DNA of 64,000 nt, from contig JAPLRR010000089.1 in NCBI GenBank assembly GCA_026399075.1, positions 13,149 through 77,148 of the forward strand, in the 5' to 3' direction. Every line of letters begins with the position of its first letter. Position 1 is the first letter of the stretch. Shown here piece after piece: positions 1-64,000 of this stretch. The notes below the pieces were generated by a model. The model worked only from the letters and a program-made list of their open reading frames with translations, made no database searches and had not been told where the DNA came from. The DNA is from Methylococcales bacterium. Its GTDB lineage: Bacteria; Pseudomonadota; Gammaproteobacteria; Methylococcales; Methylomonadaceae. The position numbers and the translations under genes are program-made.

Positions 1-442
1 GCAGCTATGGTTATCACTTTTTTTATGGATAATCGCGTTAAGTTTGTTATTCTTGGTTCAAGAAAATCAACTCCGTTGCCAGCTTGCGGATAAATAGAGT
101 GTTTATAGCAACATTATTTAATTCCTGATTGTTACGCATTAATAGGGCGAATGATGCTTGGGAGCCCTAATAAATGAAGAACCGCAGCGTAAAATATGGT
201 TATGCTATCTACAGCGTGTAGAACCGTAATGACAAGTCGTTTTTGAAAGCAACTTCGTGGTTGCTTATATTCTTTCAGCCTGTTTTTTAGCTTTTCTTAG
301 GTCGAATTCAGGTCATGCAAGATTAGGCGATATTCTTAGCTTGGCAGTAAGGCTGATGGGCTTTGAGAATCGATACAACACTGCCTAACCTTAGGTTAAT
401 GGCCGACAAACTTAACAATTTCAAGACACCAGAGGAATACTT

Positions 443-3400
443 ATGGCCGATATTATCGAACCTAACCACGCCCCAACAGGTAATGACAAAACCATCAGCC
501 TGTTTGCAGATACTTTTTATGCGTTTTCCGGCAGTGATTTTGGCTTTGCCGATATCGACAGCGGCGACCAATTGACGGCAGTGACCCTCAGCAGTTTGCC
601 CAGCGGCGGCAAATTGACTTTAAATGGCCTTGAGGTTACCGTTGGGCAATCGGTTAGTGTTGCAGACCTTAACGCCCATTTGTTGGTGTTCACCCCAAGC
701 GCCCATGCTGTCGGCAACCCTATCGCCGCATTCGACTTTAAAGTCACTGATCTGGGTTTGTTAAGCTCAGTAAATACTAACCAGATAACGCTTAATGCCA
801 TCCCGCTGGTTGAATCGCACGGCACTACAGGCAATTTCCCCCAATACAAATGGGCGCAATACCAAGGTAATGCCTCCCATACCGGCTATGCTGATGTTAT
901 TTTAAATGGCGATTTTTCTTTTGCCTGGTCCCAGTCCAGCATTCAAACCTACGGTTTTAATCCGGTTGCCGCCGCGTCGGGCTTGGTGTTTGCTAGCACC
1001 AGTAGCTATTTTAGCAATCAGAAGCTGTCAGTTTTTGATGCGGTAACAGGCACTGAAAAATGGAGCATAGATTTTGGCAGTATCAATTCTGTCAACCCGC
1101 CCAGCTATGATAATGGCATGGTGTATTTACAAACTGGCAACCATAGCTCGGATTCTTGGTTTCGGGGCTATGATGCCCAAACGGGCGAGTTAAAAATCCA
1201 ATCGCCGTTTAGTGCGCAGTGGGAGCGTTATCAAGCCCCGACGATTTTTAATGGCGATGCGTATATGAACGGCGGCTATTTTGGCGGGGCGTATTCATTT
1301 GACTTGGCCACCGGACAACAAAACTGGTTTGCGCCCTTGAGCCAATATGATGGCTGGACACCTGCTGTAAGCGATAAGTATGTGGTCACTTATACCGACT
1401 CGTTACGTGTTTTAGACCCGCTGACAGGAGCACTAAAAAATCAGATAACCGATCCCACTTATACCTGGACAGGTTATACAGGGGCAACCCCCACCCTATC
1501 TGGCGACCATGCTTATGTCGTCAACTCAGGGCACTTAACTAACTTTGACCTTATCGACAATGCTATCGATTGGCAACTGTCAGGCGTTTCTGGACAAATA
1601 GCAATTGACGGCAACGAGATATTTGCCATACGCAACGGCACCTTATCCTCAATTAACGCCCAAACTGGGGCGGTTAATTGGGTTTGGGTGAATGCTTCTG
1701 GTTCTGGACTCAGCGGGGAAGTCATCGCTACCCAAGATGCTGTTTTAGTGAGTAATAGTCAAAACACTTACGAAATCAACCGTGTTACCCATACACTAAG
1801 CCATGAATTAAATATGGGCGGGCACTTGGCATTGGGCAATGGACAGCTGTATGTCGCAGGCCAATCCACTTTAACGGCTTACAACATTAGTCCCAGTGGA
1901 ATTATCACGCTATCCGTTACGGGCATTGAAGATACCGCTTATATTTTTAAAGGCAGTGACTTTGGTTTGAATGCCCAAAACCAATTACAAATTGACAGCT
2001 TACCCTATTCAGGAAGCCTGGTTTTCAATGGCGCACTCGCCACCCTGAATCAAACACTTTCGTTGACAGAGCTTAATGCCGGCTTATTAAGTTTCATCCC
2101 TGCCGCCGATGCCAACGGCAATAACTATACCGCCTTTGACTTTAAAATTGTAGATGGCACGCTTAACCCAGCGCCAACTTATCGTCTTAATGTGAATATT
2201 ACCCCGGCCAATGATGCCCCAACAGTCGTCATTCCCATCCCCGACCAAAACGCCAAAGAAGCCCATCCGTTCAGCTATCAATTCTCGTCCACCGCTTTTA
2301 ATGATATTGATGCTGTTCTAGGGGACATGCTCAGTTATAGCGCAAGCTTAGCTGGAGGCTCGGCCCTGCCAGGCTGGCTTAGCTTTAACCCGCAAACCCG
2401 CAGCTTTACAGGCACGCCAGACCATGCCTCGATAGGCGCTGTTACTGTCAACGTAACCGCCACGGACAACAGCCAAGCATCGGTAACCGATAGTTTTCTC
2501 ATTAATATCGAGCCTGACCGCGCACCTACCAGTACCGACACATCGGTCACTATGGCTGAAGATGAAACTTATATATTTAGTAGCAACGACTTTAGTTTCA
2601 GTGATATTGACAATGGCGACCAACTGAAAGCTTTGCAAATTAACAGCTTACCCAACAGTGGGGAGTTGCTGTTTAATGGTAGTGCAATCTATGTTGGACA
2701 GATAATTACCAGCACCGACCTCAACGCAGGTCTTTTGACATTTGTCCCCGTCGCTAATGCCTATGGCGACAACTATGCGGGATTTGATTTTAAAGTCAGC
2801 GATGGCGTACTGTTTTCGGTTACAGCCAATCATCTTGCCGTTAATGTCACACCTGTGGCTGATGAGTTATTCGGCACAGGTTTTGCGGATACTTTAACCG
2901 CTAAAGATAACGGCGATTTTTTTATATACGGATATAGCGGCAATGACAAATTAACCGGACTGGGGGGGGATGATGCGCTCTATGGTGGTAAAGGCAATGA
3001 TATTTTGTACGGTGGTGTAGGCAATGATTTGCTAGATGGCGGGGAAGGCAAAGACAAACTGTTTGGCGGCGTAGGCAATGACGTTTATCTTGTTGATAAT
3101 GCAAAAGACGTGGCTACTGAATTGGCTAACGCAGGTGTAGATAAAATTCAAACATGGGTTAGCTTGGCAAGCTTGGCCTCAAATGTGGAAAACGTGGAGT
3201 TAGTGGCTGAAGGCCATGCGCTTAATGCCACGGCTAATAAGTTAGATAACATGATGACTGGCAACCAGTGGTCGAACAAGCTTAGTGGCGGCGCAGGCAA
3301 CGATATTATCTTTGGCGGCGATGGTAATGATACGATATTAGGCGGTGCTGGCAGCGATATCCTATATGGTCAAACAGGCAAGGACATTTTAGATGGTGGT

Positions 3401-3649
3401 GCAGGCAATGATATTTTTGTATTTACGTGGGCCGACGGGCAAGACACCATCAAAAATTTTGGCGACAAAACCGGTAACCAAGACATTATTGATTTATCTG
3501 ATTTTGCACTGTTGTCTAAAGACCTTTCGATTACAAGTAGTGGCAAAAATACCGTTATTAGCATTGAGGGCATGGACATCGCCGATTTTCAGCTCACATT
3601 GATTGGTGTTAAAGTGACCACGCTGGATGCGGGTGATTTTCTTTTTTAG
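443..3649 (+). CDS. Large RTX-type calcium-binding adhesin-like exoprotein (cadherin-like modules, PQQ/BamB-like beta-propeller, CADG domain, RTX repeats); probable type I secretion substrate
   Basis: 1068-aa ORF with a GAGGA Shine-Dalgarno upstream of the ATG and no N-terminal signal peptide. Three ~95-aa modules follow the pattern DFxFxDxDxGDQL..LPxxGxLxxNG..DLNAxLLxFxP..FDFKVxD. Residues ~130-480 look like a beta-propeller. A dystroglycan-type cadherin-like segment is present (PGWLSFNPQTRSFTGTP). Two RTX nonapeptide blocks occur (GGKGNDILYGGVGNDLLDGGEGKDKLFGGVGND and GGAGNDIIFGGDGNDTILGGAGSDILYG). Confidence 0.85.
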   Translation: MADIIEPNHAPTGNDKTISLFADTFYAFSGSDFGFADIDSGDQLTAVTLSSLPSGGKLTLNGLEVTVGQSVSVADLNAHLLVFTPSAHAVGNPIAAFDFKVTDLGLLSSVNTNQITLNAIPLVESHGTTGNFPQYKWAQYQGNASHTGYADVILNGDFSFAWSQSSIQTYGFNPVAAASGLVFASTSSYFSNQKLSVFDAVTGTEKWSIDFGSINSVNPPSYDNGMVYLQTGNHSSDSWFRGYDAQTGELKIQSPFSAQWERYQAPTIFNGDAYMNGGYFGGAYSFDLATGQQNWFAPLSQYDGWTPAVSDKYVVTYTDSLRVLDPLTGALKNQITDPTYTWTGYTGATPTLSGDHAYVVNSGHLTNFDLIDNAIDWQLSGVSGQIAIDGNEIFAIRNGTLSSINAQTGAVNWVWVNASGSGLSGEVIATQDAVLVSNSQNTYEINRVTHTLSHELNMGGHLALGNGQLYVAGQSTLTAYNISPSGIITLSVTGIEDTAYIFKGSDFGLNAQNQLQIDSLPYSGSLVFNGALATLNQTLSLTELNAGLLSFIPAADANGNNYTAFDFKIVDGTLNPAPTYRLNVNITPANDAPTVVIPIPDQNAKEAHPFSYQFSSTAFNDIDAVLGDMLSYSASLAGGSALPGWLSFNPQTRSFTGTPDHASIGAVTVNVTATDNSQASVTDSFLINIEPDRAPTSTDTSVTMAEDETYIFSSNDFSFSDIDNGDQLKALQINSLPNSGELLFNGSAIYVGQIITSTDLNAGLLTFVPVANAYGDNYAGFDFKVSDGVLFSVTANHLAVNVTPVADELFGTGFADTLTAKDNGDFFIYGYSGNDKLTGLGGDDALYGGKGNDILYGGVGNDLLDGGEGKDKLFGGVGNDVYLVDNAKDVATELANAGVDKIQTWVSLASLASNVENVELVAEGHALNATANKLDNMMTGNQWSNKLSGGAGNDIIFGGDGNDTILGGAGSDILYGQTGKDILDGGAGNDIFVFTWADGQDTIKNFGDKTGNQDIIDLSDFALLSKDLSITSSGKNTVISIEGMDIADFQLTLIGVKVTTLDAGDFLF

Positions 3650-3678
3650 GTAAATGTCTTGGGTATTCTAGGGTTGTT

Positions 3679-3945
3679 GGTTTTGTCGCAAATATTTCAT
3701 AGTCCACTATGCATTCATCGGCGGGTCAAGTTACCTTGTTTAAGCAATAAACGACTTGTAATCAGGAATATTTCTTAGGGAAACTGTCCCTTTCGAATCC
3801 GATGGGCCGTCTCAATTCCTGCGATAGTCACTTATGCGGAATGAAATGCCTAAAAGCGCATCATGGGCTTTGTGATTTTCTTGATCAAACGGTGATCCTG
3901 TTCAGCAAGATTATTCAGGTATTTGATCTGACGGATTTCAATAAA
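3679..3945 (-). mobile_element. IS6-family insertion sequence remnant: truncated, stop-interrupted 3' end of the transposase gene plus a terminal inverted repeat
   Basis: The minus-strand translation reads EIRQIKYLNNLAEQDHRLIKKITKPMMRF*AFHSA*VTIAGIETAHRIRKGQ. This matches the conserved IS6/IS26 transposase C-terminus (KYLNN..E.DH..IK....GFKS..A..TI.GIE....RKGQ) but carries two in-frame stops and has no N-terminal part. The sequence GGTTTTGTCGCAAATATTT at 3679-3697 resembles IS6 terminal repeats (GGTTCTGTTGCAAA). Confidence 0.75.
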
Positions 3946-3964
3946 ACTGATTATTACAGTCGGG

Positions 3965-3995
3965 TAGGGTGGGCAACGCTTTTCTGCCCACCCTA
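3965..3995. repeat. REP-like extragenic hairpin TAGGGTGGGCA-N9-TGCCCACCCTA
   Basis: Perfect 11-bp inverted repeat with a 9-nt loop in intergenic DNA. The same GGTGGGCA-N9-TGCCCACC core recurs at 36526-36556. Confidence 0.6.
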
Positions 3996-4085
3996 GACTC
4001 ACGTTCATGATAGGCAATGCAACGCCATCACGAGCTTTTGAATGTGGATTTGTAGCTGGCAGAACGCCTTATAAAGGCAATCCGC

Positions 4086-4110
4086 AGAGACGTTGCATTG
4101 CAACGTCTCT
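4086..4110. repeat. 25-nt perfect palindrome AGAGACGTTGCA-T-TGCAACGTCTCT (REP-like, possible terminator between convergent transcription units)
   Basis: 12-bp arms around one central nucleotide, 12 nt downstream of the stop of the minus-strand 1148-aa gene. On the plus strand it is followed by ATAGTTTT. Confidence 0.5.
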
Positions 4111-4121
4111 ATAGTTTTAAG

Positions 4122-7100
4122 TTAGCGATGCACCCAATCTGCACCCAAACTGCCTTGCAACAGTTCCAGATAGGACGGATGTGAAACCTCGGCCAACATC
4201 CGGTTGGCGGCGGCCAGTTTGGTCGTCAATAGCGGGTGTAAGGCGTCGGTGGGCTCAATTTCGGTAAGGCGTAGGCTGATATAATCATAGTGTTGTTGCC
4301 ACAACTTGCAATCCCGTTGTTGTTTGATGCCCAGCCGTTCTTGATACCAATCACTTTGCAGCAAATAATCACGGGTAAATAGGGCGCGGATGGCTGGGTC
4401 GGCCACGGTTTTCCCCTCAAAATGGCCGTGGGCCATGATATGGATCAGCGCTTGTAGCGGCGGGCAGGCATCGTTGATGGAGCCATCTTGAAAATACAGC
4501 TGTGCCACCCGTTGTTGGGCATCATAGACATTGTCCACACCTTCTACAAAGCTTGCCAAATCTTGGCTTTCAGGTTTTAACATGGCTTCATCAAACACCG
4601 CGGTCGGGTAATCGAACACCTTGCCAAAATTTGTGTGCACAAAGCGCTCGGTAATGCGGTAGCCTAAACGGCTGGCATAAACAGTACGGCCTTGGTATTC
4701 AAAATCTTCCATGCGTTCCAGTTGCTTATGTTCGATCAAATACTGCGGGTCACGTTGCTCTACCGGCAAGCGTGACCAGATTTCCGGGATTAGCAGGCTG
4801 ATGTCATGGTCGATGCGGCGTTCCGAGCCGATATAGCCCGCAGCAGTCGAGTAGCCTGCATAACCGCATAAAATAAACGAGACTAGCGCGGTGTTAAGGT
4901 CGGCGGTGGTGCACAGGGCGTTGAATGGCCCTTTGGTCAGCGCCCCTTCGGAACCCGCCCCGGTGGTTGACGGTGATTTTCCGGTCAGGCTGCAAATAAA
5001 ATCCATAAACAACTCAGGTAACTCCTGATAATGGATGGGGTTGTAAATTGCCAAGGGTTTGATGCCTGCGGCCTCATCGCGCGGATTGTTGCGGCGGCCA
5101 GGCAATACCGCATTTACCGGAAAATGTACCGCTTGTTCGGTATATAGGCCACGCGCCAAGCGGGTGGACAATCCGGCCAAATAACGCGGCACCGGGTTCA
5201 CCAAATCAGGCCGCAGTTGCAGATAGCGCACATTTTGGCTGGGCTTGCCATCGACCAGGCGGGGATGTGCGGACGACACAAAATACTCACCCTCTTGGCC
5301 TTGCGCGGCGTGCTTGATGACATCTTGCATGGGTTTGCTGAACTCGTCAAAGTGGATGACATCTTCCAGCAGTTCGCGGGCATCTTGCGGGGTGAGTGGT
5401 TGGAAATTGGAAATAAAATTGTCGGTGCCGGATAAATCCAATTCAGTTTGTAAATCCGTGCCCCTGTGGACGGCATCATCCGGGCGTTGGAAAAAACGGT
5501 GTTCGCAGTTTTCGACCAATTTGACGCTAGGGTTTTTATAATCAGGGTTGAGCCCGATAAGATGGTTGACAGGCACAACTGTGGAAGCGGTTATGTCATC
5601 TTCCAATTGGACTTTGGCAGCGGCGATAAAATCTTGCCGCAATTTAAACACCCGCCAAGCCCCTTTACTGTCAAAGCCTACCCGCAAATAACTGGCGAGC
5701 AGCTTGCGGCCATGATATTTCAACTCGTTGCCAGGGTAGCCGTTGACCAAATCGACAGAAAAATGCCCGCGCCAGCTAGCACCCCATTCGGCTTTGTAAA
5801 AGCGTTTGATCATTAGCACCAAAGCCCAGATATGCTGGGGGATTTGCCTTAGCCAATGGTTATAGTCCTTGTTGTACTCAGTATCCGAAGGGGTCAGCAA
5901 TTTGATGACTGAACCCAAGGAGCGTTGGTTGCTGAGCAAGGGGCGCAGGTCGCTGCCGTTGAGCGCAGGGTCAAGGAAACGGTTGGAATAGTCATAGTCA
6001 AAAATAGCCGCTACCCTGTCCATGTCTTTATCAAAATCATCGACAAATATGGCCCCGGAAATGATAGCCCCAGCGATGGATTTGGAGATTTCCGATTTGC
6101 CGCCACCTGAAACCGTGCTGGGCTTATGGCAAAAAGTGCCTTCGGTGTGGGTGCCAACCAGCCGCCAACTAGGGGCATTGGGATGGCGTTCCATGTGTAC
6201 CCGAAAGCCATTTGGGTAAATATAATAATGGTCAATCAATAACTTTAAGGTTTGGGTTTGGCCGTCACGTTGCCAACTGATTTGTTGTTGCTGGATATTG
6301 ATTTGGGCGGTGTCAGGGATAAAAATCAGGTTGGGGTGCTTGATGTCCACGGCATAGCCTTCCTCCTTAATATCGATACGCAGACCCAACAAGGTGCTGA
6401 GCCGTTCAAAGGGAAAGCGTTCGTGGATGTCGGCAACATTAGGCAAATAAACTTCCCCTAAAATGGCCCTGGGGAAAGCCAGCGCACCGCCCGCATGTTC
6501 TTCTTCGCAGCCACCGAACAGGTTGGCGGCATAGCTGATATGCGATTTAATCTCTTTTTTGCTGTAACCAAAATAATTGTCGGCAATCAGCGTGACAATC
6601 ACACCGTGCATAGCGCGGCAAACCAGCTTAAACGGTTTGCCGTCGTTGTAGAGTTCATCATCTTGTTGCCAACACATACCGTCCCGGCGTTCGCGTTCGG
6701 TGGCATCGTCATAGTGGGGCAGTCCTATGTCCTTTTTACGGCAAGCCACCAAATGCGGGGCCAAAATAATGCAGCCAGTGTGTCCAGTCCAATGTTCAAT
6801 GTCCAGCGCCGCATCGTTCTCAGGTAAAAACGGGTCGCCAGCATTGCCAAAAATAGACTCCACAAAATCCAAATTGGCGACCAAACCACCCGGGGCAAAA
6901 AACCGGGTTTCCATGGTTTTTTGTGGGCTGATGCCAGGCACTTCCGGCACCACGATAGGCCGTAACAATAAAGACAACCAGAGTTTTGCCGTGTGGGTTT
7001 GTTGGCTGGTAAACGGCAGGCATAACAGCTCATCAGGGGGTGACAAGGCCAATTGCAGCAGCTGGGCATAAGTGGCCACAGGCACTTCGTTTTTGTCCGC

Positions 7101-7568
7101 TGGCACGGGCAAGCCGCCAGCGGCAATGTGGAACACGCCTTTGGTGGTGCGCCGGTCATTTTGCGGGTTATGTAAAACCCCTTGGTGCATACGGTATGAA
7201 TCAATATAGCCAGAATGGAATTCATTATGCCCAAACGGCAAAGACAGCTCCCGTGCCAAACCTATCCTGTCCAGCACAAACGTTTCACCAGGCAGCACAA
7301 TGTCAGCATCCACGCCATTGTCCCGCAAATAAGCGTTAAGAAAATCCGAAATGCGCAAATCCGCAGGACAGCGGTACTTGGCGAGCAAACGGCGCTGCTG
7401 GGAATAGTTTTTTAACAAACTCCCGGCAATCTTAAGATAATGCTGCTCCCCTCCTGCTTCACAAGTAGGCAAGCCCAACGCAGCCAATTGCAAGTTGATA
7501 TGTTGCAGCTCTTCTTGCGGGCTTTGTTTAGCCACAGCAAGCCCTGTCGAAATGGTGGATAAATTCAT
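4122..7568 (-). CDS. Large (1148-aa) conserved cytoplasmic enzyme-like protein of uncertain function; tentatively a PPi-dependent phosphoenolpyruvate carboxykinase-family protein
   Basis: Uninterrupted ORF. I place the start at the ATG of MNLSTIST (7568), which has GGAG 7 nt upstream, rather than at the track start 7670. There are no TM segments or signal peptide. A P-loop-like segment KPSTVSGGGKSEISKS is reminiscent of the PEPCK kinase-1a motif. The size matches the ~1100-1150-aa PPi-PEPCK class. The product call is a hypothesis only. Confidence 0.5.
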   Translation of the reverse strand: MNLSTISTGLAVAKQSPQEELQHINLQLAALGLPTCEAGGEQHYLKIAGSLLKNYSQQRRLLAKYRCPADLRISDFLNAYLRDNGVDADIVLPGETFVLDRIGLARELSLPFGHNEFHSGYIDSYRMHQGVLHNPQNDRRTTKGVFHIAAGGLPVPADKNEVPVATYAQLLQLALSPPDELLCLPFTSQQTHTAKLWLSLLLRPIVVPEVPGISPQKTMETRFFAPGGLVANLDFVESIFGNAGDPFLPENDAALDIEHWTGHTGCIILAPHLVACRKKDIGLPHYDDATERERRDGMCWQQDDELYNDGKPFKLVCRAMHGVIVTLIADNYFGYSKKEIKSHISYAANLFGGCEEEHAGGALAFPRAILGEVYLPNVADIHERFPFERLSTLLGLRIDIKEEGYAVDIKHPNLIFIPDTAQINIQQQQISWQRDGQTQTLKLLIDHYYIYPNGFRVHMERHPNAPSWRLVGTHTEGTFCHKPSTVSGGGKSEISKSIAGAIISGAIFVDDFDKDMDRVAAIFDYDYSNRFLDPALNGSDLRPLLSNQRSLGSVIKLLTPSDTEYNKDYNHWLRQIPQHIWALVLMIKRFYKAEWGASWRGHFSVDLVNGYPGNELKYHGRKLLASYLRVGFDSKGAWRVFKLRQDFIAAAKVQLEDDITASTVVPVNHLIGLNPDYKNPSVKLVENCEHRFFQRPDDAVHRGTDLQTELDLSGTDNFISNFQPLTPQDARELLEDVIHFDEFSKPMQDVIKHAAQGQEGEYFVSSAHPRLVDGKPSQNVRYLQLRPDLVNPVPRYLAGLSTRLARGLYTEQAVHFPVNAVLPGRRNNPRDEAAGIKPLAIYNPIHYQELPELFMDFICSLTGKSPSTTGAGSEGALTKGPFNALCTTADLNTALVSFILCGYAGYSTAAGYIGSERRIDHDISLLIPEIWSRLPVEQRDPQYLIEHKQLERMEDFEYQGRTVYASRLGYRITERFVHTNFGKVFDYPTAVFDEAMLKPESQDLASFVEGVDNVYDAQQRVAQLYFQDGSINDACPPLQALIHIMAHGHFEGKTVADPAIRALFTRDYLLQSDWYQERLGIKQQRDCKLWQQHYDYISLRLTEIEPTDALHPLLTTKLAAANRMLAEVSHPSYLELLQGSLGADWVHR

Positions 7569-7792
7569 AGATGGCTCCAGCGGGCAATAGGAAAAGTGGT
7601 AAGCGGGTATTCTAACTTTTTTTGGGGGGGCAGGGGCTAAAAATACCGACGGGGGATTATAGTTGCGCAAGGAGCGATTGACACCATCGCTTTAGATTAG
7701 CTTTGTAGGCGACAGCATGGCCCTAAGTTCTTACCTTGTGATGACTATAATTTTTCAGTTAAACTTCACTTCCTCCTTACCCTAAGTGAGCG

Positions 7793-10039
7793 ATGCCCAT
7801 GAATACCCTGAATTCCACTATAGATGAAGAATGCAGTTGGCGGTTTGTGACCGGTACGGTAATCAATATCCAGGCCGGTGTGTTGCATTTGGCGGTGGAC
7901 GTGCCGCAAAACCAAGAGATAAAACAGGCACGGCTGGAGTTTGATGGTAAAGAAGCCAAACACTATGAACTCAAACAAGTCATTTCCTTGTTTTTACTGA
8001 GTCCCGTCAAGGAAAAACCGTTAATGTGGCATGCAGCAGATGGTTTGATGGCTGAACCTGAGCACAATCCTTGGCGGCAACAGGCTTTTAGTGATGGCGA
8101 TAGTTTGGAAGGTGTGGTTAAAGACTACGTTGGTGACGATGCTGCCATTATCACCTTAACGGGTAATCTGACCCGCGAACTTGATTGGCGTTGTTTTAAG
8201 GGGTTAACGGGTTACTTACATCGGCTTCAAACGCCTGATGGTGCAATTGTCCCGAATATCCGCCGCATCTTACATGTGGGCGATACCGTGCAGGTTTTGT
8301 TGGCGGGGTCTGATAGGCATCCGGCGATAGACAATAAACTCTTGCATTTGCGGCTGAATGTCAACCAACTATTGTTGCAACGAGAACGGCAAGCCGACAC
8401 GATAGAACCCACGTTTCCGGTTTTTGCCTTACAAGAATTCACAGCAGAAAATGACCTTAGTCCAAAACGGCCTGAGTTGAGGGTGTTGTTAGTGGATGAT
8501 GATGTGGAGTTTTGCAAAAGCCTCCAGCGATCTTTGGCCACTTGGAATGTTAAGCTCCGCTATTGTCATAAGCTAGTTGATGTGCAAAAAGAACTGGCTG
8601 ATTACTGTTTTGATGCCTGTTTGTTGGATTGTGATTTAGGGTCGGAAAACAGCCGTTACAACGCTATTGAGCTAGCCTTGCAAGATACTAGCCAGCAAAC
8701 CGCCATGAAATTGTTGTGGATAACGGGCAACCATGATTTGGTAGAAAAACATGTCAACCTAACCATGGAAAAGCCCATAAAGTTGACCCATCTTTTGAGT
8801 TGGTTGGATACGGGTAATCTCCCCACGGTTCAGGGGCATCGGGTTATGTACCAAGGCAAGGCCGCACGCTGGCGAGCCACTGGCAATGAAACCCAAGTGA
8901 TCCAAAGGGCGCAACAGTTGCTAAAACGTTGTTGCGCTAGCAATCCACGCACCTCAGGTGCTTTATGGATAAGGGCGGCACGTGATGGTTTTTATACGGT
9001 GTTGGCAGCGCACGGGATTAAGGAAGCTGATTATCGCGACTTGGAGCGACGTTTTCAAAACACCTGTATCTCAACCGCAATCAACACCCAAACCCCTCAA
9101 GAAGTTGGCATAAAAAAAAGCGGTTCTTTACACGATTTTATGGTTCGAGAACAGTATGGCAGTTTGTGGGTTTATCCTAAAAAAATGAGTAACCAAGAAA
9201 TTCATGCCCTAGCCGTATTTAGTGGGGATATTTTGGGGGAGCTCGTTCAAAACGACATAAAATCATACGCTGAACACTTTAACGATTTGATGCTCTGGCT
9301 GGCGGATGCCCAGCAACTGGAAGCGAGTGAAGTGTTTGCCACCCAAGGCCGTATGTTAAGCAGCACTTTACACGAAATTCGTACTGCCAGCAGTGTTGTG
9401 GCGGGGAACAACGACCATTTGCAACAATTGTTTAGGTTTTATCCCCAGCTAAAGTGTCCAGATACTGAGGTGCAAGAGAATCTACAGGCGATGGCACTAG
9501 CCACAGCCAGGCTTTTGGAGCTGTGTGAAAACGGCTTGGATCATATCCGTGCCAATCTCACCAAGATTCCTAATGTTGCCATTTTGGTCGCTGAAACGCT
9601 GAAGTTAATGCGTGGGCGTATGCGGGCTGAAAACTATAGCGCCCAGTTCACCCCATTGTCGAATCAGTTGCCGCAAGTGTTTAGCTTGCCTTTCCCACCT
9701 AAATACGTGGAAATCCCTTTAATTAACTTGCTTGATAATGCCTTCCAGCATTGTGGGCAACGGCATTGGGCCAGGGTGCATGTCAGCATTAGTTTTGATT
9801 TAAGCAATGCTGAGCTGCCTTTAGTGATCCGTGTCGAAGATAACGGTTTAGGCATGACCCAGGAGCAAGTCAAAAAATTGTTTGCCGCGCGCAACACCAC
9901 CCGTAGTGTGGCAGGCACCGGGATGGGCTTGTATTTGGCCAAGCAATTGGTTGATAGCATAGGCGGCATTATCGCCTTGGAAAAAAGTGTGCGTTGGTTT
10001 GGCTCTTGTTTTATTATCAGACTACCATTAGACAATTAA
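7793..10039 (+). CDS. Cytoplasmic hybrid sensor histidine kinase: two S1/OB-like domains, receiver domain, HisKA and HATPase_c
   Basis: 748 aa with no TM segments. The N-terminus has S1-like patterns (FVTGTVINIQAGVLHLAV; GDSLEGVVKDYVGDDAAIITL...GYLHRL...VGDTVQVLLAG). The receiver has DD (VLLVDDD), the acceptor Asp (LLDCDLG), T (WITG) and K (EKPIK). H-box is LHEIRTA, N-box LINLLDNAFQH, G1 DNGLGM, G2 GTGMGLYLAKQLV. Confidence 0.85.
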   Translation: MPMNTLNSTIDEECSWRFVTGTVINIQAGVLHLAVDVPQNQEIKQARLEFDGKEAKHYELKQVISLFLLSPVKEKPLMWHAADGLMAEPEHNPWRQQAFSDGDSLEGVVKDYVGDDAAIITLTGNLTRELDWRCFKGLTGYLHRLQTPDGAIVPNIRRILHVGDTVQVLLAGSDRHPAIDNKLLHLRLNVNQLLLQRERQADTIEPTFPVFALQEFTAENDLSPKRPELRVLLVDDDVEFCKSLQRSLATWNVKLRYCHKLVDVQKELADYCFDACLLDCDLGSENSRYNAIELALQDTSQQTAMKLLWITGNHDLVEKHVNLTMEKPIKLTHLLSWLDTGNLPTVQGHRVMYQGKAARWRATGNETQVIQRAQQLLKRCCASNPRTSGALWIRAARDGFYTVLAAHGIKEADYRDLERRFQNTCISTAINTQTPQEVGIKKSGSLHDFMVREQYGSLWVYPKKMSNQEIHALAVFSGDILGELVQNDIKSYAEHFNDLMLWLADAQQLEASEVFATQGRMLSSTLHEIRTASSVVAGNNDHLQQLFRFYPQLKCPDTEVQENLQAMALATARLLELCENGLDHIRANLTKIPNVAILVAETLKLMRGRMRAENYSAQFTPLSNQLPQVFSLPFPPKYVEIPLINLLDNAFQHCGQRHWARVHVSISFDLSNAELPLVIRVEDNGLGMTQEQVKKLFAARNTTRSVAGTGMGLYLAKQLVDSIGGIIALEKSVRWFGSCFIIRLPLDN

Positions 10040-10048
10040 GGAATAAGA

Positions 10049-12583
10049 GTGGCGGAAAAAAAAATTTTGATCATTGATGACAATGATGATTTTGTGCTGA
10101 GCCTAAAGCAACAAGCCCAGCTAGGCGATAATCCACAGCGCTATTTGATTTGTCAATTAACCCAACCCGACATTTTGGATGTTATCAGGGAACAAGCCTA
10201 CGCCATCCAATCGGTGTTTATGGATTATGATATGGGTGAACACACCGCAGAGCGTGTGATGGAGGCCTTATCGCCGTATTTAAACTGGAACAAAGTTCGG
10301 GTATTTTGGTTTAGCGGAGATGAGGCACTGAATACACTAGCTCTACTACAAGCCCGAAAACATTACCCGACCTTAAGCCCTGAGTTTTTGCGTAAACCCT
10401 TTTTATTGGCGGATTTGGAATCCTTGGTCTCAGCTGATTTTAAACTGGCCCGGCAATGGCTCAATTTCCCTAAACCCTTACGGGTTATCAATAAGCAAGG
10501 CCATGTGGTTTACACCAATGAGCATTGGCTAGGTGCCAGCAATTCACCAGCACCCGGAAACTTTATTAATCTTCGTGGTTTTATTACCGACGAGCACTCT
10601 TATTTTAAAGAACGTCCAGATTCAGCTAACAGTGAGGCTGGCTATTTCCATTTATGTTCGTTTGCCAGCGATGATGGGGACTATTTATTGCAATACGCCA
10701 TACCAGAAACAGCGGATGTCTCGGGAAATAAATGGCAAGGTTTGGTTGAAAAAATGGCGGCGGCTTTACAGGAAATGGGCTATACACGAATTCGATTTTG
10801 TCGTTATCTCAATGTACCCAATGGGGTTGTTGGCTATGAATTGAGCCAAGATAATGATTTAAGCCAAGGCGTATTGGCTTTAAGCTGGAGCAGCACGAAA
10901 CTGAATGAAATAAACGACGAAGGGGAGCAGAAAGCCTCTATACGCGAACCTTTGACAGGCGATCTGTTGAAACGGATACGCGAGATGGTGGCTCAATATC
11001 GATCAGATAAGGAAACGAGTAAGCTGAGTTACCGGATAGCCACCCAGCCAGATTGTAATGACCCTTGGCGGAACCTACTGATACCGCCGGGTGCTGAAGA
11101 TTACTGTGTTGTGGAGCTGCCTTTATTTTCGGAACATAAAAAAGTGTTATCTGTTATCGGTAACCCTGGATTATTGGGTATGCTGATGTTTGACCGCTAT
11201 GATGCCACACAAAATCGCTTTTTACCGATTACGGCTGAGGATATAGGAAAGCTGGAAAAAACCTTGCTACAATTTTGTTTTGAACTGATTAAGTCGATGG
11301 AGTCTGACATATTAAAAACGCAACAGGACAATATGCTGGCTTATGCGGAATTGGATGAAGAAATGGCGGGTGGTTTTGCCACCTCTAATGCCTTGTTAAA
11401 AAAATTATTGCAACATGCGGTGGAAGATGTGGGGGCTATTTCCGGCTATATCACCGAACGCCATTATTCAGGTTATGAGGTGACGATTGATTGGTTAGAA
11501 AATAAGTCAAGCGGTATATGGCTTTTCCAACATGCTATTTATACCGAACATGCCTTTTGTTTACCTGCCGTACAATGTTGGAGGCAGGGTAAAACTATTG
11601 CCTTTCCGGCCACTGGACAAAACCAGGCAGACCGAAAAAATGGGGTGGTTGAAGCCTACAACGATCCAGACCAAGTACTTTATATTGGGGATAAAACCGA
11701 TATTGATATAAGGGAGCGTTGGAGTGATTATTTACAAAATAATGTGCGGTCAATTGTTGCCTTGCCTGTTTTTGTCAATAATGAGCAAATAGCCGCAATT
11801 GTTTTACATGCTGACACCGATTACCATTTTGATTATGAACGCTTGGAACGCTTAAAAATATTAACCTATCGCGCAGGTTGGTTATTGACAGTGGCCCGCC
11901 ACATTGATGACAGGAAATTGTTTTTAGATGGTGTTATGCACGAAATCAACACCAATCTTAACCCCTTGGCGCATTTTCTAAGACACTTGGAAGTCACGGA
12001 GGCTTCCAGAGCAGGGTTAATCCGTTGCCAACATTCGGTTAGGCGCTTGGAAATGGCCAGCAGGAATTTATTATTGCTAACGGCTACCAATAATGCCAAG
12101 GGCATTTATATTGATCCACCCATAGCTTGCGGTGAGCTGGCAACGGTACTACAGGAATTGGCGGTCATATATGGGTCGGTCATGGATGACCGTGGTTTGA
12201 GCCTTGTGTTCCACCCCCCTTTAAACACCCCAATATGGGAAACCAAACTACCTATGAGTCGGGAATGGTTAATGCATGTTTGTGCCAATATATTGGACAA
12301 TGCGGTTAAAGCTTCCCGAAGGTCAACGATAACGGTTTTGGCAGAAAATAGCCTCGATATGTTTTCATTGAGTCTTAGCAATAGTGGTCATTTATCGCCA
12401 CAACAATGTATCCAAGCGTTTGACCAACATTACTATTCTTTAGAAGGGCAAGGTTTTCATGTGGGCTTGGCCAGCTGTAGGCAGTTGATGGGTCTTCATC
12501 GTGGCTCAATTGATTTGACCAGTTCTTTAGAATCTGGGCAAATTACTGCGACACTTAGCTGGCCTTTAGGAGCAACACCATGA
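10049..12583 (+). CDS. Cytoplasmic receiver-sensor histidine kinase with a degenerate ATP lid (REC, PAS/GAF-like region, HisKA, HATPase_c-like)
   Basis: 844 aa with a GTG start 9 nt after the upstream stop. The receiver has ILIIDDNDD, FMDYDMG, WFSG and LRKPF. H-box is MHEINTNLNPL, N-box ILDNAVKAS. The G1 DxGxG is replaced by SNSGH. G2-like is GQGFHVGLASCRQLM. No TM segments. Confidence 0.8.
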   Translation: MAEKKILIIDDNDDFVLSLKQQAQLGDNPQRYLICQLTQPDILDVIREQAYAIQSVFMDYDMGEHTAERVMEALSPYLNWNKVRVFWFSGDEALNTLALLQARKHYPTLSPEFLRKPFLLADLESLVSADFKLARQWLNFPKPLRVINKQGHVVYTNEHWLGASNSPAPGNFINLRGFITDEHSYFKERPDSANSEAGYFHLCSFASDDGDYLLQYAIPETADVSGNKWQGLVEKMAAALQEMGYTRIRFCRYLNVPNGVVGYELSQDNDLSQGVLALSWSSTKLNEINDEGEQKASIREPLTGDLLKRIREMVAQYRSDKETSKLSYRIATQPDCNDPWRNLLIPPGAEDYCVVELPLFSEHKKVLSVIGNPGLLGMLMFDRYDATQNRFLPITAEDIGKLEKTLLQFCFELIKSMESDILKTQQDNMLAYAELDEEMAGGFATSNALLKKLLQHAVEDVGAISGYITERHYSGYEVTIDWLENKSSGIWLFQHAIYTEHAFCLPAVQCWRQGKTIAFPATGQNQADRKNGVVEAYNDPDQVLYIGDKTDIDIRERWSDYLQNNVRSIVALPVFVNNEQIAAIVLHADTDYHFDYERLERLKILTYRAGWLLTVARHIDDRKLFLDGVMHEINTNLNPLAHFLRHLEVTEASRAGLIRCQHSVRRLEMASRNLLLLTATNNAKGIYIDPPIACGELATVLQELAVIYGSVMDDRGLSLVFHPPLNTPIWETKLPMSREWLMHVCANILDNAVKASRRSTITVLAENSLDMFSLSLSNSGHLSPQQCIQAFDQHYYSLEGQGFHVGLASCRQLMGLHRGSIDLTSSLESGQITATLSWPLGATP

Positions 12584-13035
12584 CTTCCCCAAAAAATATT
12601 ATTTTGTTTGTTGATGATGTGTGTAACAGCCATGCCCATTTTCGGGAGCTTATTGGCCGGAAGCTGCCTGACAATCGGGTAATCTTGGCTTTTGACTTCT
12701 TTGAAGCCCTAGATGATATTAAGCGCGAAAAAGAAAACTTGTATTGCGTTATTGTGGATATTTCTTTTGGTGCGCTTAATCTTCCTGATGAATTAAAGGC
12801 GATTAGTAAAAAGCATTGGGAAAATAAAGAGAAAGATAAACGACCAGGGGACAATTACGGGCAATTTCTGGGTGATTATTTATGGCATCAAAAAATCCCT
12901 TTTTTTTATTTATCGGCTTACCGATCCCGTTACCAAGAAGAGTGGGAGGCTGGACGGGGAATCCAATTCCTTGATAAAGGGGTTGATGATGAGAGCTTTT
13001 TGAAGGTATTAACTGGCTGTAATAATGGCATTTAG
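12580..13035 (+). CDS. Stand-alone response regulator receiver protein
   Basis: 151 aa, with its ATG overlapping the upstream TGA (ATGA). Receiver motifs are LFVDD, the acceptor VIVDISFG, YLSAY and FLDKG. There is no output domain. Confidence 0.75.
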   Translation: MTSPKNIILFVDDVCNSHAHFRELIGRKLPDNRVILAFDFFEALDDIKREKENLYCVIVDISFGALNLPDELKAISKKHWENKEKDKRPGDNYGQFLGDYLWHQKIPFFYLSAYRSRYQEEWEAGRGIQFLDKGVDDESFLKVLTGCNNGI

Positions 13036-13744
13036 TATGGATACATTTGTGATCAATTATTCGGTTATTGGCTTGTCGCTCGCATTAACCCTACTAATAG
13101 CCGCCTTTATTTTTATATTAAAGCCAAATAATCCAAAACAGACTGTTATTTTTAGCGGTTTATTGTTTGTAGGCTTATCGGTTCTATTTGTTCAAATGGG
13201 GCTAACAAACGAGCAAATAAAAGCGATGGGCCAAACGCTAAACACTCCTGAATCTAACCCAATGCCTAGTAACAGTTTTTATTTTGGCTTAATTGCGCTG
13301 GTTATTTCCATTGCTTCAGGTATGGTGCTTTCGACGGTAAAAGATGCAGAAAAACGCATGAAAGAGCAAATGGATGACATTAAAAAGCAACTGGATATGC
13401 AGAAAAAGCTAACCGAAATGCAACAATTACATGATAAAGTTATGCTAATTGCGATTAGTACCAAATACGGCAGTTATTATGACCAAAAATTATTGTCGGG
13501 TAGGCAAGACCCTAAAACTAGCCTTTACAACATGCTGGTCAAATTATTTAGGGCCGATGTTGATAACACCGTTTTATTGCATAGCGAACTTGAAGCCATT
13601 AGCCAATGTCCGACCCGCTTGGTCGCCTTACCGATACATGATGCCGAAAACATCCATGCCTACCTTGAAATGCTGTCAGCCTACCACCGCGATAACAACC
13701 CTGAGCTAAGCAAGTTGTGTTTGGTAATCCGCCACGGTGGATAG
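13025..13744 (+). CDS. Hypothetical membrane protein (3 predicted TM helices, coiled-coil, C-terminal soluble domain), last gene of the phosphorelay operon
   Basis: 239 aa, overlapping the previous gene by 11 nt. Hydrophobic stretches are VIGLSLALTLLIAAFIFIL, IFSGLLFVGLSVLFV and FYFGLIALVISIASGMVL, followed by the K/E/Q-rich helix KRMKEQMDDIKKQLDMQKKLTEMQQL. Confidence 0.6.
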   Translation: MAFSMDTFVINYSVIGLSLALTLLIAAFIFILKPNNPKQTVIFSGLLFVGLSVLFVQMGLTNEQIKAMGQTLNTPESNPMPSNSFYFGLIALVISIASGMVLSTVKDAEKRMKEQMDDIKKQLDMQKKLTEMQQLHDKVMLIAISTKYGSYYDQKLLSGRQDPKTSLYNMLVKLFRADVDNTVLLHSELEAISQCPTRLVALPIHDAENIHAYLEMLSAYHRDNNPELSKLCLVIRHGG

Positions 13745-13821
13745 GCATCAAACTATCCCCCCAAACTGACAATCGCAGTGCTTAAGATCAGCATTGAGTA
13801 TTGTGTCACTACGCAGTCGAT

Positions 13822-14568
13822 TTATATATTAAGGTAGCGCCACCAAAACCAGCTGCGGACATAGAGCAGGCGGCGTATGGGGGATTTTACCAGTAGTAAG
13901 ACTAAACCGATGGAATACAAACACCAAACGGCGGCCCATTCGTTGGCGTTGTCGGTAGTCATAAATGCCAACAAGGGGCCAGTCATCAGATGGTAGACAG
14001 TCATCCGCCATGAGCCATAGAGTATGGGCATGACAAAGGCCGCGATAATGTACATATCGTATAAGATCAAACTGGCTGTGGTGGGGATTTCCCAAGCGAT
14101 ATGCCAATCACCGGACAGGGAGCAGACCCGTTTGCCGCAGATGGGCGCATAAAATGAATCCATGTGCTTACCGAACAACAGCACCCGCGTTTTTACCTCA
14201 TAACAGGCGGGCGCCCAATCAAAGGGGTAAAGCCTAAGCAATAAACACACGGTGGCAATCAGGCAGACAAAATAAACGGGTGCCGAAATTTTGTTTTTGA
14301 CCGCCTCCGGGATGAAGTGCAAGGACACGGCGTTGATAAAAAAGGGTTGGAAGGCAATATGGATATAGCCCAATAAGGTGGCAACCTGATTGGCCGGGTT
14401 GTCGCATTCGTTAATGACGGTGTAGGTGTAGGCCTGTAACACCTCCATCAGGGAAAAATAGCCCAGGGCCGCGCATAGCGCCACGGGTTCTTTTTTATAA
14501 TAAAAATAAGCGGTGCTTGTTAAGCCAATGGTAGCCAATACCGTTGACGCTTCGCCACTCCAGCACAT
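13822..14568 (-). CDS. Hypothetical multi-pass integral membrane protein
   Basis: 248-aa ORF made almost entirely of hydrophobic helices (6-7 predicted). I recognise no family motif. Confidence 0.55.
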   Translation of the reverse strand: MCWSGEASTVLATIGLTSTAYFYYKKEPVALCAALGYFSLMEVLQAYTYTVINECDNPANQVATLLGYIHIAFQPFFINAVSLHFIPEAVKNKISAPVYFVCLIATVCLLLRLYPFDWAPACYEVKTRVLLFGKHMDSFYAPICGKRVCSLSGDWHIAWEIPTTASLILYDMYIIAAFVMPILYGSWRMTVYHLMTGPLLAFMTTDNANEWAAVWCLYSIGLVLLLVKSPIRRLLYVRSWFWWRYLNI

Positions 14569-14685
14569 AATAGCCTCGTCTATATGATAATGAAAAAAGG
14601 CGGATTTTAGCTGAGAACAGTAGGCGGATCAATGCTGGTTTTATGTATAGCTAATTGATTATGATAGGATTAGTGGCTGGATTCT

Positions 14686-14724
14686 GGGGCGCTTTAGCGG
14701 CGGCTGTCGCAGCTAAAGCCCCCC
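14686..14724 (-). terminator. Stem-loop downstream of the carbamoyltransferase operon (possible terminator)
   Basis: GGGGCGCTTTAGC-N13-GCTAAAGCCCCCC (13-bp stem with one mismatch) lies 29 nt past the stop of the 14753-15379 gene. There is no clear U-tract. Confidence 0.3.
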
Positions 14725-14752
14725 GCACAACAAGGCCTTCTGTCAACGGTTC

Positions 14753-15379
14753 CTAAAACAGCGTGTAAATAAACGGGGCCAGCACCGAGGTTTGCAGGAA
14801 GAATAGGGCAATGCCGATAGATACCAACACTATCAATACCGGTATTAGAAAATAATGCCCACGCCGTGCGAAAAATACCAAGACCTTAAACAAACCAATT
14901 TGCCGTTTTTTGCTGGAGCCGCGTTGTGCAACGGCGGCGGCAATGTCAGCCGGAAGTTCTTTGTTGTGCCAGCCTTGCATGTTCGGCGTTATTTGTCCGT
15001 CCCAGCCATAAATGGGGTGGGTGCCTTGGGTGGCGCGTAGCAAGGCCCCGACAGGCCAAAAGAAGGCGTAATAGACGACGACCAAGATTGCGGTCATCAG
15101 TTTATGCCCTAGCCAGTTGCCCAGTTTGCGTAGCACTTGTTCTACACCGAACCAAATGAACGGGTAAATTAAGGTCGCCAGGATGGCAAAACCGCCAAAC
15201 CAAGCGATAAAATACCACAGCGTATTATTGGCATCTTGCACTAGGAAATATTTGTAACAACCCAAGCCTAGGGCTATAAAACCGATGCCCAAGCCTAACA
15301 CCAACATTTGGGTGAGTTCACGCGAGGCGGCGCGGGCTTGTTTTCGCGCCAGAAATGAGCCTTTATTAACCTTAATCAA
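14753..15379 (-). CDS. SxtJ-like membrane protein fused to a DUF5989-like C-terminal segment
   Basis: 208 aa, overlapping the carbamoyltransferase stop. The N-terminal four-helix region resembles SxtJ-family proteins. The C-terminus, IPVLIVLVSIGIALFFLQTSVLAPFIYTLF, ends in the APFIYTLF signature I associate with DUF5989 (SxtK-like) mini-proteins. Confidence 0.6.
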   Translation of the reverse strand: MIKVNKGSFLARKQARAASRELTQMLVLGLGIGFIALGLGCYKYFLVQDANNTLWYFIAWFGGFAILATLIYPFIWFGVEQVLRKLGNWLGHKLMTAILVVVYYAFFWPVGALLRATQGTHPIYGWDGQITPNMQGWHNKELPADIAAAVAQRGSSKKRQIGLFKVLVFFARRGHYFLIPVLIVLVSIGIALFFLQTSVLAPFIYTLF

Positions 15380-17207
15380 GATCGAATCTCCTTAACCAGT
15401 TATCTCTTTCCGCTTCTGACATGGGCGCATCGCCTTGTTGTGAGCGTTCCAACAGCCGGTTGCCGGCAATTAGGCAATCGATGTCGGTTGCCATAAAGCA
15501 GCGGTAAGCATCTTCAACGGTGTTGACGATGGGTTCCCCGCGCACATTGAACGAGGTGTTGATGACCACACTACAGCCAGTTTGTTGTTTGAATGCACTG
15601 ATGACCCCGTGGATAAAGGGGTTGCGTTCCAAATCTATGGTTTGGACGCGGGCCGAATAATCCACATGGGTCACGGCAGGTATTTCACTGCGCGGCACTT
15701 TTAACAGGTCTATGCCCCACAATGCCTGTTGGTCTTCAGTCAGGGCCACGCGTTTTTCAGGGCGCACCGGAAAAGCCAATAGCATATAGGGGCTTTCTTG
15801 GGTAATTTCGAAATACTCTGCCGCGTCTTCAGCCAGCACCATCGGTGCAAAGGGGCGGAAACTTTCCCGGAATTTGATCATTAGGTTCATGTGCGATTGC
15901 ATTTTTGAAGACCGGGAATCGCCAAGGATAGACCGTGCGCCTAGCGAGCGAGGGCCCCATTCCATGCGGCCACGGGCAATGGCGACCACTTTGCCTTCGG
16001 CGATCAGTTCGGCAACCCGTTTTTGTAAGTCGGGTTCAGGCAGTGTTTCCCAAACCGCGCCCAAACGGGTGAGCATTTTTTCGTCTTCTGCTGAACTTGG
16101 TGCAATGTCGGGGCCAAGAAAAGAGCCTTGCATGGCGTCCGGGCGGTAGGCTGTGCGGGGTTTTTCCAGAATACTATGCCAGTACCACAGCGCTGCGCCC
16201 AAGCTGCTGCCAGCATCACCCGCCGCAGGCTGTATCCAAATTTCATCAAAAATTCCTGACCTGGCCAACAAGCCAGTGGAGACTACGTTCAGGGCCACGC
16301 CTCCTGCCAGCACTAGGTTTTTTGCCCCAGTTTGGTTTTTTACATGCCGCGCCATGCGCAATACGATTTCATTCAGCACGGCTTGGATGCTGGCGGCAAG
16401 ATCCATTTCCCGTTGGGTTATTTCTGTTTCCGGCTGCCGGGGTGGGCCGCCGAATAATGCCGAAAAGGCGTCGTTGGTCATGGTCAGGCCACCAACAAAG
16501 TCAAAGTAATGCTGGTTAAGCTGGATAGCGCCATCGTCACCAAGATGGATGATTTTTTCTAAAATCACATCCACATAAATGGTTTTTCCGTAAGGGGCCA
16601 ACCCCATGAGTTTGTATTCCCCGCTGTTGATCTTAAAGCCTGTGAAATAGGTGAATGCCGAATACAGCAGGCCGACGGAATTAGGGAAACGGATTTCTTT
16701 TAGCAGCTCAATCTGATTGCCTTTGCCTAGGCCAAATGTGGTTGTGGACCATTCCCCAACTCCGTCTATGGTCAGGATGGCCGCTTCTTGGAACGGTGAG
16801 GGGTAGAATGCCGCCGCTGCATGGGAAAGATGGTGGTCACAAAACACAATGTTCTTTTTCCAGCCCAAATCACGGGCAAGCACGCGGTCTGTCCATAGCT
16901 TATTGGTGATCCACTCGGGTATGGCCTGCAAATAGCTTGTTAAGCTATGCGGGGCGGATAAGTGGTAGATAGACATTAAACGCTCAAAATGCGTCAAGGG
17001 ATGCTCATAAAAAACCACATGATCCAATTCGTCTTCAGTGATATTGGCGGCTTTTAGACAGTAATCTATCGCATGGGCCGGAAAAGCCGGGTCACCTTTT
17101 TTTCGGGTAAAACGCTCTTCTTGGGCGGCGGCGATGATTTTTCCGTCACGGATAATGGCAGCCGCAGCGTCATGGTAAAACGCTGAAATACCAAGAATGG
17201 TGGTCAT
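15372..17207 (-). CDS. Carbamoyltransferase (NodU/CmcH family)
   Basis: 611 aa. The N-terminus ILGISAFYHDAAAAIIRDGKIIAAAQEERFTRKKGD and the C-terminal VHVDYSARVQTI...SFNVRGEPIV are typical of this family. Confidence 0.9.
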   Translation of the reverse strand: MTTILGISAFYHDAAAAIIRDGKIIAAAQEERFTRKKGDPAFPAHAIDYCLKAANITEDELDHVVFYEHPLTHFERLMSIYHLSAPHSLTSYLQAIPEWITNKLWTDRVLARDLGWKKNIVFCDHHLSHAAAAFYPSPFQEAAILTIDGVGEWSTTTFGLGKGNQIELLKEIRFPNSVGLLYSAFTYFTGFKINSGEYKLMGLAPYGKTIYVDVILEKIIHLGDDGAIQLNQHYFDFVGGLTMTNDAFSALFGGPPRQPETEITQREMDLAASIQAVLNEIVLRMARHVKNQTGAKNLVLAGGVALNVVSTGLLARSGIFDEIWIQPAAGDAGSSLGAALWYWHSILEKPRTAYRPDAMQGSFLGPDIAPSSAEDEKMLTRLGAVWETLPEPDLQKRVAELIAEGKVVAIARGRMEWGPRSLGARSILGDSRSSKMQSHMNLMIKFRESFRPFAPMVLAEDAAEYFEITQESPYMLLAFPVRPEKRVALTEDQQALWGIDLLKVPRSEIPAVTHVDYSARVQTIDLERNPFIHGVISAFKQQTGCSVVINTSFNVRGEPIVNTVEDAYRCFMATDIDCLIAGNRLLERSQQGDAPMSEAERDNWLRRFDLD

Positions 17208-18760
17208 AATCTGACTCCAGGTAAATTGAATTCAATAGCCATTTTTACCAATTCTGCATTATTGCCTTGGGTTGTAGTGGGTTTGGTGGGCTGCGTTTTG
17301 GCGATGCGTAAGGATGTTATGCGTTTGCCTGCCAAACTTGCCGGCAAGGTGATGACGGCTTGCGGCCCTTGGCCATTGCCGCCTAAGATATAGTCCCCCA
17401 TTTCGTAGTGCCCTTGTTCATTTAAAACTTTTGCCCAGACTGTAAATTCGCTGTCTTTGCCGGCAACTAGCTGAATGCTTTTGATGCTGACGGGGCGCTC
17501 AAAATTGACGGCAATATGGCGTGTTTTTACTGGCATAAACAGCAACTCTTGGTCGTTGTTTGGATACAAGAATTCCCATGACGCTTCACCATTGGCAACC
17601 AGTTTGAGGCTGGCAGGCAGCCAGTCATTAATCCTTGGCTGGAATGGCTGGGGTGCGCTACGCTGCCCTAGGCTTTCCGGGTATTTTGTCTCCAGCAAAT
17701 TGGCGACTTGTTGGGCATAAAAATACGTGGCCCGGGGGCCAGGATGGCCATTGGCAGGGTTGATAGCCCATGGTAATTGTCCGAGAAGTTTGTTGCCGCA
17801 ACACGCTAAAAACGTGGGCAGTAAATCAACGAATTCAAGCCCTGATTCCCGCATTGCAACAGAAACAGGCTGGTAACGGGGTTCAAAATATTCTTGGTTT
17901 GGGGCGCTGGGTGTGGTTACAAAAAATGTCGGGACCTTAAGGGTGCTTAGTTTGGCTGACAATTGTTTGAGCACATTTTTGTACGCATCGAAATTCTTGC
18001 CTTCCAACAGTTTTAGTTCCCATTGTTGGTAGGGATAGCCAGTGGTGTCGTCTGGGGTGAGTTTTTGTTTTAGTTGGGCGCGTGACTTAATGACAAAGCT
18101 AAGGTTGGGCAATAAACCCTCAAATGGCAGCAGCATTTTATCAACAGAGCCATCAACGGGGAGTTGTTTTACTAAATCATTGCCGGATGCGTCTTTTATT
18201 TGCGGGTCATTGGTGACGTAGCCAAAAATAACCGCGCTAGGGTGTATGTTGTCGGCTAGATTGTTGTTGAGCCAGCTGTAGTGGTCTTGGGTGGATGCTC
18301 CGTTGGTGCCAGCTGCAACCACTTCCAGGTTGTTATAACCACGGCGCTCAAGTTCCCATTGTAGTTGTCGCCACCAGATGGTGTTGATATTGGTGTGGCC
18401 ATCCCCCCAAATAAATGAGTCGCCAAGTACCAGGATGCGTTGCCTGCCTTGGCTTAAATCAGGTGCATAACCCAAGCTAGTGAACAGCGGCTGGCTAGGG
18501 GAGTTTTGTATTTTTTTATAGTTTTCTTGGTTGATGATGCGGTTTTCATCTTGCCATTCCTTTGAATCCATGGCGGCTTGACCGGCCAGAACCCCTAATT
18601 CCCTATCCACAAAAAAAGCTATCAATAAAATCAGGCCAATAAACGCTGCAAAATAAGCAGCCCCACGCAATGGTAAAACAGGGCGCGGGCCTTTGGGGGT
18701 CTCCAGCCATGCCAATGAAAAACAATACTTATCTTTTTGCATAAGGTGTCGGGTTCTCAA
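17204..18760 (-). CDS. Membrane-anchored SGNH/GDSL-type hydrolase with a C-terminal beta-sandwich-like domain
   Basis: 518 aa. It has an N-terminal TM helix (YFAAFIGLILLIAFFV) and SGNH block I (ILVLGDSFIWGDG). Its stop overlaps the carbamoyltransferase start (ATGA). An alternative start exists at 18742. Confidence 0.7.
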   Translation of the reverse strand: MRTRHLMQKDKYCFSLAWLETPKGPRPVLPLRGAAYFAAFIGLILLIAFFVDRELGVLAGQAAMDSKEWQDENRIINQENYKKIQNSPSQPLFTSLGYAPDLSQGRQRILVLGDSFIWGDGHTNINTIWWRQLQWELERRGYNNLEVVAAGTNGASTQDHYSWLNNNLADNIHPSAVIFGYVTNDPQIKDASGNDLVKQLPVDGSVDKMLLPFEGLLPNLSFVIKSRAQLKQKLTPDDTTGYPYQQWELKLLEGKNFDAYKNVLKQLSAKLSTLKVPTFFVTTPSAPNQEYFEPRYQPVSVAMRESGLEFVDLLPTFLACCGNKLLGQLPWAINPANGHPGPRATYFYAQQVANLLETKYPESLGQRSAPQPFQPRINDWLPASLKLVANGEASWEFLYPNNDQELLFMPVKTRHIAVNFERPVSIKSIQLVAGKDSEFTVWAKVLNEQGHYEMGDYILGGNGQGPQAVITLPASLAGKRITSLRIAKTQPTKPTTTQGNNAELVKMAIEFNLPGVRL

Positions 18761-18965
18761 TTCTAAAAAGCAGTTTATGCCAGCACTTTAGGTTTATGAT
18801 GCATCGGCATAGGAATAATGTGGGGTATGGGTCGTTTGGGCTAGCAAGCTAATGGTGATGGCTTTGGGGTTTAATTTTAAATTCGCTGTGGCAAGCTTGG
18901 ATGGGCAAAGCTAATTTAAGTATTCTAGCATTTGCCTTTGGGTAGGGCTATATGGCTAGCCAAGC

Positions 18966-20324
18966 CTAATCACCGATTTTTGTGCCTGATTCGTCAACGA
19001 CTGGCACAGGTGATTGGCTGCTGGGCACACGGCGCTTGCCGACGTTTTTTTGGTCACGGTGGCGAATTTTGACTTTTTCCGCCGCAACTTTTTTGGGTTC
19101 CACTTTCTTTTTAATGCCTGCGGCTTTTCCAGAAGCCTTCAATTTTTTTGGGCCAGTATACTTTCCTACCAGTTCCTTAATGGTCCGGCGGGTGAATTTT
19201 TGCTTTAAAAACCGCTCAATGCCGGACATTAAATTCCATTCAGTGCTTTTGACCAAGGCAATGGTAAGCCCCAGTTCATCAACGCGGCCAGTCCGGCCTA
19301 TGCGGTGGATATAATTGATGCCGTTCCTGGGGACATCAAAATTGATCACCAGGTTAATGCCTTTGATGTCCAAGCCACGGGCGGCAAGGTCGGTGGCAAT
19401 CATGATGTTAATCTCGCCTTCACGGTAAAGTTCCATCATCCGGTTGCGGTCTTTTTGGTCCATTTCGCCGTGCAGCACACCCACCCGAAGTTTTTGCCCG
19501 CGCAAAGGCCCGCGCAAGGCATCGGCTTGCAGCCGGCTATTGGTGAACACTAAGGCTTTGTCATAGGGTTCATTAAGCAGCAGCCAGGCCAGCAGCTTTT
19601 GTTTATGGTCATTGTCGTCGGCCACAACGATTTGTTGTTCTATGTTGCGGTGGCCATCGTGTAAGGTGTTTAAGGCCACCACTTCATGGTTTTGCAGCAC
19701 TTTATCAGCCATCTTGATGACCCCAAAGTGGGTCAAGGTGGCTGAAAACAGCAAGGTTTGCCGTTGGGCATTGCAGGTTTTGGCAATGGCCAGCACATCT
19801 TCGCTAAAACCCATGTCCAACATGCGGTCAGCTTCGTCCAGAACCAGGACTTCAAGATGGCTGAAGTTGGGGGTTTCTTGTTCCATCAGCTCCAACAAAC
19901 GGCCTGGCGTTGCAATAACAATCTGGGTGTTTCTTCTCAGCATGTTTTGCTGTAGCCTAAAGTCATCACCGCCAGTGATGATGCCGACACTAAGGCTAGT
20001 GAATTCAATGAGCTGTTGGCATTGCTTAAAGATTTGTTGGGCCAGTTCGCGGGTCGGTGCGAGTATCAACACCCGGGTGCCGAAGGTTTTGGTAGGCAGG
20101 GTGAGTAAATGATGGAGTGCGGGCAGTAAAAAAGCCGCCGTTTTACCACTGCCCGTTTCGGCGCTGACCAGTAAATCTTTATGTTCCAAGGCCAAGGGGA
20201 TGGCTTGTAGCTGTACCGGTGTGGGTTGGTCAAAACCGAGTTTTTTGACGGCCTTGAGTAGGGGTTCGGCCAGTGCTAGACTTGAAAACGAAGGCGGCGG
20301 GGTGGTCGTAGGATTTGGTTGCAT
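18966..20324 (-). CDS. rhlE: ATP-dependent DEAD-box RNA helicase (RhlE-like)
   Basis: 452 aa. Motifs: Q-motif region, AETGSGKTAAF, PTRELA, DEADRM, SAT, HRIGRTGR, and a basic C-terminal tail. Confidence 0.9.
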   Translation of the reverse strand: MQPNPTTTPPPSFSSLALAEPLLKAVKKLGFDQPTPVQLQAIPLALEHKDLLVSAETGSGKTAAFLLPALHHLLTLPTKTFGTRVLILAPTRELAQQIFKQCQQLIEFTSLSVGIITGGDDFRLQQNMLRRNTQIVIATPGRLLELMEQETPNFSHLEVLVLDEADRMLDMGFSEDVLAIAKTCNAQRQTLLFSATLTHFGVIKMADKVLQNHEVVALNTLHDGHRNIEQQIVVADDNDHKQKLLAWLLLNEPYDKALVFTNSRLQADALRGPLRGQKLRVGVLHGEMDQKDRNRMMELYREGEINIMIATDLAARGLDIKGINLVINFDVPRNGINYIHRIGRTGRVDELGLTIALVKSTEWNLMSGIERFLKQKFTRRTIKELVGKYTGPKKLKASGKAAGIKKKVEPKKVAAEKVKIRHRDQKNVGKRRVPSSQSPVPVVDESGTKIGD

Positions 20325-20473
20325 GAATCTTAATAGTTGCTGTGCTTACGCAGTGATGAAAAGCGGATGTTCTTAAGCCATTATAAACTTTTTGTAATCA
20401 GGGTATGATTTAAATCACTTAGGATTGCCAATCAAGCTTTAGCTGTTAAGCTTTCCTTTAACATAATTTTAAT

Positions 20474-21151
20474 GTGCAACAGGCCACAGCAATGATACCG
20501 ATTAGAGACACAGCACCATGCAATTCAACGCCCTACGTCACTTGGGGCATTATGGCGCTATGTACCGGCATCTTTATTGCCATGCAGTTTGTGCCGGATG
20601 AAACTGCCGTTGGCTTGCTTAACCGTTACGGTATGGTGCCTATCCATTATTCAAGCTGGCAGGCGGGTTGGGCTTTTGACGGCTTTTTTTCATTTATAAG
20701 CAATTTGTTTTTACATGCCAGTTGGACGCATCTGATTGCCAATGTTTGGTTTTTGTGGATTTTTGCCGATAACGTCGAAGACCGGATGGGGCGGATCCCT
20801 TTTTTGATTTTTTATTTGTTATGCGGAGGTTTTGCGACCCTGTTGCAATGGTATTTTGTGCCTATGCTGGACATTCCTGTTATTGGCGCATCCGGCGCGA
20901 TTGCGGGGGTGTTGGCGGCGTATTTTTTCCTATACCCCATGGAGCGCGTTATTGTGTTTTTTCCGCCCATCGTGATCCATATACCGGCTATTGCTTTTTT
21001 AGGGGTGTGGGTCTTGATACAGTTGGATAGTGCGACCAGTTCGATTATTTTTGAGGACGGGGCGGTTGATGTGGCTTGGTGGGCGCATTTGGGCGGCTTT
21101 GTTGCAGGTACGGTGTTGTACCGCTTGTTTTTAAGAAAAGCACCTGAGTAA
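20474..21151 (+). CDS. Rhomboid family intramembrane serine protease
   Basis: 225 aa and multi-pass. It has the catalytic GASGAIAGV serine motif, a downstream AHLGGF histidine and the HxxxN-type motif HLIANV. The start is uncertain: GTG at 20474 or ATG at 20492. Confidence 0.85.
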   Translation: MQQATAMIPIRDTAPCNSTPYVTWGIMALCTGIFIAMQFVPDETAVGLLNRYGMVPIHYSSWQAGWAFDGFFSFISNLFLHASWTHLIANVWFLWIFADNVEDRMGRIPFLIFYLLCGGFATLLQWYFVPMLDIPVIGASGAIAGVLAAYFFLYPMERVIVFFPPIVIHIPAIAFLGVWVLIQLDSATSSIIFEDGAVDVAWWAHLGGFVAGTVLYRLFLRKAPE

Positions 21152-21250
21152 AAAATAAATGATTTTGGTGGGTTTACAGGTATAATCACCCAATTAAAAA
21201 GAAGGGGATGTTTATGTCCCTAAGTCCAGGTATCGGGAGCGGATTGGAAA

Positions 21251-21577
21251 ATGAAAAAAGTTAATGTTGCGTTGGTAAGGCTACTTCAGTTTGTGGTTTT
21301 CGTCGTGTTTACATTCGTGGTGATAGTCTATTTTGGGGCTATGGTGTTGTTGCCGCTGGATGCTATTGCATTGCTTATAAAGCTGATGGGCGTTATAGGT
21401 CTGCATGGTTTTATCGGGGCTTTGGTGGCCATTCCGGCAGTCGGTTATTTGTGCTTGATCGTGTACAAGACCCCCGGACTTTGCAAAATGATTGTTGATA
21501 CCGGGGTTGATCTGGTAAAAACAGGTAAAGTCAAAGTTGAAGCGTTTAATGAAATTGCCGATGCGGTAAAAGCGTAA
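21251..21577 (+). CDS. Small hypothetical membrane protein
   Basis: 108 aa with 2-3 hydrophobic helices. It is followed by a strong terminator. Confidence 0.5.
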   Translation: MKKVNVALVRLLQFVVFVVFTFVVIVYFGAMVLLPLDAIALLIKLMGVIGLHGFIGALVAIPAVGYLCLIVYKTPGLCKMIVDTGVDLVKTGKVKVEAFNEIADAVKA

Positions 21578-21600
21578 ACCTTCGCTTTAAAAACTAACTT

Positions 21601-21636
21601 AAAAAAGGGTGTGCCGTTTCCGGCACACCCTTTTTT
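21601..21636. terminator. Bidirectional rho-independent terminator
   Basis: AAAAAA-GGGTGTGCCG-TTTC-CGGCACACCC-TTTTTT, a perfect 10-bp GC-rich stem flanked by an A-run and a T-run, between convergent genes. Confidence 0.9.
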
Positions 21637-21659
21637 ATGCGCGTTATTTAAGTGATTGC

Positions 21660-22334
21660 TTAGGCGGCATCAAAAATGCCATTGATGAACGCTGATAAAT
21701 GGTTTATTTCTTCCGTGCAAACCGAGTGTTCCATTAGGTAATCATGCCAGACTATATTGTAGTCCATGGCGTGTAGCCCGTTAAACGCCGCTTTGGCGGT
21801 TTCTATGGCAACAACGGCATCTAATATCCCGTGGCCCATAAATATTGGCGTGTCATTGTTGGCGGCTGAGCGTTCAGTGGCCAATTGGGCTAGCGTTGGC
21901 AAATAGGTCGAAAGGCCAATAATCCCACCCAGCCTATGGGGAAACCTAAGCCCAGCATGTAGGGCAATCAGGCCACCTTGGGAAAATCCGGCCAGTATAA
22001 TATGCGTGGCGGGGATGCCTTTGGCCATTTCTTGGTCAATAAGTTGGGCGATGAGCTTTTCTGATTGGTAGATGCCCGCTATATCCACTTTACGTTCCAG
22101 CGTCATTTCCAAAATGTCGTACCAAGCCCGCATCGTCAAACCGCCATTAATCGTGACTGGCTGTATGGGGGCGTTAGGGAAAACAAAATGGATATGGGCT
22201 TCGGTATGCAAGTGCAGCTCTGGCGCGATGCCTTCAAAATCGTGGCCATCCGCCCCCAACCCATGTAGCCAAATAATGGAATAGCGATGGCTTGCTTGTG
22301 GTTTTATTTCGATGATGCTTAATTCAGAACTCAT
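21660..22334 (-). CDS. Carboxylesterase/phospholipase-type alpha/beta hydrolase
   Basis: 224 aa. It has the nucleophile elbow GFSQGG, a conserved WLHGLGADG N-terminal motif and a C-terminal His (MEHS). Confidence 0.8.
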   Translation of the reverse strand: MSSELSIIEIKPQASHRYSIIWLHGLGADGHDFEGIAPELHLHTEAHIHFVFPNAPIQPVTINGGLTMRAWYDILEMTLERKVDIAGIYQSEKLIAQLIDQEMAKGIPATHIILAGFSQGGLIALHAGLRFPHRLGGIIGLSTYLPTLAQLATERSAANNDTPIFMGHGILDAVVAIETAKAAFNGLHAMDYNIVWHDYLMEHSVCTEEINHLSAFINGIFDAA

Positions 22335-22497
22335 GGGTGTTGTCCATAAACAAAAGTAATTAAAAAGTTGAACGGTAGGCGTTTCGTGTGCGAGGATAAG
22401 CCCTAGTGCCGAAAAACTTAAGTATAGTTATTTGAGAAAGTGACTGCTAAGGGTTGCCCAAAGTTTCATTTTATTCCTTTATTTTAAATCGTGATCA

Positions 22498-22809
22498 ATG
22501 TTATCAGAAATTATTTTAATCGGCTTGTTGGGTTTGGCTTATGGGTATTGGTGTAATGCCCAAAAAACCAAGGAAATTGCCTTGGAGGCTGCCACCCAAC
22601 ACTGTTTTGCGACCGATGTGCAGATGCTCGATGGCTATGTCGCCTTAACTGGCATGGGCTTACACCGTGATAAACAGGGAAAATTACAACTGCACCGGGC
22701 ATTTATGTTTGAATTTTCGCCCACTGGGCTTGAACGCTATCAAGGCCTAGTGTTGATGCTGGGTCGCCAGATTGAGTCAATTGAAATGGGCGTATACCGG
22801 ATTGATTAG
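22498..22809 (+). CDS. DUF3301-like small membrane-anchored protein
   Basis: 103 aa with an N-terminal TM helix followed by WCNAQKTKEIALEAA, a pattern I associate with DUF3301. Confidence 0.5.
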   Translation: MLSEIILIGLLGLAYGYWCNAQKTKEIALEAATQHCFATDVQMLDGYVALTGMGLHRDKQGKLQLHRAFMFEFSPTGLERYQGLVLMLGRQIESIEMGVYRID

Positions 22810-22941
22810 CTGGCAGGCATGATTTCCTTAGGGATATTTACCCAATTACCCTTATTTACAGGCTTAAAAGCAGATGGTTTTGTCCAAATAGGATAAAATA
22901 GTCAGCAGAATCTTATTACTAACTTATCTAAGGATAACGCT

Positions 22942-25446
22942 ATGCCATTAAGACGCTTTAAAAAGAGTCAACCCATCCCCACCATCACCGCCATTCCCCC
23001 CTTAGGCACAAAAAAGAAAGACATCGAACAAGAATTTAAGCGTTATTACGGCCATCGCTTAGGCCGGGATGAAAATTGTAAATCACTGCATTACGGTTAT
23101 GAAGCTTTGTCTATGGCCATTAGTGACCGGCTGACAGAAAATTGGATAAAAACCTATAACGCCTATAAAGATGCAGACTGCAAACGGGCTTATTATTTGT
23201 CCATGGAGTTTTTGATGGGGCGTACCCTCAGCAACGCCATGCTGAACTTGGGCGTTAATGATATTGCCTCCCAAGCCATGTATGATTTGGGTTTGGATAT
23301 TGAAGAACTCATCGATGCCGAACCCGATGCTGGCTTGGGTAATGGCGGATTGGGACGTTTGGCCGCGTGTTTCATTGATAGCTGCGCCACTTTGCAGTTG
23401 CCTGTAACAGGTTATGGCCTGCGTTATGAATATGGTATGTTTTCCCAAACGGTAGTCAATGGTGAGCAAGTGGAAGAGCCTGACCATTGGCTGCGTAACG
23501 GCAATGTTTGGGAAATTGAACGCCTGGAATACAAACAGTTGATTAAGTTTGGTGGCCATACTGAAACCCATGTCGATGAAAATGGCAATACCCGTGTTTG
23601 TTGGATAAGCACCCAAGACGTGCTCGCCGTCCCTTTTGATACGCCTATCCCAGGGTATAAAAATGGCACGGTGAACACCTTGCGTTTATGGAAGGCCACT
23701 GCAACTGAACAGTTTGCGCTTAAGGAATTTAACGCGGGTGATTATGCCGAGTCAGTGGCGGCAAAAAACACCGCAGAAAACATTACGATGGTGTTATACC
23801 CCAATGATGCCAACGAAAATGGTAAAGCACTACGCCTACGCCAGCAATATCTGCTGGCTTCCGCTAGTTTGCAGGATTTGTTGCAACTGTGGGTAGGCCG
23901 TCATGGTAAAGATTTTACCGACTTTGCCGCAAAAAACTGTTTCCAGTTAAACGACACCCATCCCAGTATCGCGGTTGCCGAACTGATGCGTTTGTTGATG
24001 GACATCCATGGTTTATCGTGGGATGACGCGTGGGAGATTACCCGTAAGACCATGGCTTACACCAACCATACTTTATTGCCTGAAGCCTTGGAAAAATGGT
24101 CGGTCAATCTGTTTAAACAATTGTTGCCCCGCTTGATGGAAATTATTTTTGAAATCAACGCGCGTTTTCTGGCGGTGGTTTCTGCCCGTTGGCCAGGCGA
24201 CAAAGACCGTTTGGCACGTATGTCTTTGATCGAAGAGGGCGGTGAACAACGGGTTAGAATGGCTTATTTGGCGATAGTCGGTAGCTATTCGGTTAATGGC
24301 GTGGCGGAATTGCATTCAAAACTGCTGCAACAAGGTTTGTTCCATGATTTTTATGAATTATGGCCTGAAAAGTTCAACAACAAAACCAATGGTGTCACAC
24401 CACGCCGTTGGATGGCCGCTTGCAATCCGGAATTGGCCGAATTGATCACGGCTACTATTGGCGACGGTTGGATTACGGATTTATCCTTATTGAAAAATCT
24501 GGAAAAACACCTCAATGATAAAGCCTTCTGTAAACGTTGGTATGCCGTGCAACAAGGCGCCAAACAAAAACTGATAGACTTTATCGACCATGAAATGGAA
24601 GTCGAATCAGGCATTGACGTGAATGCCTTGTTTGATGTTCAGGTCAAGCGTATCCATGAGTACAAACGCCAATTGTTGAACGTGCTGCATGTCATCCATT
24701 TGTATGACCGTATCAAACGCGGTGACTCGGCAAACTGGACCAACCGTTTTGTGTTGATCGGCGGAAAAGCCGCGCCAGGTTATTACATGGCGAAAAAAAT
24801 CATCAAATTGATCAATAATGTTGCCAATGTCATCAATAACGACCCTGAAGTCGGTGATAAATTAAAGCTCATTTTCTTACCGAATTACCGGGTTTCCGCG
24901 ATGGAAAAAATTTGTCCGGGTGCAGACTTGTCCGAGCAAATTTCCACCGCCGGAAAAGAGGCATCCGGCACTGGCAATATGAAGTTCATGATGAACGGCG
25001 CTTTGACTATCGGCACCTTGGACGGGGCGAACATTGAAATCCGTGAAGAAGCGGGTGACGACAATTTCTTCCTGTTCGGATTGACCGAAGACCAGGTTGA
25101 AAGCCTACGCAACGAATATAACCCTGTTGCCATCATCGAACAGGATGCGGAGTTGAAACAGGTGATGGATTTGCTGGAGTGTGGGCATTTTAACCAATTC
25201 GAGCCCGGCACATTTGACGGCATTATCGGTTCATTGAAAAGCCCGCATGACCCTTGGGTGACTATTGCCGATTTTAGAAGTTTTGTTGATGCCCAAAAAG
25301 CGGTGGAAGCGGCTTATCAAGATAAAGACCGTTGGACTAAAATGAGCATCATCAATTGCGCCACTAGCGGTAAATTTTCTACTGACCGGACAATTTCTGA
25401 ATACAATAACGACCTTTGGAAATTGACACCTGTCAGCGCGAAATAA
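22942..25446 (+). CDS. glgP: Glycogen/maltodextrin phosphorylase
   Basis: 834 aa. It carries the PLP-site motif EASGTGNMKFMMNGALTIGTLDGANIE and LGNGGLGRLAACF. Confidence 0.95.
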   Translation: MPLRRFKKSQPIPTITAIPPLGTKKKDIEQEFKRYYGHRLGRDENCKSLHYGYEALSMAISDRLTENWIKTYNAYKDADCKRAYYLSMEFLMGRTLSNAMLNLGVNDIASQAMYDLGLDIEELIDAEPDAGLGNGGLGRLAACFIDSCATLQLPVTGYGLRYEYGMFSQTVVNGEQVEEPDHWLRNGNVWEIERLEYKQLIKFGGHTETHVDENGNTRVCWISTQDVLAVPFDTPIPGYKNGTVNTLRLWKATATEQFALKEFNAGDYAESVAAKNTAENITMVLYPNDANENGKALRLRQQYLLASASLQDLLQLWVGRHGKDFTDFAAKNCFQLNDTHPSIAVAELMRLLMDIHGLSWDDAWEITRKTMAYTNHTLLPEALEKWSVNLFKQLLPRLMEIIFEINARFLAVVSARWPGDKDRLARMSLIEEGGEQRVRMAYLAIVGSYSVNGVAELHSKLLQQGLFHDFYELWPEKFNNKTNGVTPRRWMAACNPELAELITATIGDGWITDLSLLKNLEKHLNDKAFCKRWYAVQQGAKQKLIDFIDHEMEVESGIDVNALFDVQVKRIHEYKRQLLNVLHVIHLYDRIKRGDSANWTNRFVLIGGKAAPGYYMAKKIIKLINNVANVINNDPEVGDKLKLIFLPNYRVSAMEKICPGADLSEQISTAGKEASGTGNMKFMMNGALTIGTLDGANIEIREEAGDDNFFLFGLTEDQVESLRNEYNPVAIIEQDAELKQVMDLLECGHFNQFEPGTFDGIIGSLKSPHDPWVTIADFRSFVDAQKAVEAAYQDKDRWTKMSIINCATSGKFSTDRTISEYNNDLWKLTPVSAK

Positions 25447-25461
25447 GGTTTGATGTTTTAG

Positions 25462-25482
25462 TTGGGGGCTTTGTGCCCCCAA
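25462..25482 (+). terminator. Hairpin downstream of glgP (weak terminator candidate)
   Basis: TTGGGGGC-TTTGT-GCCCCCAA, an 8-bp perfect stem 16 nt after the glgP stop, with no U-tract. Confidence 0.3.
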
Positions 25483-25603
25483 TGCACCATCAAGTCAAGA
25501 AATACCAAACTCTCCCGGTGGGACTGCCGGGATCCCGTAGCCAAGGATGGCATCTTGGGACTCATCGCTTCTCCCCCCAGTTGGCCAGCCTAAGCAAAAC
25601 CCG

Positions 25604-27127
25604 TTAATCCCCCAGAATAATCTGCCCCAGTTGCCCTGCTTGTTTGCGCCATTGCTGCCAATAGCTTCTTGCTTGGTGAGTACGTAAACAGCGCAAATAT
25701 CGCACCCGTTGCACCTCGTCCAGCAGTTCATAAAGCAAGGGCATCAAACCTTCTTCAATATTGTACACTGGCTTTTCTGGCGCAAGGCAAACAGGCACTA
25801 CCCGACTTAAAGGCAAGGCCAAATCCCTGGCTATGGCGGCACAGGCCTGCCTTATTGCCAGTGCCTTGGCGGTTTCTGCTTGTTGTATATTGTAGGGTGG
25901 CTGCCATTCCCGCAGCGGACGTAAACGGTCAATTTGCGTCGCCACTGCGATGATGACGGGTAACGTCCTGTTTTGGCATTCTTCCTGAAAATAAGTGCGG
26001 ATTGCATCCAGTTGTTGGGCATCATCTTGCCGCGCAGCCTGTGCGGCATTGCAGACAATTAAAATCACATCCACTTTGGCCCATTGTTGTTTCAAGGCTT
26101 TGGCCGCAAGCCCGTGGGTTAAGCCGCCATATCCCGCACTGTCCAACAGGATCGCTTGTTGCAGGCCATCACGTTCGAGAATATAGGGGGTTATTTCGGC
26201 TGTGGTGGGCAATAGGCCTTCCGCACTTTTAACTTCCCCAAACAAGGCATTAATCAAACTCGATTTGCCGCTGCTGACTTGCCCTAAAATCAGGATGCGT
26301 AAGGGTTCCACTGACTGTTTATGCTGTTCGCTGGTCACTGTGTCCTCTATCGAGGCATCACTGAGCTGGTCAGTGGGCAGCATATCATCCAAGGTTAATT
26401 GGCCGCTGTACAGTTGGATGGCGTAGTAACCCAGCTTATCAATATAGGCTGCTATCAAACGTTGTGAGATTTCATCAGTGACTGTGGCCAGCCCCTTGCC
26501 TACTAATACAGCACGGGCTTTGGCCAAGGCCGCCCCCGACCAATTAAACAGCCAATTGCCAACGGTAAACAACGCTTTAAGCCGTTTCAACTGGGTAACC
26601 GCTTGTTTGGCGCGTATTAAATCACCCACCCTCACGGCATGGCTGCCGGGGATTTTATCCAACACGTCGTGCTGGATGTCTTCACACACCAATACAATTA
26701 GCCTAAGCAAATAGGGCAGTGGAAATTCTAAAACCGGGTGCTTGGAATCGGCATGAAAATGTCCGGCAACTAGCGCCAACACTTCATTGCTGAGCTTTAA
26801 CGCTTTGTTGGCATCGGTCAACACGTCAGTTTGTGTTTGCCAACGCTTACGGAGCTGTTCAATCTCCAACCACGCCTGCTGGGCTTTGTCCGGCCAGTTG
26901 GGGTTGGGCTTAATGGTAAAGCTGTCGCCCAATAAGGGCTGTTGCTTAGGCTTATGCCAGCTTAGCAGGCTATAAAATAAGATTGCATGGGCGGATAAAA
27001 GGCCTAGGCCCAGATACAGCCAGCCTTGCTGCCATAAGTAATAAACCCCCAAGCCCATTAACGCCAGCCAAGGCAATAACAGCAAAACCGTAAATAGGTA
27101 TCCAAAACGTGTTAATTGCAAAGGCAT
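25604..27127 (-). CDS. Membrane-anchored P-loop GTPase (MMR_HSR1-type G domain)
   Basis: 507 aa with two N-terminal TM helices. G1 is GQVSSGKSSLINALFG, G3 is LLDSAGYGG and the G4-like motif is TQID. Confidence 0.7.
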   Translation of the reverse strand: MPLQLTRFGYLFTVLLLLPWLALMGLGVYYLWQQGWLYLGLGLLSAHAILFYSLLSWHKPKQQPLLGDSFTIKPNPNWPDKAQQAWLEIEQLRKRWQTQTDVLTDANKALKLSNEVLALVAGHFHADSKHPVLEFPLPYLLRLIVLVCEDIQHDVLDKIPGSHAVRVGDLIRAKQAVTQLKRLKALFTVGNWLFNWSGAALAKARAVLVGKGLATVTDEISQRLIAAYIDKLGYYAIQLYSGQLTLDDMLPTDQLSDASIEDTVTSEQHKQSVEPLRILILGQVSSGKSSLINALFGEVKSAEGLLPTTAEITPYILERDGLQQAILLDSAGYGGLTHGLAAKALKQQWAKVDVILIVCNAAQAARQDDAQQLDAIRTYFQEECQNRTLPVIIAVATQIDRLRPLREWQPPYNIQQAETAKALAIRQACAAIARDLALPLSRVVPVCLAPEKPVYNIEEGLMPLLYELLDEVQRVRYLRCLRTHQARSYWQQWRKQAGQLGQIILGD

Positions 27128-27130
27128 GGC

Positions 27131-28312
27131 TTAAGGCTTCCGGCGATGTTTTAGAAAATGGCGGGCTTGGACGAATGCCTCGTCATAGGTTGCTTTTAAA
27201 ACGCCTCGGTCAGGCAAGGCCCCGCGCTTAACACCATACAAATAAACACAAAATGCTTGCCCCAAGGCATAAGTCATTGCGCCAGAATAAGCCCCGGCCA
27301 CAGCCCAGCCATAGACAGGTACTAAACCCAATAACTCCCGCCCCAATAAACCGATGCCCACGCTTGCACCAAACAGCGTGGTAAATTCACTATACAGCCT
27401 AGGGGTTAAACTCAGCCCGTACAAGGTGGTGATACTATGGAACAGCTTGGCTTGTACGGTAACCACCAAAGGCAGGCCCACAATGGGGATGGCACCTACG
27501 CCCAGATTAAGCAGGGCATAGCCGATAATATGCGGATGTGCTTGCTTGGCATGAAAATCCAATAATTCCTTATGCTGCAAAGACCCGCGCAATAAGCCGA
27601 CCACACTATCCGGCAACACGGTCTCTAAAGTTGCCCATAAGGCATCCAAACCATAATCAACAGGTTCAAACCCATCTTCCGGCAACGTAAAATCGACTGG
27701 CACAAAATGGACAGGCAAGGACTTGAACCAAGCCCGCTGATGCAATAACACCTGCGCCAAAGCATGGGGCACTTGCGGCGGAAAGGGTGAAAACTGGTAA
27801 GGGTAGGGCAGGATATGGCCAGTCTCCAGCGTGGGATAGCCTTCGTGCAAGGCTGTTTGCACCACCACAATCGGCCATTCGGGATGCTTTTTGTGTATCG
27901 CCAGCACCGCCGCCACAATTTCCGCTTGGTTCATATCCAAAGCACGCAACACCACCACCAACAAATGCGCCTGCCCCGCACACCATGCCAAATCTTCAGT
28001 AGGATTATAAGCCGTTTCACCCAGTCCCCGCGTATCCAGAAAGCGCATGATGGGATGGCTAGGCGATGGGAAATCATAAAAGCGCGAAGTTTTCGTGCAG
28101 GCTATAAAACCGTTGCCGATTTCAGCGGCATTATCTCCGGTCAATTCCCGGATCAGCGAGGTTTTACCCGATTGGGTTTTGCCCAACAACCAAAAAACCG
28201 GAATGGGCAAACTTTGCTTAATCTCTTCGATTTTAGATTCGATACCGCCAGGCTTAGGGTTAAACAGCGCCTGACCCAATCTTTTCCAAGTCCAACGAGT
28301 CAATATATCCAT
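27131..28312 (-). CDS. GTPase domain protein with a DUF697-like C-terminal membrane domain
   Basis: 393 aa. G1 is GKTQSGKTSLIRELTG and G3 is FLDTRGLGE. The C-terminal hydrophobic region (GAIPIVGLPLVVTVQAKLFHSITTLYGL) resembles DUF697. There is a 3-nt gap to the downstream GTPase gene. Confidence 0.7.
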   Translation of the reverse strand: MDILTRWTWKRLGQALFNPKPGGIESKIEEIKQSLPIPVFWLLGKTQSGKTSLIRELTGDNAAEIGNGFIACTKTSRFYDFPSPSHPIMRFLDTRGLGETAYNPTEDLAWCAGQAHLLVVVLRALDMNQAEIVAAVLAIHKKHPEWPIVVVQTALHEGYPTLETGHILPYPYQFSPFPPQVPHALAQVLLHQRAWFKSLPVHFVPVDFTLPEDGFEPVDYGLDALWATLETVLPDSVVGLLRGSLQHKELLDFHAKQAHPHIIGYALLNLGVGAIPIVGLPLVVTVQAKLFHSITTLYGLSLTPRLYSEFTTLFGASVGIGLLGRELLGLVPVYGWAVAGAYSGAMTYALGQAFCVYLYGVKRGALPDRGVLKATYDEAFVQARHFLKHRRKP

Positions 28313-29180
28313 GAGGTAGGCTTAAATTAGTTTGTGGTTTGTAGTTTGTAGAATGGGTGGAGTGATAGTGAAGCCCACCAAACCCATGTCCCAATATCCG
28401 TTATGCCAAAGCAAAGTGCCTCTGATGTCCTTCAACAAAATTCAACATCACCATGCAGTTTACCTCAGTTTTTGATGGATTTTGACTACTATCCCCTACA
28501 CTTATACATTTTAAGGGTGACAATAGCTACCCATAGTTTCAACGGGGTTCTCCCCTTAAGCCTAAGGCAAAGTTAAGCAGGCGGGCGATAGCGAAGCTCC
28601 GCCTGAACGTTGGGTTGGACGTGGCAATCCGATTATTGCGTTAATCGGCACAATTTAGCCGCGCTTTTAAGTCCCAAGACTTGTCGTTAAGTATGCGTGA
28701 AATTACTGAAAAAAGCTCAGTTTAGCGTTCGGGTTGTTTAACTGATAAGCCTATCGCCGCACATTCAATTATGTCCTAATCTTGGGAAATGCCATCTTCA
28801 ATAACAAGGTAACCAGTGCAGCCCGAATTTTTCATGCAGTAGAGGCGGATAGCTTTCCCTGAAACCAGCTGCTAGCCGCTGTCTTCTTTTCCTTACTGAT
28901 CGTGGCTTACTCCTGCCCATATCTTTAGCTATATAACTTAGGAAGATTTTTCCTTATGCATTATATAAATATGATATCTTTCTTTTTGGGTTAGATGGTT
29001 GAATGTCCTTAGTTGGCGGCCCTTTAGTTTTTTGTTTTGGTTGACGGAAACTGTACCATCTAACCTTTTTAAAAGGTTTTGCATTTATTATATGAATTCA
29101 AGACTTTAAAAAAAGCGAACGATATACATAAACCCTAATAATCATTCGTTGGGCGACCAATTTCATATAAAAGGAACAAA

Positions 29181-30143
29181 ATGTTTAAACTATCACCTGA
29201 GGCCATCACATGGGCCTACCGCTTATTTTTAGACAGGGATCCTGAAAGTCCTCTAGTGGTTGAAGAAAAGTTGAAAATGTTAATAAGCACTCAGGATGTC
29301 AGGCAGGAATTTCTGAATTCATACGAGTTCAACAGCATCAATGATGACCTTCGTTCACCATTGCTGTCGGGTAACGAGCCCCCCATGCATATCGAAGGCG
29401 TTTCTGACTTACAATTACAAGAATTGTTTTTTCATATTCAAAATATATGGGAAAATTTTGGTGAAACAGAACCATATTGGTCTGTAGCCACTTCTGAACA
29501 ATTCAGATCTTCTAATATTAATGACACCCGAAGTAAATTTTATGAGACAGGCCTTAATAATGTTACAACACTCTTCAATACACTAGAGAGGAATGGCATA
29601 GATCATTCCCATTTTAAAACTTGTTTGGAGTATGGGTGTGGCCTTGGCCGTGTAACTTGCTGGTTGGCGAAAAGATTTGAAACAGTCTTAGGTTACGATA
29701 TATCGGGCTCACATTTGCGGTTCACCAAGCAATACTTTGACGAAGTGGGCATCCAGAATGTGTTATTACACCATATCAGTAAACCCCAAGATATCGGCAA
29801 CTTCCCCAAAGTAGATGTCATTTATTCGGTGATCGTACTTCAGCATAATCCCCCGCCAATTATCCGTTTAATCATCCAAGAGTTGATTAGGGCTTTGAAC
29901 CCTGGTGGTATCGCTTATTTTCAAGTACCAACCTATCGCTTGGGATATAACTTTTCGATGGACGATTATCTGGAAGGTGAAGCGGCAAGAGGTGACATGG
30001 AGATGCATGTGTTTCCACAGAAAGAGATATTTGACATTATTGCCAAAGAACATGCGAAGGTAGTTGAAATTCTGGAAGATCGATGGACTGGTTTGAAAAA
30101 TGGTGAAAATCGGTCAAATACTTTTGTCGTGCAAAAGGAATGA
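29181..30143 (+). CDS. Class I SAM-dependent methyltransferase with an N-terminal DUF4214-like helical region
   Basis: 320 aa, AAGGAA SD, AT-rich codon usage. SAM motif I is LEYGCGLGRVT and the post-I acidic residue is in GYDIS. The N-terminus AITWAYRLFLDRDPES is typical of DUF4214-like linkers. Confidence 0.75.
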   Translation: MFKLSPEAITWAYRLFLDRDPESPLVVEEKLKMLISTQDVRQEFLNSYEFNSINDDLRSPLLSGNEPPMHIEGVSDLQLQELFFHIQNIWENFGETEPYWSVATSEQFRSSNINDTRSKFYETGLNNVTTLFNTLERNGIDHSHFKTCLEYGCGLGRVTCWLAKRFETVLGYDISGSHLRFTKQYFDEVGIQNVLLHHISKPQDIGNFPKVDVIYSVIVLQHNPPPIIRLIIQELIRALNPGGIAYFQVPTYRLGYNFSMDDYLEGEAARGDMEMHVFPQKEIFDIIAKEHAKVVEILEDRWTGLKNGENRSNTFVVQKE

Positions 30144-30319
30144 TGTAGGAGTTGCTGTTTCCTATCGGCGCTAAAATCTTGGTATGTTGGACAGCAGCAA
30201 CAAATTATTTGGCCTGACCATGGGTAAGACGTTATACGAGGATGGGATGAGGGAAGGGAATCCCGTCATTGGGTTTTGCCGGGATTGATGGGCTTCCTTG
30301 CGTCAGTCCATCCTACAAA

Positions 30320-31153
30320 TCATTCCGTAATTTGTTCCATTAATTTACGGTGGACAGGATTTGCAAGTGAATTATCATCTAAATATTCCAAGAGCTTATA
30401 TTTTTTTACTAACACTAATAGATTTTCGTATTTATATTCAGATGTAAGCAAACAGACATAAAACAACAGACTTAACTCATACATTGAAAGTTGGGCACGA
30501 ACCAGATTGCTATAGAACTGTTTCTCAGGCAAAGAAAACTCACTGTTATCAACAAAATATAAAGCATTATAAAGTGTGCGAAAATAACCAGAAAGCAGAT
30601 AGCCGTAGCCGTTATAAAATGCGTTGTAAACTTCATTCAGCGTTTCAATTTCTAGTGACTCTTGCCCCATTAGATGATTTTTTTGAAAATTTTCCGTGTA
30701 TAAGTCTGTTATAAAATGTCTACTTCTAATTTCGTCAGTAAAATAAATATCCTTTACAACATCATTAAACAACGTAAGTAATTGAAAAAATGTTGTTTCA
30801 AATCTTTGCCTTTCAACCGTTTTAACCTGTGACTGCAAAGCCTCGCTAGATTTTCTCAGCTCCTCCCGCGATAGTTGCAATTCTGTTTCACTTTGTTTTA
30901 GGGCTTGTTGATTTTGCATAATGGTTATGCCAACGAAAATCAAACCAAGGAAAGTAAAAAATGGATTTAAAATGCCGCCGAAGAAATCACCTGTTTGACC
31001 CCATTGCTCTAGCTTAGCAGTCAATTCGCAATTGGTAGTGTCAGCTCCGCAAAATGTTGATAAGTAGAAATATATTGCCGAACATCCACCAACTATAGCA
31101 ATAACTAATAATGGCAAAATCTGTATTTTGGTTGTTGTGTCTTTTTTGGTCAT
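30320..31153 (-). CDS. Putative phage abortive-infection membrane protein (putAbiC-like)
   Basis: 277 aa and AT-rich. It has two N-terminal TM helices flanking GQTGDFFGGILNPFFTFLGLIF, then a coiled coil (QSETELQLSREELRKSSEALQ) and FETTFFQLLTLFNDVV. I recall this arrangement from the putAbiC family, but the match is unverified. Confidence 0.5.
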   Translation of the reverse strand: MTKKDTTTKIQILPLLVIAIVGGCSAIYFYLSTFCGADTTNCELTAKLEQWGQTGDFFGGILNPFFTFLGLIFVGITIMQNQQALKQSETELQLSREELRKSSEALQSQVKTVERQRFETTFFQLLTLFNDVVKDIYFTDEIRSRHFITDLYTENFQKNHLMGQESLEIETLNEVYNAFYNGYGYLLSGYFRTLYNALYFVDNSEFSLPEKQFYSNLVRAQLSMYELSLLFYVCLLTSEYKYENLLVLVKKYKLLEYLDDNSLANPVHRKLMEQITE

Positions 31154-31190
31154 TGTTAAAGCTTATCGGGTTGTAACAAATCGTAGCCCT

Positions 31191-31278
31191 GTAGGTCGGA
31201 TTAAGCCGCTTTGAGCGGTAAGCGAAAAACGGCGTTTCCGGTAAATCGCGGGCGAGGTGTGCCGGAAACGGCAGTTTT
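31191..31278. repeat. REP-like extragenic palindromic element (GTAGGTCGGATTAAGCCGC...)
   Basis: GTAGGTCGGATTAAGCCGCTTTGAGCGG is followed by the imperfect inverted repeat AAAACGGCGTTTCCGG / CCGGAAACGGCAGTTTT. The element lies in the gap between ilvD and the Abi-like gene. Confidence 0.5.
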
Positions 31279-31321
31279 CACTTACGTTCAAACTACCTTA
31301 TTCCGGCAGCAACGACCATCC

Positions 31322-33019
31322 TTAATCCAAATTATCCGTCACCGCCCCCGTAGACGCAGAACTCACCAACTTGGCATATTTTGCCAATACGCCGCGTGTG
31401 TATCTTGGCGCAGGTTGTTGCCAGTGTTCCAAACGGCGTGCGACTTCGTGTTCGTTGACGACCAGGCTAAGCTCATTTTTTTCGGCATCAATGATAATGG
31501 TGTCGCCGTTTTCTATGATCGCCAAGGGGCCACCGACATAGGCTTCGGGGGTGATGTGACCGACCACAAAACCGTGGGTGCCGCCGGAAAAACGTCCATC
31601 AGTGATTAAGGCGACTTCTTTGCCTAAACCTTTGCCCATGATTGCCGAGGTGGGTGAGAGCATTTCGCGCATACCCGGGCCGCCTTTGGGGCCTTCGTAG
31701 CGAATGACGATGACATCGCCTTTAACAATGCCGCCGTTTAAGATGCTTTGCAGGGCTTGTTCTTCGGCATCAAACACTTTGGCAGTGCCGACAAAACGCA
31801 AGCCTTCTTTGCCGGTGATTTTTGCGACTGCGCCGCCGGGGGCGAGGTTGCCATAAAGCACGACTAAATGGCTGTCTTTTTTAATCGGGTCGGCTAAGGA
31901 ATGGATCATGTCTTGACCGTCGGGATACGGTTTAACGTCGGCGAGGTTTTCTGCCAAGGTTTTTCCGGTGACGGTCAGGCAATCGCCGTGCAGCAAGCCT
32001 TGGTCGAGCAGGATTTTCATCAGCGGTTGGATGCCGCCAATTTCTATCAATTCCGCCATTTGGTAGCGTCCGCTGGGTTTTAGGTCTGCCAATAACGGTA
32101 CGTTTTTACCGATGCGGGTAAAGTCATCTAGGGTAATGTCCACTTTCGCGGCATTCGCCATCGCCAATAAATGCAGCACGGCGTTGGTGGAGCCGCCTAG
32201 GGCGATGACCACGGTAATCGCGTTTTCAAACGCGGGTTTGGTCATGATGTCGCTGGGTTTGATGTCTTTTTTCAGCAATTCCAGCACCGCTGCGCCTGCG
32301 CGTTCGCAATCAAGTTTTTTGTCGTTGGACACCGCCGCTTGTGCCGAGCTATTGGGTAAGCTCATGCCTAGGGCTTCAATCGCCGAAGCCATGGTGTTGG
32401 CGGTGTACATGCCACCACACGAACCTGCGCCAGGGATGGCTTTGGCTTCAATTTCGGCGAGTTCGGCATCGTCGATTTGGTTGTTGGCGCGGGCGCCTAC
32501 AGCTTCAAACACCGACACGACATCGAGTTTTTTGTCTTTGTGGCAACCGGGCAAAATCGTGCCGCCATACACGAAAATCGCCGGACGGTTTAGTCGAGAG
32601 ATCGCAATCATACAGCCCGGCATGTTTTTGTCGCAGCCACCGATCGCAACAACGCCGTCAAAGCCTTGGCAGCCGACCACGGTTTCTATGGAATCGGCTA
32701 TCACTTCGCGCGACACCAGCGAGTATTTCATGCCTTCCGTACCCATGGAAATGCCGTCGGAAATGGTGATGGTGTTAAAGATTACGGCTTTGCCATTGGC
32801 TTTGTTCACACCTAAGGCCGCATCGTCAGCCAGTTTGTTGATGTGCATATTGCAGGGTGTGACCATGCTCCACGTGGAGGCGATGCCGATTTGGGGCTTT
32901 TTGAAATCGTCGTTGTTAAAGCCGACGGCGTGCAACATGGCGCGGCTAGGGGCGCGTTCCATGCCGTCTACGACTAATGAGGAAAAGGTGCGGGTGTTGT
33001 GGTCGTCTGTATGGGCCAT
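31322..33019 (-). CDS. ilvD: Dihydroxy-acid dehydratase
   Basis: 565 aa with the family motifs [18 protein letters not shown] and [11 protein letters not shown]. Confidence 0.95.
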
Positions 33020-33176
33020 GGGTTTACTTCCGGGTTAGGGTTAAGGTTATTGGCGTATTGGTTGTTCCTATTTCCAAGCGCCGTATTGTTGCTATTGCTT
33101 TAAGGCGGTGGATAGGCTGCTAAAGGGTAAAGCCACGTTATTTGATAGCGGCGGCGTGTGCCATAGCGGGATGGCG

Positions 33177-33854
33177 CTAAAAGGAATCCCAGCTGCTTTT
33201 GCGTCGCCAACCGAGTTTGGGCAGGATAAAGCCCAGCAAAACGCCAGCCAGCGAGAGTAGCCCGCCGTACAAGAACCAGTCTTGGCTGGCGGTATCTTTT
33301 AGGGCTTGGTTTTCAAGTTTAAATTGTTCTAAGTCGCGTTCAACATTGACGACGCGTTCTTGGAGTTCGTCACGTTCGGTTTTGATTTGTTGGGCGTTGG
33401 CGGCGGTCTTTTTCAGTTCACTGAGTTCACGGGCCAATTGGTCGCGTTCTGTCGCCAGCGATTTTTCTAAAGACGAACCGGGCATTAGCGAGGCTTTTAA
33501 GGTGGCCAGTTCGGTATTTAGCGCAGTATTGTCGGCTTGCAACTGGGCAATGGTTTTGCTGGCGCTGTCTTTAGGGTCTAGGGCAGGTGGCTGTTTTTTG
33601 GTGTAATGGGCTTTAATGTAGCCTTCTTTGCCGTTGGCTAGGCGCACATGGATAAATTCCCCTTTGCTGGCTTTGTCGATTAGCGTCAGCGGTGTGCCTA
33701 TGGCCAGCGGGGCAATCACTTTTGCCCGGTTACTCGCCCCGTCCCGTAGCGATAGATTGCCGTCATCGGCCACATAAACGGTTTCTGCATGGGCGTTGCC
33801 GACAACGGCCAGCAACAAGATAAACAAAGGGCGCAGTAGAATTTTCACAGGCAT
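33177..33854 (-). CDS. SH3 domain protein with coiled coil and a C-terminal TM anchor (YgiM/TIGR04211-like)
   Basis: 225 aa. It has a signal peptide (LLLAVVGNAHA), an SH3b-like segment, a long coiled coil and the C-terminal helix WFLYGGLLSLAGVLLGFILP. Confidence 0.7.
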   Translation of the reverse strand: MPVKILLRPLFILLLAVVGNAHAETVYVADDGNLSLRDGASNRAKVIAPLAIGTPLTLIDKASKGEFIHVRLANGKEGYIKAHYTKKQPPALDPKDSASKTIAQLQADNTALNTELATLKASLMPGSSLEKSLATERDQLARELSELKKTAANAQQIKTERDELQERVVNVERDLEQFKLENQALKDTASQDWFLYGGLLSLAGVLLGFILPKLGWRRKSSWDSF

Positions 33855-33896
33855 TTTCTTAATGTGGATGGAAATCTGGTGTGGCCGATTTTACCG

Positions 33897-34802
33897 TTAT
33901 TTAGTGCACAATAGAAATTCAAGCAAGGCTTTTTGCGCATGGAGGCGGTTTTCCGCTTCGGCAAAGATGACACTTTGCGGGCCATCGATCACGGCTGCCG
34001 TCACTTCTTCGCCACGATGGGCAGGCAAGCAGTGCATAAACAGTGCGTCAGTGTGTGCCGCCGCCATAACTTCAGAATTTACCTGAAAGCCTTTAAATGC
34101 GATTTCGCGTTGCTTTTGTTCTTCTTCTTGCCCCATGCTTGCCCAAACATCGGTCACGCAAAGGTGGGCATTTTGGGCGGCTGCAACCGGGTTATCAAAC
34201 AAGCGCACACGGTCGCCCGCAGCAGCGAGGATTTCAGGAAGGGGATGATAGCCTTCAGGGCTGGCTATATGTAAGGTGAAATCCAACAACATGGCGGCGT
34301 GGATATACGAATGGCACATATTATTGCCGTCACCTATCCAAGCTACAGTTTTGCCTTTAATGTCGCCACGATATTCAAAATAGGTTTGCATATCAGCCAG
34401 TAATTGGCAGGGATGCTGTAAGTCGGTCAGGCCGTTAATTACTGGGACGCTGGAGTGCTGGGCAAAAGTGGTGACAGTTTCATGCTTGTCGGTGCGTAGC
34501 ATGATGCAATCGACCATGCTGGAAATGACTTTGGCGCTGTCTTGTACGGGTTCACCACGGCCTAGCTGGGTATCCCTGGGCGATAAAAATATCGCGCTGC
34601 CACCAAAATGGGCCATGCCCGCTTCAAAGGAAATGCGGGTGCGCGTGGATGACTTTTCAAAAATCATTGCCAACACCTGGCCTTTTAATGGCTGGTAATT
34701 TGGGTCACGGTGGTTTTTAAGCGCGCTGGCCCGTTGGATGATTTGCCGGAACTCGTCGCCGGATAAATCCAGCAAGCTTGTGAAATGTCTGGGGTTGCTC
34801 AT
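33897..34802 (-). CDS. argF: Ornithine carbamoyltransferase
   Basis: 301 aa with the motifs STRTR, HPCQ, DVWASMG and [10 protein letters not shown]. Its start overlaps the argD stop (ATGA). Confidence 0.9.
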
Positions 34803-35986
34803 GCTGTGAACTCGTTAATAAGCGTCGATAAAGTGTCTACAAGTAACTGGATTTGTTGCCCGTCAATAATGAGTGGCGGTAATAAACGGATGGTGGTTTC
34901 GTTGGTGACATTAACCAATAAATGCTGTTGTAAGGCCAATTTTACTAATTCAGCACAAGGACGATCAAGTTCGATACCTATCATCAAACCCTTGTTGCGT
35001 ATGTCAACAATATGCGCGTTGCCTTGTAAGCGCGCGCTAAAACCTGCCGTGATGGCCAGTCCTTTGGCTTCTGCCTGTTCAGTCAGCTGTTCGGCATCCA
35101 GTGTCGCCAACACTGCCAATGCCGCACTACACGCCAAGGGGTTGCCGCCAAAAGTCGAGCCGTGGTTGCCGGCGGTCAGTAGTTGTGCGGCAAAACCACG
35201 GGCTAGGCACGCGCCGATGGGTACGCCATTGCCCAAGGCTTTGGCTAAGGTGCAAACATCAGGTAGGATATTATTGTGTTGGTATGCCAGAAATTTGCCA
35301 GTGCGCCCTATGCCGGTCTGGATTTCATCCAACATCATCAGCAAGCCATAGTGGTCGCATAAGTCGCGTATTTGGTTGAGGTAGTCGGTGGCGGGAATAT
35401 TGACACCGCCTTCACCTTGTATCGGCTCAACCAGCACCGCGACGATGGCGTTATTTTGTTCCACGGCCTGTTTGATGGCGTTTATATCGTTATAAGTGAC
35501 ACGTACAAAACCTTCGACCAAAGGCGCAAAACCCAGTTGCACCTTGCTGTTGCCTGTGGCGCTTAAGGTTGCCAAGGTACGTCCATGGAAGCTTTTTTCC
35601 ATGACGATAATGGCGGGGTTGGCTATGCCTTTTTCATGGCCGTATTTACGCGCCAGCTTAATCGCAGCCTCATTGGCTTCGGCGCCGGAATTGCAAAAGA
35701 ACACGTTATCCATACCACTTTTGGCGGTCAGTTGGTCGGCAAGCTGTTCTTGGGCGGCGATGGTATAGAGATTGGACGTGTGCAGCAGTTTTTTGCTTTG
35801 TTCACAAATGGCCTGATGCACCGCCGGGTGGGCGTGGCCCAGGTTGCAGACCGCGATACCCGATAGGGCATCCAGATAACGGTTATTATTTTCATCAAAC
35901 AACCACGCACCTTCTCCCCGATCAAAGGTCACGGGCAAACGGCTGTAGGTGGGCATAATATGGCTAGTCATGGTTTTTGCCTGCAC
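34799..35986 (-). CDS. argD: Acetylornithine aminotransferase (class III PLP aminotransferase)
   Basis: 395 aa with [27 protein letters not shown] and the [11 protein letters not shown]-lysine region. Confidence 0.9.
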
Positions 35987-36139
35987 AAAGATAAATCAAA
36001 AGGGGATGCTACCCAATAAAAAAATGTTCGATTATAAGTACCAATGCAGTCCCAAGCAAGTCTTGGATTAATATTTGCTTTTTTAAGTGCTCTAATGTTG
36101 ATAAAATCAGTGGGTTTTTATTTATTTGGAGTCAAAAGC

Positions 36140-36463
36140 ATGAGTGTTGTAGAAAGAATTAAAGATCAGCTGGAAAATAACCCTGTCGTTTTGTATATGA
36201 AAGGTTCCCCTGATTTTCCGCAATGTGGTTTTTCAGGCCAAACTGTGCAGGTCTTGGAAGCTTGCAAGGCAAAATATACCTACATCAATATTTTTGAAGA
36301 TCCTGAATTACGCGAAGCGCTTAAGGAATATTCAAATTGGCCAACTTATCCGCAGTTGTATATTAACGGTGAATTGGTTGGCGGTTGTGACATCGTTATT
36401 GATTTGTACAAGAAAAACGAGTTGCCGGCCATGTTGGCGGCAGTTGGCGCTGTAGCTGAATAA
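36140..36463 (+). CDS. grxD: Grx4-family monothiol glutaredoxin
   Basis: It has the CGFS active site (PQCGFSGQ) and WPTYPQLYINGELVGGCDI. I place the start at ATG 36140 (MSVVERIK), which has GGAG upstream. The track start at 36044 adds a hydrophobic extension that is not typical of this family. Confidence 0.9.
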   Translation: MSVVERIKDQLENNPVVLYMKGSPDFPQCGFSGQTVQVLEACKAKYTYINIFEDPELREALKEYSNWPTYPQLYINGELVGGCDIVIDLYKKNELPAMLAAVGAVAE

Positions 36464-36525
36464 ACGGGCTTAAGCCTGTGGGATGATAGCTGGCCAAGCA
36501 GCCGCTGTCACCCCTATGCAGATTA

Positions 36526-36556
36526 CAAGGTGGGCAGAACCGCATTGCCCACCTTG
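36526..36556. repeat. REP-like hairpin CAAGGTGGGCA-N9-TGCCCACCTTG
   Basis: Perfect 11-bp inverted repeat between convergent grxD and thiC. It shares the GGTGGGCA-N9-TGCCCACC core with 3965-3995. Confidence 0.6.
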
Positions 36557-36563
36557 GTTCACT

Positions 36564-38450
<1,887 letters not shown>

Positions 38451-38477
38451 TTACAATATAACAAGGCGCGGGGAAGT

Positions 38478-38582
38478 TTGGGGGCTTTCCTACGCCGGTA
38501 TTAACCAGGGTCAGGTTCAAAGGGTTTCTCTCAGCCTCTAAGGTTTACGCAATGCGCAGAAACAAAGAAGCACCCCTAGCCT
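38478..38582 (-). promoter_or_regulatory. TPP (THI-box) riboswitch in the thiC leader
   Basis: The minus strand reads CUAGGGGUGCUUC...GGCUGAGAGAAACCCUUUGAACCUGACCCUGGUUAAUACCGGCGUAGGAAAG. This matches the THI-box consensus (GGGGUGC...CUGAGA...ACCCUUUGAACCUGAUCUGGAUAAUGCCAGCGUAGGGA) and sits immediately upstream of thiC. Confidence 0.9.
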
Positions 38583-38654
38583 TTACGGATGTCGTACTAA
38601 GTTAAAGGATAATGCCACGGATTGCAAGCGTAGCCAGCATCTTAAAAATAACAA

Positions 38655-38687
38655 ACGCCTTATAAAACAAATGGTTTTATAAGGCGT
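38655..38687. repeat. Perfect 14-bp inverted repeat ACGCCTTATAAAAC-N5-GTTTTATAAGGCGT in the thiC/GT2 divergent intergenic region
   Basis: Seen directly in the sequence. The motif ACGCCTTATAAA also occurs at ~4065 next to the 4086-4110 palindrome. The function is unknown (operator, insulator or REP). Confidence 0.4.
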
Positions 38688-38843
38688 AGACAACTTGGGC
38701 TAGGTGGTTGCGAAGCTTAATAATCAATGGCTTATCATTATTTTTAGTGATATTTTTAGGACATTTAGCCCATTTTTTATATCATAGCAGTTCAAAGGCG
38801 GTGGATTTTTGGCCTGCAAAAAGAAGCAAAGTTCTTTTAGCCT

Positions 38844-39614
38844 ATGTCCAGCGCTGTAAATAAAACTTTATTAGGATGGTCCGTGGAAATTTCTGTTGTT
38901 GTTCCTGTTCATAATGAAGCCGACAATATTGTCGCTTTGATAGAAGAAATTGTTAATGCCCTAAGCCGGGCAAACGCCTATGAAATCATTTATGTGGATG
39001 ACGGCAGCACTGACAGTACGGCGGCGGTTTTAGAGCAGGCACGCCATGATTTTAAAACGCTGAGGGTTATCCGCCACCAACGTAGCTGTGGACAGAGCAC
39101 CGCCATCCATACTGGCGTAAAAGCGGCCAAGTACCCTTGGATTGCCACATTGGATGGTGATGGCCAAAACGATCCGGCTGATATTCCCCATCTATATGAG
39201 GTCTTAATGCAGCAAAGGCTGGCGACCAGCGAATTGTGGATGGTGGCAGGTTGGCGCAATAAGCGTTATGACTCAGCCTGGCGCTTGTTTTCATCCAAAG
39301 TTGCCAATGGTGTGCGCTCACGTTTATTGGGCGACAATACGCCGGACACTGGCTGCGGCTTAAAGCTGTTCGCTAGGGATGCGTTTTTGGCGCTACCTTA
39401 TTTTGACCACATGCACCGTTTTTTGCCCGCTTTAATTATAAGGGCGGGGGGGCAGGTGATTTCTGAACCCGTCAATCACCGGTCCCGGACTAGCGGTTCT
39501 TCAAAATACGGGACTTTAGACCGCCTGTGGGCGGGCATCATTGATTTGTCCGGGGTGATTTGGCTACAAAGACGCGCAAAACTTCCGGAAATTAATGAGA
39601 TTGGGGAGGATTGA
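38844..39614 (+). CDS. Family 2 glycosyltransferase (polyprenol-phosphate glycosyltransferase-like)
   Basis: 256 aa with VVVPVHNEADNI, YVDDGSTDST, DGDGQNDP and GCGLKLF. Confidence 0.85.
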   Translation: MSSAVNKTLLGWSVEISVVVPVHNEADNIVALIEEIVNALSRANAYEIIYVDDGSTDSTAAVLEQARHDFKTLRVIRHQRSCGQSTAIHTGVKAAKYPWIATLDGDGQNDPADIPHLYEVLMQQRLATSELWMVAGWRNKRYDSAWRLFSSKVANGVRSRLLGDNTPDTGCGLKLFARDAFLALPYFDHMHRFLPALIIRAGGQVISEPVNHRSRTSGSSKYGTLDRLWAGIIDLSGVIWLQRRAKLPEINEIGED

Positions 39615-39903
39615 GCGCTTGCTTTTCCGTGCCGGACTGAAATCCAAACAGGTTCCGCAAAACTTGCTGTGGCGTTAGGCTGTATTGGGTTTTGCGGCGC
39701 CAAAATCAAACGTATTAACGGTAGTCTGGTTAAATAATTCAGTTACAGATTGTGATGGCCAAACACCGTTTGTGCTAATTGACATCTATAATCATCCATG
39801 ACAGAATCCCCACCACTTTAATGGCGCTAAACAGCGCTCAAGCTATATACGGCAGTTTGCTTACAGATGCTTGTTGGGATAAATAAAGGGTTCTCTAAAT
39901 ATA

Positions 39904-40725
39904 ATGACTTCTATCGACCACCTAGTTTTTGTCATGCGGCAATCCCCAAACTGGGAATCTTTGGCTAAAGATTATGAAGCGGGAATTCCAATTGATGCAG
40001 CGAGATATAAACCGGCAGAATTCATCGCCGGGTTTCCTGACAACCTTGAGTCCCTAATAAATAACTGGAATAATTTTTTTCCGGTAAATTTTTTTCGTTG
40101 CCGACAAACATTGAAAGAAATTGCAGTAAGGCAGATGCACAAGGTTGAACAATCCGTGTTACTTACCTTGGATGAATTGCCTACGCTTTCCTCTAAATTT
40201 GGCGGGGAAAAATTTATCCTGTTTTTTTTAGATGATGATGACTGGTTTGACCCCCGAACCTTTGAAAAATTGTCTGCTATCAATTTCGTCAATGACGTTT
40301 GTGTGTTCCCCTTAGTCCGCTTTGATGCCAATAGCTTTACTTTTATTCGCGAGGCAGAGGATGCCCGCATCGTTATTGGCAACCGCAGCAACTTCCATTT
40401 CCGCTTTCAAACCAATAATTACGGGCTTCTTTATCCGCTGGCGCTTAGCGGCCAAGCGCATGAAATGAAAGACCATGTGGCGGCATCCCAGTATGCCGAT
40501 AAAATGGGGGTAAGCGATAGTTATTTTGACCTGATAATAAGTGCCACCAACAAAACACCGGCATCAGCAAGTGCCTTGCCGCAATTTTCAACACCTGAAA
40601 ATTTTCGGGCCATTATCGCCAATTACGTCAATAGTTTGGGCGGGCTAGCCATACCTGAGGAAATGGAATGGGTAAGCCAGCCAATCAATGAAACACTTGA
40701 CCTATTTAATTCACTGCTGGACTAA
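39904..40725 (+). CDS. Hypothetical protein with an acidic DDDDW (DxD-like) motif, possibly an unrecognised glycosyl- or group-transferase
   Basis: 273 aa and soluble, with FILFFLDDDDWFDP. It lies between the GT2 and sulfotransferase genes, with a 6-nt gap to the latter. I recognise no family. Confidence 0.45.
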   Translation: MTSIDHLVFVMRQSPNWESLAKDYEAGIPIDAARYKPAEFIAGFPDNLESLINNWNNFFPVNFFRCRQTLKEIAVRQMHKVEQSVLLTLDELPTLSSKFGGEKFILFFLDDDDWFDPRTFEKLSAINFVNDVCVFPLVRFDANSFTFIREAEDARIVIGNRSNFHFRFQTNNYGLLYPLALSGQAHEMKDHVAASQYADKMGVSDSYFDLIISATNKTPASASALPQFSTPENFRAIIANYVNSLGGLAIPEEMEWVSQPINETLDLFNSLLD

Positions 40726-40731
40726 TAAAAG

Positions 40732-41487
40732 ATGACTTCCTCAACTGCAGTGCTTATTTTGGGCATGCACCGTAGCGGCACTAGCTGTCTAACAGGGAGT
40801 TTGCAGCAACACGGTTTATTTTTAGGGGAGGTTTTTGAAAGCAACCCCCACAATTTAAAAGGTAACCGTGAGAACGCCGGGGTTATGCAGCTTAACATCA
40901 GCTTGCTTGAAGATAACGGCGGATCTTGGGACAATCCCCCGGAAACTATTGTTTGGAATAGCGGGCACAGCGACGCTAGGGATGCCATTATTGCTGGCTT
41001 TATTGCGGATAATCACCGTCTGTTTGGCTTTAAAGACCCAAGGACATTGCTAGCGCTGGATTTTTGGCTGGAGGGCTTAAGTGCAAGTGACTGTACGGTA
41101 AAGTTTATTGGTTCCTTTCGTCATCCTTTGTCGGTGGCAAACTCACTGTATAACCGGAACAATATCCCCATTGAAGATGGGCTTGAATTATGGGGCCTAT
41201 ACAATTCGAAGTTGCTTGCGCATTACAAGAAAGCGGCATTCCCATTGGTTTCTTTTGATGTCCACAATGACGAATATCAAAAGTCATTGTTGAGAATATC
41301 AACTGGTTTGGGGTTACCTGTTAATCCAGGGATTGCCGAAAAGTTTTTTGATGATGCTTTACGCCATTGCAATTCTTGTACATCTACCGAAGCGCCAGAG
41401 CATTTAACCCATATTTACCGGGAATTGGTTGGCATTTATGAAAGCCAATACCAAGATTACCTGTGTGCAGAAGCATTAAGCCGATAG
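40732..41487 (+). CDS. Sulfotransferase family protein
   Basis: 251 aa. The N-terminal 5'-PSB-like PAPS-binding loop is ILGMHRSGTSCLTGSL, with a downstream RHPLSVANS (3'-PB-like) segment. Confidence 0.7.
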   Translation: MTSSTAVLILGMHRSGTSCLTGSLQQHGLFLGEVFESNPHNLKGNRENAGVMQLNISLLEDNGGSWDNPPETIVWNSGHSDARDAIIAGFIADNHRLFGFKDPRTLLALDFWLEGLSASDCTVKFIGSFRHPLSVANSLYNRNNIPIEDGLELWGLYNSKLLAHYKKAAFPLVSFDVHNDEYQKSLLRISTGLGLPVNPGIAEKFFDDALRHCNSCTSTEAPEHLTHIYRELVGIYESQYQDYLCAEALSR

Positions 41488-41663
41488 TTTTTAAGCGGCT
41501 ATTTTCAATGCTTGCCCTAAGATAGGGATACCCCAACGTTTTGTTAAAGCCACACTTTTTGCTTAAATAATTTGTTAGGCTTTGCTTTGTTAAAATGGCT
41601 GTGAGGCAAGTAAACCACGGGCGCCAGGCTATATGGATTTGTGGGCAGGCAGGCTTTTTCCAG

Positions 41664-41690
41664 GCCAACACCTGGATTGTTGGTGTTGGC
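41664..41690 (+). terminator. Hairpin between convergent sulfotransferase and galU genes (weak terminator candidate)
   Basis: GCCAACACC-N9-GGTGTTGGC followed by TTGGGTTTG. Confidence 0.3.
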
Positions 41691-41759
41691 TTGGGTTTGA
41701 AATGTGCGAATCCGGTGGCTGTGGCCTCTGGGTTGTCGTGGCGTTTTGTTAAAGCCCGT

Positions 41760-42647
41760 TTAAATCTTATGCTTTTTGGTCAAGTCTTTCAAATAGGCTA
41801 AAAAGTCGTCTTTTAGCTCTTTGTGCAATAGCCCTTGTTCTACAGTGGCAATCAAAAAGCCCAGCTTTGAGCCGCAGTCATAGCGTCGGCCCTCAAATTC
41901 GTAAGCCAGCACCTGTTCATCATTCAGCAAATCCGAAATCGCATCGGTCAATTGGATTTCACCGCCAGCACCACGGGCAGTTTTTTTGATTTTGTCAAAA
42001 ATGGCCGGTGTCAAAATATAGCGGCCCACTACAGCCAAGTTTGAAGGGGCGTCGGCTGGCTTTGGCTTTTCAACGATCGATTCGACCAGCGCTGACCTTT
42101 GGGAAAACTCACCCGTCTTAACAATGCCATAACTGCCCGTGTCAGCAGGGTTAATCCTCTCAACACCCAGGATGGAGGCATGTTTTTGTTCATAAAGTTT
42201 AACCATCTGGGCCATGCAGCCGCGACTGTCATCTTCTATCATGTCATCAGCCAACAACACGGCGAATGGCTCGTCACCCACAACAGGCCGTGCGCAATAA
42301 ACCGCATGGCCTAAGCCAAGGGCTTCTGCTTGCCGGATAAAAATACAGGACACATGGGGCGGCACAATATCTTGGATTAGCTTGAGCATTTCGGTTTTGC
42401 CTTTTGCCTCCAGCTCCTTTTCAAGTTCGTAGGCTTTGTCGAAATGATCCGTTATTGCATTTTTACTACGCCCAGTAATAAAAACCATTGTGTCAATCCC
42501 CGCTGCTACTGCTTCCTCTACGGCGTATTGGATCAAAGGCTTGTCAACAATTGGTAGCATCTCTTTGGGACTGGCTTTGGTGGCCGGTAAAAAACGCGTC
42601 CCTAAACCTGCGACCGGGAAAACTGCTTTGGTAATTTTTTTGCTCAT
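41760..42647 (-). CDS. galU: UTP--glucose-1-phosphate uridylyltransferase
   Basis: 295 aa with AVFPVAGLGTRFLPATKASPKEMLPIVDKPLIQY and VEKP. Confidence 0.95.
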   Translation of the reverse strand: MSKKITKAVFPVAGLGTRFLPATKASPKEMLPIVDKPLIQYAVEEAVAAGIDTMVFITGRSKNAITDHFDKAYELEKELEAKGKTEMLKLIQDIVPPHVSCIFIRQAEALGLGHAVYCARPVVGDEPFAVLLADDMIEDDSRGCMAQMVKLYEQKHASILGVERINPADTGSYGIVKTGEFSQRSALVESIVEKPKPADAPSNLAVVGRYILTPAIFDKIKKTARGAGGEIQLTDAISDLLNDEQVLAYEFEGRRYDCGSKLGFLIATVEQGLLHKELKDDFLAYLKDLTKKHKI

Positions 42648-42722
42648 GAATGATCTCCACCTGGCTTAAGTAGTGTAGTGCCATGGGCAACCAAACCTGA
42701 TTGCCCATGGTTTTATAGGATA

Positions 42723-44123
42723 TTAAATCCGTCCGTATTGGTCGTCAAAACGGACAATGTCATCCTCACCCAAATAGCTGCCAGACTGGACTTCAACGAT
42801 TTCCAATGGGATGACGCCGGGATTTTCCAAGCAATGGACAATGCCTAAGGGGATATAGATGGATTCATTTTCGGAAATGAGCATTTTCTCATCCCCTTTA
42901 GTGACCATGGCCGTGCCTTTTACCACCACCCAATGTTCTGCGCGATGATGGTGTTTTTGTACTGAAAGTTTGCCGCCAGGCTTGACGACTATCCGTTTGG
43001 TTTGATGCCGATCGCCACTATCCACTAAATCATAATGGCCCCATGGACGATAAGCTTTTCGGTGGATATCGGCTTCGCAACGGCCACTTGCCTTTAATTG
43101 GTTGACAATTTCTTTAACTTCTTGGACCCGGTCTTTAGGTGCGACCATCACTGCATCATCAGTTTCTACGATAACCAGGTCATGTACCCCGATAACAGCA
43201 ACGAGTTTGCTTTGGGAATGGATATAAGAATTTCGGGTATCTATGGTCAGCACGTCGCCACTGATGGCATTGCCAAAGGCATCCTTGTCAGTGACATCCC
43301 ATAACGCAGACCAAGAGCCGACATCATTCCATTCGGCATCCAATGGAATAACAACGGCTTTGTCGGTTTTCTCCATGACCGCATAGTCAATGGAGTCCGA
43401 AGGGCATAGGGAAAACAGGTCTTTATCCAAACGCACAAAATCCAAATCAACTTTTGAAGCATTCAATGCTTGCTGGCAACAGGACAGAATTTCAGGGTTA
43501 AATTTTTCCAATTCCTGAAGGAAGCTGCCAGCCTTGAACGCGAACATCCCGCTATTCCAATAAAAATCACCGCTTTCTAAATAGTGTCCAGCCGTTTCTG
43601 CATCCGGTTTTTCAACAAAAGCCGCCACCCCATAAGCAGGGCCATGTTGCAGGGTATCACGCTTGATATAGCCATATCCGGTTTCTGGTTCGGTGGGCAC
43701 TACACCAAAGGTAACCAGAAACCCTTGCTTCGCCAAAATGTTTGCCTGGATTATTGCTTCATGGAAAGCGGGCAAATTGGCGATGACATGATCGGCTGGC
43801 AGTATCAGCAACACATCATCAGGGGATGCGGCTGTTAATGCGGCCATTGCGACGGCAGGTGCGGTGTTCTTACCCATGGGCTCGAGAATGATTGCTGCGG
43901 GTTTCATCCCTATTTCCCACAATTGTTCCGCCATCATAAAGCGATGGTCTTCGTTGCACACTGCGATCAGTGGTTTCAAGTCTCCAAGGCCAGTAAGCCT
44001 AAGCACTGTTTCTTGAATCATGGTATGGCTAGAAACCAAAGGCAAAAATTGTTTTGGGTAGTGCTTACGTGAAAGTGGCCAAAGTCTTGTTCCAGAGCCA
44101 CCCGATAAAATAACGGGAATCAT
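42723..44123 (-). CDS. manC: Bifunctional mannose-1-phosphate guanylyltransferase / mannose-6-phosphate isomerase
   Basis: MIPVILSGGSGTRLWPLSR at the N-terminus and a C-terminal cupin (RPWGHY...HHHRAEHWVVVKGTA). I place the start at ATG 44123 with AAGGAA upstream. The track start at 44156 is a TTG. Confidence 0.9.
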   Translation of the reverse strand: MIPVILSGGSGTRLWPLSRKHYPKQFLPLVSSHTMIQETVLRLTGLGDLKPLIAVCNEDHRFMMAEQLWEIGMKPAAIILEPMGKNTAPAVAMAALTAASPDDVLLILPADHVIANLPAFHEAIIQANILAKQGFLVTFGVVPTEPETGYGYIKRDTLQHGPAYGVAAFVEKPDAETAGHYLESGDFYWNSGMFAFKAGSFLQELEKFNPEILSCCQQALNASKVDLDFVRLDKDLFSLCPSDSIDYAVMEKTDKAVVIPLDAEWNDVGSWSALWDVTDKDAFGNAISGDVLTIDTRNSYIHSQSKLVAVIGVHDLVIVETDDAVMVAPKDRVQEVKEIVNQLKASGRCEADIHRKAYRPWGHYDLVDSGDRHQTKRIVVKPGGKLSVQKHHHRAEHWVVVKGTAMVTKGDEKMLISENESIYIPLGIVHCLENPGVIPLEIVEVQSGSYLGEDDIVRFDDQYGRI

Positions 44124-44210
44124 GCTGTTCAGTTCCTTAATGGTAGGTTGTATCAAAACGGGTGAAAAACTTATTTATCTTAACATTAATATGTGTGCAG
44201 TGTTTTTACT

Positions 44211-44825
44211 TTAGGTTGGTGCCTTAATAATCCCTTGCTGTATGAGCAGTTTGACAATGGCCTGGATGCTTTCATCCAAGGTTTGATCTTGGGTATTGAC
44301 CACCAGCTCAGGGTGTTCCGGTGCTTCATAAGGGGAACTGATACCCGTGAAAAAAGGAATTTCACCCGCTCTGGCCTTTTTATACAAGCCCTTTACATCG
44401 CGTTGTTCGCAGGTTTCAACAGGGCATTGGCAATATATTTCCAGAAAATCACCGGCTGGCACACGGTTTCTGGCGATATCACGATCCGACTTAAAGGGTG
44501 ATATGAAAGCGGTCAGGGTAATGATGCCCGCTTCCGTCATCAACTTTGCCAGTTCACCAACACGCCTGATGTTTTCAACGCGGTCGTGGTCACTAAAACC
44601 CAAATCACTGCAAAGTCCGTGGCGGATGTTATCGCCATCAAGGACAAACGTTGACACCCCTAATTTATGCAAATAGTCTTCCACTGCATGTGCCAACGTG
44701 GATTTGCCAGAACCCGATAAGCCGGTAAACCATAGGATGGCACTTTTGTGTTTGTGCAGGGTTTCCCGGTCAGCGCGTGTTACGGCAGCTTGGTGCCAGA
44801 CGGTGTTGGTGCTTTTTTTCGGCAT
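44211..44825 (-). CDS. cysC: Adenylyl-sulfate (APS) kinase
   Basis: 204 aa with [21 protein letters not shown] and FISPF. Confidence 0.95.
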
Positions 44826-44867
44826 ATAAGTTAAGTATGGTTATTTTGTTAAATATAGCTGCTTGGC

Positions 44868-45827
44868 TTAAGCATATTTTTTTGCAAATGCGGCAATAAA
44901 GAGCGGCAGTTCAGAAATGGGTAGGTGGTTAATGCCTGCTGCATTTTTACGCCCCCCCCCAGTTGCAAAGGCCGAACACAATTCATCAGCACCTGTGTTG
45001 GTGCTCAATGGCGCCCGGACGCTAATTTGATAGCCACCATGGGCATTATGGCTGAGCACTGCATGGGCCCGTGTTGGATTTTGATTGGCCAGTTCATTGC
45101 CTAAAACGCCGCTAACCCGCCTGGACCAAGGGGTATCAGGCAATATATACACGGCAACTGCGTCATCCAGGTATTCAGCTTTGGTGCTGAACCCGTGGTT
45201 CATGTCATCCGCATAAGCCGCCAGCAATTGGCTATAAATAACCGGGTTGTCGTCGATAAAATCAAAGGGGGACTTATAGGGTGCAAGTTTACGATAAAGT
45301 GCATCCGGGGCAAAATGCAAATCACTAATACTGTTACCGTAGCCGTTGTAATTAATGCAGACACCGAGATCTTTGAGGTGTTTAAGTTGATGGTCGGGTA
45401 TCGACAGGGGCAGGGCCGCTTGTTGGGCGCTGTCAATTAGGTTGTCCCCAAATGCTGCGGTGACTGCCCAAGCCCGATATTTCCCTTGTAGGTGTTGGTC
45501 CACCAATAGGCTGGTACACGTGTTGGCGACGGTGTTGATGAGGGTTCTGAGGTTTGGGTGTTGCGGAATATCCCCAGTTTCATGGTGGTCAACATAAAAG
45601 ACGTTTGCACCTTGCAGCAGAATGCTATCCAAGGCGCTACGATTTTTTTTTAAGGAGATATCCAGCACGGTAACAGAATCCCCGGGTTGGACGCTAAGCT
45701 GTTCCAATAATTGGATGTCCCGTTTTACGCCAGTTACCAACGTGGCGGAGTGGGCTGGTTGTGCCAAGCGAAGTTGCACCAAGGCGCAAATACCATCCGC
45801 ATCGCCGTTAAACACATCAATTTGCAT
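44868..45827 (-). CDS. DHH-family phosphoesterase (DHH/DHHA1-like)
   Basis: 319 aa with the N-terminal NGDADGICA (DHH motif I/II-like), VDHH and a C-terminal GGGRKNAAG (DHHA1 GGGH-like) motif. It lies directly upstream of cysC on the same strand. Confidence 0.65.
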   Translation of the reverse strand: MQIDVFNGDADGICALVQLRLAQPAHSATLVTGVKRDIQLLEQLSVQPGDSVTVLDISLKKNRSALDSILLQGANVFYVDHHETGDIPQHPNLRTLINTVANTCTSLLVDQHLQGKYRAWAVTAAFGDNLIDSAQQAALPLSIPDHQLKHLKDLGVCINYNGYGNSISDLHFAPDALYRKLAPYKSPFDFIDDNPVIYSQLLAAYADDMNHGFSTKAEYLDDAVAVYILPDTPWSRRVSGVLGNELANQNPTRAHAVLSHNAHGGYQISVRAPLSTNTGADELCSAFATGGGRKNAAGINHLPISELPLFIAAFAKKYA

Positions 45828-45959
45828 AACTTTCCTTAGAGGGTTTTAGGGGAGGGGCTTAATTTTATGTGATGATGTTGGCAATCGAAAAACATCATGG
45901 CTAGAACAGCTAAGTTGGATGTAGAATGACTATAATAACTATAAAACTAATTGATATAA

Positions 45960-47057
45960 ATGACAACTCAAGTAAGGCCCTCAAATTTGTATTTTATCAC
46001 TGACTCCCTTAAGCGGTTTTTGCCCAATTCCCAAGCGGTTGCGCTGGCCATCATCCTGATAGTCAGCTTTGTGCTGATTTATTCATTATCCAGTTTATTA
46101 ATGCCTGCTTTCGCCTCTATCGTTTTTGCCTATTTACTGGAGGGGCTGGTGGGTAAAGCTGAAAAAGCCGGGATGCCACGTTTGCCGGCGGTCTACTTGG
46201 TGTTTTCAGGGTTCATGGCTTGTTTAGGTTTTTTGTTGTTTTACTTGATGCCATTGGTTTCCCAACAAGCTGTCGAGCTTATCCAACATATCCCCGAAAT
46301 TCTTAACAGCACCCAGAAAGGCATTATGCGTTTGCCGGAAATGTACCCTAAATTGATTTCGGACAGCAGAATCCAGCAAATGATGCTGGCAGTGCAACGG
46401 GAATTGCTGACCTATGGGCAAAATGTGTTGTCGCTTTCGGCTGCATCCGTAGTGGGTATTGTCAGTGCGATGGTTTATTTGTTCCTGGTGCCGATGATGG
46501 TGTTTTTCTTTTTAAAAGATAAGGCATTATTGGTTTCCTGGTTTTTGCAGTTTATGCCCCGCGACAGGCATCTGACTGTGCGCGTGTGGGAAGAAGTTGA
46601 CACCCAAATGGGCAATTATGTGCGCGGGAAGTTTGCCGAAATTTTCATACTTTGGTTTGTCAGTTATACAACTTTCGCAACCATGGGGTTAAATTATGCC
46701 ATGTTGTTGGCGGTGTTGATGGGGGTGCAGGTCATTATCCCCTATATAGGCGCCACCTTGGTCACGTTTCCGGTGCTGGGTGTCGCTTATTTTGAATGGG
46801 GCCTGAGCGGAGATGATTTTATGTACATAGTTATTGCCTATACCATCATTCAAGCCTTGGATGGGGTTATCTTGGTGCCGGTATTGTTTTCGGAGGCGGT
46901 TAATTTGCATGCGGTTGCCATCATCGTCGCCATTTTGTTTTTTGGGGGGCTATGGGGATTTTGGGGGGTGTTTTTTGCCATTCCTTTGGCGACTGTTGTT
47001 AAGGCAGTTTTGACAGCTTGGCCACGGCTAGGCGATACCAACAGGGATTTTGCTTAA
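45960..47057 (+). CDS. AI-2E family transporter (PerM/YhhT-like permease)
   Basis: 365 aa with about 8 TM helices. The layout and conserved C-terminal FFGGLWGFWGVFFAIPLA are typical of the family. Confidence 0.8.
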   Translation: MTTQVRPSNLYFITDSLKRFLPNSQAVALAIILIVSFVLIYSLSSLLMPAFASIVFAYLLEGLVGKAEKAGMPRLPAVYLVFSGFMACLGFLLFYLMPLVSQQAVELIQHIPEILNSTQKGIMRLPEMYPKLISDSRIQQMMLAVQRELLTYGQNVLSLSAASVVGIVSAMVYLFLVPMMVFFFLKDKALLVSWFLQFMPRDRHLTVRVWEEVDTQMGNYVRGKFAEIFILWFVSYTTFATMGLNYAMLLAVLMGVQVIIPYIGATLVTFPVLGVAYFEWGLSGDDFMYIVIAYTIIQALDGVILVPVLFSEAVNLHAVAIIVAILFFGGLWGFWGVFFAIPLATVVKAVLTAWPRLGDTNRDFA

Positions 47058-47072
47058 GGGGCGGCAGTGACT

Positions 47073-48011
47073 TTAGGAAGGGGGGTGATCCCCCATCAGG
47101 GTTTTGACATGGACGGCAACACAAGCCGCCAATGCAGTAAGGTTATAACCACCTTCCAAGGCCGAAATAAGCCTGCCTTTACAATAGGTGGCGGCAACCG
47201 CCATCAACTCTTGGGTTAGCCACCGATAGTCCTCTTCATCCAAAAGTGTGGTGGCAAACGGGTCGTCTTTATGGGCGTCAAAACCCGCTGAGATAATCAG
47301 TAAATTGGGTTTGAAATTTCTTAATGCGGGCAAAATGATGGACGAGTATTTTTGCCGAAATCTATTACTGGTTTCGCCTTCTGCCAGCGGTACATTAATG
47401 ATATTGCCCACACCGTTCTCCGCTGGAAAGCCCGTTCCCGGATAGTTCGGCATTTCATGGGTCGATGCGTATAAAACGGCGGGTTGGTTATAAAACGCCG
47501 CTTGGGTGCCATTGCCATGATGGACATCAAAATCGACAATGGCGATGCGTTCCACGTGATAATAAAGCCGGGCATATTCAGCAGCGATTGCCACATTATT
47601 GAACAGGCAAAAACCCATGGCCAAATCCGGTTCTGCATGATGTCCGGGCGGACGTATGGCGCAAAAAGCATTGTCGGCTTGACCGGCAAGGATTCTATCA
47701 ACTGCATCACAAACAGCGCCTACAGCGCGAAAAGCCGCAATTTCCGAACCTGGTGACAAGACGGTGTCGTGATCCAGAAAGTATTCACCTTCTGCAGGTG
47801 TTGCCGCCCTTACCGCCTCAATATGAAACAAGGGATGAATTAGCCTGACGTGCTCTTCTGTGGCCAGCGGCGCTGGTAGCCTGATCAGGTCAGCAAACTC
47901 TGGGGCATCTAGGGCATCGGCAATACATCTGAGCCGATCGGCGGACTCTGGGTGGCCCTCACCGGTCTCATGCTCAAGAAAATCTGCATGGCTGTAGTAG
48001 AGTGTTTTCAC
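47073..48011 (-). CDS. Histone deacetylase-family amidohydrolase (protein or polyamine deacetylase)
   Basis: 312 aa with RPPGHHA, DFDVHHGNGTQ and EGGY. Confidence 0.85.
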   Translation of the reverse strand: MKTLYYSHADFLEHETGEGHPESADRLRCIADALDAPEFADLIRLPAPLATEEHVRLIHPLFHIEAVRAATPAEGEYFLDHDTVLSPGSEIAAFRAVGAVCDAVDRILAGQADNAFCAIRPPGHHAEPDLAMGFCLFNNVAIAAEYARLYYHVERIAIVDFDVHHGNGTQAAFYNQPAVLYASTHEMPNYPGTGFPAENGVGNIINVPLAEGETSNRFRQKYSSIILPALRNFKPNLLIISAGFDAHKDDPFATTLLDEEDYRWLTQELMAVAATYCKGRLISALEGGYNLTALAACVAVHVKTLMGDHPPS

Positions 48012-48341
48012 GCGGTCTCGATTTAGTAGGGTTTTATAATAATAGTATTTTCTATATGGCTAATTATAGATGGTTTTTATGGTAGTCAAGGCCAAGGGGT
48101 TAAATTTAGTCTGATATTTTCGGCTGTTTTTGTTGATGTCCATATTTGCCAAGGCTTGGCGGGGTTGCCATATTTTAAAAATTTTTGTATTAGTGCTTTT
48201 TCCCTAGTGCAGTTAAATTTCCCGCAACATTAGTTCTTGATAGCTTCGCCGCTAGATGCCGAACCCTGAATAGGGATGGACAGGCACGTAATACACGCGG
48301 TATGCTTCAGCTTTTAAACCTAGTACGAATTGGGTATCGTT

Positions 48342-48989
48342 ATGACAATCTCCCCTGCTTTATTACCACAGCTAATCGGTGCGATAGTGGATGTTATCGA
48401 AAACAATGCGCACGAAGTGACGGCGCTGGACCAGGCCATTGGCGATGGTGACCATGTCATTAATCTGCAACGCGGTCTGCAAGCGCTTATGGGGGAGCGC
48501 GAAGCATTAAGCCAATTGGATTGGCCTGCGGCTTGGCAAAAAATCGGGATGACCTTAATGTCGTCCATCGGTGGCGCATCGGGTTCTTTGTATGGCACTT
48601 TATTTATCGCCCTTAGCAAAGCCGGAAAGGGGCAGGCCATTACCTTGCAAAGTTTTGCCGATATTTTTAGCCTAGGTGTAGATGCCGTTAAACTGAGGGG
48701 TAAGGCTGAAGCGGGTGAAAAAACCATGCTGGATGTTTATATTCCTGTGGCTGATTATTTGCGGGCAGCGGTGGCGGAAGGGGCGGCTTTACCAGCCATT
48801 TTAGCAGCCATTCCCCAGGTTGCCATAGTGGGTATGGAATCCACCCGCGATATGATAGCCACCAAAGGCCGCGCCTCTTTCCTTGAGGAGCGCAGCCGTG
48901 GACATATTGATGCCGGTGCTAAAACAGGCCAGTTAATGATTTGTGCCATTGTTGATGTGCTGCTAGCGCAGTTAGATGGCACAGATTGA
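48342..48989 (+). CDS. dhaL: Dihydroxyacetone kinase subunit L (Dak2, ADP-binding)
   Basis: LDQAIGDGDHVINLQRG and GGASGSLYG are present. I place the start at ATG 48342. The track start at 48330 is a TTG. Confidence 0.85.
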   Translation: MTISPALLPQLIGAIVDVIENNAHEVTALDQAIGDGDHVINLQRGLQALMGEREALSQLDWPAAWQKIGMTLMSSIGGASGSLYGTLFIALSKAGKGQAITLQSFADIFSLGVDAVKLRGKAEAGEKTMLDVYIPVADYLRAAVAEGAALPAILAAIPQVAIVGMESTRDMIATKGRASFLEERSRGHIDAGAKTGQLMICAIVDVLLAQLDGTD

Positions 48990-49009
48990 GTTTTGCCAAC
49001 TAAGCCCGC

Positions 49010-49999
49010 TTAGCATCCCCAGCGCAATGCCGCCGTATGGACTGGGGCATCCCAAAGCGCCAGCAGTTCATCGTCAAGTAGGCTCAAGGTGATTGAGCAT
49101 CCCGCCATGTCGATGGATGTGGTGTAATTGCCCACTAAAGAACGGACTATCTTGATACCACGCTGTTCCCAATAATTGGCTGCCAAGTCATAAATCAAAT
49201 GCAGTTCCATCAACGGCGTGGCGCCAAAGCCGTTCACATGCAGCAATGCTGTTTGGCCTTGGGCGGGTTTCAAGTCATCATCAATCATCCCCGCCATGTG
49301 CGCGACAATGTCTGTGGCACTGCTTAGCTTTAGTGTTGCATGGCCACGCTCACCATGAATGCCCACCCCCATTTCCATGTCTGTGTCGCTGATGTCAAAT
49401 GTGGGTTTGCCCAAGGCCGGCACAGTGCAGCTGCTAAGCGCCACGCCCATTGAAGCCGTGGCGTTGTTGACCTTTTCACCCAAGGCTTTACAGCAGGCCA
49501 AGTCGGCACCTTGCTCGGCCGCCGCCCCAACAATTTTTTCTACAATCAGCGTGCCAGCAACACCGCGCCGTCCGGTGCTATGGGTTTTAGGCAAAGACAC
49601 ATCGTCGCAGACCAGAACGGAAGCATTGGAGCAATCCAGCATCTCAGCGGCCATTTCAAAATTCATCACGTCCCCCGCGTAATTTTTGACGATAAATAAT
49701 ACCCCGCCGCCATTTTCAACCGCAGCGGCGGCGGCCAGCATTTGGTCAGGGGTAGGGGATGTGAAAATTTGGCCGGGGCAGGCGGCATCTAACATGCCCG
49801 TACCGACAAAGCCTGTATGCAGCGGCTCATGGCCTGAGCCGCCACCAGAAATCAATGCCACTTTGCCAGGTTTGGTGGGATTAACGCGCTGGATAAAATT
49901 GGGCTGGGTGTTGAGTTGGATAATATCAGCATGGGCCTTGGCAAAGCCCAGCAAGCTTTCATCCAGCAACGTATCAGTGGAATTGATAAATTTTTTCAT
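49010..49999 (-). CDS. dhaK: Dihydroxyacetone kinase subunit K (Dak1, DHA-binding)
   Basis: 329 aa with ALISGGGSGHEPLHTGFVG and VKNYAGDVMNFEMA. Confidence 0.9.
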   Translation of the reverse strand: MKKFINSTDTLLDESLLGFAKAHADIIQLNTQPNFIQRVNPTKPGKVALISGGGSGHEPLHTGFVGTGMLDAACPGQIFTSPTPDQMLAAAAAVENGGGVLFIVKNYAGDVMNFEMAAEMLDCSNASVLVCDDVSLPKTHSTGRRGVAGTLIVEKIVGAAAEQGADLACCKALGEKVNNATASMGVALSSCTVPALGKPTFDISDTDMEMGVGIHGERGHATLKLSSATDIVAHMAGMIDDDLKPAQGQTALLHVNGFGATPLMELHLIYDLAANYWEQRGIKIVRSLVGNYTTSIDMAGCSITLSLLDDELLALWDAPVHTAALRWGC

Positions 50000-50019
50000 G
50001 GTGGCGGCTCCTGATTTGA

Positions 50020-50874
50020 TTAGTGGGTTGTGTGGGGTGGCGGTGTTTGGTTACGTAATGCTTGGGTCACGGCGCGGATATCAGGCATGACCCAATCTGG
50101 TTGGTAAGCGGATGTTTTCAGATCTTCTTCGGATGATATGCCCGTTAACACCATAATGCTGCGGATACCAGTGCGGACTGCACCTAAAATGTCCGTTTCC
50201 AAGCGGTCGCCGAGGGCGACGGTTTGTTCGGGGCTAGTGCCCAGTAGGGCGAGGGCTTGCTGATAAATAATCGGCTCAGGTTTGCCAATGACGGTCGGCG
50301 CAACACCAGTGGCAACTTGCAGGGCGGCTAAGATTGCGCCATTACCATGGGTAACGCCACGTTCTGTGGGTAAGGTTGTATCGGCATTCGTGCCAATAAA
50401 TTTTGCCCCGGCATTGATGTTTAGGGTTGCCGTTGCTAGTTTAGCCCAGGTTAAAGTTTCATCCTTGCCGCAAACAACCACGTCCGCGCCAATTTTATCC
50501 GGATTGTTTGGGTCATTGACTTCGTAAAGGCCAGTTAAGGTAAATCCCCGCTCAAGCAACGGCTGGGTGGCACCATCTTCGCCCACGACAAATACCCGGG
50601 TTGTTTCCGGGGACATTTGGCCGCTTAGATACAATGCAGTGGCGGTGCCAGAAGTCAGGATTTGCTGTTTATCCACGGTAACCCCCATATTCGCCAACTT
50701 GGTTACATATTGCCCAGGCGTTAAACTGGCGTTGTTTGTTGCCAGGATGTATCGGATGTCCAATTCGTGCAAAGCCTGAAAAAAATCTGCCAGCCCAGCA
50801 ATTGCTTGGGTGCCATGCCATAAAACACCATCCATGTCGATGATGAGTGCGCGGATATTGGTAAAAGCCTGCAT
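50020..50874 (-). CDS. HAD-IIA family sugar-phosphate phosphatase (NagD-like)
   Basis: 284 aa with IIDMDGVLWHG (DxDG), ATNNAS and GDRLETDILG. It lies 20 nt upstream of dhaK on the same strand. Confidence 0.8.
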   Translation of the reverse strand: MQAFTNIRALIIDMDGVLWHGTQAIAGLADFFQALHELDIRYILATNNASLTPGQYVTKLANMGVTVDKQQILTSGTATALYLSGQMSPETTRVFVVGEDGATQPLLERGFTLTGLYEVNDPNNPDKIGADVVVCGKDETLTWAKLATATLNINAGAKFIGTNADTTLPTERGVTHGNGAILAALQVATGVAPTVIGKPEPIIYQQALALLGTSPEQTVALGDRLETDILGAVRTGIRSIMVLTGISSEEDLKTSAYQPDWVMPDIRAVTQALRNQTPPPHTTH

Positions 50875-51029
50875 GATGGTTAAAGTTCCCCTGGGGTAGT
50901 GCTTGGATTGTTTTCGGATAGCTTTGGATTTTTGGTGCTATTCTAGCGGCAAAATTAACCGGCAGCTGTTAATTTTAAGGCTGATTTTTTTGGGGGGGAG
51001 CAATTGCGGGAAAATCTTGGTTGATGCTT

Positions 51030-51116
51030 TGGTACCGAGAAGAGGACTTGAACCTCCACGAGCTTGCGCCCACTAGCACCTGAAGCTAGCGTGTCTACCA
51101 ATTTCACCATCTCGGC
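51030..51116 (-). tRNA. tRNA-Leu (anticodon CAG)
   Basis: The minus strand reads GCCGAGAUGGUGAAAUUGGUAGACACGCUAGCUUCAGGUGCUAGUGGGCGCAAGCUCGUGGAGGUUCAAGUCCUCUUCUCGGUACCA. It folds as a cloverleaf with a long variable arm, anticodon loop CUAGC-UUCAGGU-GCUAG, a GGUUCAAGUCC T-arm and an encoded CCA. It is close to E. coli tRNA-Leu(CAG). Confidence 0.92.
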
Positions 51117-51337
51117 AAAGATTTGCTATAAAAGCAATGTGAATGCCAACTATACCTAACTGCTTGGCTATTGTCAATTAAAACCCCCTCTTGATTGTGG
51201 GTTGTTGCCTTTACTGGCGGTTTGACGGCTAGGTTCGTCAAGGCTTTCTATATTTTCCATTCTAATCGATGGGTTAAGCATGTATCATATAAGGGAATTG
51301 CTTAATTCAGTCAATCCTCTTATATCACATTACGTTA

Positions 51338-53593
51338 ATGCCCTTGAAGTCTAAAAAAGACGTTGATTTTAAATCAACAAAAGATCCATACGCCCAGCGC
51401 GAAGCTGAAAAGTATGAAAACCCCATCCCTAGCCGGGAGTTGATACTCCTGGCCTTAGAACAGGCCGGCAAACCCTTGTCGCGCGTAGACATTGCCGACG
51501 CATTCGCGCTGGACAATGAAGAAAATCTGGAGGCATTGCGCCGCCGACTTAGGGCCATGGAACGGGATGGGCAATTATTGTTCAACCGTAGCCAACAGTA
51601 CTGCTTGGTCAACAACAAAGACCTGATAGTCGGGCGCATTATCGGCCATGCCGATGGTTTTGGCTTTGTTCGTCCTGATGATGGTTCAGACGATTTGTAT
51701 TTGTCGCCCCGCGAAATGAACCCCTTGCTACATAATGACCGGGCTATGGTGCGGATAGCCGGCATCGACAAAAAAGGCCGCCGGGAAGGCGCGGTGGTTG
51801 AAATTCTGGAGCGTAACACCCACCAAATTGTAGGCCGTCTTTATAAAGAAGACGGTTTTATCTATGTTGTGCCAGACAATAAAAATATCGCCCAAACGGT
51901 CTTAGTGCAAAAAGGCGGGGCGGGTAAAGCCAAGCAAGGGCAAATCGTGATTGCCGAAATTGTCGAGCAACCCACCAAACTGCGCCAGCCCATAGGCCGT
52001 ATCATTGAAGTGCTGGGCGACCATCTTGCGCCTGGCATGGAAATCGAAATGGCGATACGCGCGCATGAGTTGCCGCATATTTGGCCTGAAGAATTGCTGG
52101 AAGAAATTAAAACCTTAAGTGCTGAAGTCCCCGAAGCTGCCAAAGAAAACCGTGTCGATTTGCGCAATATCCCCTTAGTCACTATCGACGGCGAAGACGC
52201 GCGCGATTTTGACGATGCCGTGTATTGCAAAAAAACCCCAAAAGGCTGGAAATTGCTAGTAGCGATTGCCGACGTGTCACATTATGTGCAAGTCAATAGC
52301 GAGCTGGATAAAGAAGCCAAAAAACGCAGCACTTCGGTGTATTTTCCTGAGCAAGTCATCCCGATGTTGCCGGAAATATTGTCCAACGGTCTGTGTTCAC
52401 TGAACCCAAACGTGGACCGTTTATGTATGGTCTGCGAACTGCTGATCGATGCCCAAGGGCTAGTGTTGCGCACCAAGTTTTATGAAGCCGTGATGCGCTC
52501 GCACGCACGGCTGACTTATACCGAAGTTGCCAGTATGCTGGTCGATGGCGATAAAGGGCTGGCGGAAAAATACAAACCCTTAATGCCGCATTTGCGCGAA
52601 CTTTACGCCTTGTACAATGTCATGCGCATCCAACGCGAGCTGCGCGGGGCGATGGATTTTGACACCCAAGAAACCCGCATCGTGTTTGGCAAAGACCGAA
52701 AAATTGAAAAAATCATCCCCGTGGTGCGCAATGATGCCCATAAGTTGATTGAAGAATTCATGATTACCGCCAACAGCGCGGCGGCAAGATACCTCAATGC
52801 CAAAAAAATCCCGCGTTTATTGCGTATCCACGATGGCCCTAGTGTTGATAAATTATTAAACCTGAAAACCTTTTTAGGTGAACTGGGCTTAAAGTTTGGT
52901 GGCGGCGTTAATCCTTCGCCTTTAGATTATATGCACTTGGTTGATTCGATTAAAGATCGCCCTGATGCGCACCTGATCCAAACCGTGTTGCTGCGCTCGA
53001 TGTCGCAAGCCGTGTACAGCCCTGACACCAAAGGCCATTTTGGTTTGGCGCTAGAGGCTTATGCGCATTTCACTTCGCCGATCCGCCGTTATCCCGATTT
53101 GCTGGTACACCGCGCCATCCGCCATTGTTTGTCAGGCAAAAAAGTCGAGGCGTTTGTTTATGGGATGCCCGACATGGTATTGCTGGGCGAACAATGTTCC
53201 GCCTACGAACGCCGCGCCGACGAAGCCACCCGCGACGTGGTCAGCTGGCTGAAATGCGAATACATGATGGACAAAATCGGCGAAGAATTCCCCGGCATCA
53301 TTTCCGCTGTCACTTCGTTTGGGTTTTTTGTCGAACTCGCCGATATTTTTGTCGAAGGCTTGGTGCATATCAGCAACTTAGGCCAAGATTATTTTCACTT
53401 TGACCCGACCAGCCACCAATTAAAAGGCGAGCGCACCGGCATGAATTTCCGTTTAGGCGATAGCGTTAAAATTCGTGTGGCACGCGTGGATTTGGACGAA
53501 AAGAAAATGGATTTTGAGTTATTGCAAAAACAGGGTTCGGCGAAAACAGCGGATGGCAGTGGTAAGGTTAAGAAGAAGCGGCGTAAGAAATAG
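51338..53593 (+). CDS. rnr: Ribonuclease R
   Basis: 751 aa with an N-terminal HTH/cold-shock region, an RNB catalytic domain (TIDGEDARDFDDAV), a C-terminal S1 domain (FPGIISAVTSFGFFVEL) and a lysine-rich tail. Confidence 0.95.
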   Translation: MPLKSKKDVDFKSTKDPYAQREAEKYENPIPSRELILLALEQAGKPLSRVDIADAFALDNEENLEALRRRLRAMERDGQLLFNRSQQYCLVNNKDLIVGRIIGHADGFGFVRPDDGSDDLYLSPREMNPLLHNDRAMVRIAGIDKKGRREGAVVEILERNTHQIVGRLYKEDGFIYVVPDNKNIAQTVLVQKGGAGKAKQGQIVIAEIVEQPTKLRQPIGRIIEVLGDHLAPGMEIEMAIRAHELPHIWPEELLEEIKTLSAEVPEAAKENRVDLRNIPLVTIDGEDARDFDDAVYCKKTPKGWKLLVAIADVSHYVQVNSELDKEAKKRSTSVYFPEQVIPMLPEILSNGLCSLNPNVDRLCMVCELLIDAQGLVLRTKFYEAVMRSHARLTYTEVASMLVDGDKGLAEKYKPLMPHLRELYALYNVMRIQRELRGAMDFDTQETRIVFGKDRKIEKIIPVVRNDAHKLIEEFMITANSAAARYLNAKKIPRLLRIHDGPSVDKLLNLKTFLGELGLKFGGGVNPSPLDYMHLVDSIKDRPDAHLIQTVLLRSMSQAVYSPDTKGHFGLALEAYAHFTSPIRRYPDLLVHRAIRHCLSGKKVEAFVYGMPDMVLLGEQCSAYERRADEATRDVVSWLKCEYMMDKIGEEFPGIISAVTSFGFFVELADIFVEGLVHISNLGQDYFHFDPTSHQLKGERTGMNFRLGDSVKIRVARVDLDEKKMDFELLQKQGSAKTADGSGKVKKKRRKK

Positions 53594-53600
53594 CAACATG

Positions 53601-53629
53601 GTTGGGTTAGGTGCTAGCCGTAACCCGAC
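53601..53629. repeat. REP-like hairpin downstream of rnr (GTTGGGTTAG-N9-GTAACCCGAC)
   Basis: Imperfect ~9-bp inverted repeat 8 nt after the rnr stop, at the left border of the AT-rich cassette. Confidence 0.4.
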
Positions 53630-53686
53630 AAAGACGCTTAAATTTACCTGAACTAAACAGCCATTAAACTTTAAAGAGATTTAGTT

Positions 53687-55075
53687 ATGAAATTTATTGA
53701 CGTAAAAGTCAAAAATTTGGGAAGACTAAAAGAGGCGGAATTTCACATTCGCCCGATGACGGTGATTACTGGCCCGAATGGGACAGGCAAAAGCTTTTTC
53801 ACTAAGTCATTGTATTCTATTTTAAATGTCATTAATAAAAATGTGTACCATGAATCGGTTACACAAACGATAAGGCAAATTCATCTTCAATTTGATGCGC
53901 TTGTTGGTACTATTCCCTGGGCTGGCACAGATGATTTTACGTTTAAGGCTAGGATAAAACGTAAACTTGATGATTTACAAAGTGAGTTTGACGTTGCCAG
54001 TAGTTGGAAAATTAATGATTATTTAACATTTTCTATTTCAAAAGTTGATGCTGTTGAATCAATGCGTAAATCCTTTTCCTATTATTTAAGTGATCTTACG
54101 AGTAAGCCAACAAAAAGCAATTCCATTACAAGTATTTCTAAGGCGATTAATAAAAGCTTTGATATTTTTATAATACAGCTTAAAAATCCATCAAAGCATT
54201 ATGATGATTTATTTGATGCACAAATTCAAAATGAACTGAAAGATAATTTCCAAATTTCTTTGTTAAGCGAACTCATTAGCTTTGGGGAAGAAAAGATTGA
54301 AATTAACATTGAAGATCTTTTAGAGATTGAATTAAGCAATAATAAGAATAAATTCAAACTCGGGACAGATTTTATTGATGATGTTTCCAGCTTATCCAGC
54401 GTCGTTTTTTTTGAATCACCTGCCTATTGGAAGGTGAGAGACGCATTAAAATCAGCAAAAAATAATCTAAATATCCCGCCTTGGATGGTTAAGAAAAAGA
54501 ATGATGTTTTAACAGGTGTCCCCAAATATTTTTATGATTTGGATAACGCGCTAAACACCAAAACAAAAACCGAAGGTAAGTTTAAAAAAGCAGCCGCGTT
54601 ATTAGAGGCGACTCTAGGCGGCGAATTTGTTTTTAAAGATGACAACCTAAGCTTTAAAGATAATGCCGGACGGGAAATATCCAAAAACCTAGTTTCTTTT
54701 GGCATGACTAACTTAGGCATGATTCAGGCTTTACTCAAGCACAATGTGATTACCGATGGCTCATTTGTGTTTATTGACGAGCCAGAAACCAATTTGCATC
54801 CCGATTGGCAAGTGAAGTTGATGGAAGTGTTGCTGGTTTTGGCGCAGGAAGGGGTAAATATTGTCATTACCACCCACAGCACAGATTTATTAAAAGCCCT
54901 AGAGGTTAATTTAAAATTACAACAAATACCCCCCGCAGATTTTCTTTCCGTCCATTATGTGGAATTAGACGGCAAGTTGTTGGAATTTGAATCTAAAAAC
55001 TCTGATGCACAACTAGTCGAGGCAAGGACTTTGCTAAATTCGGCTTACGAAACACTTTATTTCAGTGCTTTGTAG
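53687..55075 (+). CDS. AAA_21/ABC-type ATPase with a long helical insertion (defence-system-type ATPase)
   Basis: 462 aa with AT-rich codons. Walker A is VITGPNGTGKSFF, the signature-like segment is SFGMTNLGMI, the Walker B/D-loop is FVFIDEPETNLHPD and the H-loop is ITTHS. About 290 aa rich in K/N/D/S lie between Walker A and the signature. Confidence 0.8.
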   Translation: MKFIDVKVKNLGRLKEAEFHIRPMTVITGPNGTGKSFFTKSLYSILNVINKNVYHESVTQTIRQIHLQFDALVGTIPWAGTDDFTFKARIKRKLDDLQSEFDVASSWKINDYLTFSISKVDAVESMRKSFSYYLSDLTSKPTKSNSITSISKAINKSFDIFIIQLKNPSKHYDDLFDAQIQNELKDNFQISLLSELISFGEEKIEINIEDLLEIELSNNKNKFKLGTDFIDDVSSLSSVVFFESPAYWKVRDALKSAKNNLNIPPWMVKKKNDVLTGVPKYFYDLDNALNTKTKTEGKFKKAAALLEATLGGEFVFKDDNLSFKDNAGREISKNLVSFGMTNLGMIQALLKHNVITDGSFVFIDEPETNLHPDWQVKLMEVLLVLAQEGVNIVITTHSTDLLKALEVNLKLQQIPPADFLSVHYVELDGKLLEFESKNSDAQLVEARTLLNSAYETLYFSAL

Positions 55076-55081
55076 GCGCGT

Positions 55082-55684
55082 ATGTCCATTGAACTCTCTG
55101 TATTTTTACAAACGGTTGAACATTCCAAAGGCACTGAAACCTCTGGATTAATGGCTTATAAGCTGGATGATGCTGATGGCATTGATGATGCTGATGGCAT
55201 TGCCGAGGCTATAGGCTTTAAAACACATGTCATTAACAAGGTAGATTATTTTCTGGAGCTAGGCGCACATGTGCAATTGATTGAATGCTCCGATCTTCAA
55301 GACGACATAGCGCGTTGTCACAGTCATATTGGTCAGGCTTTAGAAAAACTGCGCCAAGATACCAGTATTTCAGAAAAATGGAAAAGGGAGCAGTTAAATG
55401 TCATCAAGAAAGAAGTGTGGCGAGAACTTCGTGATGAGTTTTTTAAAAAATGGAGTGGCTCTATCGCAGTTATTGAGCGCTTGTACCGTAAAACGAATCG
55501 CCCTAGTGATATTGACCCCAGCTATAGCTTGTTGATTGTTTGCAAGAATAACACTGATGTACGGATGTTGGATGCGTTCAGAGAAATATTAGACGGGCAA
55601 TGTCGCATGGGGAAGCCCGTGATTGTTTGTAACACCCAACACCTTCCTCAAAACTTAATTAAGCTGATCAGCGCTGCTGGATAG
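55082..55684 (+). CDS. Hypothetical 200-aa protein, partner of the AAA_21 ATPase (no recognisable domain)
   Basis: The start lies 6 nt after the ATPase stop. There are no TM segments or signal peptide. The N-terminus is acidic and contains the tandem DDADGI DDADGI. The central helix is K/E/R-rich (EKWKREQLNVIKKEVWRELRDEFFKKW). I could not find an HNH, TOPRIM or PD-(D/E)xK motif with confidence. Confidence 0.6.
   Translation: MSIELSVFLQTVEHSKGTETSGLMAYKLDDADGIDDADGIAEAIGFKTHVINKVDYFLELGAHVQLIECSDLQDDIARCHSHIGQALEKLRQDTSISEKWKREQLNVIKKEVWRELRDEFFKKWSGSIAVIERLYRKTNRPSDIDPSYSLLIVCKNNTDVRMLDAFREILDGQCRMGKPVIVCNTQHLPQNLIKLISAAG
55166..55201 (+). repeat. Perfect 18-bp tandem duplication (GATGATGCTGATGGCATT x2) inside the partner gene
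   Basis: Read directly from the sequence. It encodes DDADGI-DDADGI in frame. Confidence 0.9.
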
Positions 55685-55717
55685 CTTACACAACCTGTAA
55701 TCCTGCCAAAATTCATC

Positions 55718-56461
55718 ATGAAACTCAGCAAACTCTACGGCCTACACTCCGTGCAAGCCGCCCTTGATTATTCCCCCAGCAAAATCCAACAAGCGTGGCT
55801 GGACAGCGGGCGGCAAGACAAACGCCTTAACCAACTTAGTGAAGACTTATTGGCTTTAGGCATTACCCCCGAAAAAGTCGATAAAAAACGCCTAGATCGT
55901 TTGGCGGATGGCAGCAACCACCAAGGCATCGTGATTGCAGTGGAAATGCCGGGCGAATTGTCTGAACACGAACTCAAAACGGCTGTGGAAAACCTTAACG
56001 AACCGGCGCTGTTTTTGGTGTTGGACAATATCCAAGACCCCCATAATTTGGGTGCGTGTTTGCGTACGGCAGATGCCACCGGCGTGCATGGCGTGATTAT
56101 CACCAAAGACAAAGCTACGGGCATTACCCCGACGGTGTGCAAAGTCGCCAGTGGCGCGGCGGAAACTGTGCCAGTTTATCAGGTGACTAATTTGTCGCGC
56201 ACCTTGCGGTGGCTCAAAGACGAAGGCTTATGGATTATTGGTGCGGCTGGGGGAACGGCGGATAGCCTTTATAAAACCGATTTTACCGTGCCGATGGCTT
56301 TGGTGATGGGCGCGGAAGGCACGGGTTTACGGCGTTTGACCAAAGACCATTGCGATATGTTGGTGGCGGTGCCGATGCTGGGGCAGGTGGATAGCTTAAA
56401 TGTGTCGGTGGCAACTGGCGTGTTGCTTTATGAGGCGGTGCGTCAGCGCTTGCAGTCTTAA
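55718..56461 (+). CDS. rlmB: 23S rRNA (guanosine-2'-O-)-methyltransferase RlmB (SpoU/TrmH family)
   Basis: 247 aa with an N-terminal SpoU_sub_bind region (LYGLHSVQAAL) and the SPOUT motifs LDNIQDPHNLGACLRTADA, LVMGAEGTGLR and SLNVSVATGVLLYE. Confidence 0.9.
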   Translation: MKLSKLYGLHSVQAALDYSPSKIQQAWLDSGRQDKRLNQLSEDLLALGITPEKVDKKRLDRLADGSNHQGIVIAVEMPGELSEHELKTAVENLNEPALFLVLDNIQDPHNLGACLRTADATGVHGVIITKDKATGITPTVCKVASGAAETVPVYQVTNLSRTLRWLKDEGLWIIGAAGGTADSLYKTDFTVPMALVMGAEGTGLRRLTKDHCDMLVAVPMLGQVDSLNVSVATGVLLYEAVRQRLQS

Positions 56462-56595
56462 AGCCACTGCATCCACTTTTCGTGCTTAAGGGGTGCAAGC
56501 CACCATAAATACATTTATAAATATTAGAACTTTCTAACAAACTCATGTATTATCCGCTACAAATAGGGTATTCCTGTTTATTAGTGAGGTTTTTC

Positions 56596-58818
56596 ATGAG
56601 AGTCCGTTTCCCCGTTTTACAATTTTTGTTGTTCCTCTGCGCATTGTTTGCGTTTTCCCCTGTCTTTGCCAAGAGCGACGGGCGTGCCCAGTCTTCGCCC
56701 TTGGCTGTTAGCCAAACCTCGGTCACCCTGAAAGTGGGGGGTGTTGCCACGCTTACGGTGACCAATACCAGTGGTACGGTTTCCGCCAGTTCAGGCGACA
56801 AATCGATAGTTACTGCGGCCTATGCCAATAAGGTGTTGACCCTGAAGGGGGTAAAGGCTGGCTCGACTAAGGTGACGGTAAAAGACAGCAAGACCAGTGT
56901 CAGCATTGCCGTCAAAGTGGATGCCGTGATTGTAAGTAGTCTGACCGCAAGCCCGACTTCTGTTGTTATGGTGGTGGGTGCTACGTCGGGCATCACTGTC
57001 AGCAATGCATCGGGTACAGTAACGGTCAGTTCCGCCAACAAAGCCGTGGCCACCGCAAGTTATGCCAGTGGCATAGTCACTGTGAAAGGCGTTGCGGCGG
57101 GCTCTACGACCTTGATCATTAAAGACAGCAAGCAAACCTTGACCTTGCCAGTCACTATCACCGCCGTACCTGTACCGCCAGTGGCCGGAAATTACACTTT
57201 ATTGGCGTGGAATGACTTGGGTATGCACTGCATGGATGGTTTGGACTTTTCTGTGTTTGCCATTTTGCCGCCTTATAACACGCTCCATGCCCAATTGAAG
57301 GATAAAGCGGGTAAGTTGGTCACTAGTGGTGTCACCCTGACTTATGAGGCCGTGGCGGATAGCACGGGTTCGATTAACACCAATAGCTACACCAAAACCA
57401 ATTTCTGGGGCTGGGTGGGCAGTTTGGTGGGCTTGCAGCCAGCCAATGATATTGGGCTTAATTTGGATGGCCTGGCCACGGGTAATCCTGCGCCTGGCAA
57501 TGAAACGCCTTCTTTAGTGCCAGCACCTATGGCTTACAATACCGAGTATCGCTGGTTTGAGGCGGAAGGTATCCCCATTACCCCCTTTGATGACCAAGGC
57601 AAAAAGAATTTCTATCCGACCGTCAAAGTTGTGGCTAAAGATGTGAACGGCAAGCAGTTGGCATCAACAACCACGGTGTTGCCAGTCAGTGATGAAATGA
57701 CCTGTAAGGCCTGCCATACCTCAACGGCTTCAAGTAACCCCGCTGAAGTTGCCGCTAAGCCAGCGGCTGGATGGGTGAATGATGCCAATCTGGATAAAGA
57801 CTGGAAAAGGAATATTTTACGCCTGCATGACGAAAAGCAATTGACAAATTCGCTTTACCAATCTGCCTTAATCCAAAGTGGTTACAATACGGGCGGTTTA
57901 TTGGCGACAGCGGATGCGGGTAAACCAGTCTTATGTGCGGGTTGCCATGCTAGCAATGCGTATTTTGACAAACAAAACAAAAAGACTGTGATGGGCGGTA
58001 TGGCAGGTATCAGACCGTTTACCCAAGTCTTGCACACCAAACATGCCTTAGTGAAAGATCCGTCCACCCAATTGGCCTTGGACAGCAATGGTGACCGCAC
58101 CGCTTGTTATTTGTGCCATCCGGGTTCGGCGACGAAGTGTTTGCGTGGCGCTATGAGCAAAGCAGCGGACACCAGTGGTAAGTTGATGAGCTGCCAAAGT
58201 TGTCATGGCAATATGGCGGCAGTGGGTAGCCCAGCCCGCCAAGGCTGGTATAACGAGCCAACTTGCGAGTCTTGCCACAACAGTGCCGCAACTAACAAAC
58301 GGGCAATGTCTGCCTTAAATGCCAGTGGTGTGGCAATTGTGCCTAGCGACCATACTTTCGCTACTAACGCCAACGCGCCAGTGCCAGGTTTGAATTTATA
58401 CCGTTTTAGCACGGGCCACGGCGGCTTGCAATGTGAAGCTTGCCATGGGGCCACCCATGCCGAATATCCTTCTAGCCATGTGGATGACAATACCCAAAGT
58501 TTGGCTGTCCAAGGGCACACTGGGACGATAGCTGAATGTAAAGCCTGCCATAGCGTGGTACCGACCACTGTCAACGGTGGCCCGCATGGTATGCACACAA
58601 CTGGCGATGCTTGGGTTAAAGCGCATGAGTCAGCAAACAAAAATGGCACGGCAACTACACCGAGTTGTGCATATTGTCATGGTACGACCAGCGCAGGGAC
58701 GCCGTTGAGTGCCATTAAAGTGGCAAAGACGGTTAATGCGGGGGATTTTGGCATTAAAAATTGGCCTGTAGCTTACCAAGTTAGCTGTTTTAGTTGCCAT
58801 AATGGCCCTAATCCTTGA
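56596..58818 (+). CDS. Secreted multihaem (nine CXXCH) c-type cytochrome with two N-terminal Big_2 Ig-like domains
   Basis: I place the start at ATG 56596 (GAGG SD). The signal peptide is MRVRFPVLQFLLFLCALFAFSPVFA. Two ~70-aa Big_2-like repeats occur (..VTLKVGGVATLTVTN..GVKAGSTKVTVKD.. and ..VVMVVGATSGITVSN..GVAAGSTTLIIKD..). The CXXCH motifs are CKACH, CAGCH, CYLCH, CQSCH, CESCH, CEACH, CKACH, CAYCH and CFSCH. Confidence 0.85.
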   Translation: MRVRFPVLQFLLFLCALFAFSPVFAKSDGRAQSSPLAVSQTSVTLKVGGVATLTVTNTSGTVSASSGDKSIVTAAYANKVLTLKGVKAGSTKVTVKDSKTSVSIAVKVDAVIVSSLTASPTSVVMVVGATSGITVSNASGTVTVSSANKAVATASYASGIVTVKGVAAGSTTLIIKDSKQTLTLPVTITAVPVPPVAGNYTLLAWNDLGMHCMDGLDFSVFAILPPYNTLHAQLKDKAGKLVTSGVTLTYEAVADSTGSINTNSYTKTNFWGWVGSLVGLQPANDIGLNLDGLATGNPAPGNETPSLVPAPMAYNTEYRWFEAEGIPITPFDDQGKKNFYPTVKVVAKDVNGKQLASTTTVLPVSDEMTCKACHTSTASSNPAEVAAKPAAGWVNDANLDKDWKRNILRLHDEKQLTNSLYQSALIQSGYNTGGLLATADAGKPVLCAGCHASNAYFDKQNKKTVMGGMAGIRPFTQVLHTKHALVKDPSTQLALDSNGDRTACYLCHPGSATKCLRGAMSKAADTSGKLMSCQSCHGNMAAVGSPARQGWYNEPTCESCHNSAATNKRAMSALNASGVAIVPSDHTFATNANAPVPGLNLYRFSTGHGGLQCEACHGATHAEYPSSHVDDNTQSLAVQGHTGTIAECKACHSVVPTTVNGGPHGMHTTGDAWVKAHESANKNGTATTPSCAYCHGTTSAGTPLSAIKVAKTVNAGDFGIKNWPVAYQVSCFSCHNGPNP

Positions 58819-58877
58819 TGCGTAAAGCTTAGCGTAGGGCTCAGGAATACCGGGCCGACGCTAATAGAGGTTCATGC

Positions 58878-58907
58878 AAAACACCCCGAAAGGGGTGTTT
58901 TGTTTTG
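58878..58907 (+). terminator. Rho-independent terminator of the cytochrome gene
   Basis: AAACACCCC-GAAA-GGGGTGTTT followed by TGTTTTG. Confidence 0.85.
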
Positions 58908-59152
58908 TGCATAGGTTCGGGGATAAATTGTAATCCGACAGGGATAATCGGCTATAATTTGCCCTTAAAAGCTGACATCAATACGCTTCATCCACGGCTT
59001 GGAGCGCAGTTGTTTTAAACCCATCGCTTACGCACCCCGCCGAAATCGGATTTTGGCTGGCCTTAAGCATTTTTAAGCACAAAGACTTGCTTGGCAATAT
59101 TGCCCAAGCTTTAGCCCATTCTTCCCTCAACCTAGCCCTTAACTGACAACGC

Positions 59153-60538
59153 ATGATGGATCAATCTCTCAAGTTCGACCTTGCCCTTATTAACCGCTAT
59201 GACCGTGCTGGCCCACGTTACACCTCTTACCCAACGGCTTTGGAATTACATGATGGATTTGGTGATGCCGACTATCGCCAGCATATCGCCAAATCCAATG
59301 CCCAAGGTGGGCCCTTATCCTTGTATTTCCATATCCCGTTTTGCGACACGGTGTGCTTTTATTGTGCCTGCAATAAAATAATCACTAAAAATCGTAAACA
59401 CGCTGAGCCCTATTTGGCTAATTTGTGCAAAGAAATTGCGATGCAAGGGGATTTGTTCGACCGTACCCGGGTGGTCAACCAATTGCATTGGGGTGGTGGT
59501 ACACCAACGTTTTTAAACTTTGAACAAATGCAGCAATTAATGACCGTAACCCGCGAACATTTTTTGTTAAAAGACGATGATACTGGCGAATACTCGATAG
59601 AAGTTGACCCTAGGGAAACCCATTCAGAAACCATCAACCAATTGCGTGACCTGGGGTTTAACCGCGTTAGCTTAGGCTTGCAGGATTTTGACCCTGCCGT
59701 GCAAAAGGCCGTCAACCGTATCCAAAGTGAGGCCCAGACGTTTAGTGTGTTGGAAGCCGCCCGTAAAGCGGGTTTCCGTTCCACCAATATTGATTTGATT
59801 TATGGATTGCCTTTGCAAACCGTCGCCACTTTTGCCAATACCTTAGATAAAATTTTGGCGGCTGAGCCTGACCGCTTTTCCATTTTTAATTATGCGCACA
59901 TGCCTGCACGGTTTAAAACCCAGCGCCAGATTAATGATGCCGATATGCCTAGTCCTGAGACCAAGCTGGATATATTGCAAATGGTCGGCCAGCGCTTGAC
60001 GGAAGCGGGTTATGTTTATATCGGTATGGATCATTTTGCCAAACCGGATGATGAACTAGCCATAGCCCAGCGCGAAGGCAAGCTGTACCGGAATTTCCAG
60101 GGCTATTCCACCCATTCCGATTGTGACTTGGTTGGCTTTGGTATTACCTCGATAGGCCGGGTCGGGGATGCCTATAGCCAAAACGTCAAAGATTTGGAAG
60201 AATACGACCGCCTTATCGGGCAAAACAAATTACCGGTGTTCAGAGGTGTGGAGTTGGATGCAGACGATAAATTGCGTAGTGCGGTCATTACCCAGATCAT
60301 TTGCCATTTTGACCTGCATTTTAAAGCCATCGAACAGCGCTTTGGGATTAACTTTGCCGAGTATTTTGGCAAGGAACTCAAGTTGTTGGAGCCCATGCAA
60401 ACCGACGGGCTGCTTAGCCTGTCCAGCGAAGCCATACAGGTTTTACCCGCAGGCCGTTTATTGATCCGCAATATCTGCATGGTCTTCGATAAATATCTGG
60501 CGCAAAAAAACCAGCAACAATTTTCCAAAGTCATTTAG
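59153..60538 (+). CDS. hemN: Oxygen-independent coproporphyrinogen III oxidase (radical SAM)
   Basis: 461 aa with YFHIPFCDTVCFYCAC (CxxxCxxC plus a fourth Cys), GGGTPTFL and the typical N-terminus RYDRAGPRYTSYPTA. Confidence 0.95.
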   Translation: MMDQSLKFDLALINRYDRAGPRYTSYPTALELHDGFGDADYRQHIAKSNAQGGPLSLYFHIPFCDTVCFYCACNKIITKNRKHAEPYLANLCKEIAMQGDLFDRTRVVNQLHWGGGTPTFLNFEQMQQLMTVTREHFLLKDDDTGEYSIEVDPRETHSETINQLRDLGFNRVSLGLQDFDPAVQKAVNRIQSEAQTFSVLEAARKAGFRSTNIDLIYGLPLQTVATFANTLDKILAAEPDRFSIFNYAHMPARFKTQRQINDADMPSPETKLDILQMVGQRLTEAGYVYIGMDHFAKPDDELAIAQREGKLYRNFQGYSTHSDCDLVGFGITSIGRVGDAYSQNVKDLEEYDRLIGQNKLPVFRGVELDADDKLRSAVITQIICHFDLHFKAIEQRFGINFAEYFGKELKLLEPMQTDGLLSLSSEAIQVLPAGRLLIRNICMVFDKYLAQKNQQQFSKVI

Positions 60539-60544
60539 TGCCTT

Positions 60545-60751
60545 ATGAGTGATGACCGGATTATAGAGCTGGAAATTAAAGTCGCTTATCAGGAAGATTT
60601 GCTGCAAACCCTAAACACAATAGTCAGCGGGCAACAACAGCAGATAGGCCGCTTGGATGCAACGTGCAGAATGTTAAATGAGCGCATCAAAAGTTTATCT
60701 TCTGAAGGCGGCCCTGTTGGGGCGGTAGACGAAGTGCCGCCGCATTATTAG
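60545..60751 (+). CDS. slyX: SlyX family protein
   Basis: 68-aa coiled-coil protein with IIELEIKVAYQEDLLQTLNTIV...Q...I..L. Confidence 0.8.
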   Translation: MSDDRIIELEIKVAYQEDLLQTLNTIVSGQQQQIGRLDATCRMLNERIKSLSSEGGPVGAVDEVPPHY

Positions 60752-60960
60752 TTGGCTTAAGGCCAAGCCCCTGTTTTTTTAACTGATAATGCCTGTTCAA
60801 ATTTGGGTATCTATCAACAGGGGTATGGGGCGTTAATTAAATGGCATCCCAAACAAGTTGATCGCTGGACATTCACGCCCTTGCTGCTATGATGTATGTT
60901 ATGCGTTTGTTTTTAAAGCGTAAAAACACATAATCTGTAAGTTTATCCCAGGAGATTGCC

Positions 60961-61425
60961 ATGCTAGAAAACCAACAAACAGCCCCCGCATTTAATTCAG
61001 TAAACCAATTTAATGAACCCGTGCAGTTGTCAGACTATGCTGGCAAAAAGAATGTGGTGTTATATTTTTACCCAAAAGATGACACCCCCGGTTGCACAAT
61101 AGAAGCCAATGATTTTACCCGTCTCGCCGAAGAATTTAGCCAATATGATACCGTGGTGATTGGTGTCAGCAAGGATTCTTGTGCCAGCCACGTCGATTTT
61201 ATCAACAAATTTGGCTTAAAAGTCGATTTGCTGGCTGATACTGATGGCACAGTGTGTGAAAGCTACGGTGTTTGGCGGGAGCGGGAAAAAAATGGCGTGA
61301 AAAGTATGGCCATTTTTCGGTCTACGTTCATTATCGACAAACAAGGTGTTTTGGTTGATGTTGAATATGGGGTAAACCATGAAGGCCATGCCGAAGCGGT
61401 ATTGGCAAAAATTAAAGCGCTATAA
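60961..61425 (+). CDS. bcp: Thioredoxin-dependent peroxiredoxin Bcp
   Basis: 154 aa with VVLYFYPKDDTPGCTIEA (peroxidatic Cys) and GVSKDS. Confidence 0.9.
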   Translation: MLENQQTAPAFNSVNQFNEPVQLSDYAGKKNVVLYFYPKDDTPGCTIEANDFTRLAEEFSQYDTVVIGVSKDSCASHVDFINKFGLKVDLLADTDGTVCESYGVWREREKNGVKSMAIFRSTFIIDKQGVLVDVEYGVNHEGHAEAVLAKIKAL

Positions 61426-61476
61426 GTGTTGGCCGCTAGATAACAACTTATACAATTGCTTTAGGAGTTGTCACCC

Positions 61477-62247
61477 ATGATACCCGAACAAACCATCAAC
61501 TTAACGGGCAAAGTCGCCCTTATCAGCGGCGCTGGTGTTGGCATAGGCCGCGCAACGGCATTGGCATTAGGCAAGGCGGGTGCATTTATTGGCATCCATT
61601 ATTATTCCAGTGCCACCGGTGCCAAAGCACTGCTAGACGAACTAACCGCGCTCAATATCAAGGCCATGCTGTTGCCGGCCGACTTGACCCAAGAAGACCA
61701 AGCAAATGCAGTGGTCGAGACGCTGGTGGCCGAAGCTGGGCAGCTGGATATTTTGGTCAATAACAGCGGCGGCTTGGTCAAGCGGGCAAAAATTGAAGAC
61801 TGCACCTTGGAGAACTGGAACAAATCATTAGACCTTAACCTCACCAGTGCATTCTTGCTGACTAAGCACGCCATTCCGCATTTGCGGGCAACAGGCAATG
61901 GCCGTATCGTCAATATTTTGTCCTTGTCAGTACAAACCGGCGGGGCCAATGGCGGAGGTTCTTATGCAGCTGCCAAGGGCGGTTTGATGGTATTTACCCA
62001 TACCTTGGCCAAAGAGTTGGCGCCACAAGTACGCACCAATTCGGTAATGCCAGGTACGGTTGAAACCCAACACCATGAAATCCATTCGACGGCTGAGATG
62101 ATGGAGAACTACCGCAAACAAACCCCATTGGGGCGTAATACCTTTGCCGAAGAAGTCGCCAGTTCGGTGCTGTTCCTTGCCAGCGATATGTCTTCACATA
62201 TCAATGGTGCCCTGATCGACATTAGCGGCGGGCGATTTCTCAGGTAA
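61477..62247 (+). CDS. Short-chain dehydrogenase/reductase (SDR) family oxidoreductase
   Basis: It has ALISGAGVGIGRA (TGxxxGxG-like), NNSG and YAAAKGG (YxxxK). I place the start at ATG 61477, 10 nt after AGGAG. The track start is a TTG abutting the SD. Confidence 0.85.
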   Translation: MIPEQTINLTGKVALISGAGVGIGRATALALGKAGAFIGIHYYSSATGAKALLDELTALNIKAMLLPADLTQEDQANAVVETLVAEAGQLDILVNNSGGLVKRAKIEDCTLENWNKSLDLNLTSAFLLTKHAIPHLRATGNGRIVNILSLSVQTGGANGGGSYAAAKGGLMVFTHTLAKELAPQVRTNSVMPGTVETQHHEIHSTAEMMENYRKQTPLGRNTFAEEVASSVLFLASDMSSHINGALIDISGGRFLR

Positions 62248-62287
62248 TAGTTGGCATGTCCTGTACCTATTAGGGCTGTGTACCGTT

Positions 62288-62327
62288 GCGGTGTCCATTT
62301 TATGTTTGCGGCATAAATGGACACCGC
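62288..62327 (+). terminator. 13-bp perfect stem-loop after the SDR gene (terminator or REP candidate)
   Basis: GCGGTGTCCATTT-N14-AAATGGACACCGC, 41 nt after the SDR stop, with no U-tract. Confidence 0.35.
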
Positions 62328-62370
62328 GCTTGTGGTATAGTTTAGCCTTTTATTTTCCCAAGGAAACAAC

Positions 62371-63225
62371 ATGAGTGTCACCAAACTTCTTGCCGGATTG
62401 TGTTTAGCTGCGGTTATTGTGCCAGCAGTTGCGGAAGAAAAATTTAAAGTCTGTGCTGATCCGTTAAACCCGCCGTACTCAACAAAAAATCAAGATGGCT
62501 TTGAAAATAAGATTGCCGAACTTTTTGCCAAAGAATTAGGGCAAAAAGTTGAATACACGTGGTTTGCCCAGCGTATCGGTTTTATCCGCAACACCTTGAC
62601 CGCGCCTGTTGATGAGTGGGCGGCGAACAGCGATGACTATAAATGTGACATCGTTATGGGTGTTCCGGCAAACTACGATTTGACCTTGACCACCGCACCC
62701 TATTACCAATCAACCTATGTGCTGTTGATTGCCAAAGGCCGTGGTTGGGATGATATTAAAGATGCCAGCCAATTGGCAAACTTGCCTTTACAGCGCCAAG
62801 AATCCTTAAAAATCGCCATGTTCGACCGTGGGCCAGGTACAAGCTGGTTGCAAGAAAATGGTTTGTTAGACCAAGGCGTCCCTTACCAATCCATGTCGGG
62901 TGATAGTAACAATAATACTGCCATGGAGATGGACAGGGATTTTAAGGCCAAAAAAATTGATATGGTCATTTTATGGGGGCCGCTGGCAGCCTATGTCACC
63001 GCGCAAAGCCCTAAAAACACATACACGATGATCCCGATGAAATCCACGCCGGGGATAAAGTTTGATTATGCCATGGCCATGGGGGTGCGTAAGGGGGACA
63101 AGGCAAAGAAAGCCCAGCTCGATAATCTGATCGACACTAAAGCCGATAAGATCCAGGCAATTATTGGGGGTTATGGTGTGCCTTTGTTGCCGATAGCTAA
63201 GGAAGCTAATGGACGTGGTGATTAG
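62371..63225 (+). CDS. Quinoprotein dehydrogenase-associated periplasmic substrate-binding protein (MoxJ/XoxJ-like, SBP family 3)
   Basis: 284 aa with a signal peptide (LLAGLCLAAVIVPAVA) and FKVCADPLNPPYSTKNQDGFENKIAELFAKELG. This resembles the TIGR03871-type pattern as I recall it. Confidence 0.6.
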   Translation: MSVTKLLAGLCLAAVIVPAVAEEKFKVCADPLNPPYSTKNQDGFENKIAELFAKELGQKVEYTWFAQRIGFIRNTLTAPVDEWAANSDDYKCDIVMGVPANYDLTLTTAPYYQSTYVLLIAKGRGWDDIKDASQLANLPLQRQESLKIAMFDRGPGTSWLQENGLLDQGVPYQSMSGDSNNNTAMEMDRDFKAKKIDMVILWGPLAAYVTAQSPKNTYTMIPMKSTPGIKFDYAMAMGVRKGDKAKKAQLDNLIDTKADKIQAIIGGYGVPLLPIAKEANGRGD

Positions 63226-63279
63226 CCCTAAACAAGCAGGGCGGCAGGGGCAATTTCTTCAATTGCCCCTGGACACCAC

Positions 63280-64000
63280 TTATTTTCGGTTAAACAACGA
63301 CACCAAATACGCAAATCGGGTGGCGCGTTCATGTGACAATTGGTTCCACTGGAAACGCCATTTCCAGTTGCCTACGGTTGTACCGGGCGTGTTCATACGT
63401 GCCTCGGAACCTAATTCAAGGATATCCTGCATAGGAATGATGGCAAGGTTGGCCACAGACCCCAAGGCGGCTTGTATCAGTGCACAATGCAATGAAATTG
63501 ACGGGTTGCCCAGATAATCATAAGTATAGTTCCGTTCATGTTCATTAATGCTATAAGTCCAACCAACTGTGGTGTCATTATCATGGGTACCGGTATATAC
63601 GACGCAGTTTTTGTCGTAATGATCCGGTAAATACGGGTTGTCAGGGCCGCTACCAAAGGCAAACTGTAATATTTTCATGCCGGGTAGGGCAAACTCGTCC
63701 CTCAACTCTTCAACTTCATCAGTGATAATGCCAAGGTCTTCGGCCACCAAGGGAATAGACCCCAAGGCGGTTTTAATGGCATTTAATAAGTCTTTGCCGG
63801 GTGCTTTGACCCACTGGCCTTTTTGGGCGGTAGGTTCGCTGGCGGGAATTTCCCACGCGGCTTCCAAGCCACGAAAGTGGTCTATGCGTAAAATGTCAAA
63901 TTGTTCAAGTTGGGTGTCCATGCGGGCTACCCACCAAGCAAAACCCGTTTTATTGAGATAGTCCCAATCATAATGCGGGTTGCCCCAACGTTGCCCGGTT
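63280..64000 (-). CDS. malQ: 4-alpha-glucanotransferase (amylomaltase), C-terminal part; the gene continues beyond the window
   Basis: IDHFRGL, VAEDLGIITDEV, YTGTHDNDT and the C-terminal NTPGTTVGNWKWRF are present. The reading frame stays open to the window edge, so this is 5'-partial. Confidence 0.9.
   Translation of the reverse strand, partial: TGQRWGNPHYDWDYLNKTGFAWWVARMDTQLEQFDILRIDHFRGLEAAWEIPASEPTAQKGQWVKAPGKDLLNAIKTALGSIPLVAEDLGIITDEVEELRDEFALPGMKILQFAFGSGPDNPYLPDHYDKNCVVYTGTHDNDTTVGWTYSINEHERNYTYDYLGNPSISLHCALIQAALGSVANLAIIPMQDILELGSEARMNTPGTTVGNWKWRFQWNQLSHERATRFAYLVSLFNRK

Follow-up and report, generated by a model that had tools for sequence, protein, structure and literature searches.

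A two-gene cassette lying between the housekeeping genes rnr and rlmB of a Methylococcales bacterium is probably an anti-phage module, likely of the abortive-infection kind, in which an ABC ATPase is paired with a nuclease; it would be a divergent relative of HEC-02 residing in an exchangeable hotspot. Its accessory, exchangeable character was read directly from the comparison of related loci, and its defence activity and nuclease chemistry are what we infer by analogy with characterized systems.

In the window (the whole 64,000-nt stretch of DNA analyzed; all coordinates are window positions on the + strand), the hotspot is flanked upstream by the core gene for RNase R, rnr (51338..53593; Pfam RNB, 4e-110, with CSD2, OB_RNB, S1 and HTH_12), and downstream by rlmB, encoding a 23S rRNA 2′-O-methyltransferase (55718..56461; SpoU_methylase, 6e-45, and SpoU_sub_bind, 3e-19). 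Between them lie two co-directional open reading frames, in the same reading frame and 6 nt apart. The first (53687..55075) encodes a 462-aa OLD/PtuA-type (AAA_15/AAA_21) ABC ATPase, the proposed sensor and scaffold, and the second (55082..55684) a 200-aa protein of an unannotated family, here called the partner, which is proposed to be a divergent PD-(D/E)xK/NERD-like effector. The rlmB ATG starts 33 nt past the partner stop codon. GC content along the window drops from ~0.50 in the flanks to 0.28-0.41 in the cassette, a deficit of ~10–15 points (0.353 for the ATPase gene and 0.421 for the partner gene, versus 0.496 for rnr and 0.530 for rlmB). Since GC3 is also low in the cassette genes (0.34 and 0.41, versus 0.56 in rnr and 0.60 in rlmB), the deviation is present at synonymous sites. 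This layout was as the initial annotation had described it. The same annotation took the deviating composition as a sign of acquisition, and as a mark of recent arrival that argument failed. Composition was measured in 15 other loci, among them syntenic loci from four genera in which rnr is 80-91% identical, and in each of them the cassette was AT-rich compared with its flanks. Because long-standing syntenic copies are equally AT-rich, low GC is no sign of recent arrival, and a recent horizontal insertion was rejected as a reading of it.

The spacer 3′ of rnr contains a hairpin (53604..53626) which folds with a stem of ~11 bp and one bulged base. It had been annotated as a REP-like hairpin at the left border of the cassette. 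The hairpin is real; its interpretation as a REP-type or border repeat was ruled out by its single copy within the window and its presence in empty junctions, since a GGGTTA..TAACCC hairpin motif occurs just upstream of rlmB in five of these (L032, L033, L035, L036 and L038). Because the motif recurs in related empty junctions, it represents a native element of the rnr–rlmB spacer, and the cassette is inserted downstream of it. Where empty and occupied junctions were compared, neither target-site duplications nor inverted repeats were seen at the ends of the cassette. A conserved, putatively ribosome-binding motif, AAAGAGATTT (53673..53682), precedes the ATPase start, and AGAGA(T/C) variants are found directly upstream of the ATPase gene in six other loci (L001, L005, L006, L010, L059 and L066). 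Promoter and terminator scans gave counts no better than those from shuffled sequence, and no convincing terminator was found between rnr, the pair and rlmB, which share a strand and are tightly spaced.

Using rlmB as an anchor, we surveyed the junction in 80 related metagenome loci. It was empty in 43, and the remainder included five loci with this cassette, one with a decayed copy (L088), five with AbiU/AIPR (6e-47), four with PDC-M03 (PDC-M03A and B, 3e-45 and 6e-33) and one with HicAB (L091; HicA, 1e-19). In L003, the cassette stands in tandem with AbiU. Exchange was apparent even within a species: two strains of Methylovulum psychrotolerans are 100% identical in rnr and 97.6% identical in the flanks, and their ATPases and partners share 63% and 44% identity, respectively. 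Divergence of rnr showed no rank correlation with divergence of the cassette. Because of this, and of allele replacement within a single species, simple vertical inheritance at the locus was rejected. The rnr–rlmB junction is a core-gene-flanked, recombination-exchangeable hotspot for defence and toxin genes; a search of the literature for a hotspot at this site returned nothing relevant. The view of the cassette as an accessory insertion in a conserved junction, not universal at the locus, is borne out by the empty junctions and by the other defence and toxin-antitoxin (TA) cargo, and these, together with gene linkage, support an exchangeable module composed of an ABC ATPase and a small effector.

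Linkage of the two genes was complete. ATPase and partner were adjacent in 16/16 genome loci, and also in Aeromonas, Photobacterium, an uncultured gammaproteobacterium and three viral (prophage-like) contigs; in L018, L021, L024 and L025 the ends of the two genes overlap by 8-29 nt. Synteny is kept in Methylobacter, Crenothrix, Methylocucumis and Methylovulum. In other Methylococcales the pair lies between lpxI and lpxB, and in Aeromonas, Photobacterium and Acinetobacter it is found elsewhere. Most chromosomal copies have housekeeping genes as neighbors and lie outside classical multi-system islands, and stop-start ATGA overlaps of the cassette were seen with rlmB and, in L018, with lpxB. On two of the prophage-like contigs (L108 and L109) the cassette is directly downstream of a phage CI repressor gene, and on the third (L110) it neighbors an SRA-HNH endonuclease gene. 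These three contigs were recovered by the ATPase-pattern scan only; a scan of IMG/VR with the partner pattern found nothing, and tblastn searches of INPHARED phages and PLSDB plasmids with the window and prophage-type proteins gave no match. Co-occurrence of the homologues was a check proposed in the initial annotation; they are linked in all loci examined and accompanied by known defence genes in some.

The ATPase was readily assigned. It matches AAA_21 (1e-19) and AAA_15 (1e-18) in Pfam, phrog_14430 over its full length (8e-94), and a series of defence ATPases in PADLOC, led by HEC-02A (7e-33) and followed by PD-T4-4_A (3e-27), AriA (8e-23), HEC-01A (8e-18), PtuA (5e-16) and AbiLi (8e-13). 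All motifs of the original description were present in the translation, and its AAA_21 type was confirmed by Pfam. Walker A, GPNGTGKS (residues 29-36; 53771..53794), has five residues invariant among 37 homologues (G29, N31, G34, K35 and S36). The C-terminal ABC half (54695..54880) carries the signature-like SFGMTNLG (337-344), the Walker B/D-loop FVFIDEPETNLHP (360-372) and the H-loop TTHS (395-398), with S337, G339, M340, N342, G344, D364, E365, P366, E367, H371, T396, H397 and S398 invariant in the same set. Separating these regions is a hypervariable, all-helical insert (residues ~53-190; 53843..54256), a candidate trigger-sensing surface, in which helices span residues 53-188 of the AF2 model (pLDDT 85.7). 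Mean pairwise column identity is 0.29 in the insert versus 0.71-0.73 in the ABC halves, and nucleotide identity between the Methylovulum strains collapses at this point. Across the cassette, variability is focused in the insert and in partner helices 73-112. The best Foldseek matches to the model were PtuA proteins of Septu and retron systems (E 2.6e-8, probability 1.0).

The partner belongs to a rare family, comprising ~95 clusters at 50% identity in 1.84e9 representatives. The window protein itself had no match in Pfam, PADLOC or NCBIfam at E≤1 and only one chance-level match in PHROG, and its profile matched no PDB chain sequence; no known housekeeping family was among its matches. AF2 produced a confident model (pLDDT 87), and Foldseek comparison with PDB and BFVD returned no significant neighbor (best E 0.14 and 0.013, TM ≤0.26). 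PD-(D/E)xK-type nucleases (Bax1, Can2, arenavirus L endonuclease and Mus81) appeared in this weak list at chance level. Conservation was more informative. In an alignment of 65 diverse family members (A2), D35, D55, E68 and K123 never vary, and Y56 is nearly invariant. D55, Y56, E68, S70 and D71 lie on a candidate catalytic β-hairpin, VDYF...QLIECSD (55244..55294), whose D55...E68-x-S/T70 segment forms a candidate PD-(D/E)xK-like core, except that nearly all members have Ser or Thr at position 70 in place of the canonical Lys. L025, a distant member, has the full D...ELK motif. The most conserved helix of the family, EFxKKWSGSIAVIERLYRK (55418..55492; column identity 0.73 in alignment A1), carries K123 and E119, the latter at least 90% conserved in A2.

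Nucleases of the PD-(D/E)xK superfamily share an αβββαβ core in which an Asp opens strand 2 and (D/E)xK lies in strand 3. In the partner model, D55 precedes a strand (56-60), E68 is within the next (63-69), and helices and a further strand (147-154) follow, an order which in the model would fit this core with a helical insert. The initial annotation had recognized no HNH, DUF4435/TOPRIM or PD-(D/E)xK motif in the partner. The first two statements hold, and the third must be amended in light of the candidate D55...E68 core. A candidate assignment to DUF4276/TOPRIM, as in HEC-01, was discarded: the A1 HMM scored a genuine DUF4276 protein from L018 at E 0.35, and none of the 65 members had a Pfam match.

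The closest relationship of the cassette as a whole is with HEC-02. This system, Hma-embedded candidate 02 of Dickeya dianthicola (WP_024108366.1 and WP_024108365.1), was shown experimentally to protect against phage, with both genes needed, and its two genes overlap by 4 nt according to the coordinates in Table S2 (Payne et al. 2024, bioRxiv 10.1101/2024.01.29.577857). HEC-02B is the NERD-like nuclease partner of HEC-02A and has a (D/E/Q)xK motif. The top two PADLOC models for the window ATPase are both HEC-02A (PDLC04213, 7.1e-33; PDLC04214, 1.2e-29), and BLASTP aligned it with part of the tested Dickeya protein, namely a stretch of 169 aa at 26% identity (E 4e-16) and the segment around Walker A. 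For the partner the evidence comes from the family: the window protein matches no HEC-02B model, yet HEC-02B was the only library family that recurred among members (10, 5, 5 and 1 on four models; best E 5.3e-7, from a distant member), with colinear matches from >12 independent members. Reciprocal HMM comparison with the tested HEC-02B family gave E 4e-5 to 1e-2 with the D...E hairpin colinear, and hhalign of A2 against the tested-type HEC-02B family (A4) gave E 1.3e-3 on the same hairpin, at a probability of only 18.7%. The hairpin aligns with D43...E56-V-K58-D59 of HEC-02B. Both systems have the ABC ATPase gene first and a small partner second (~170-190 aa in HEC-02), with gene ends coupled or overlapping, and the D...E-x-(K/S)-D hairpins can be aligned. 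In contrast to HEC-02, the window ATPase is 120 aa longer (462 versus 342), with only ~26% identity in the C-terminal half; the partner family replaces the ExK Lys by Ser or Thr, places the invariant K123 on another conserved helix and includes a ~65-aa helical insert; and the cassette lies outside any Hma system and would not be called by PADLOC. We conclude that the cassette and HEC-02 are probably related, though very distantly. Calling it an undescribed system, as the initial annotation did, is therefore too strong, given the best match of the ATPase to HEC-02A and the matches of distant partner members to HEC-02B. PADLOC, one of the checks proposed there, placed the ATPase with HEC-02A and other defence ATPases and gave nothing for the partner.

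Several other systems combine a related ATPase with a small effector. Among solved structures, the ATPase most closely resembles those of Septu and retron PtuAB, in which the ABC ATPase PtuA accompanies the HNH nuclease PtuB (9e90, 9kjy, 8eea and 8ee4; E 3e-8 to 5e-7, probability 1.0). The Septu logic of an ATPase oligomer holding a small nuclease is the same, although TM is only ~0.4 and the sequences are similar only around Walker B, and Pfam and PADLOC found no PtuB-type HNH match in the partner or the 65 family members. PD-T4-4 was reportedly described by Vassallo et al. in 2022 as an ATPase with a PD-(D/E)xK nuclease. Its A-subunit models match the window ATPase, which is of similar length, nearly end to end (residues 5-407 against 2-396 of 474, E 4e-22; 3e-27 with another PADLOC model), and its partner has been assigned to the PD-(D/E)xK class (bioRxiv 10.1101/2025.07.10.664194); PD-T4-4_B models matched 0/65 partner-family members at E≤1. 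PARIS likewise joins an AAA_15/AAA_21-clade ATPase, AriA, to a small effector, AriB (DUF4435/TOPRIM), and no DUF4435, TOPRIM or AriB match was found among the 65 members. HEC-01 (ATPase plus DUF4276) and AbiL have an ATPase of the same clade and the same layout, HEC-01 differing in that the window partner is without DUF4276. In related genomes, comparable positions inside operons are taken by HEC-01 and AbiL-like pairs (prfB|lysS in L018 and hemE|trpA in L025).

On the model of Septu/PtuAB, PARIS and HEC-02, we propose that the PtuA-like ATPase oligomerizes through its ABC heads and keeps the small partner inactive. The hypervariable helical insert could recognize a phage-derived trigger, upon which ATP binding or hydrolysis would free or activate the partner. 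The partner would then cleave nucleic acid through an acidic metal site (D35, D55, E68 and possibly E119) together with K123, stopping the infection.

Other accounts of the cassette differ in how much of this they retain. A defence module with a non-nuclease partner (an adaptor, a regulator, or an effector with other chemistry and a new fold), its resemblance to HEC-02B being convergent or too remote for function to be predicted from it, would be in keeping with the fruitless Foldseek search despite a confident model, the missing ExK Lys, the low hhalign probability (~19%) and a most conserved helix without counterpart in the HEC-02B alignment. We consider it improbable in view of the invariant D/D/E/(E)/K set, typical of metal-dependent phosphoesterases, the breadth of the colinear HEC-02B matches, the intact motif of L025 and a strand order in the model that would suit the αβββαβ core. 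Quite unlikely, too, is a selfish, TA-like addiction module without a role in phage defence, in which the ATPase would restrain a toxic partner and loss of the cassette or disturbance of the operon would be harmful. In favor of such a module, a bona fide TA pair, HicAB, fills the slot in L091, the cassette is spliced by ATGA overlaps into essential or near-essential operons, and Pfam describes AAA_21 as a 'putative AbiEii toxin, Type IV TA system'. However, with 43 junctions empty and one copy decayed, loss of the cassette has no obvious consequence, its closest characterized relatives (HEC-02, PD-T4-4, Septu and PARIS) are all phage-defence systems, and defence cargo is typically found beside the cI gene of prophages. 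A TA function would not exclude one in abortive infection.

An accessory role in RNA metabolism, such as ribosome or RNA quality control, for a pair co-transcribed with RNase R and RlmB would agree with the shared strand, the tight spacing without a convincing terminator from rnr through rlmB, and synteny in four genera. It is effectively refuted by the distribution of the pair, and we regard it as highly improbable: the pair is missing from the majority of related junctions and occurs at lpxI/lpxB, at other sites in Aeromonas, Photobacterium and Acinetobacter and on prophage-like contigs, an allele only 44-63% identical has been swapped between strains with identical RNase R, and in each genome the codon composition of the pair looks foreign.

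A joint reading, which we hold to be unlikely, is that the partner is a new effector fold or a non-nuclease and, separately, that the cassettes follow an 'operon-embedding' strategy. On the first point, an ancestral PD-(D/E)xK core may have lost its strand-3 Lys and rebuilt the active site with K123 and E119 from the family-specific helix; alternatively, the partner may have acquired a non-nuclease activity. On the second, HEC-01, AbiL-like, AbiU, PDC-M03 and the present cassette are all co-directional within housekeeping operons (rnr|rlmB, lpxI|lpxB, prfB|lysS and hemE|trpA), with ATGA overlaps, an arrangement which suggests that such splicing is selected. If this is true, constitutive transcription of the core genes, together with translational coupling, would ensure that the defence cargo is expressed and kept stable; exchange would use the conserved flanks as homology arms and involve no mobile-element machinery.

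Returning to the reading we prefer, an ABC-ATPase-plus-nuclease module related to HEC-02, the cassette would bring to this class a rare, unannotated effector family that the PADLOC 2023 models miss. Methanotrophs are ecologically important and, to our knowledge, little is known of their phage defences. The rnr–rlmB junction of Methylococcales offers a compact defence/toxin hotspot whose cargo can be mined by position alone. Should the seamless splicing of several unrelated defence cassettes into operons of housekeeping genes prove general, it would make a useful guide for searches and would be relevant to the expression of defence genes and to their exchange in the absence of mobile elements.

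The window copy has one further feature. Its partner gene contains a perfect 18-bp in-frame tandem duplication, GATGATGCTGATGGCATT x2.1 (55166..55202; TRF, 100% matches, score 74), which doubles DDADGI around the invariant Asp/Gly loop. The 6-aa duplication is absent from 32/32 aligned homologues, and the AF2 model has low pLDDT at the duplicated loop (residues 31-40). A duplication in so conserved a loop could impair the window partner.

The 462-aa ATPase gene (53687-55075) and the 200-aa partner gene (55082-55684) are co-directional and lie between rnr (51338-53593) and rlmB (55718-56461). The initial annotation had described a two-gene cassette in this gap, with its genes 6 nt apart and AT-richer than its surroundings. 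Both ORFs were confirmed, and GC content is 0.28-0.41 along the cassette as compared with about 0.50 in flanking DNA. GC3 is 0.34 and 0.41 for the ATPase and partner genes versus 0.56 and 0.60 for rnr and rlmB, so that codon usage, and not amino-acid content alone, accounts for the deviation. Cassette GC is 10-15 points below the flanks in nearly all genomes measured, and 5 points below in loci L004 and L015. The REP-like hairpin that had been taken as the left border does exist, as a 23-nt element 3′ of rnr, but it is present in a single copy in the window and five related junctions that are empty, with rnr directly adjoining rlmB, carry the same motif just 5′ of rlmB. It is therefore a native spacer element, with the cassette downstream of it. 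On the strand opposite rnr, and ~220 nt upstream of it, is a tRNA-Leu(CAG) gene (51030-51116, minus strand); the stretch from this gene to the cassette showed no integrase or other gene of a mobile element. Downstream of rlmB, a 757-aa ORF (56545-58818, plus strand) appears to encode a multihaem cytochrome unrelated to the cassette: it has many CxxCH-type motifs, as well as repeated Ig-like segments and a signal-like segment at the N terminus.

We surveyed the junction in 80 metagenome loci anchored on close RlmB relatives. The junction was empty in 43 and held an intact cassette in 5 and a decayed copy in 1 (L088). Other cargo consisted of AbiU/AIPR (5 loci; Pfam 7e-46, PADLOC 6e-47), the HipA-like kinase and HIRAN protein of PDC-M03 (4 loci; 3e-45 and 6e-33) and HicAB (1 locus; HicA 1e-19). 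No rnr was found upstream of rlmB in 15 loci, owing to a different gene order or an upstream stretch under 1 kb, and upstream sequence was too short in the remaining 6. In L003 the cassette and AbiU stand in tandem. Decayed cargo was seen at two loci: a deletion of ~1.5 kb at L088:2355-2838 has left only the ATPase 5′ end (codons 4-64) and the partner 3′ end (codons 134-196), and the apparently empty 306-nt rnr-to-rlmB spacer of L031 retains the first ~25 codons of PDC-M03A (MGREGQWI...).

Cargo is spliced seamlessly into the operon, with boundaries at stop-start overlaps of sequence ATGA. In six loci (L005, L006, L007, L014, L059, L094) the partner stop and rlmB start share this overlap, which is the same form taken by the rnr stop and rlmB start at empty sites (L041, L043, L052, L054); the AbiU/AIPR start overlaps the rnr stop in L034. 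Neither target-site duplications nor terminal repeats were seen at these boundaries. Among 7 syntenic loci, a small sample, the cassette's divergence was uncorrelated with that of rnr, and the ATPase and partner did not diverge in step with each other. Two Methylovulum psychrotolerans strains (L112 and L013) share 100% identity in RNase R, 98% in the downstream gene and about 97.6% in flanking DNA, with ATPases 63% and partners 44% identical, which represents replacement of the allele between conserved flanks. The apparent recombination breakpoints are about 160 nt inside the ATPase gene and about 70 nt past the partner stop. In both strains rlmB is no longer downstream, and a glgC-like nucleotidyl transferase gene follows the cassette.

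Linkage of the two genes holds elsewhere: they are adjacent, ATPase first, in 16/16 reference-genome loci, and are also adjacent in Aeromonas, Photobacterium, an uncultured gammaproteobacterium and three IMG/VR contigs. On two of these contigs the pair is directly downstream of a phage CI repressor gene, with the CII gene divergent, and on the third its neighbour is an SRA-HNH endonuclease; searches of GenBank phages and PLSDB plasmids yielded no copy. The same cassette has a second housekeeping-operon slot in the lpxI/lpxB gap, which it occupies in other Methylococcales in the same-strand order lpxD-lpxI-[pair]-lpxB (L008, L017, L018 at 8617-10609, and L019) and probably also in L009, L011 and L012; in L018 the partner stop and lpxB start overlap by 4 nt (ATGA). 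This distribution effectively excludes a housekeeping role tied to rnr and rlmB. The prfB and lysS genes are a classically co-transcribed housekeeping pair, and L018 carries between them (18012-19789) a full-length HEC-01, comprising a 394-aa ATPase (PADLOC 3e-189) and a 197-aa DUF4276 protein (2e-74). In the uncultured gammaproteobacterium (L025, L026 and L027; 8001-11447), two ATPase and small-protein pairs lie back to back in the hemE/trpA gap; the first is a distant member of the cassette family (454 and 159 aa), and the second is AbiL-like (AbiLi 6e-47, with a weak PDC-M38B match).

Every ATPase motif quoted in the initial annotation was found in the translation. The protein matches AAA_21 (1e-19) and AAA_15 (1e-18) in Pfam, aligns end to end with phrog_14430, a family of unknown function (8e-94), and has as its best PADLOC matches HEC-02A (7e-33, 1e-29), PD-T4-4_A (3e-27), NsnB, PDC-M47A, AriA (8e-23) and PtuA. 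A confident AlphaFold2 model (pLDDT 85.7; 37 homologues as input) shows an ABC head split by an all-helical insert (residues 53-188), and the model comes closest, among solved structures, to PtuA from Septu and from the retron Ec83, Ec78 and Eco7 complexes (E≈3e-8, probability 1.0, TM≈0.4). Within the family, the ABC halves are conserved (mean column identity 0.71-0.73) and the insert is hypervariable (0.29).

Pfam, PADLOC and NCBIfam gave no match to the partner, and its sole PHROG match is at chance level. When 1.84 billion representative proteins were searched exhaustively by profile, the family came to just 95 clusters, each of standalone proteins 160-220 aa long; its main and distant subgroups are clearly homologous (hhalign 99.6%, E 3e-24). 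The only residues invariant across 65 diverse members are D35, D55, E68 and K123; G39, Y56 and E119 are kept in at least 90%. The structure model is confident (pLDDT 87, pTM 0.84) and has no significant neighbour in PDB or BFVD. The window's gene carries a perfect 18-bp in-frame tandem duplication (55166-55202) that doubles DDADGI, including the invariant Asp/Gly loop position; none of the aligned homologues shares this duplication, not even the closest (83-86% identical).

HEC-02B was the only recurrent PADLOC family among the 65 members scanned, with the small-protein models PDLC04229, 04220, 04227 and 04226 matched by 10, 5, 5 and 1 members (best E 5e-7) in alignments colinear across the N-terminal half. 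HEC-02 is a validated two-gene Dickeya system of an ABC ATPase and a NERD-like PD-(D/E)xK protein, both of which are needed (bioRxiv 10.1101/2024.01.29.577857). Comparison with the tested HEC-02B family gave a weak but consistent signal (hhalign E 1e-3, 19% probability; reciprocal HMM E 4e-5 to 1e-2), and both types of alignment pair K27-x-D with K-Y-D and D55…E68-x-(S/T)70-D71 with D43…E56-V-K58-D59. In contrast to HEC-02B, the partner family departs from the defining ExK, with S/T replacing the strand-3 lysine and its invariant lysine on a conserved helix specific to the family; the full D…ELK motif does occur in one distant member, L025. The partner is probably, though not certainly, a very divergent HEC-02B/PD-(D/E)xK relative; a defence module with a non-nuclease partner is unlikely.

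We favor, as the probable reading, a divergent HEC-02-like ABC ATPase and nuclease defence module in a core-gene-flanked defence/TA hotspot; that the cassette is a pure addiction module seems unlikely. In the proposed mechanism, drawn by analogy from Septu, PARIS and HEC-02, ATPase subunits resembling PtuA would form an oligomer that holds the partner, the variable helical insert would sense a phage cue, and release or activation driven by ATP would let the partner cleave nucleic acid. The suggestion that the system is undescribed goes too far: the ATPase clade and architecture are known, with HEC-02 a plausible distant parent. The partner family is unannotated and not recognised by the PADLOC models used (version 2.0.0, 2023). 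A literature search for an rnr-rlmB hotspot found nothing relevant, and both the hotspot and the pattern of operon splicing seem previously undescribed.

A/B labels seem inconsistent in some PADLOC-DB v2.0.0 HEC models: PDLC04146, labelled 'HEC-02B', has 344 positions and matches ATPases while PDLC04145, labelled 'HEC-02A', has 170, and PDLC04144 'HEC-01B' matches the ATPase while PDLC04143 'HEC-01A' matches the DUF4276 protein. Public records name the tested HEC-02B (WP_024108365.1) and a Halomonas homologue 'cysteinyl-tRNA synthetase', which is probably an annotation error.
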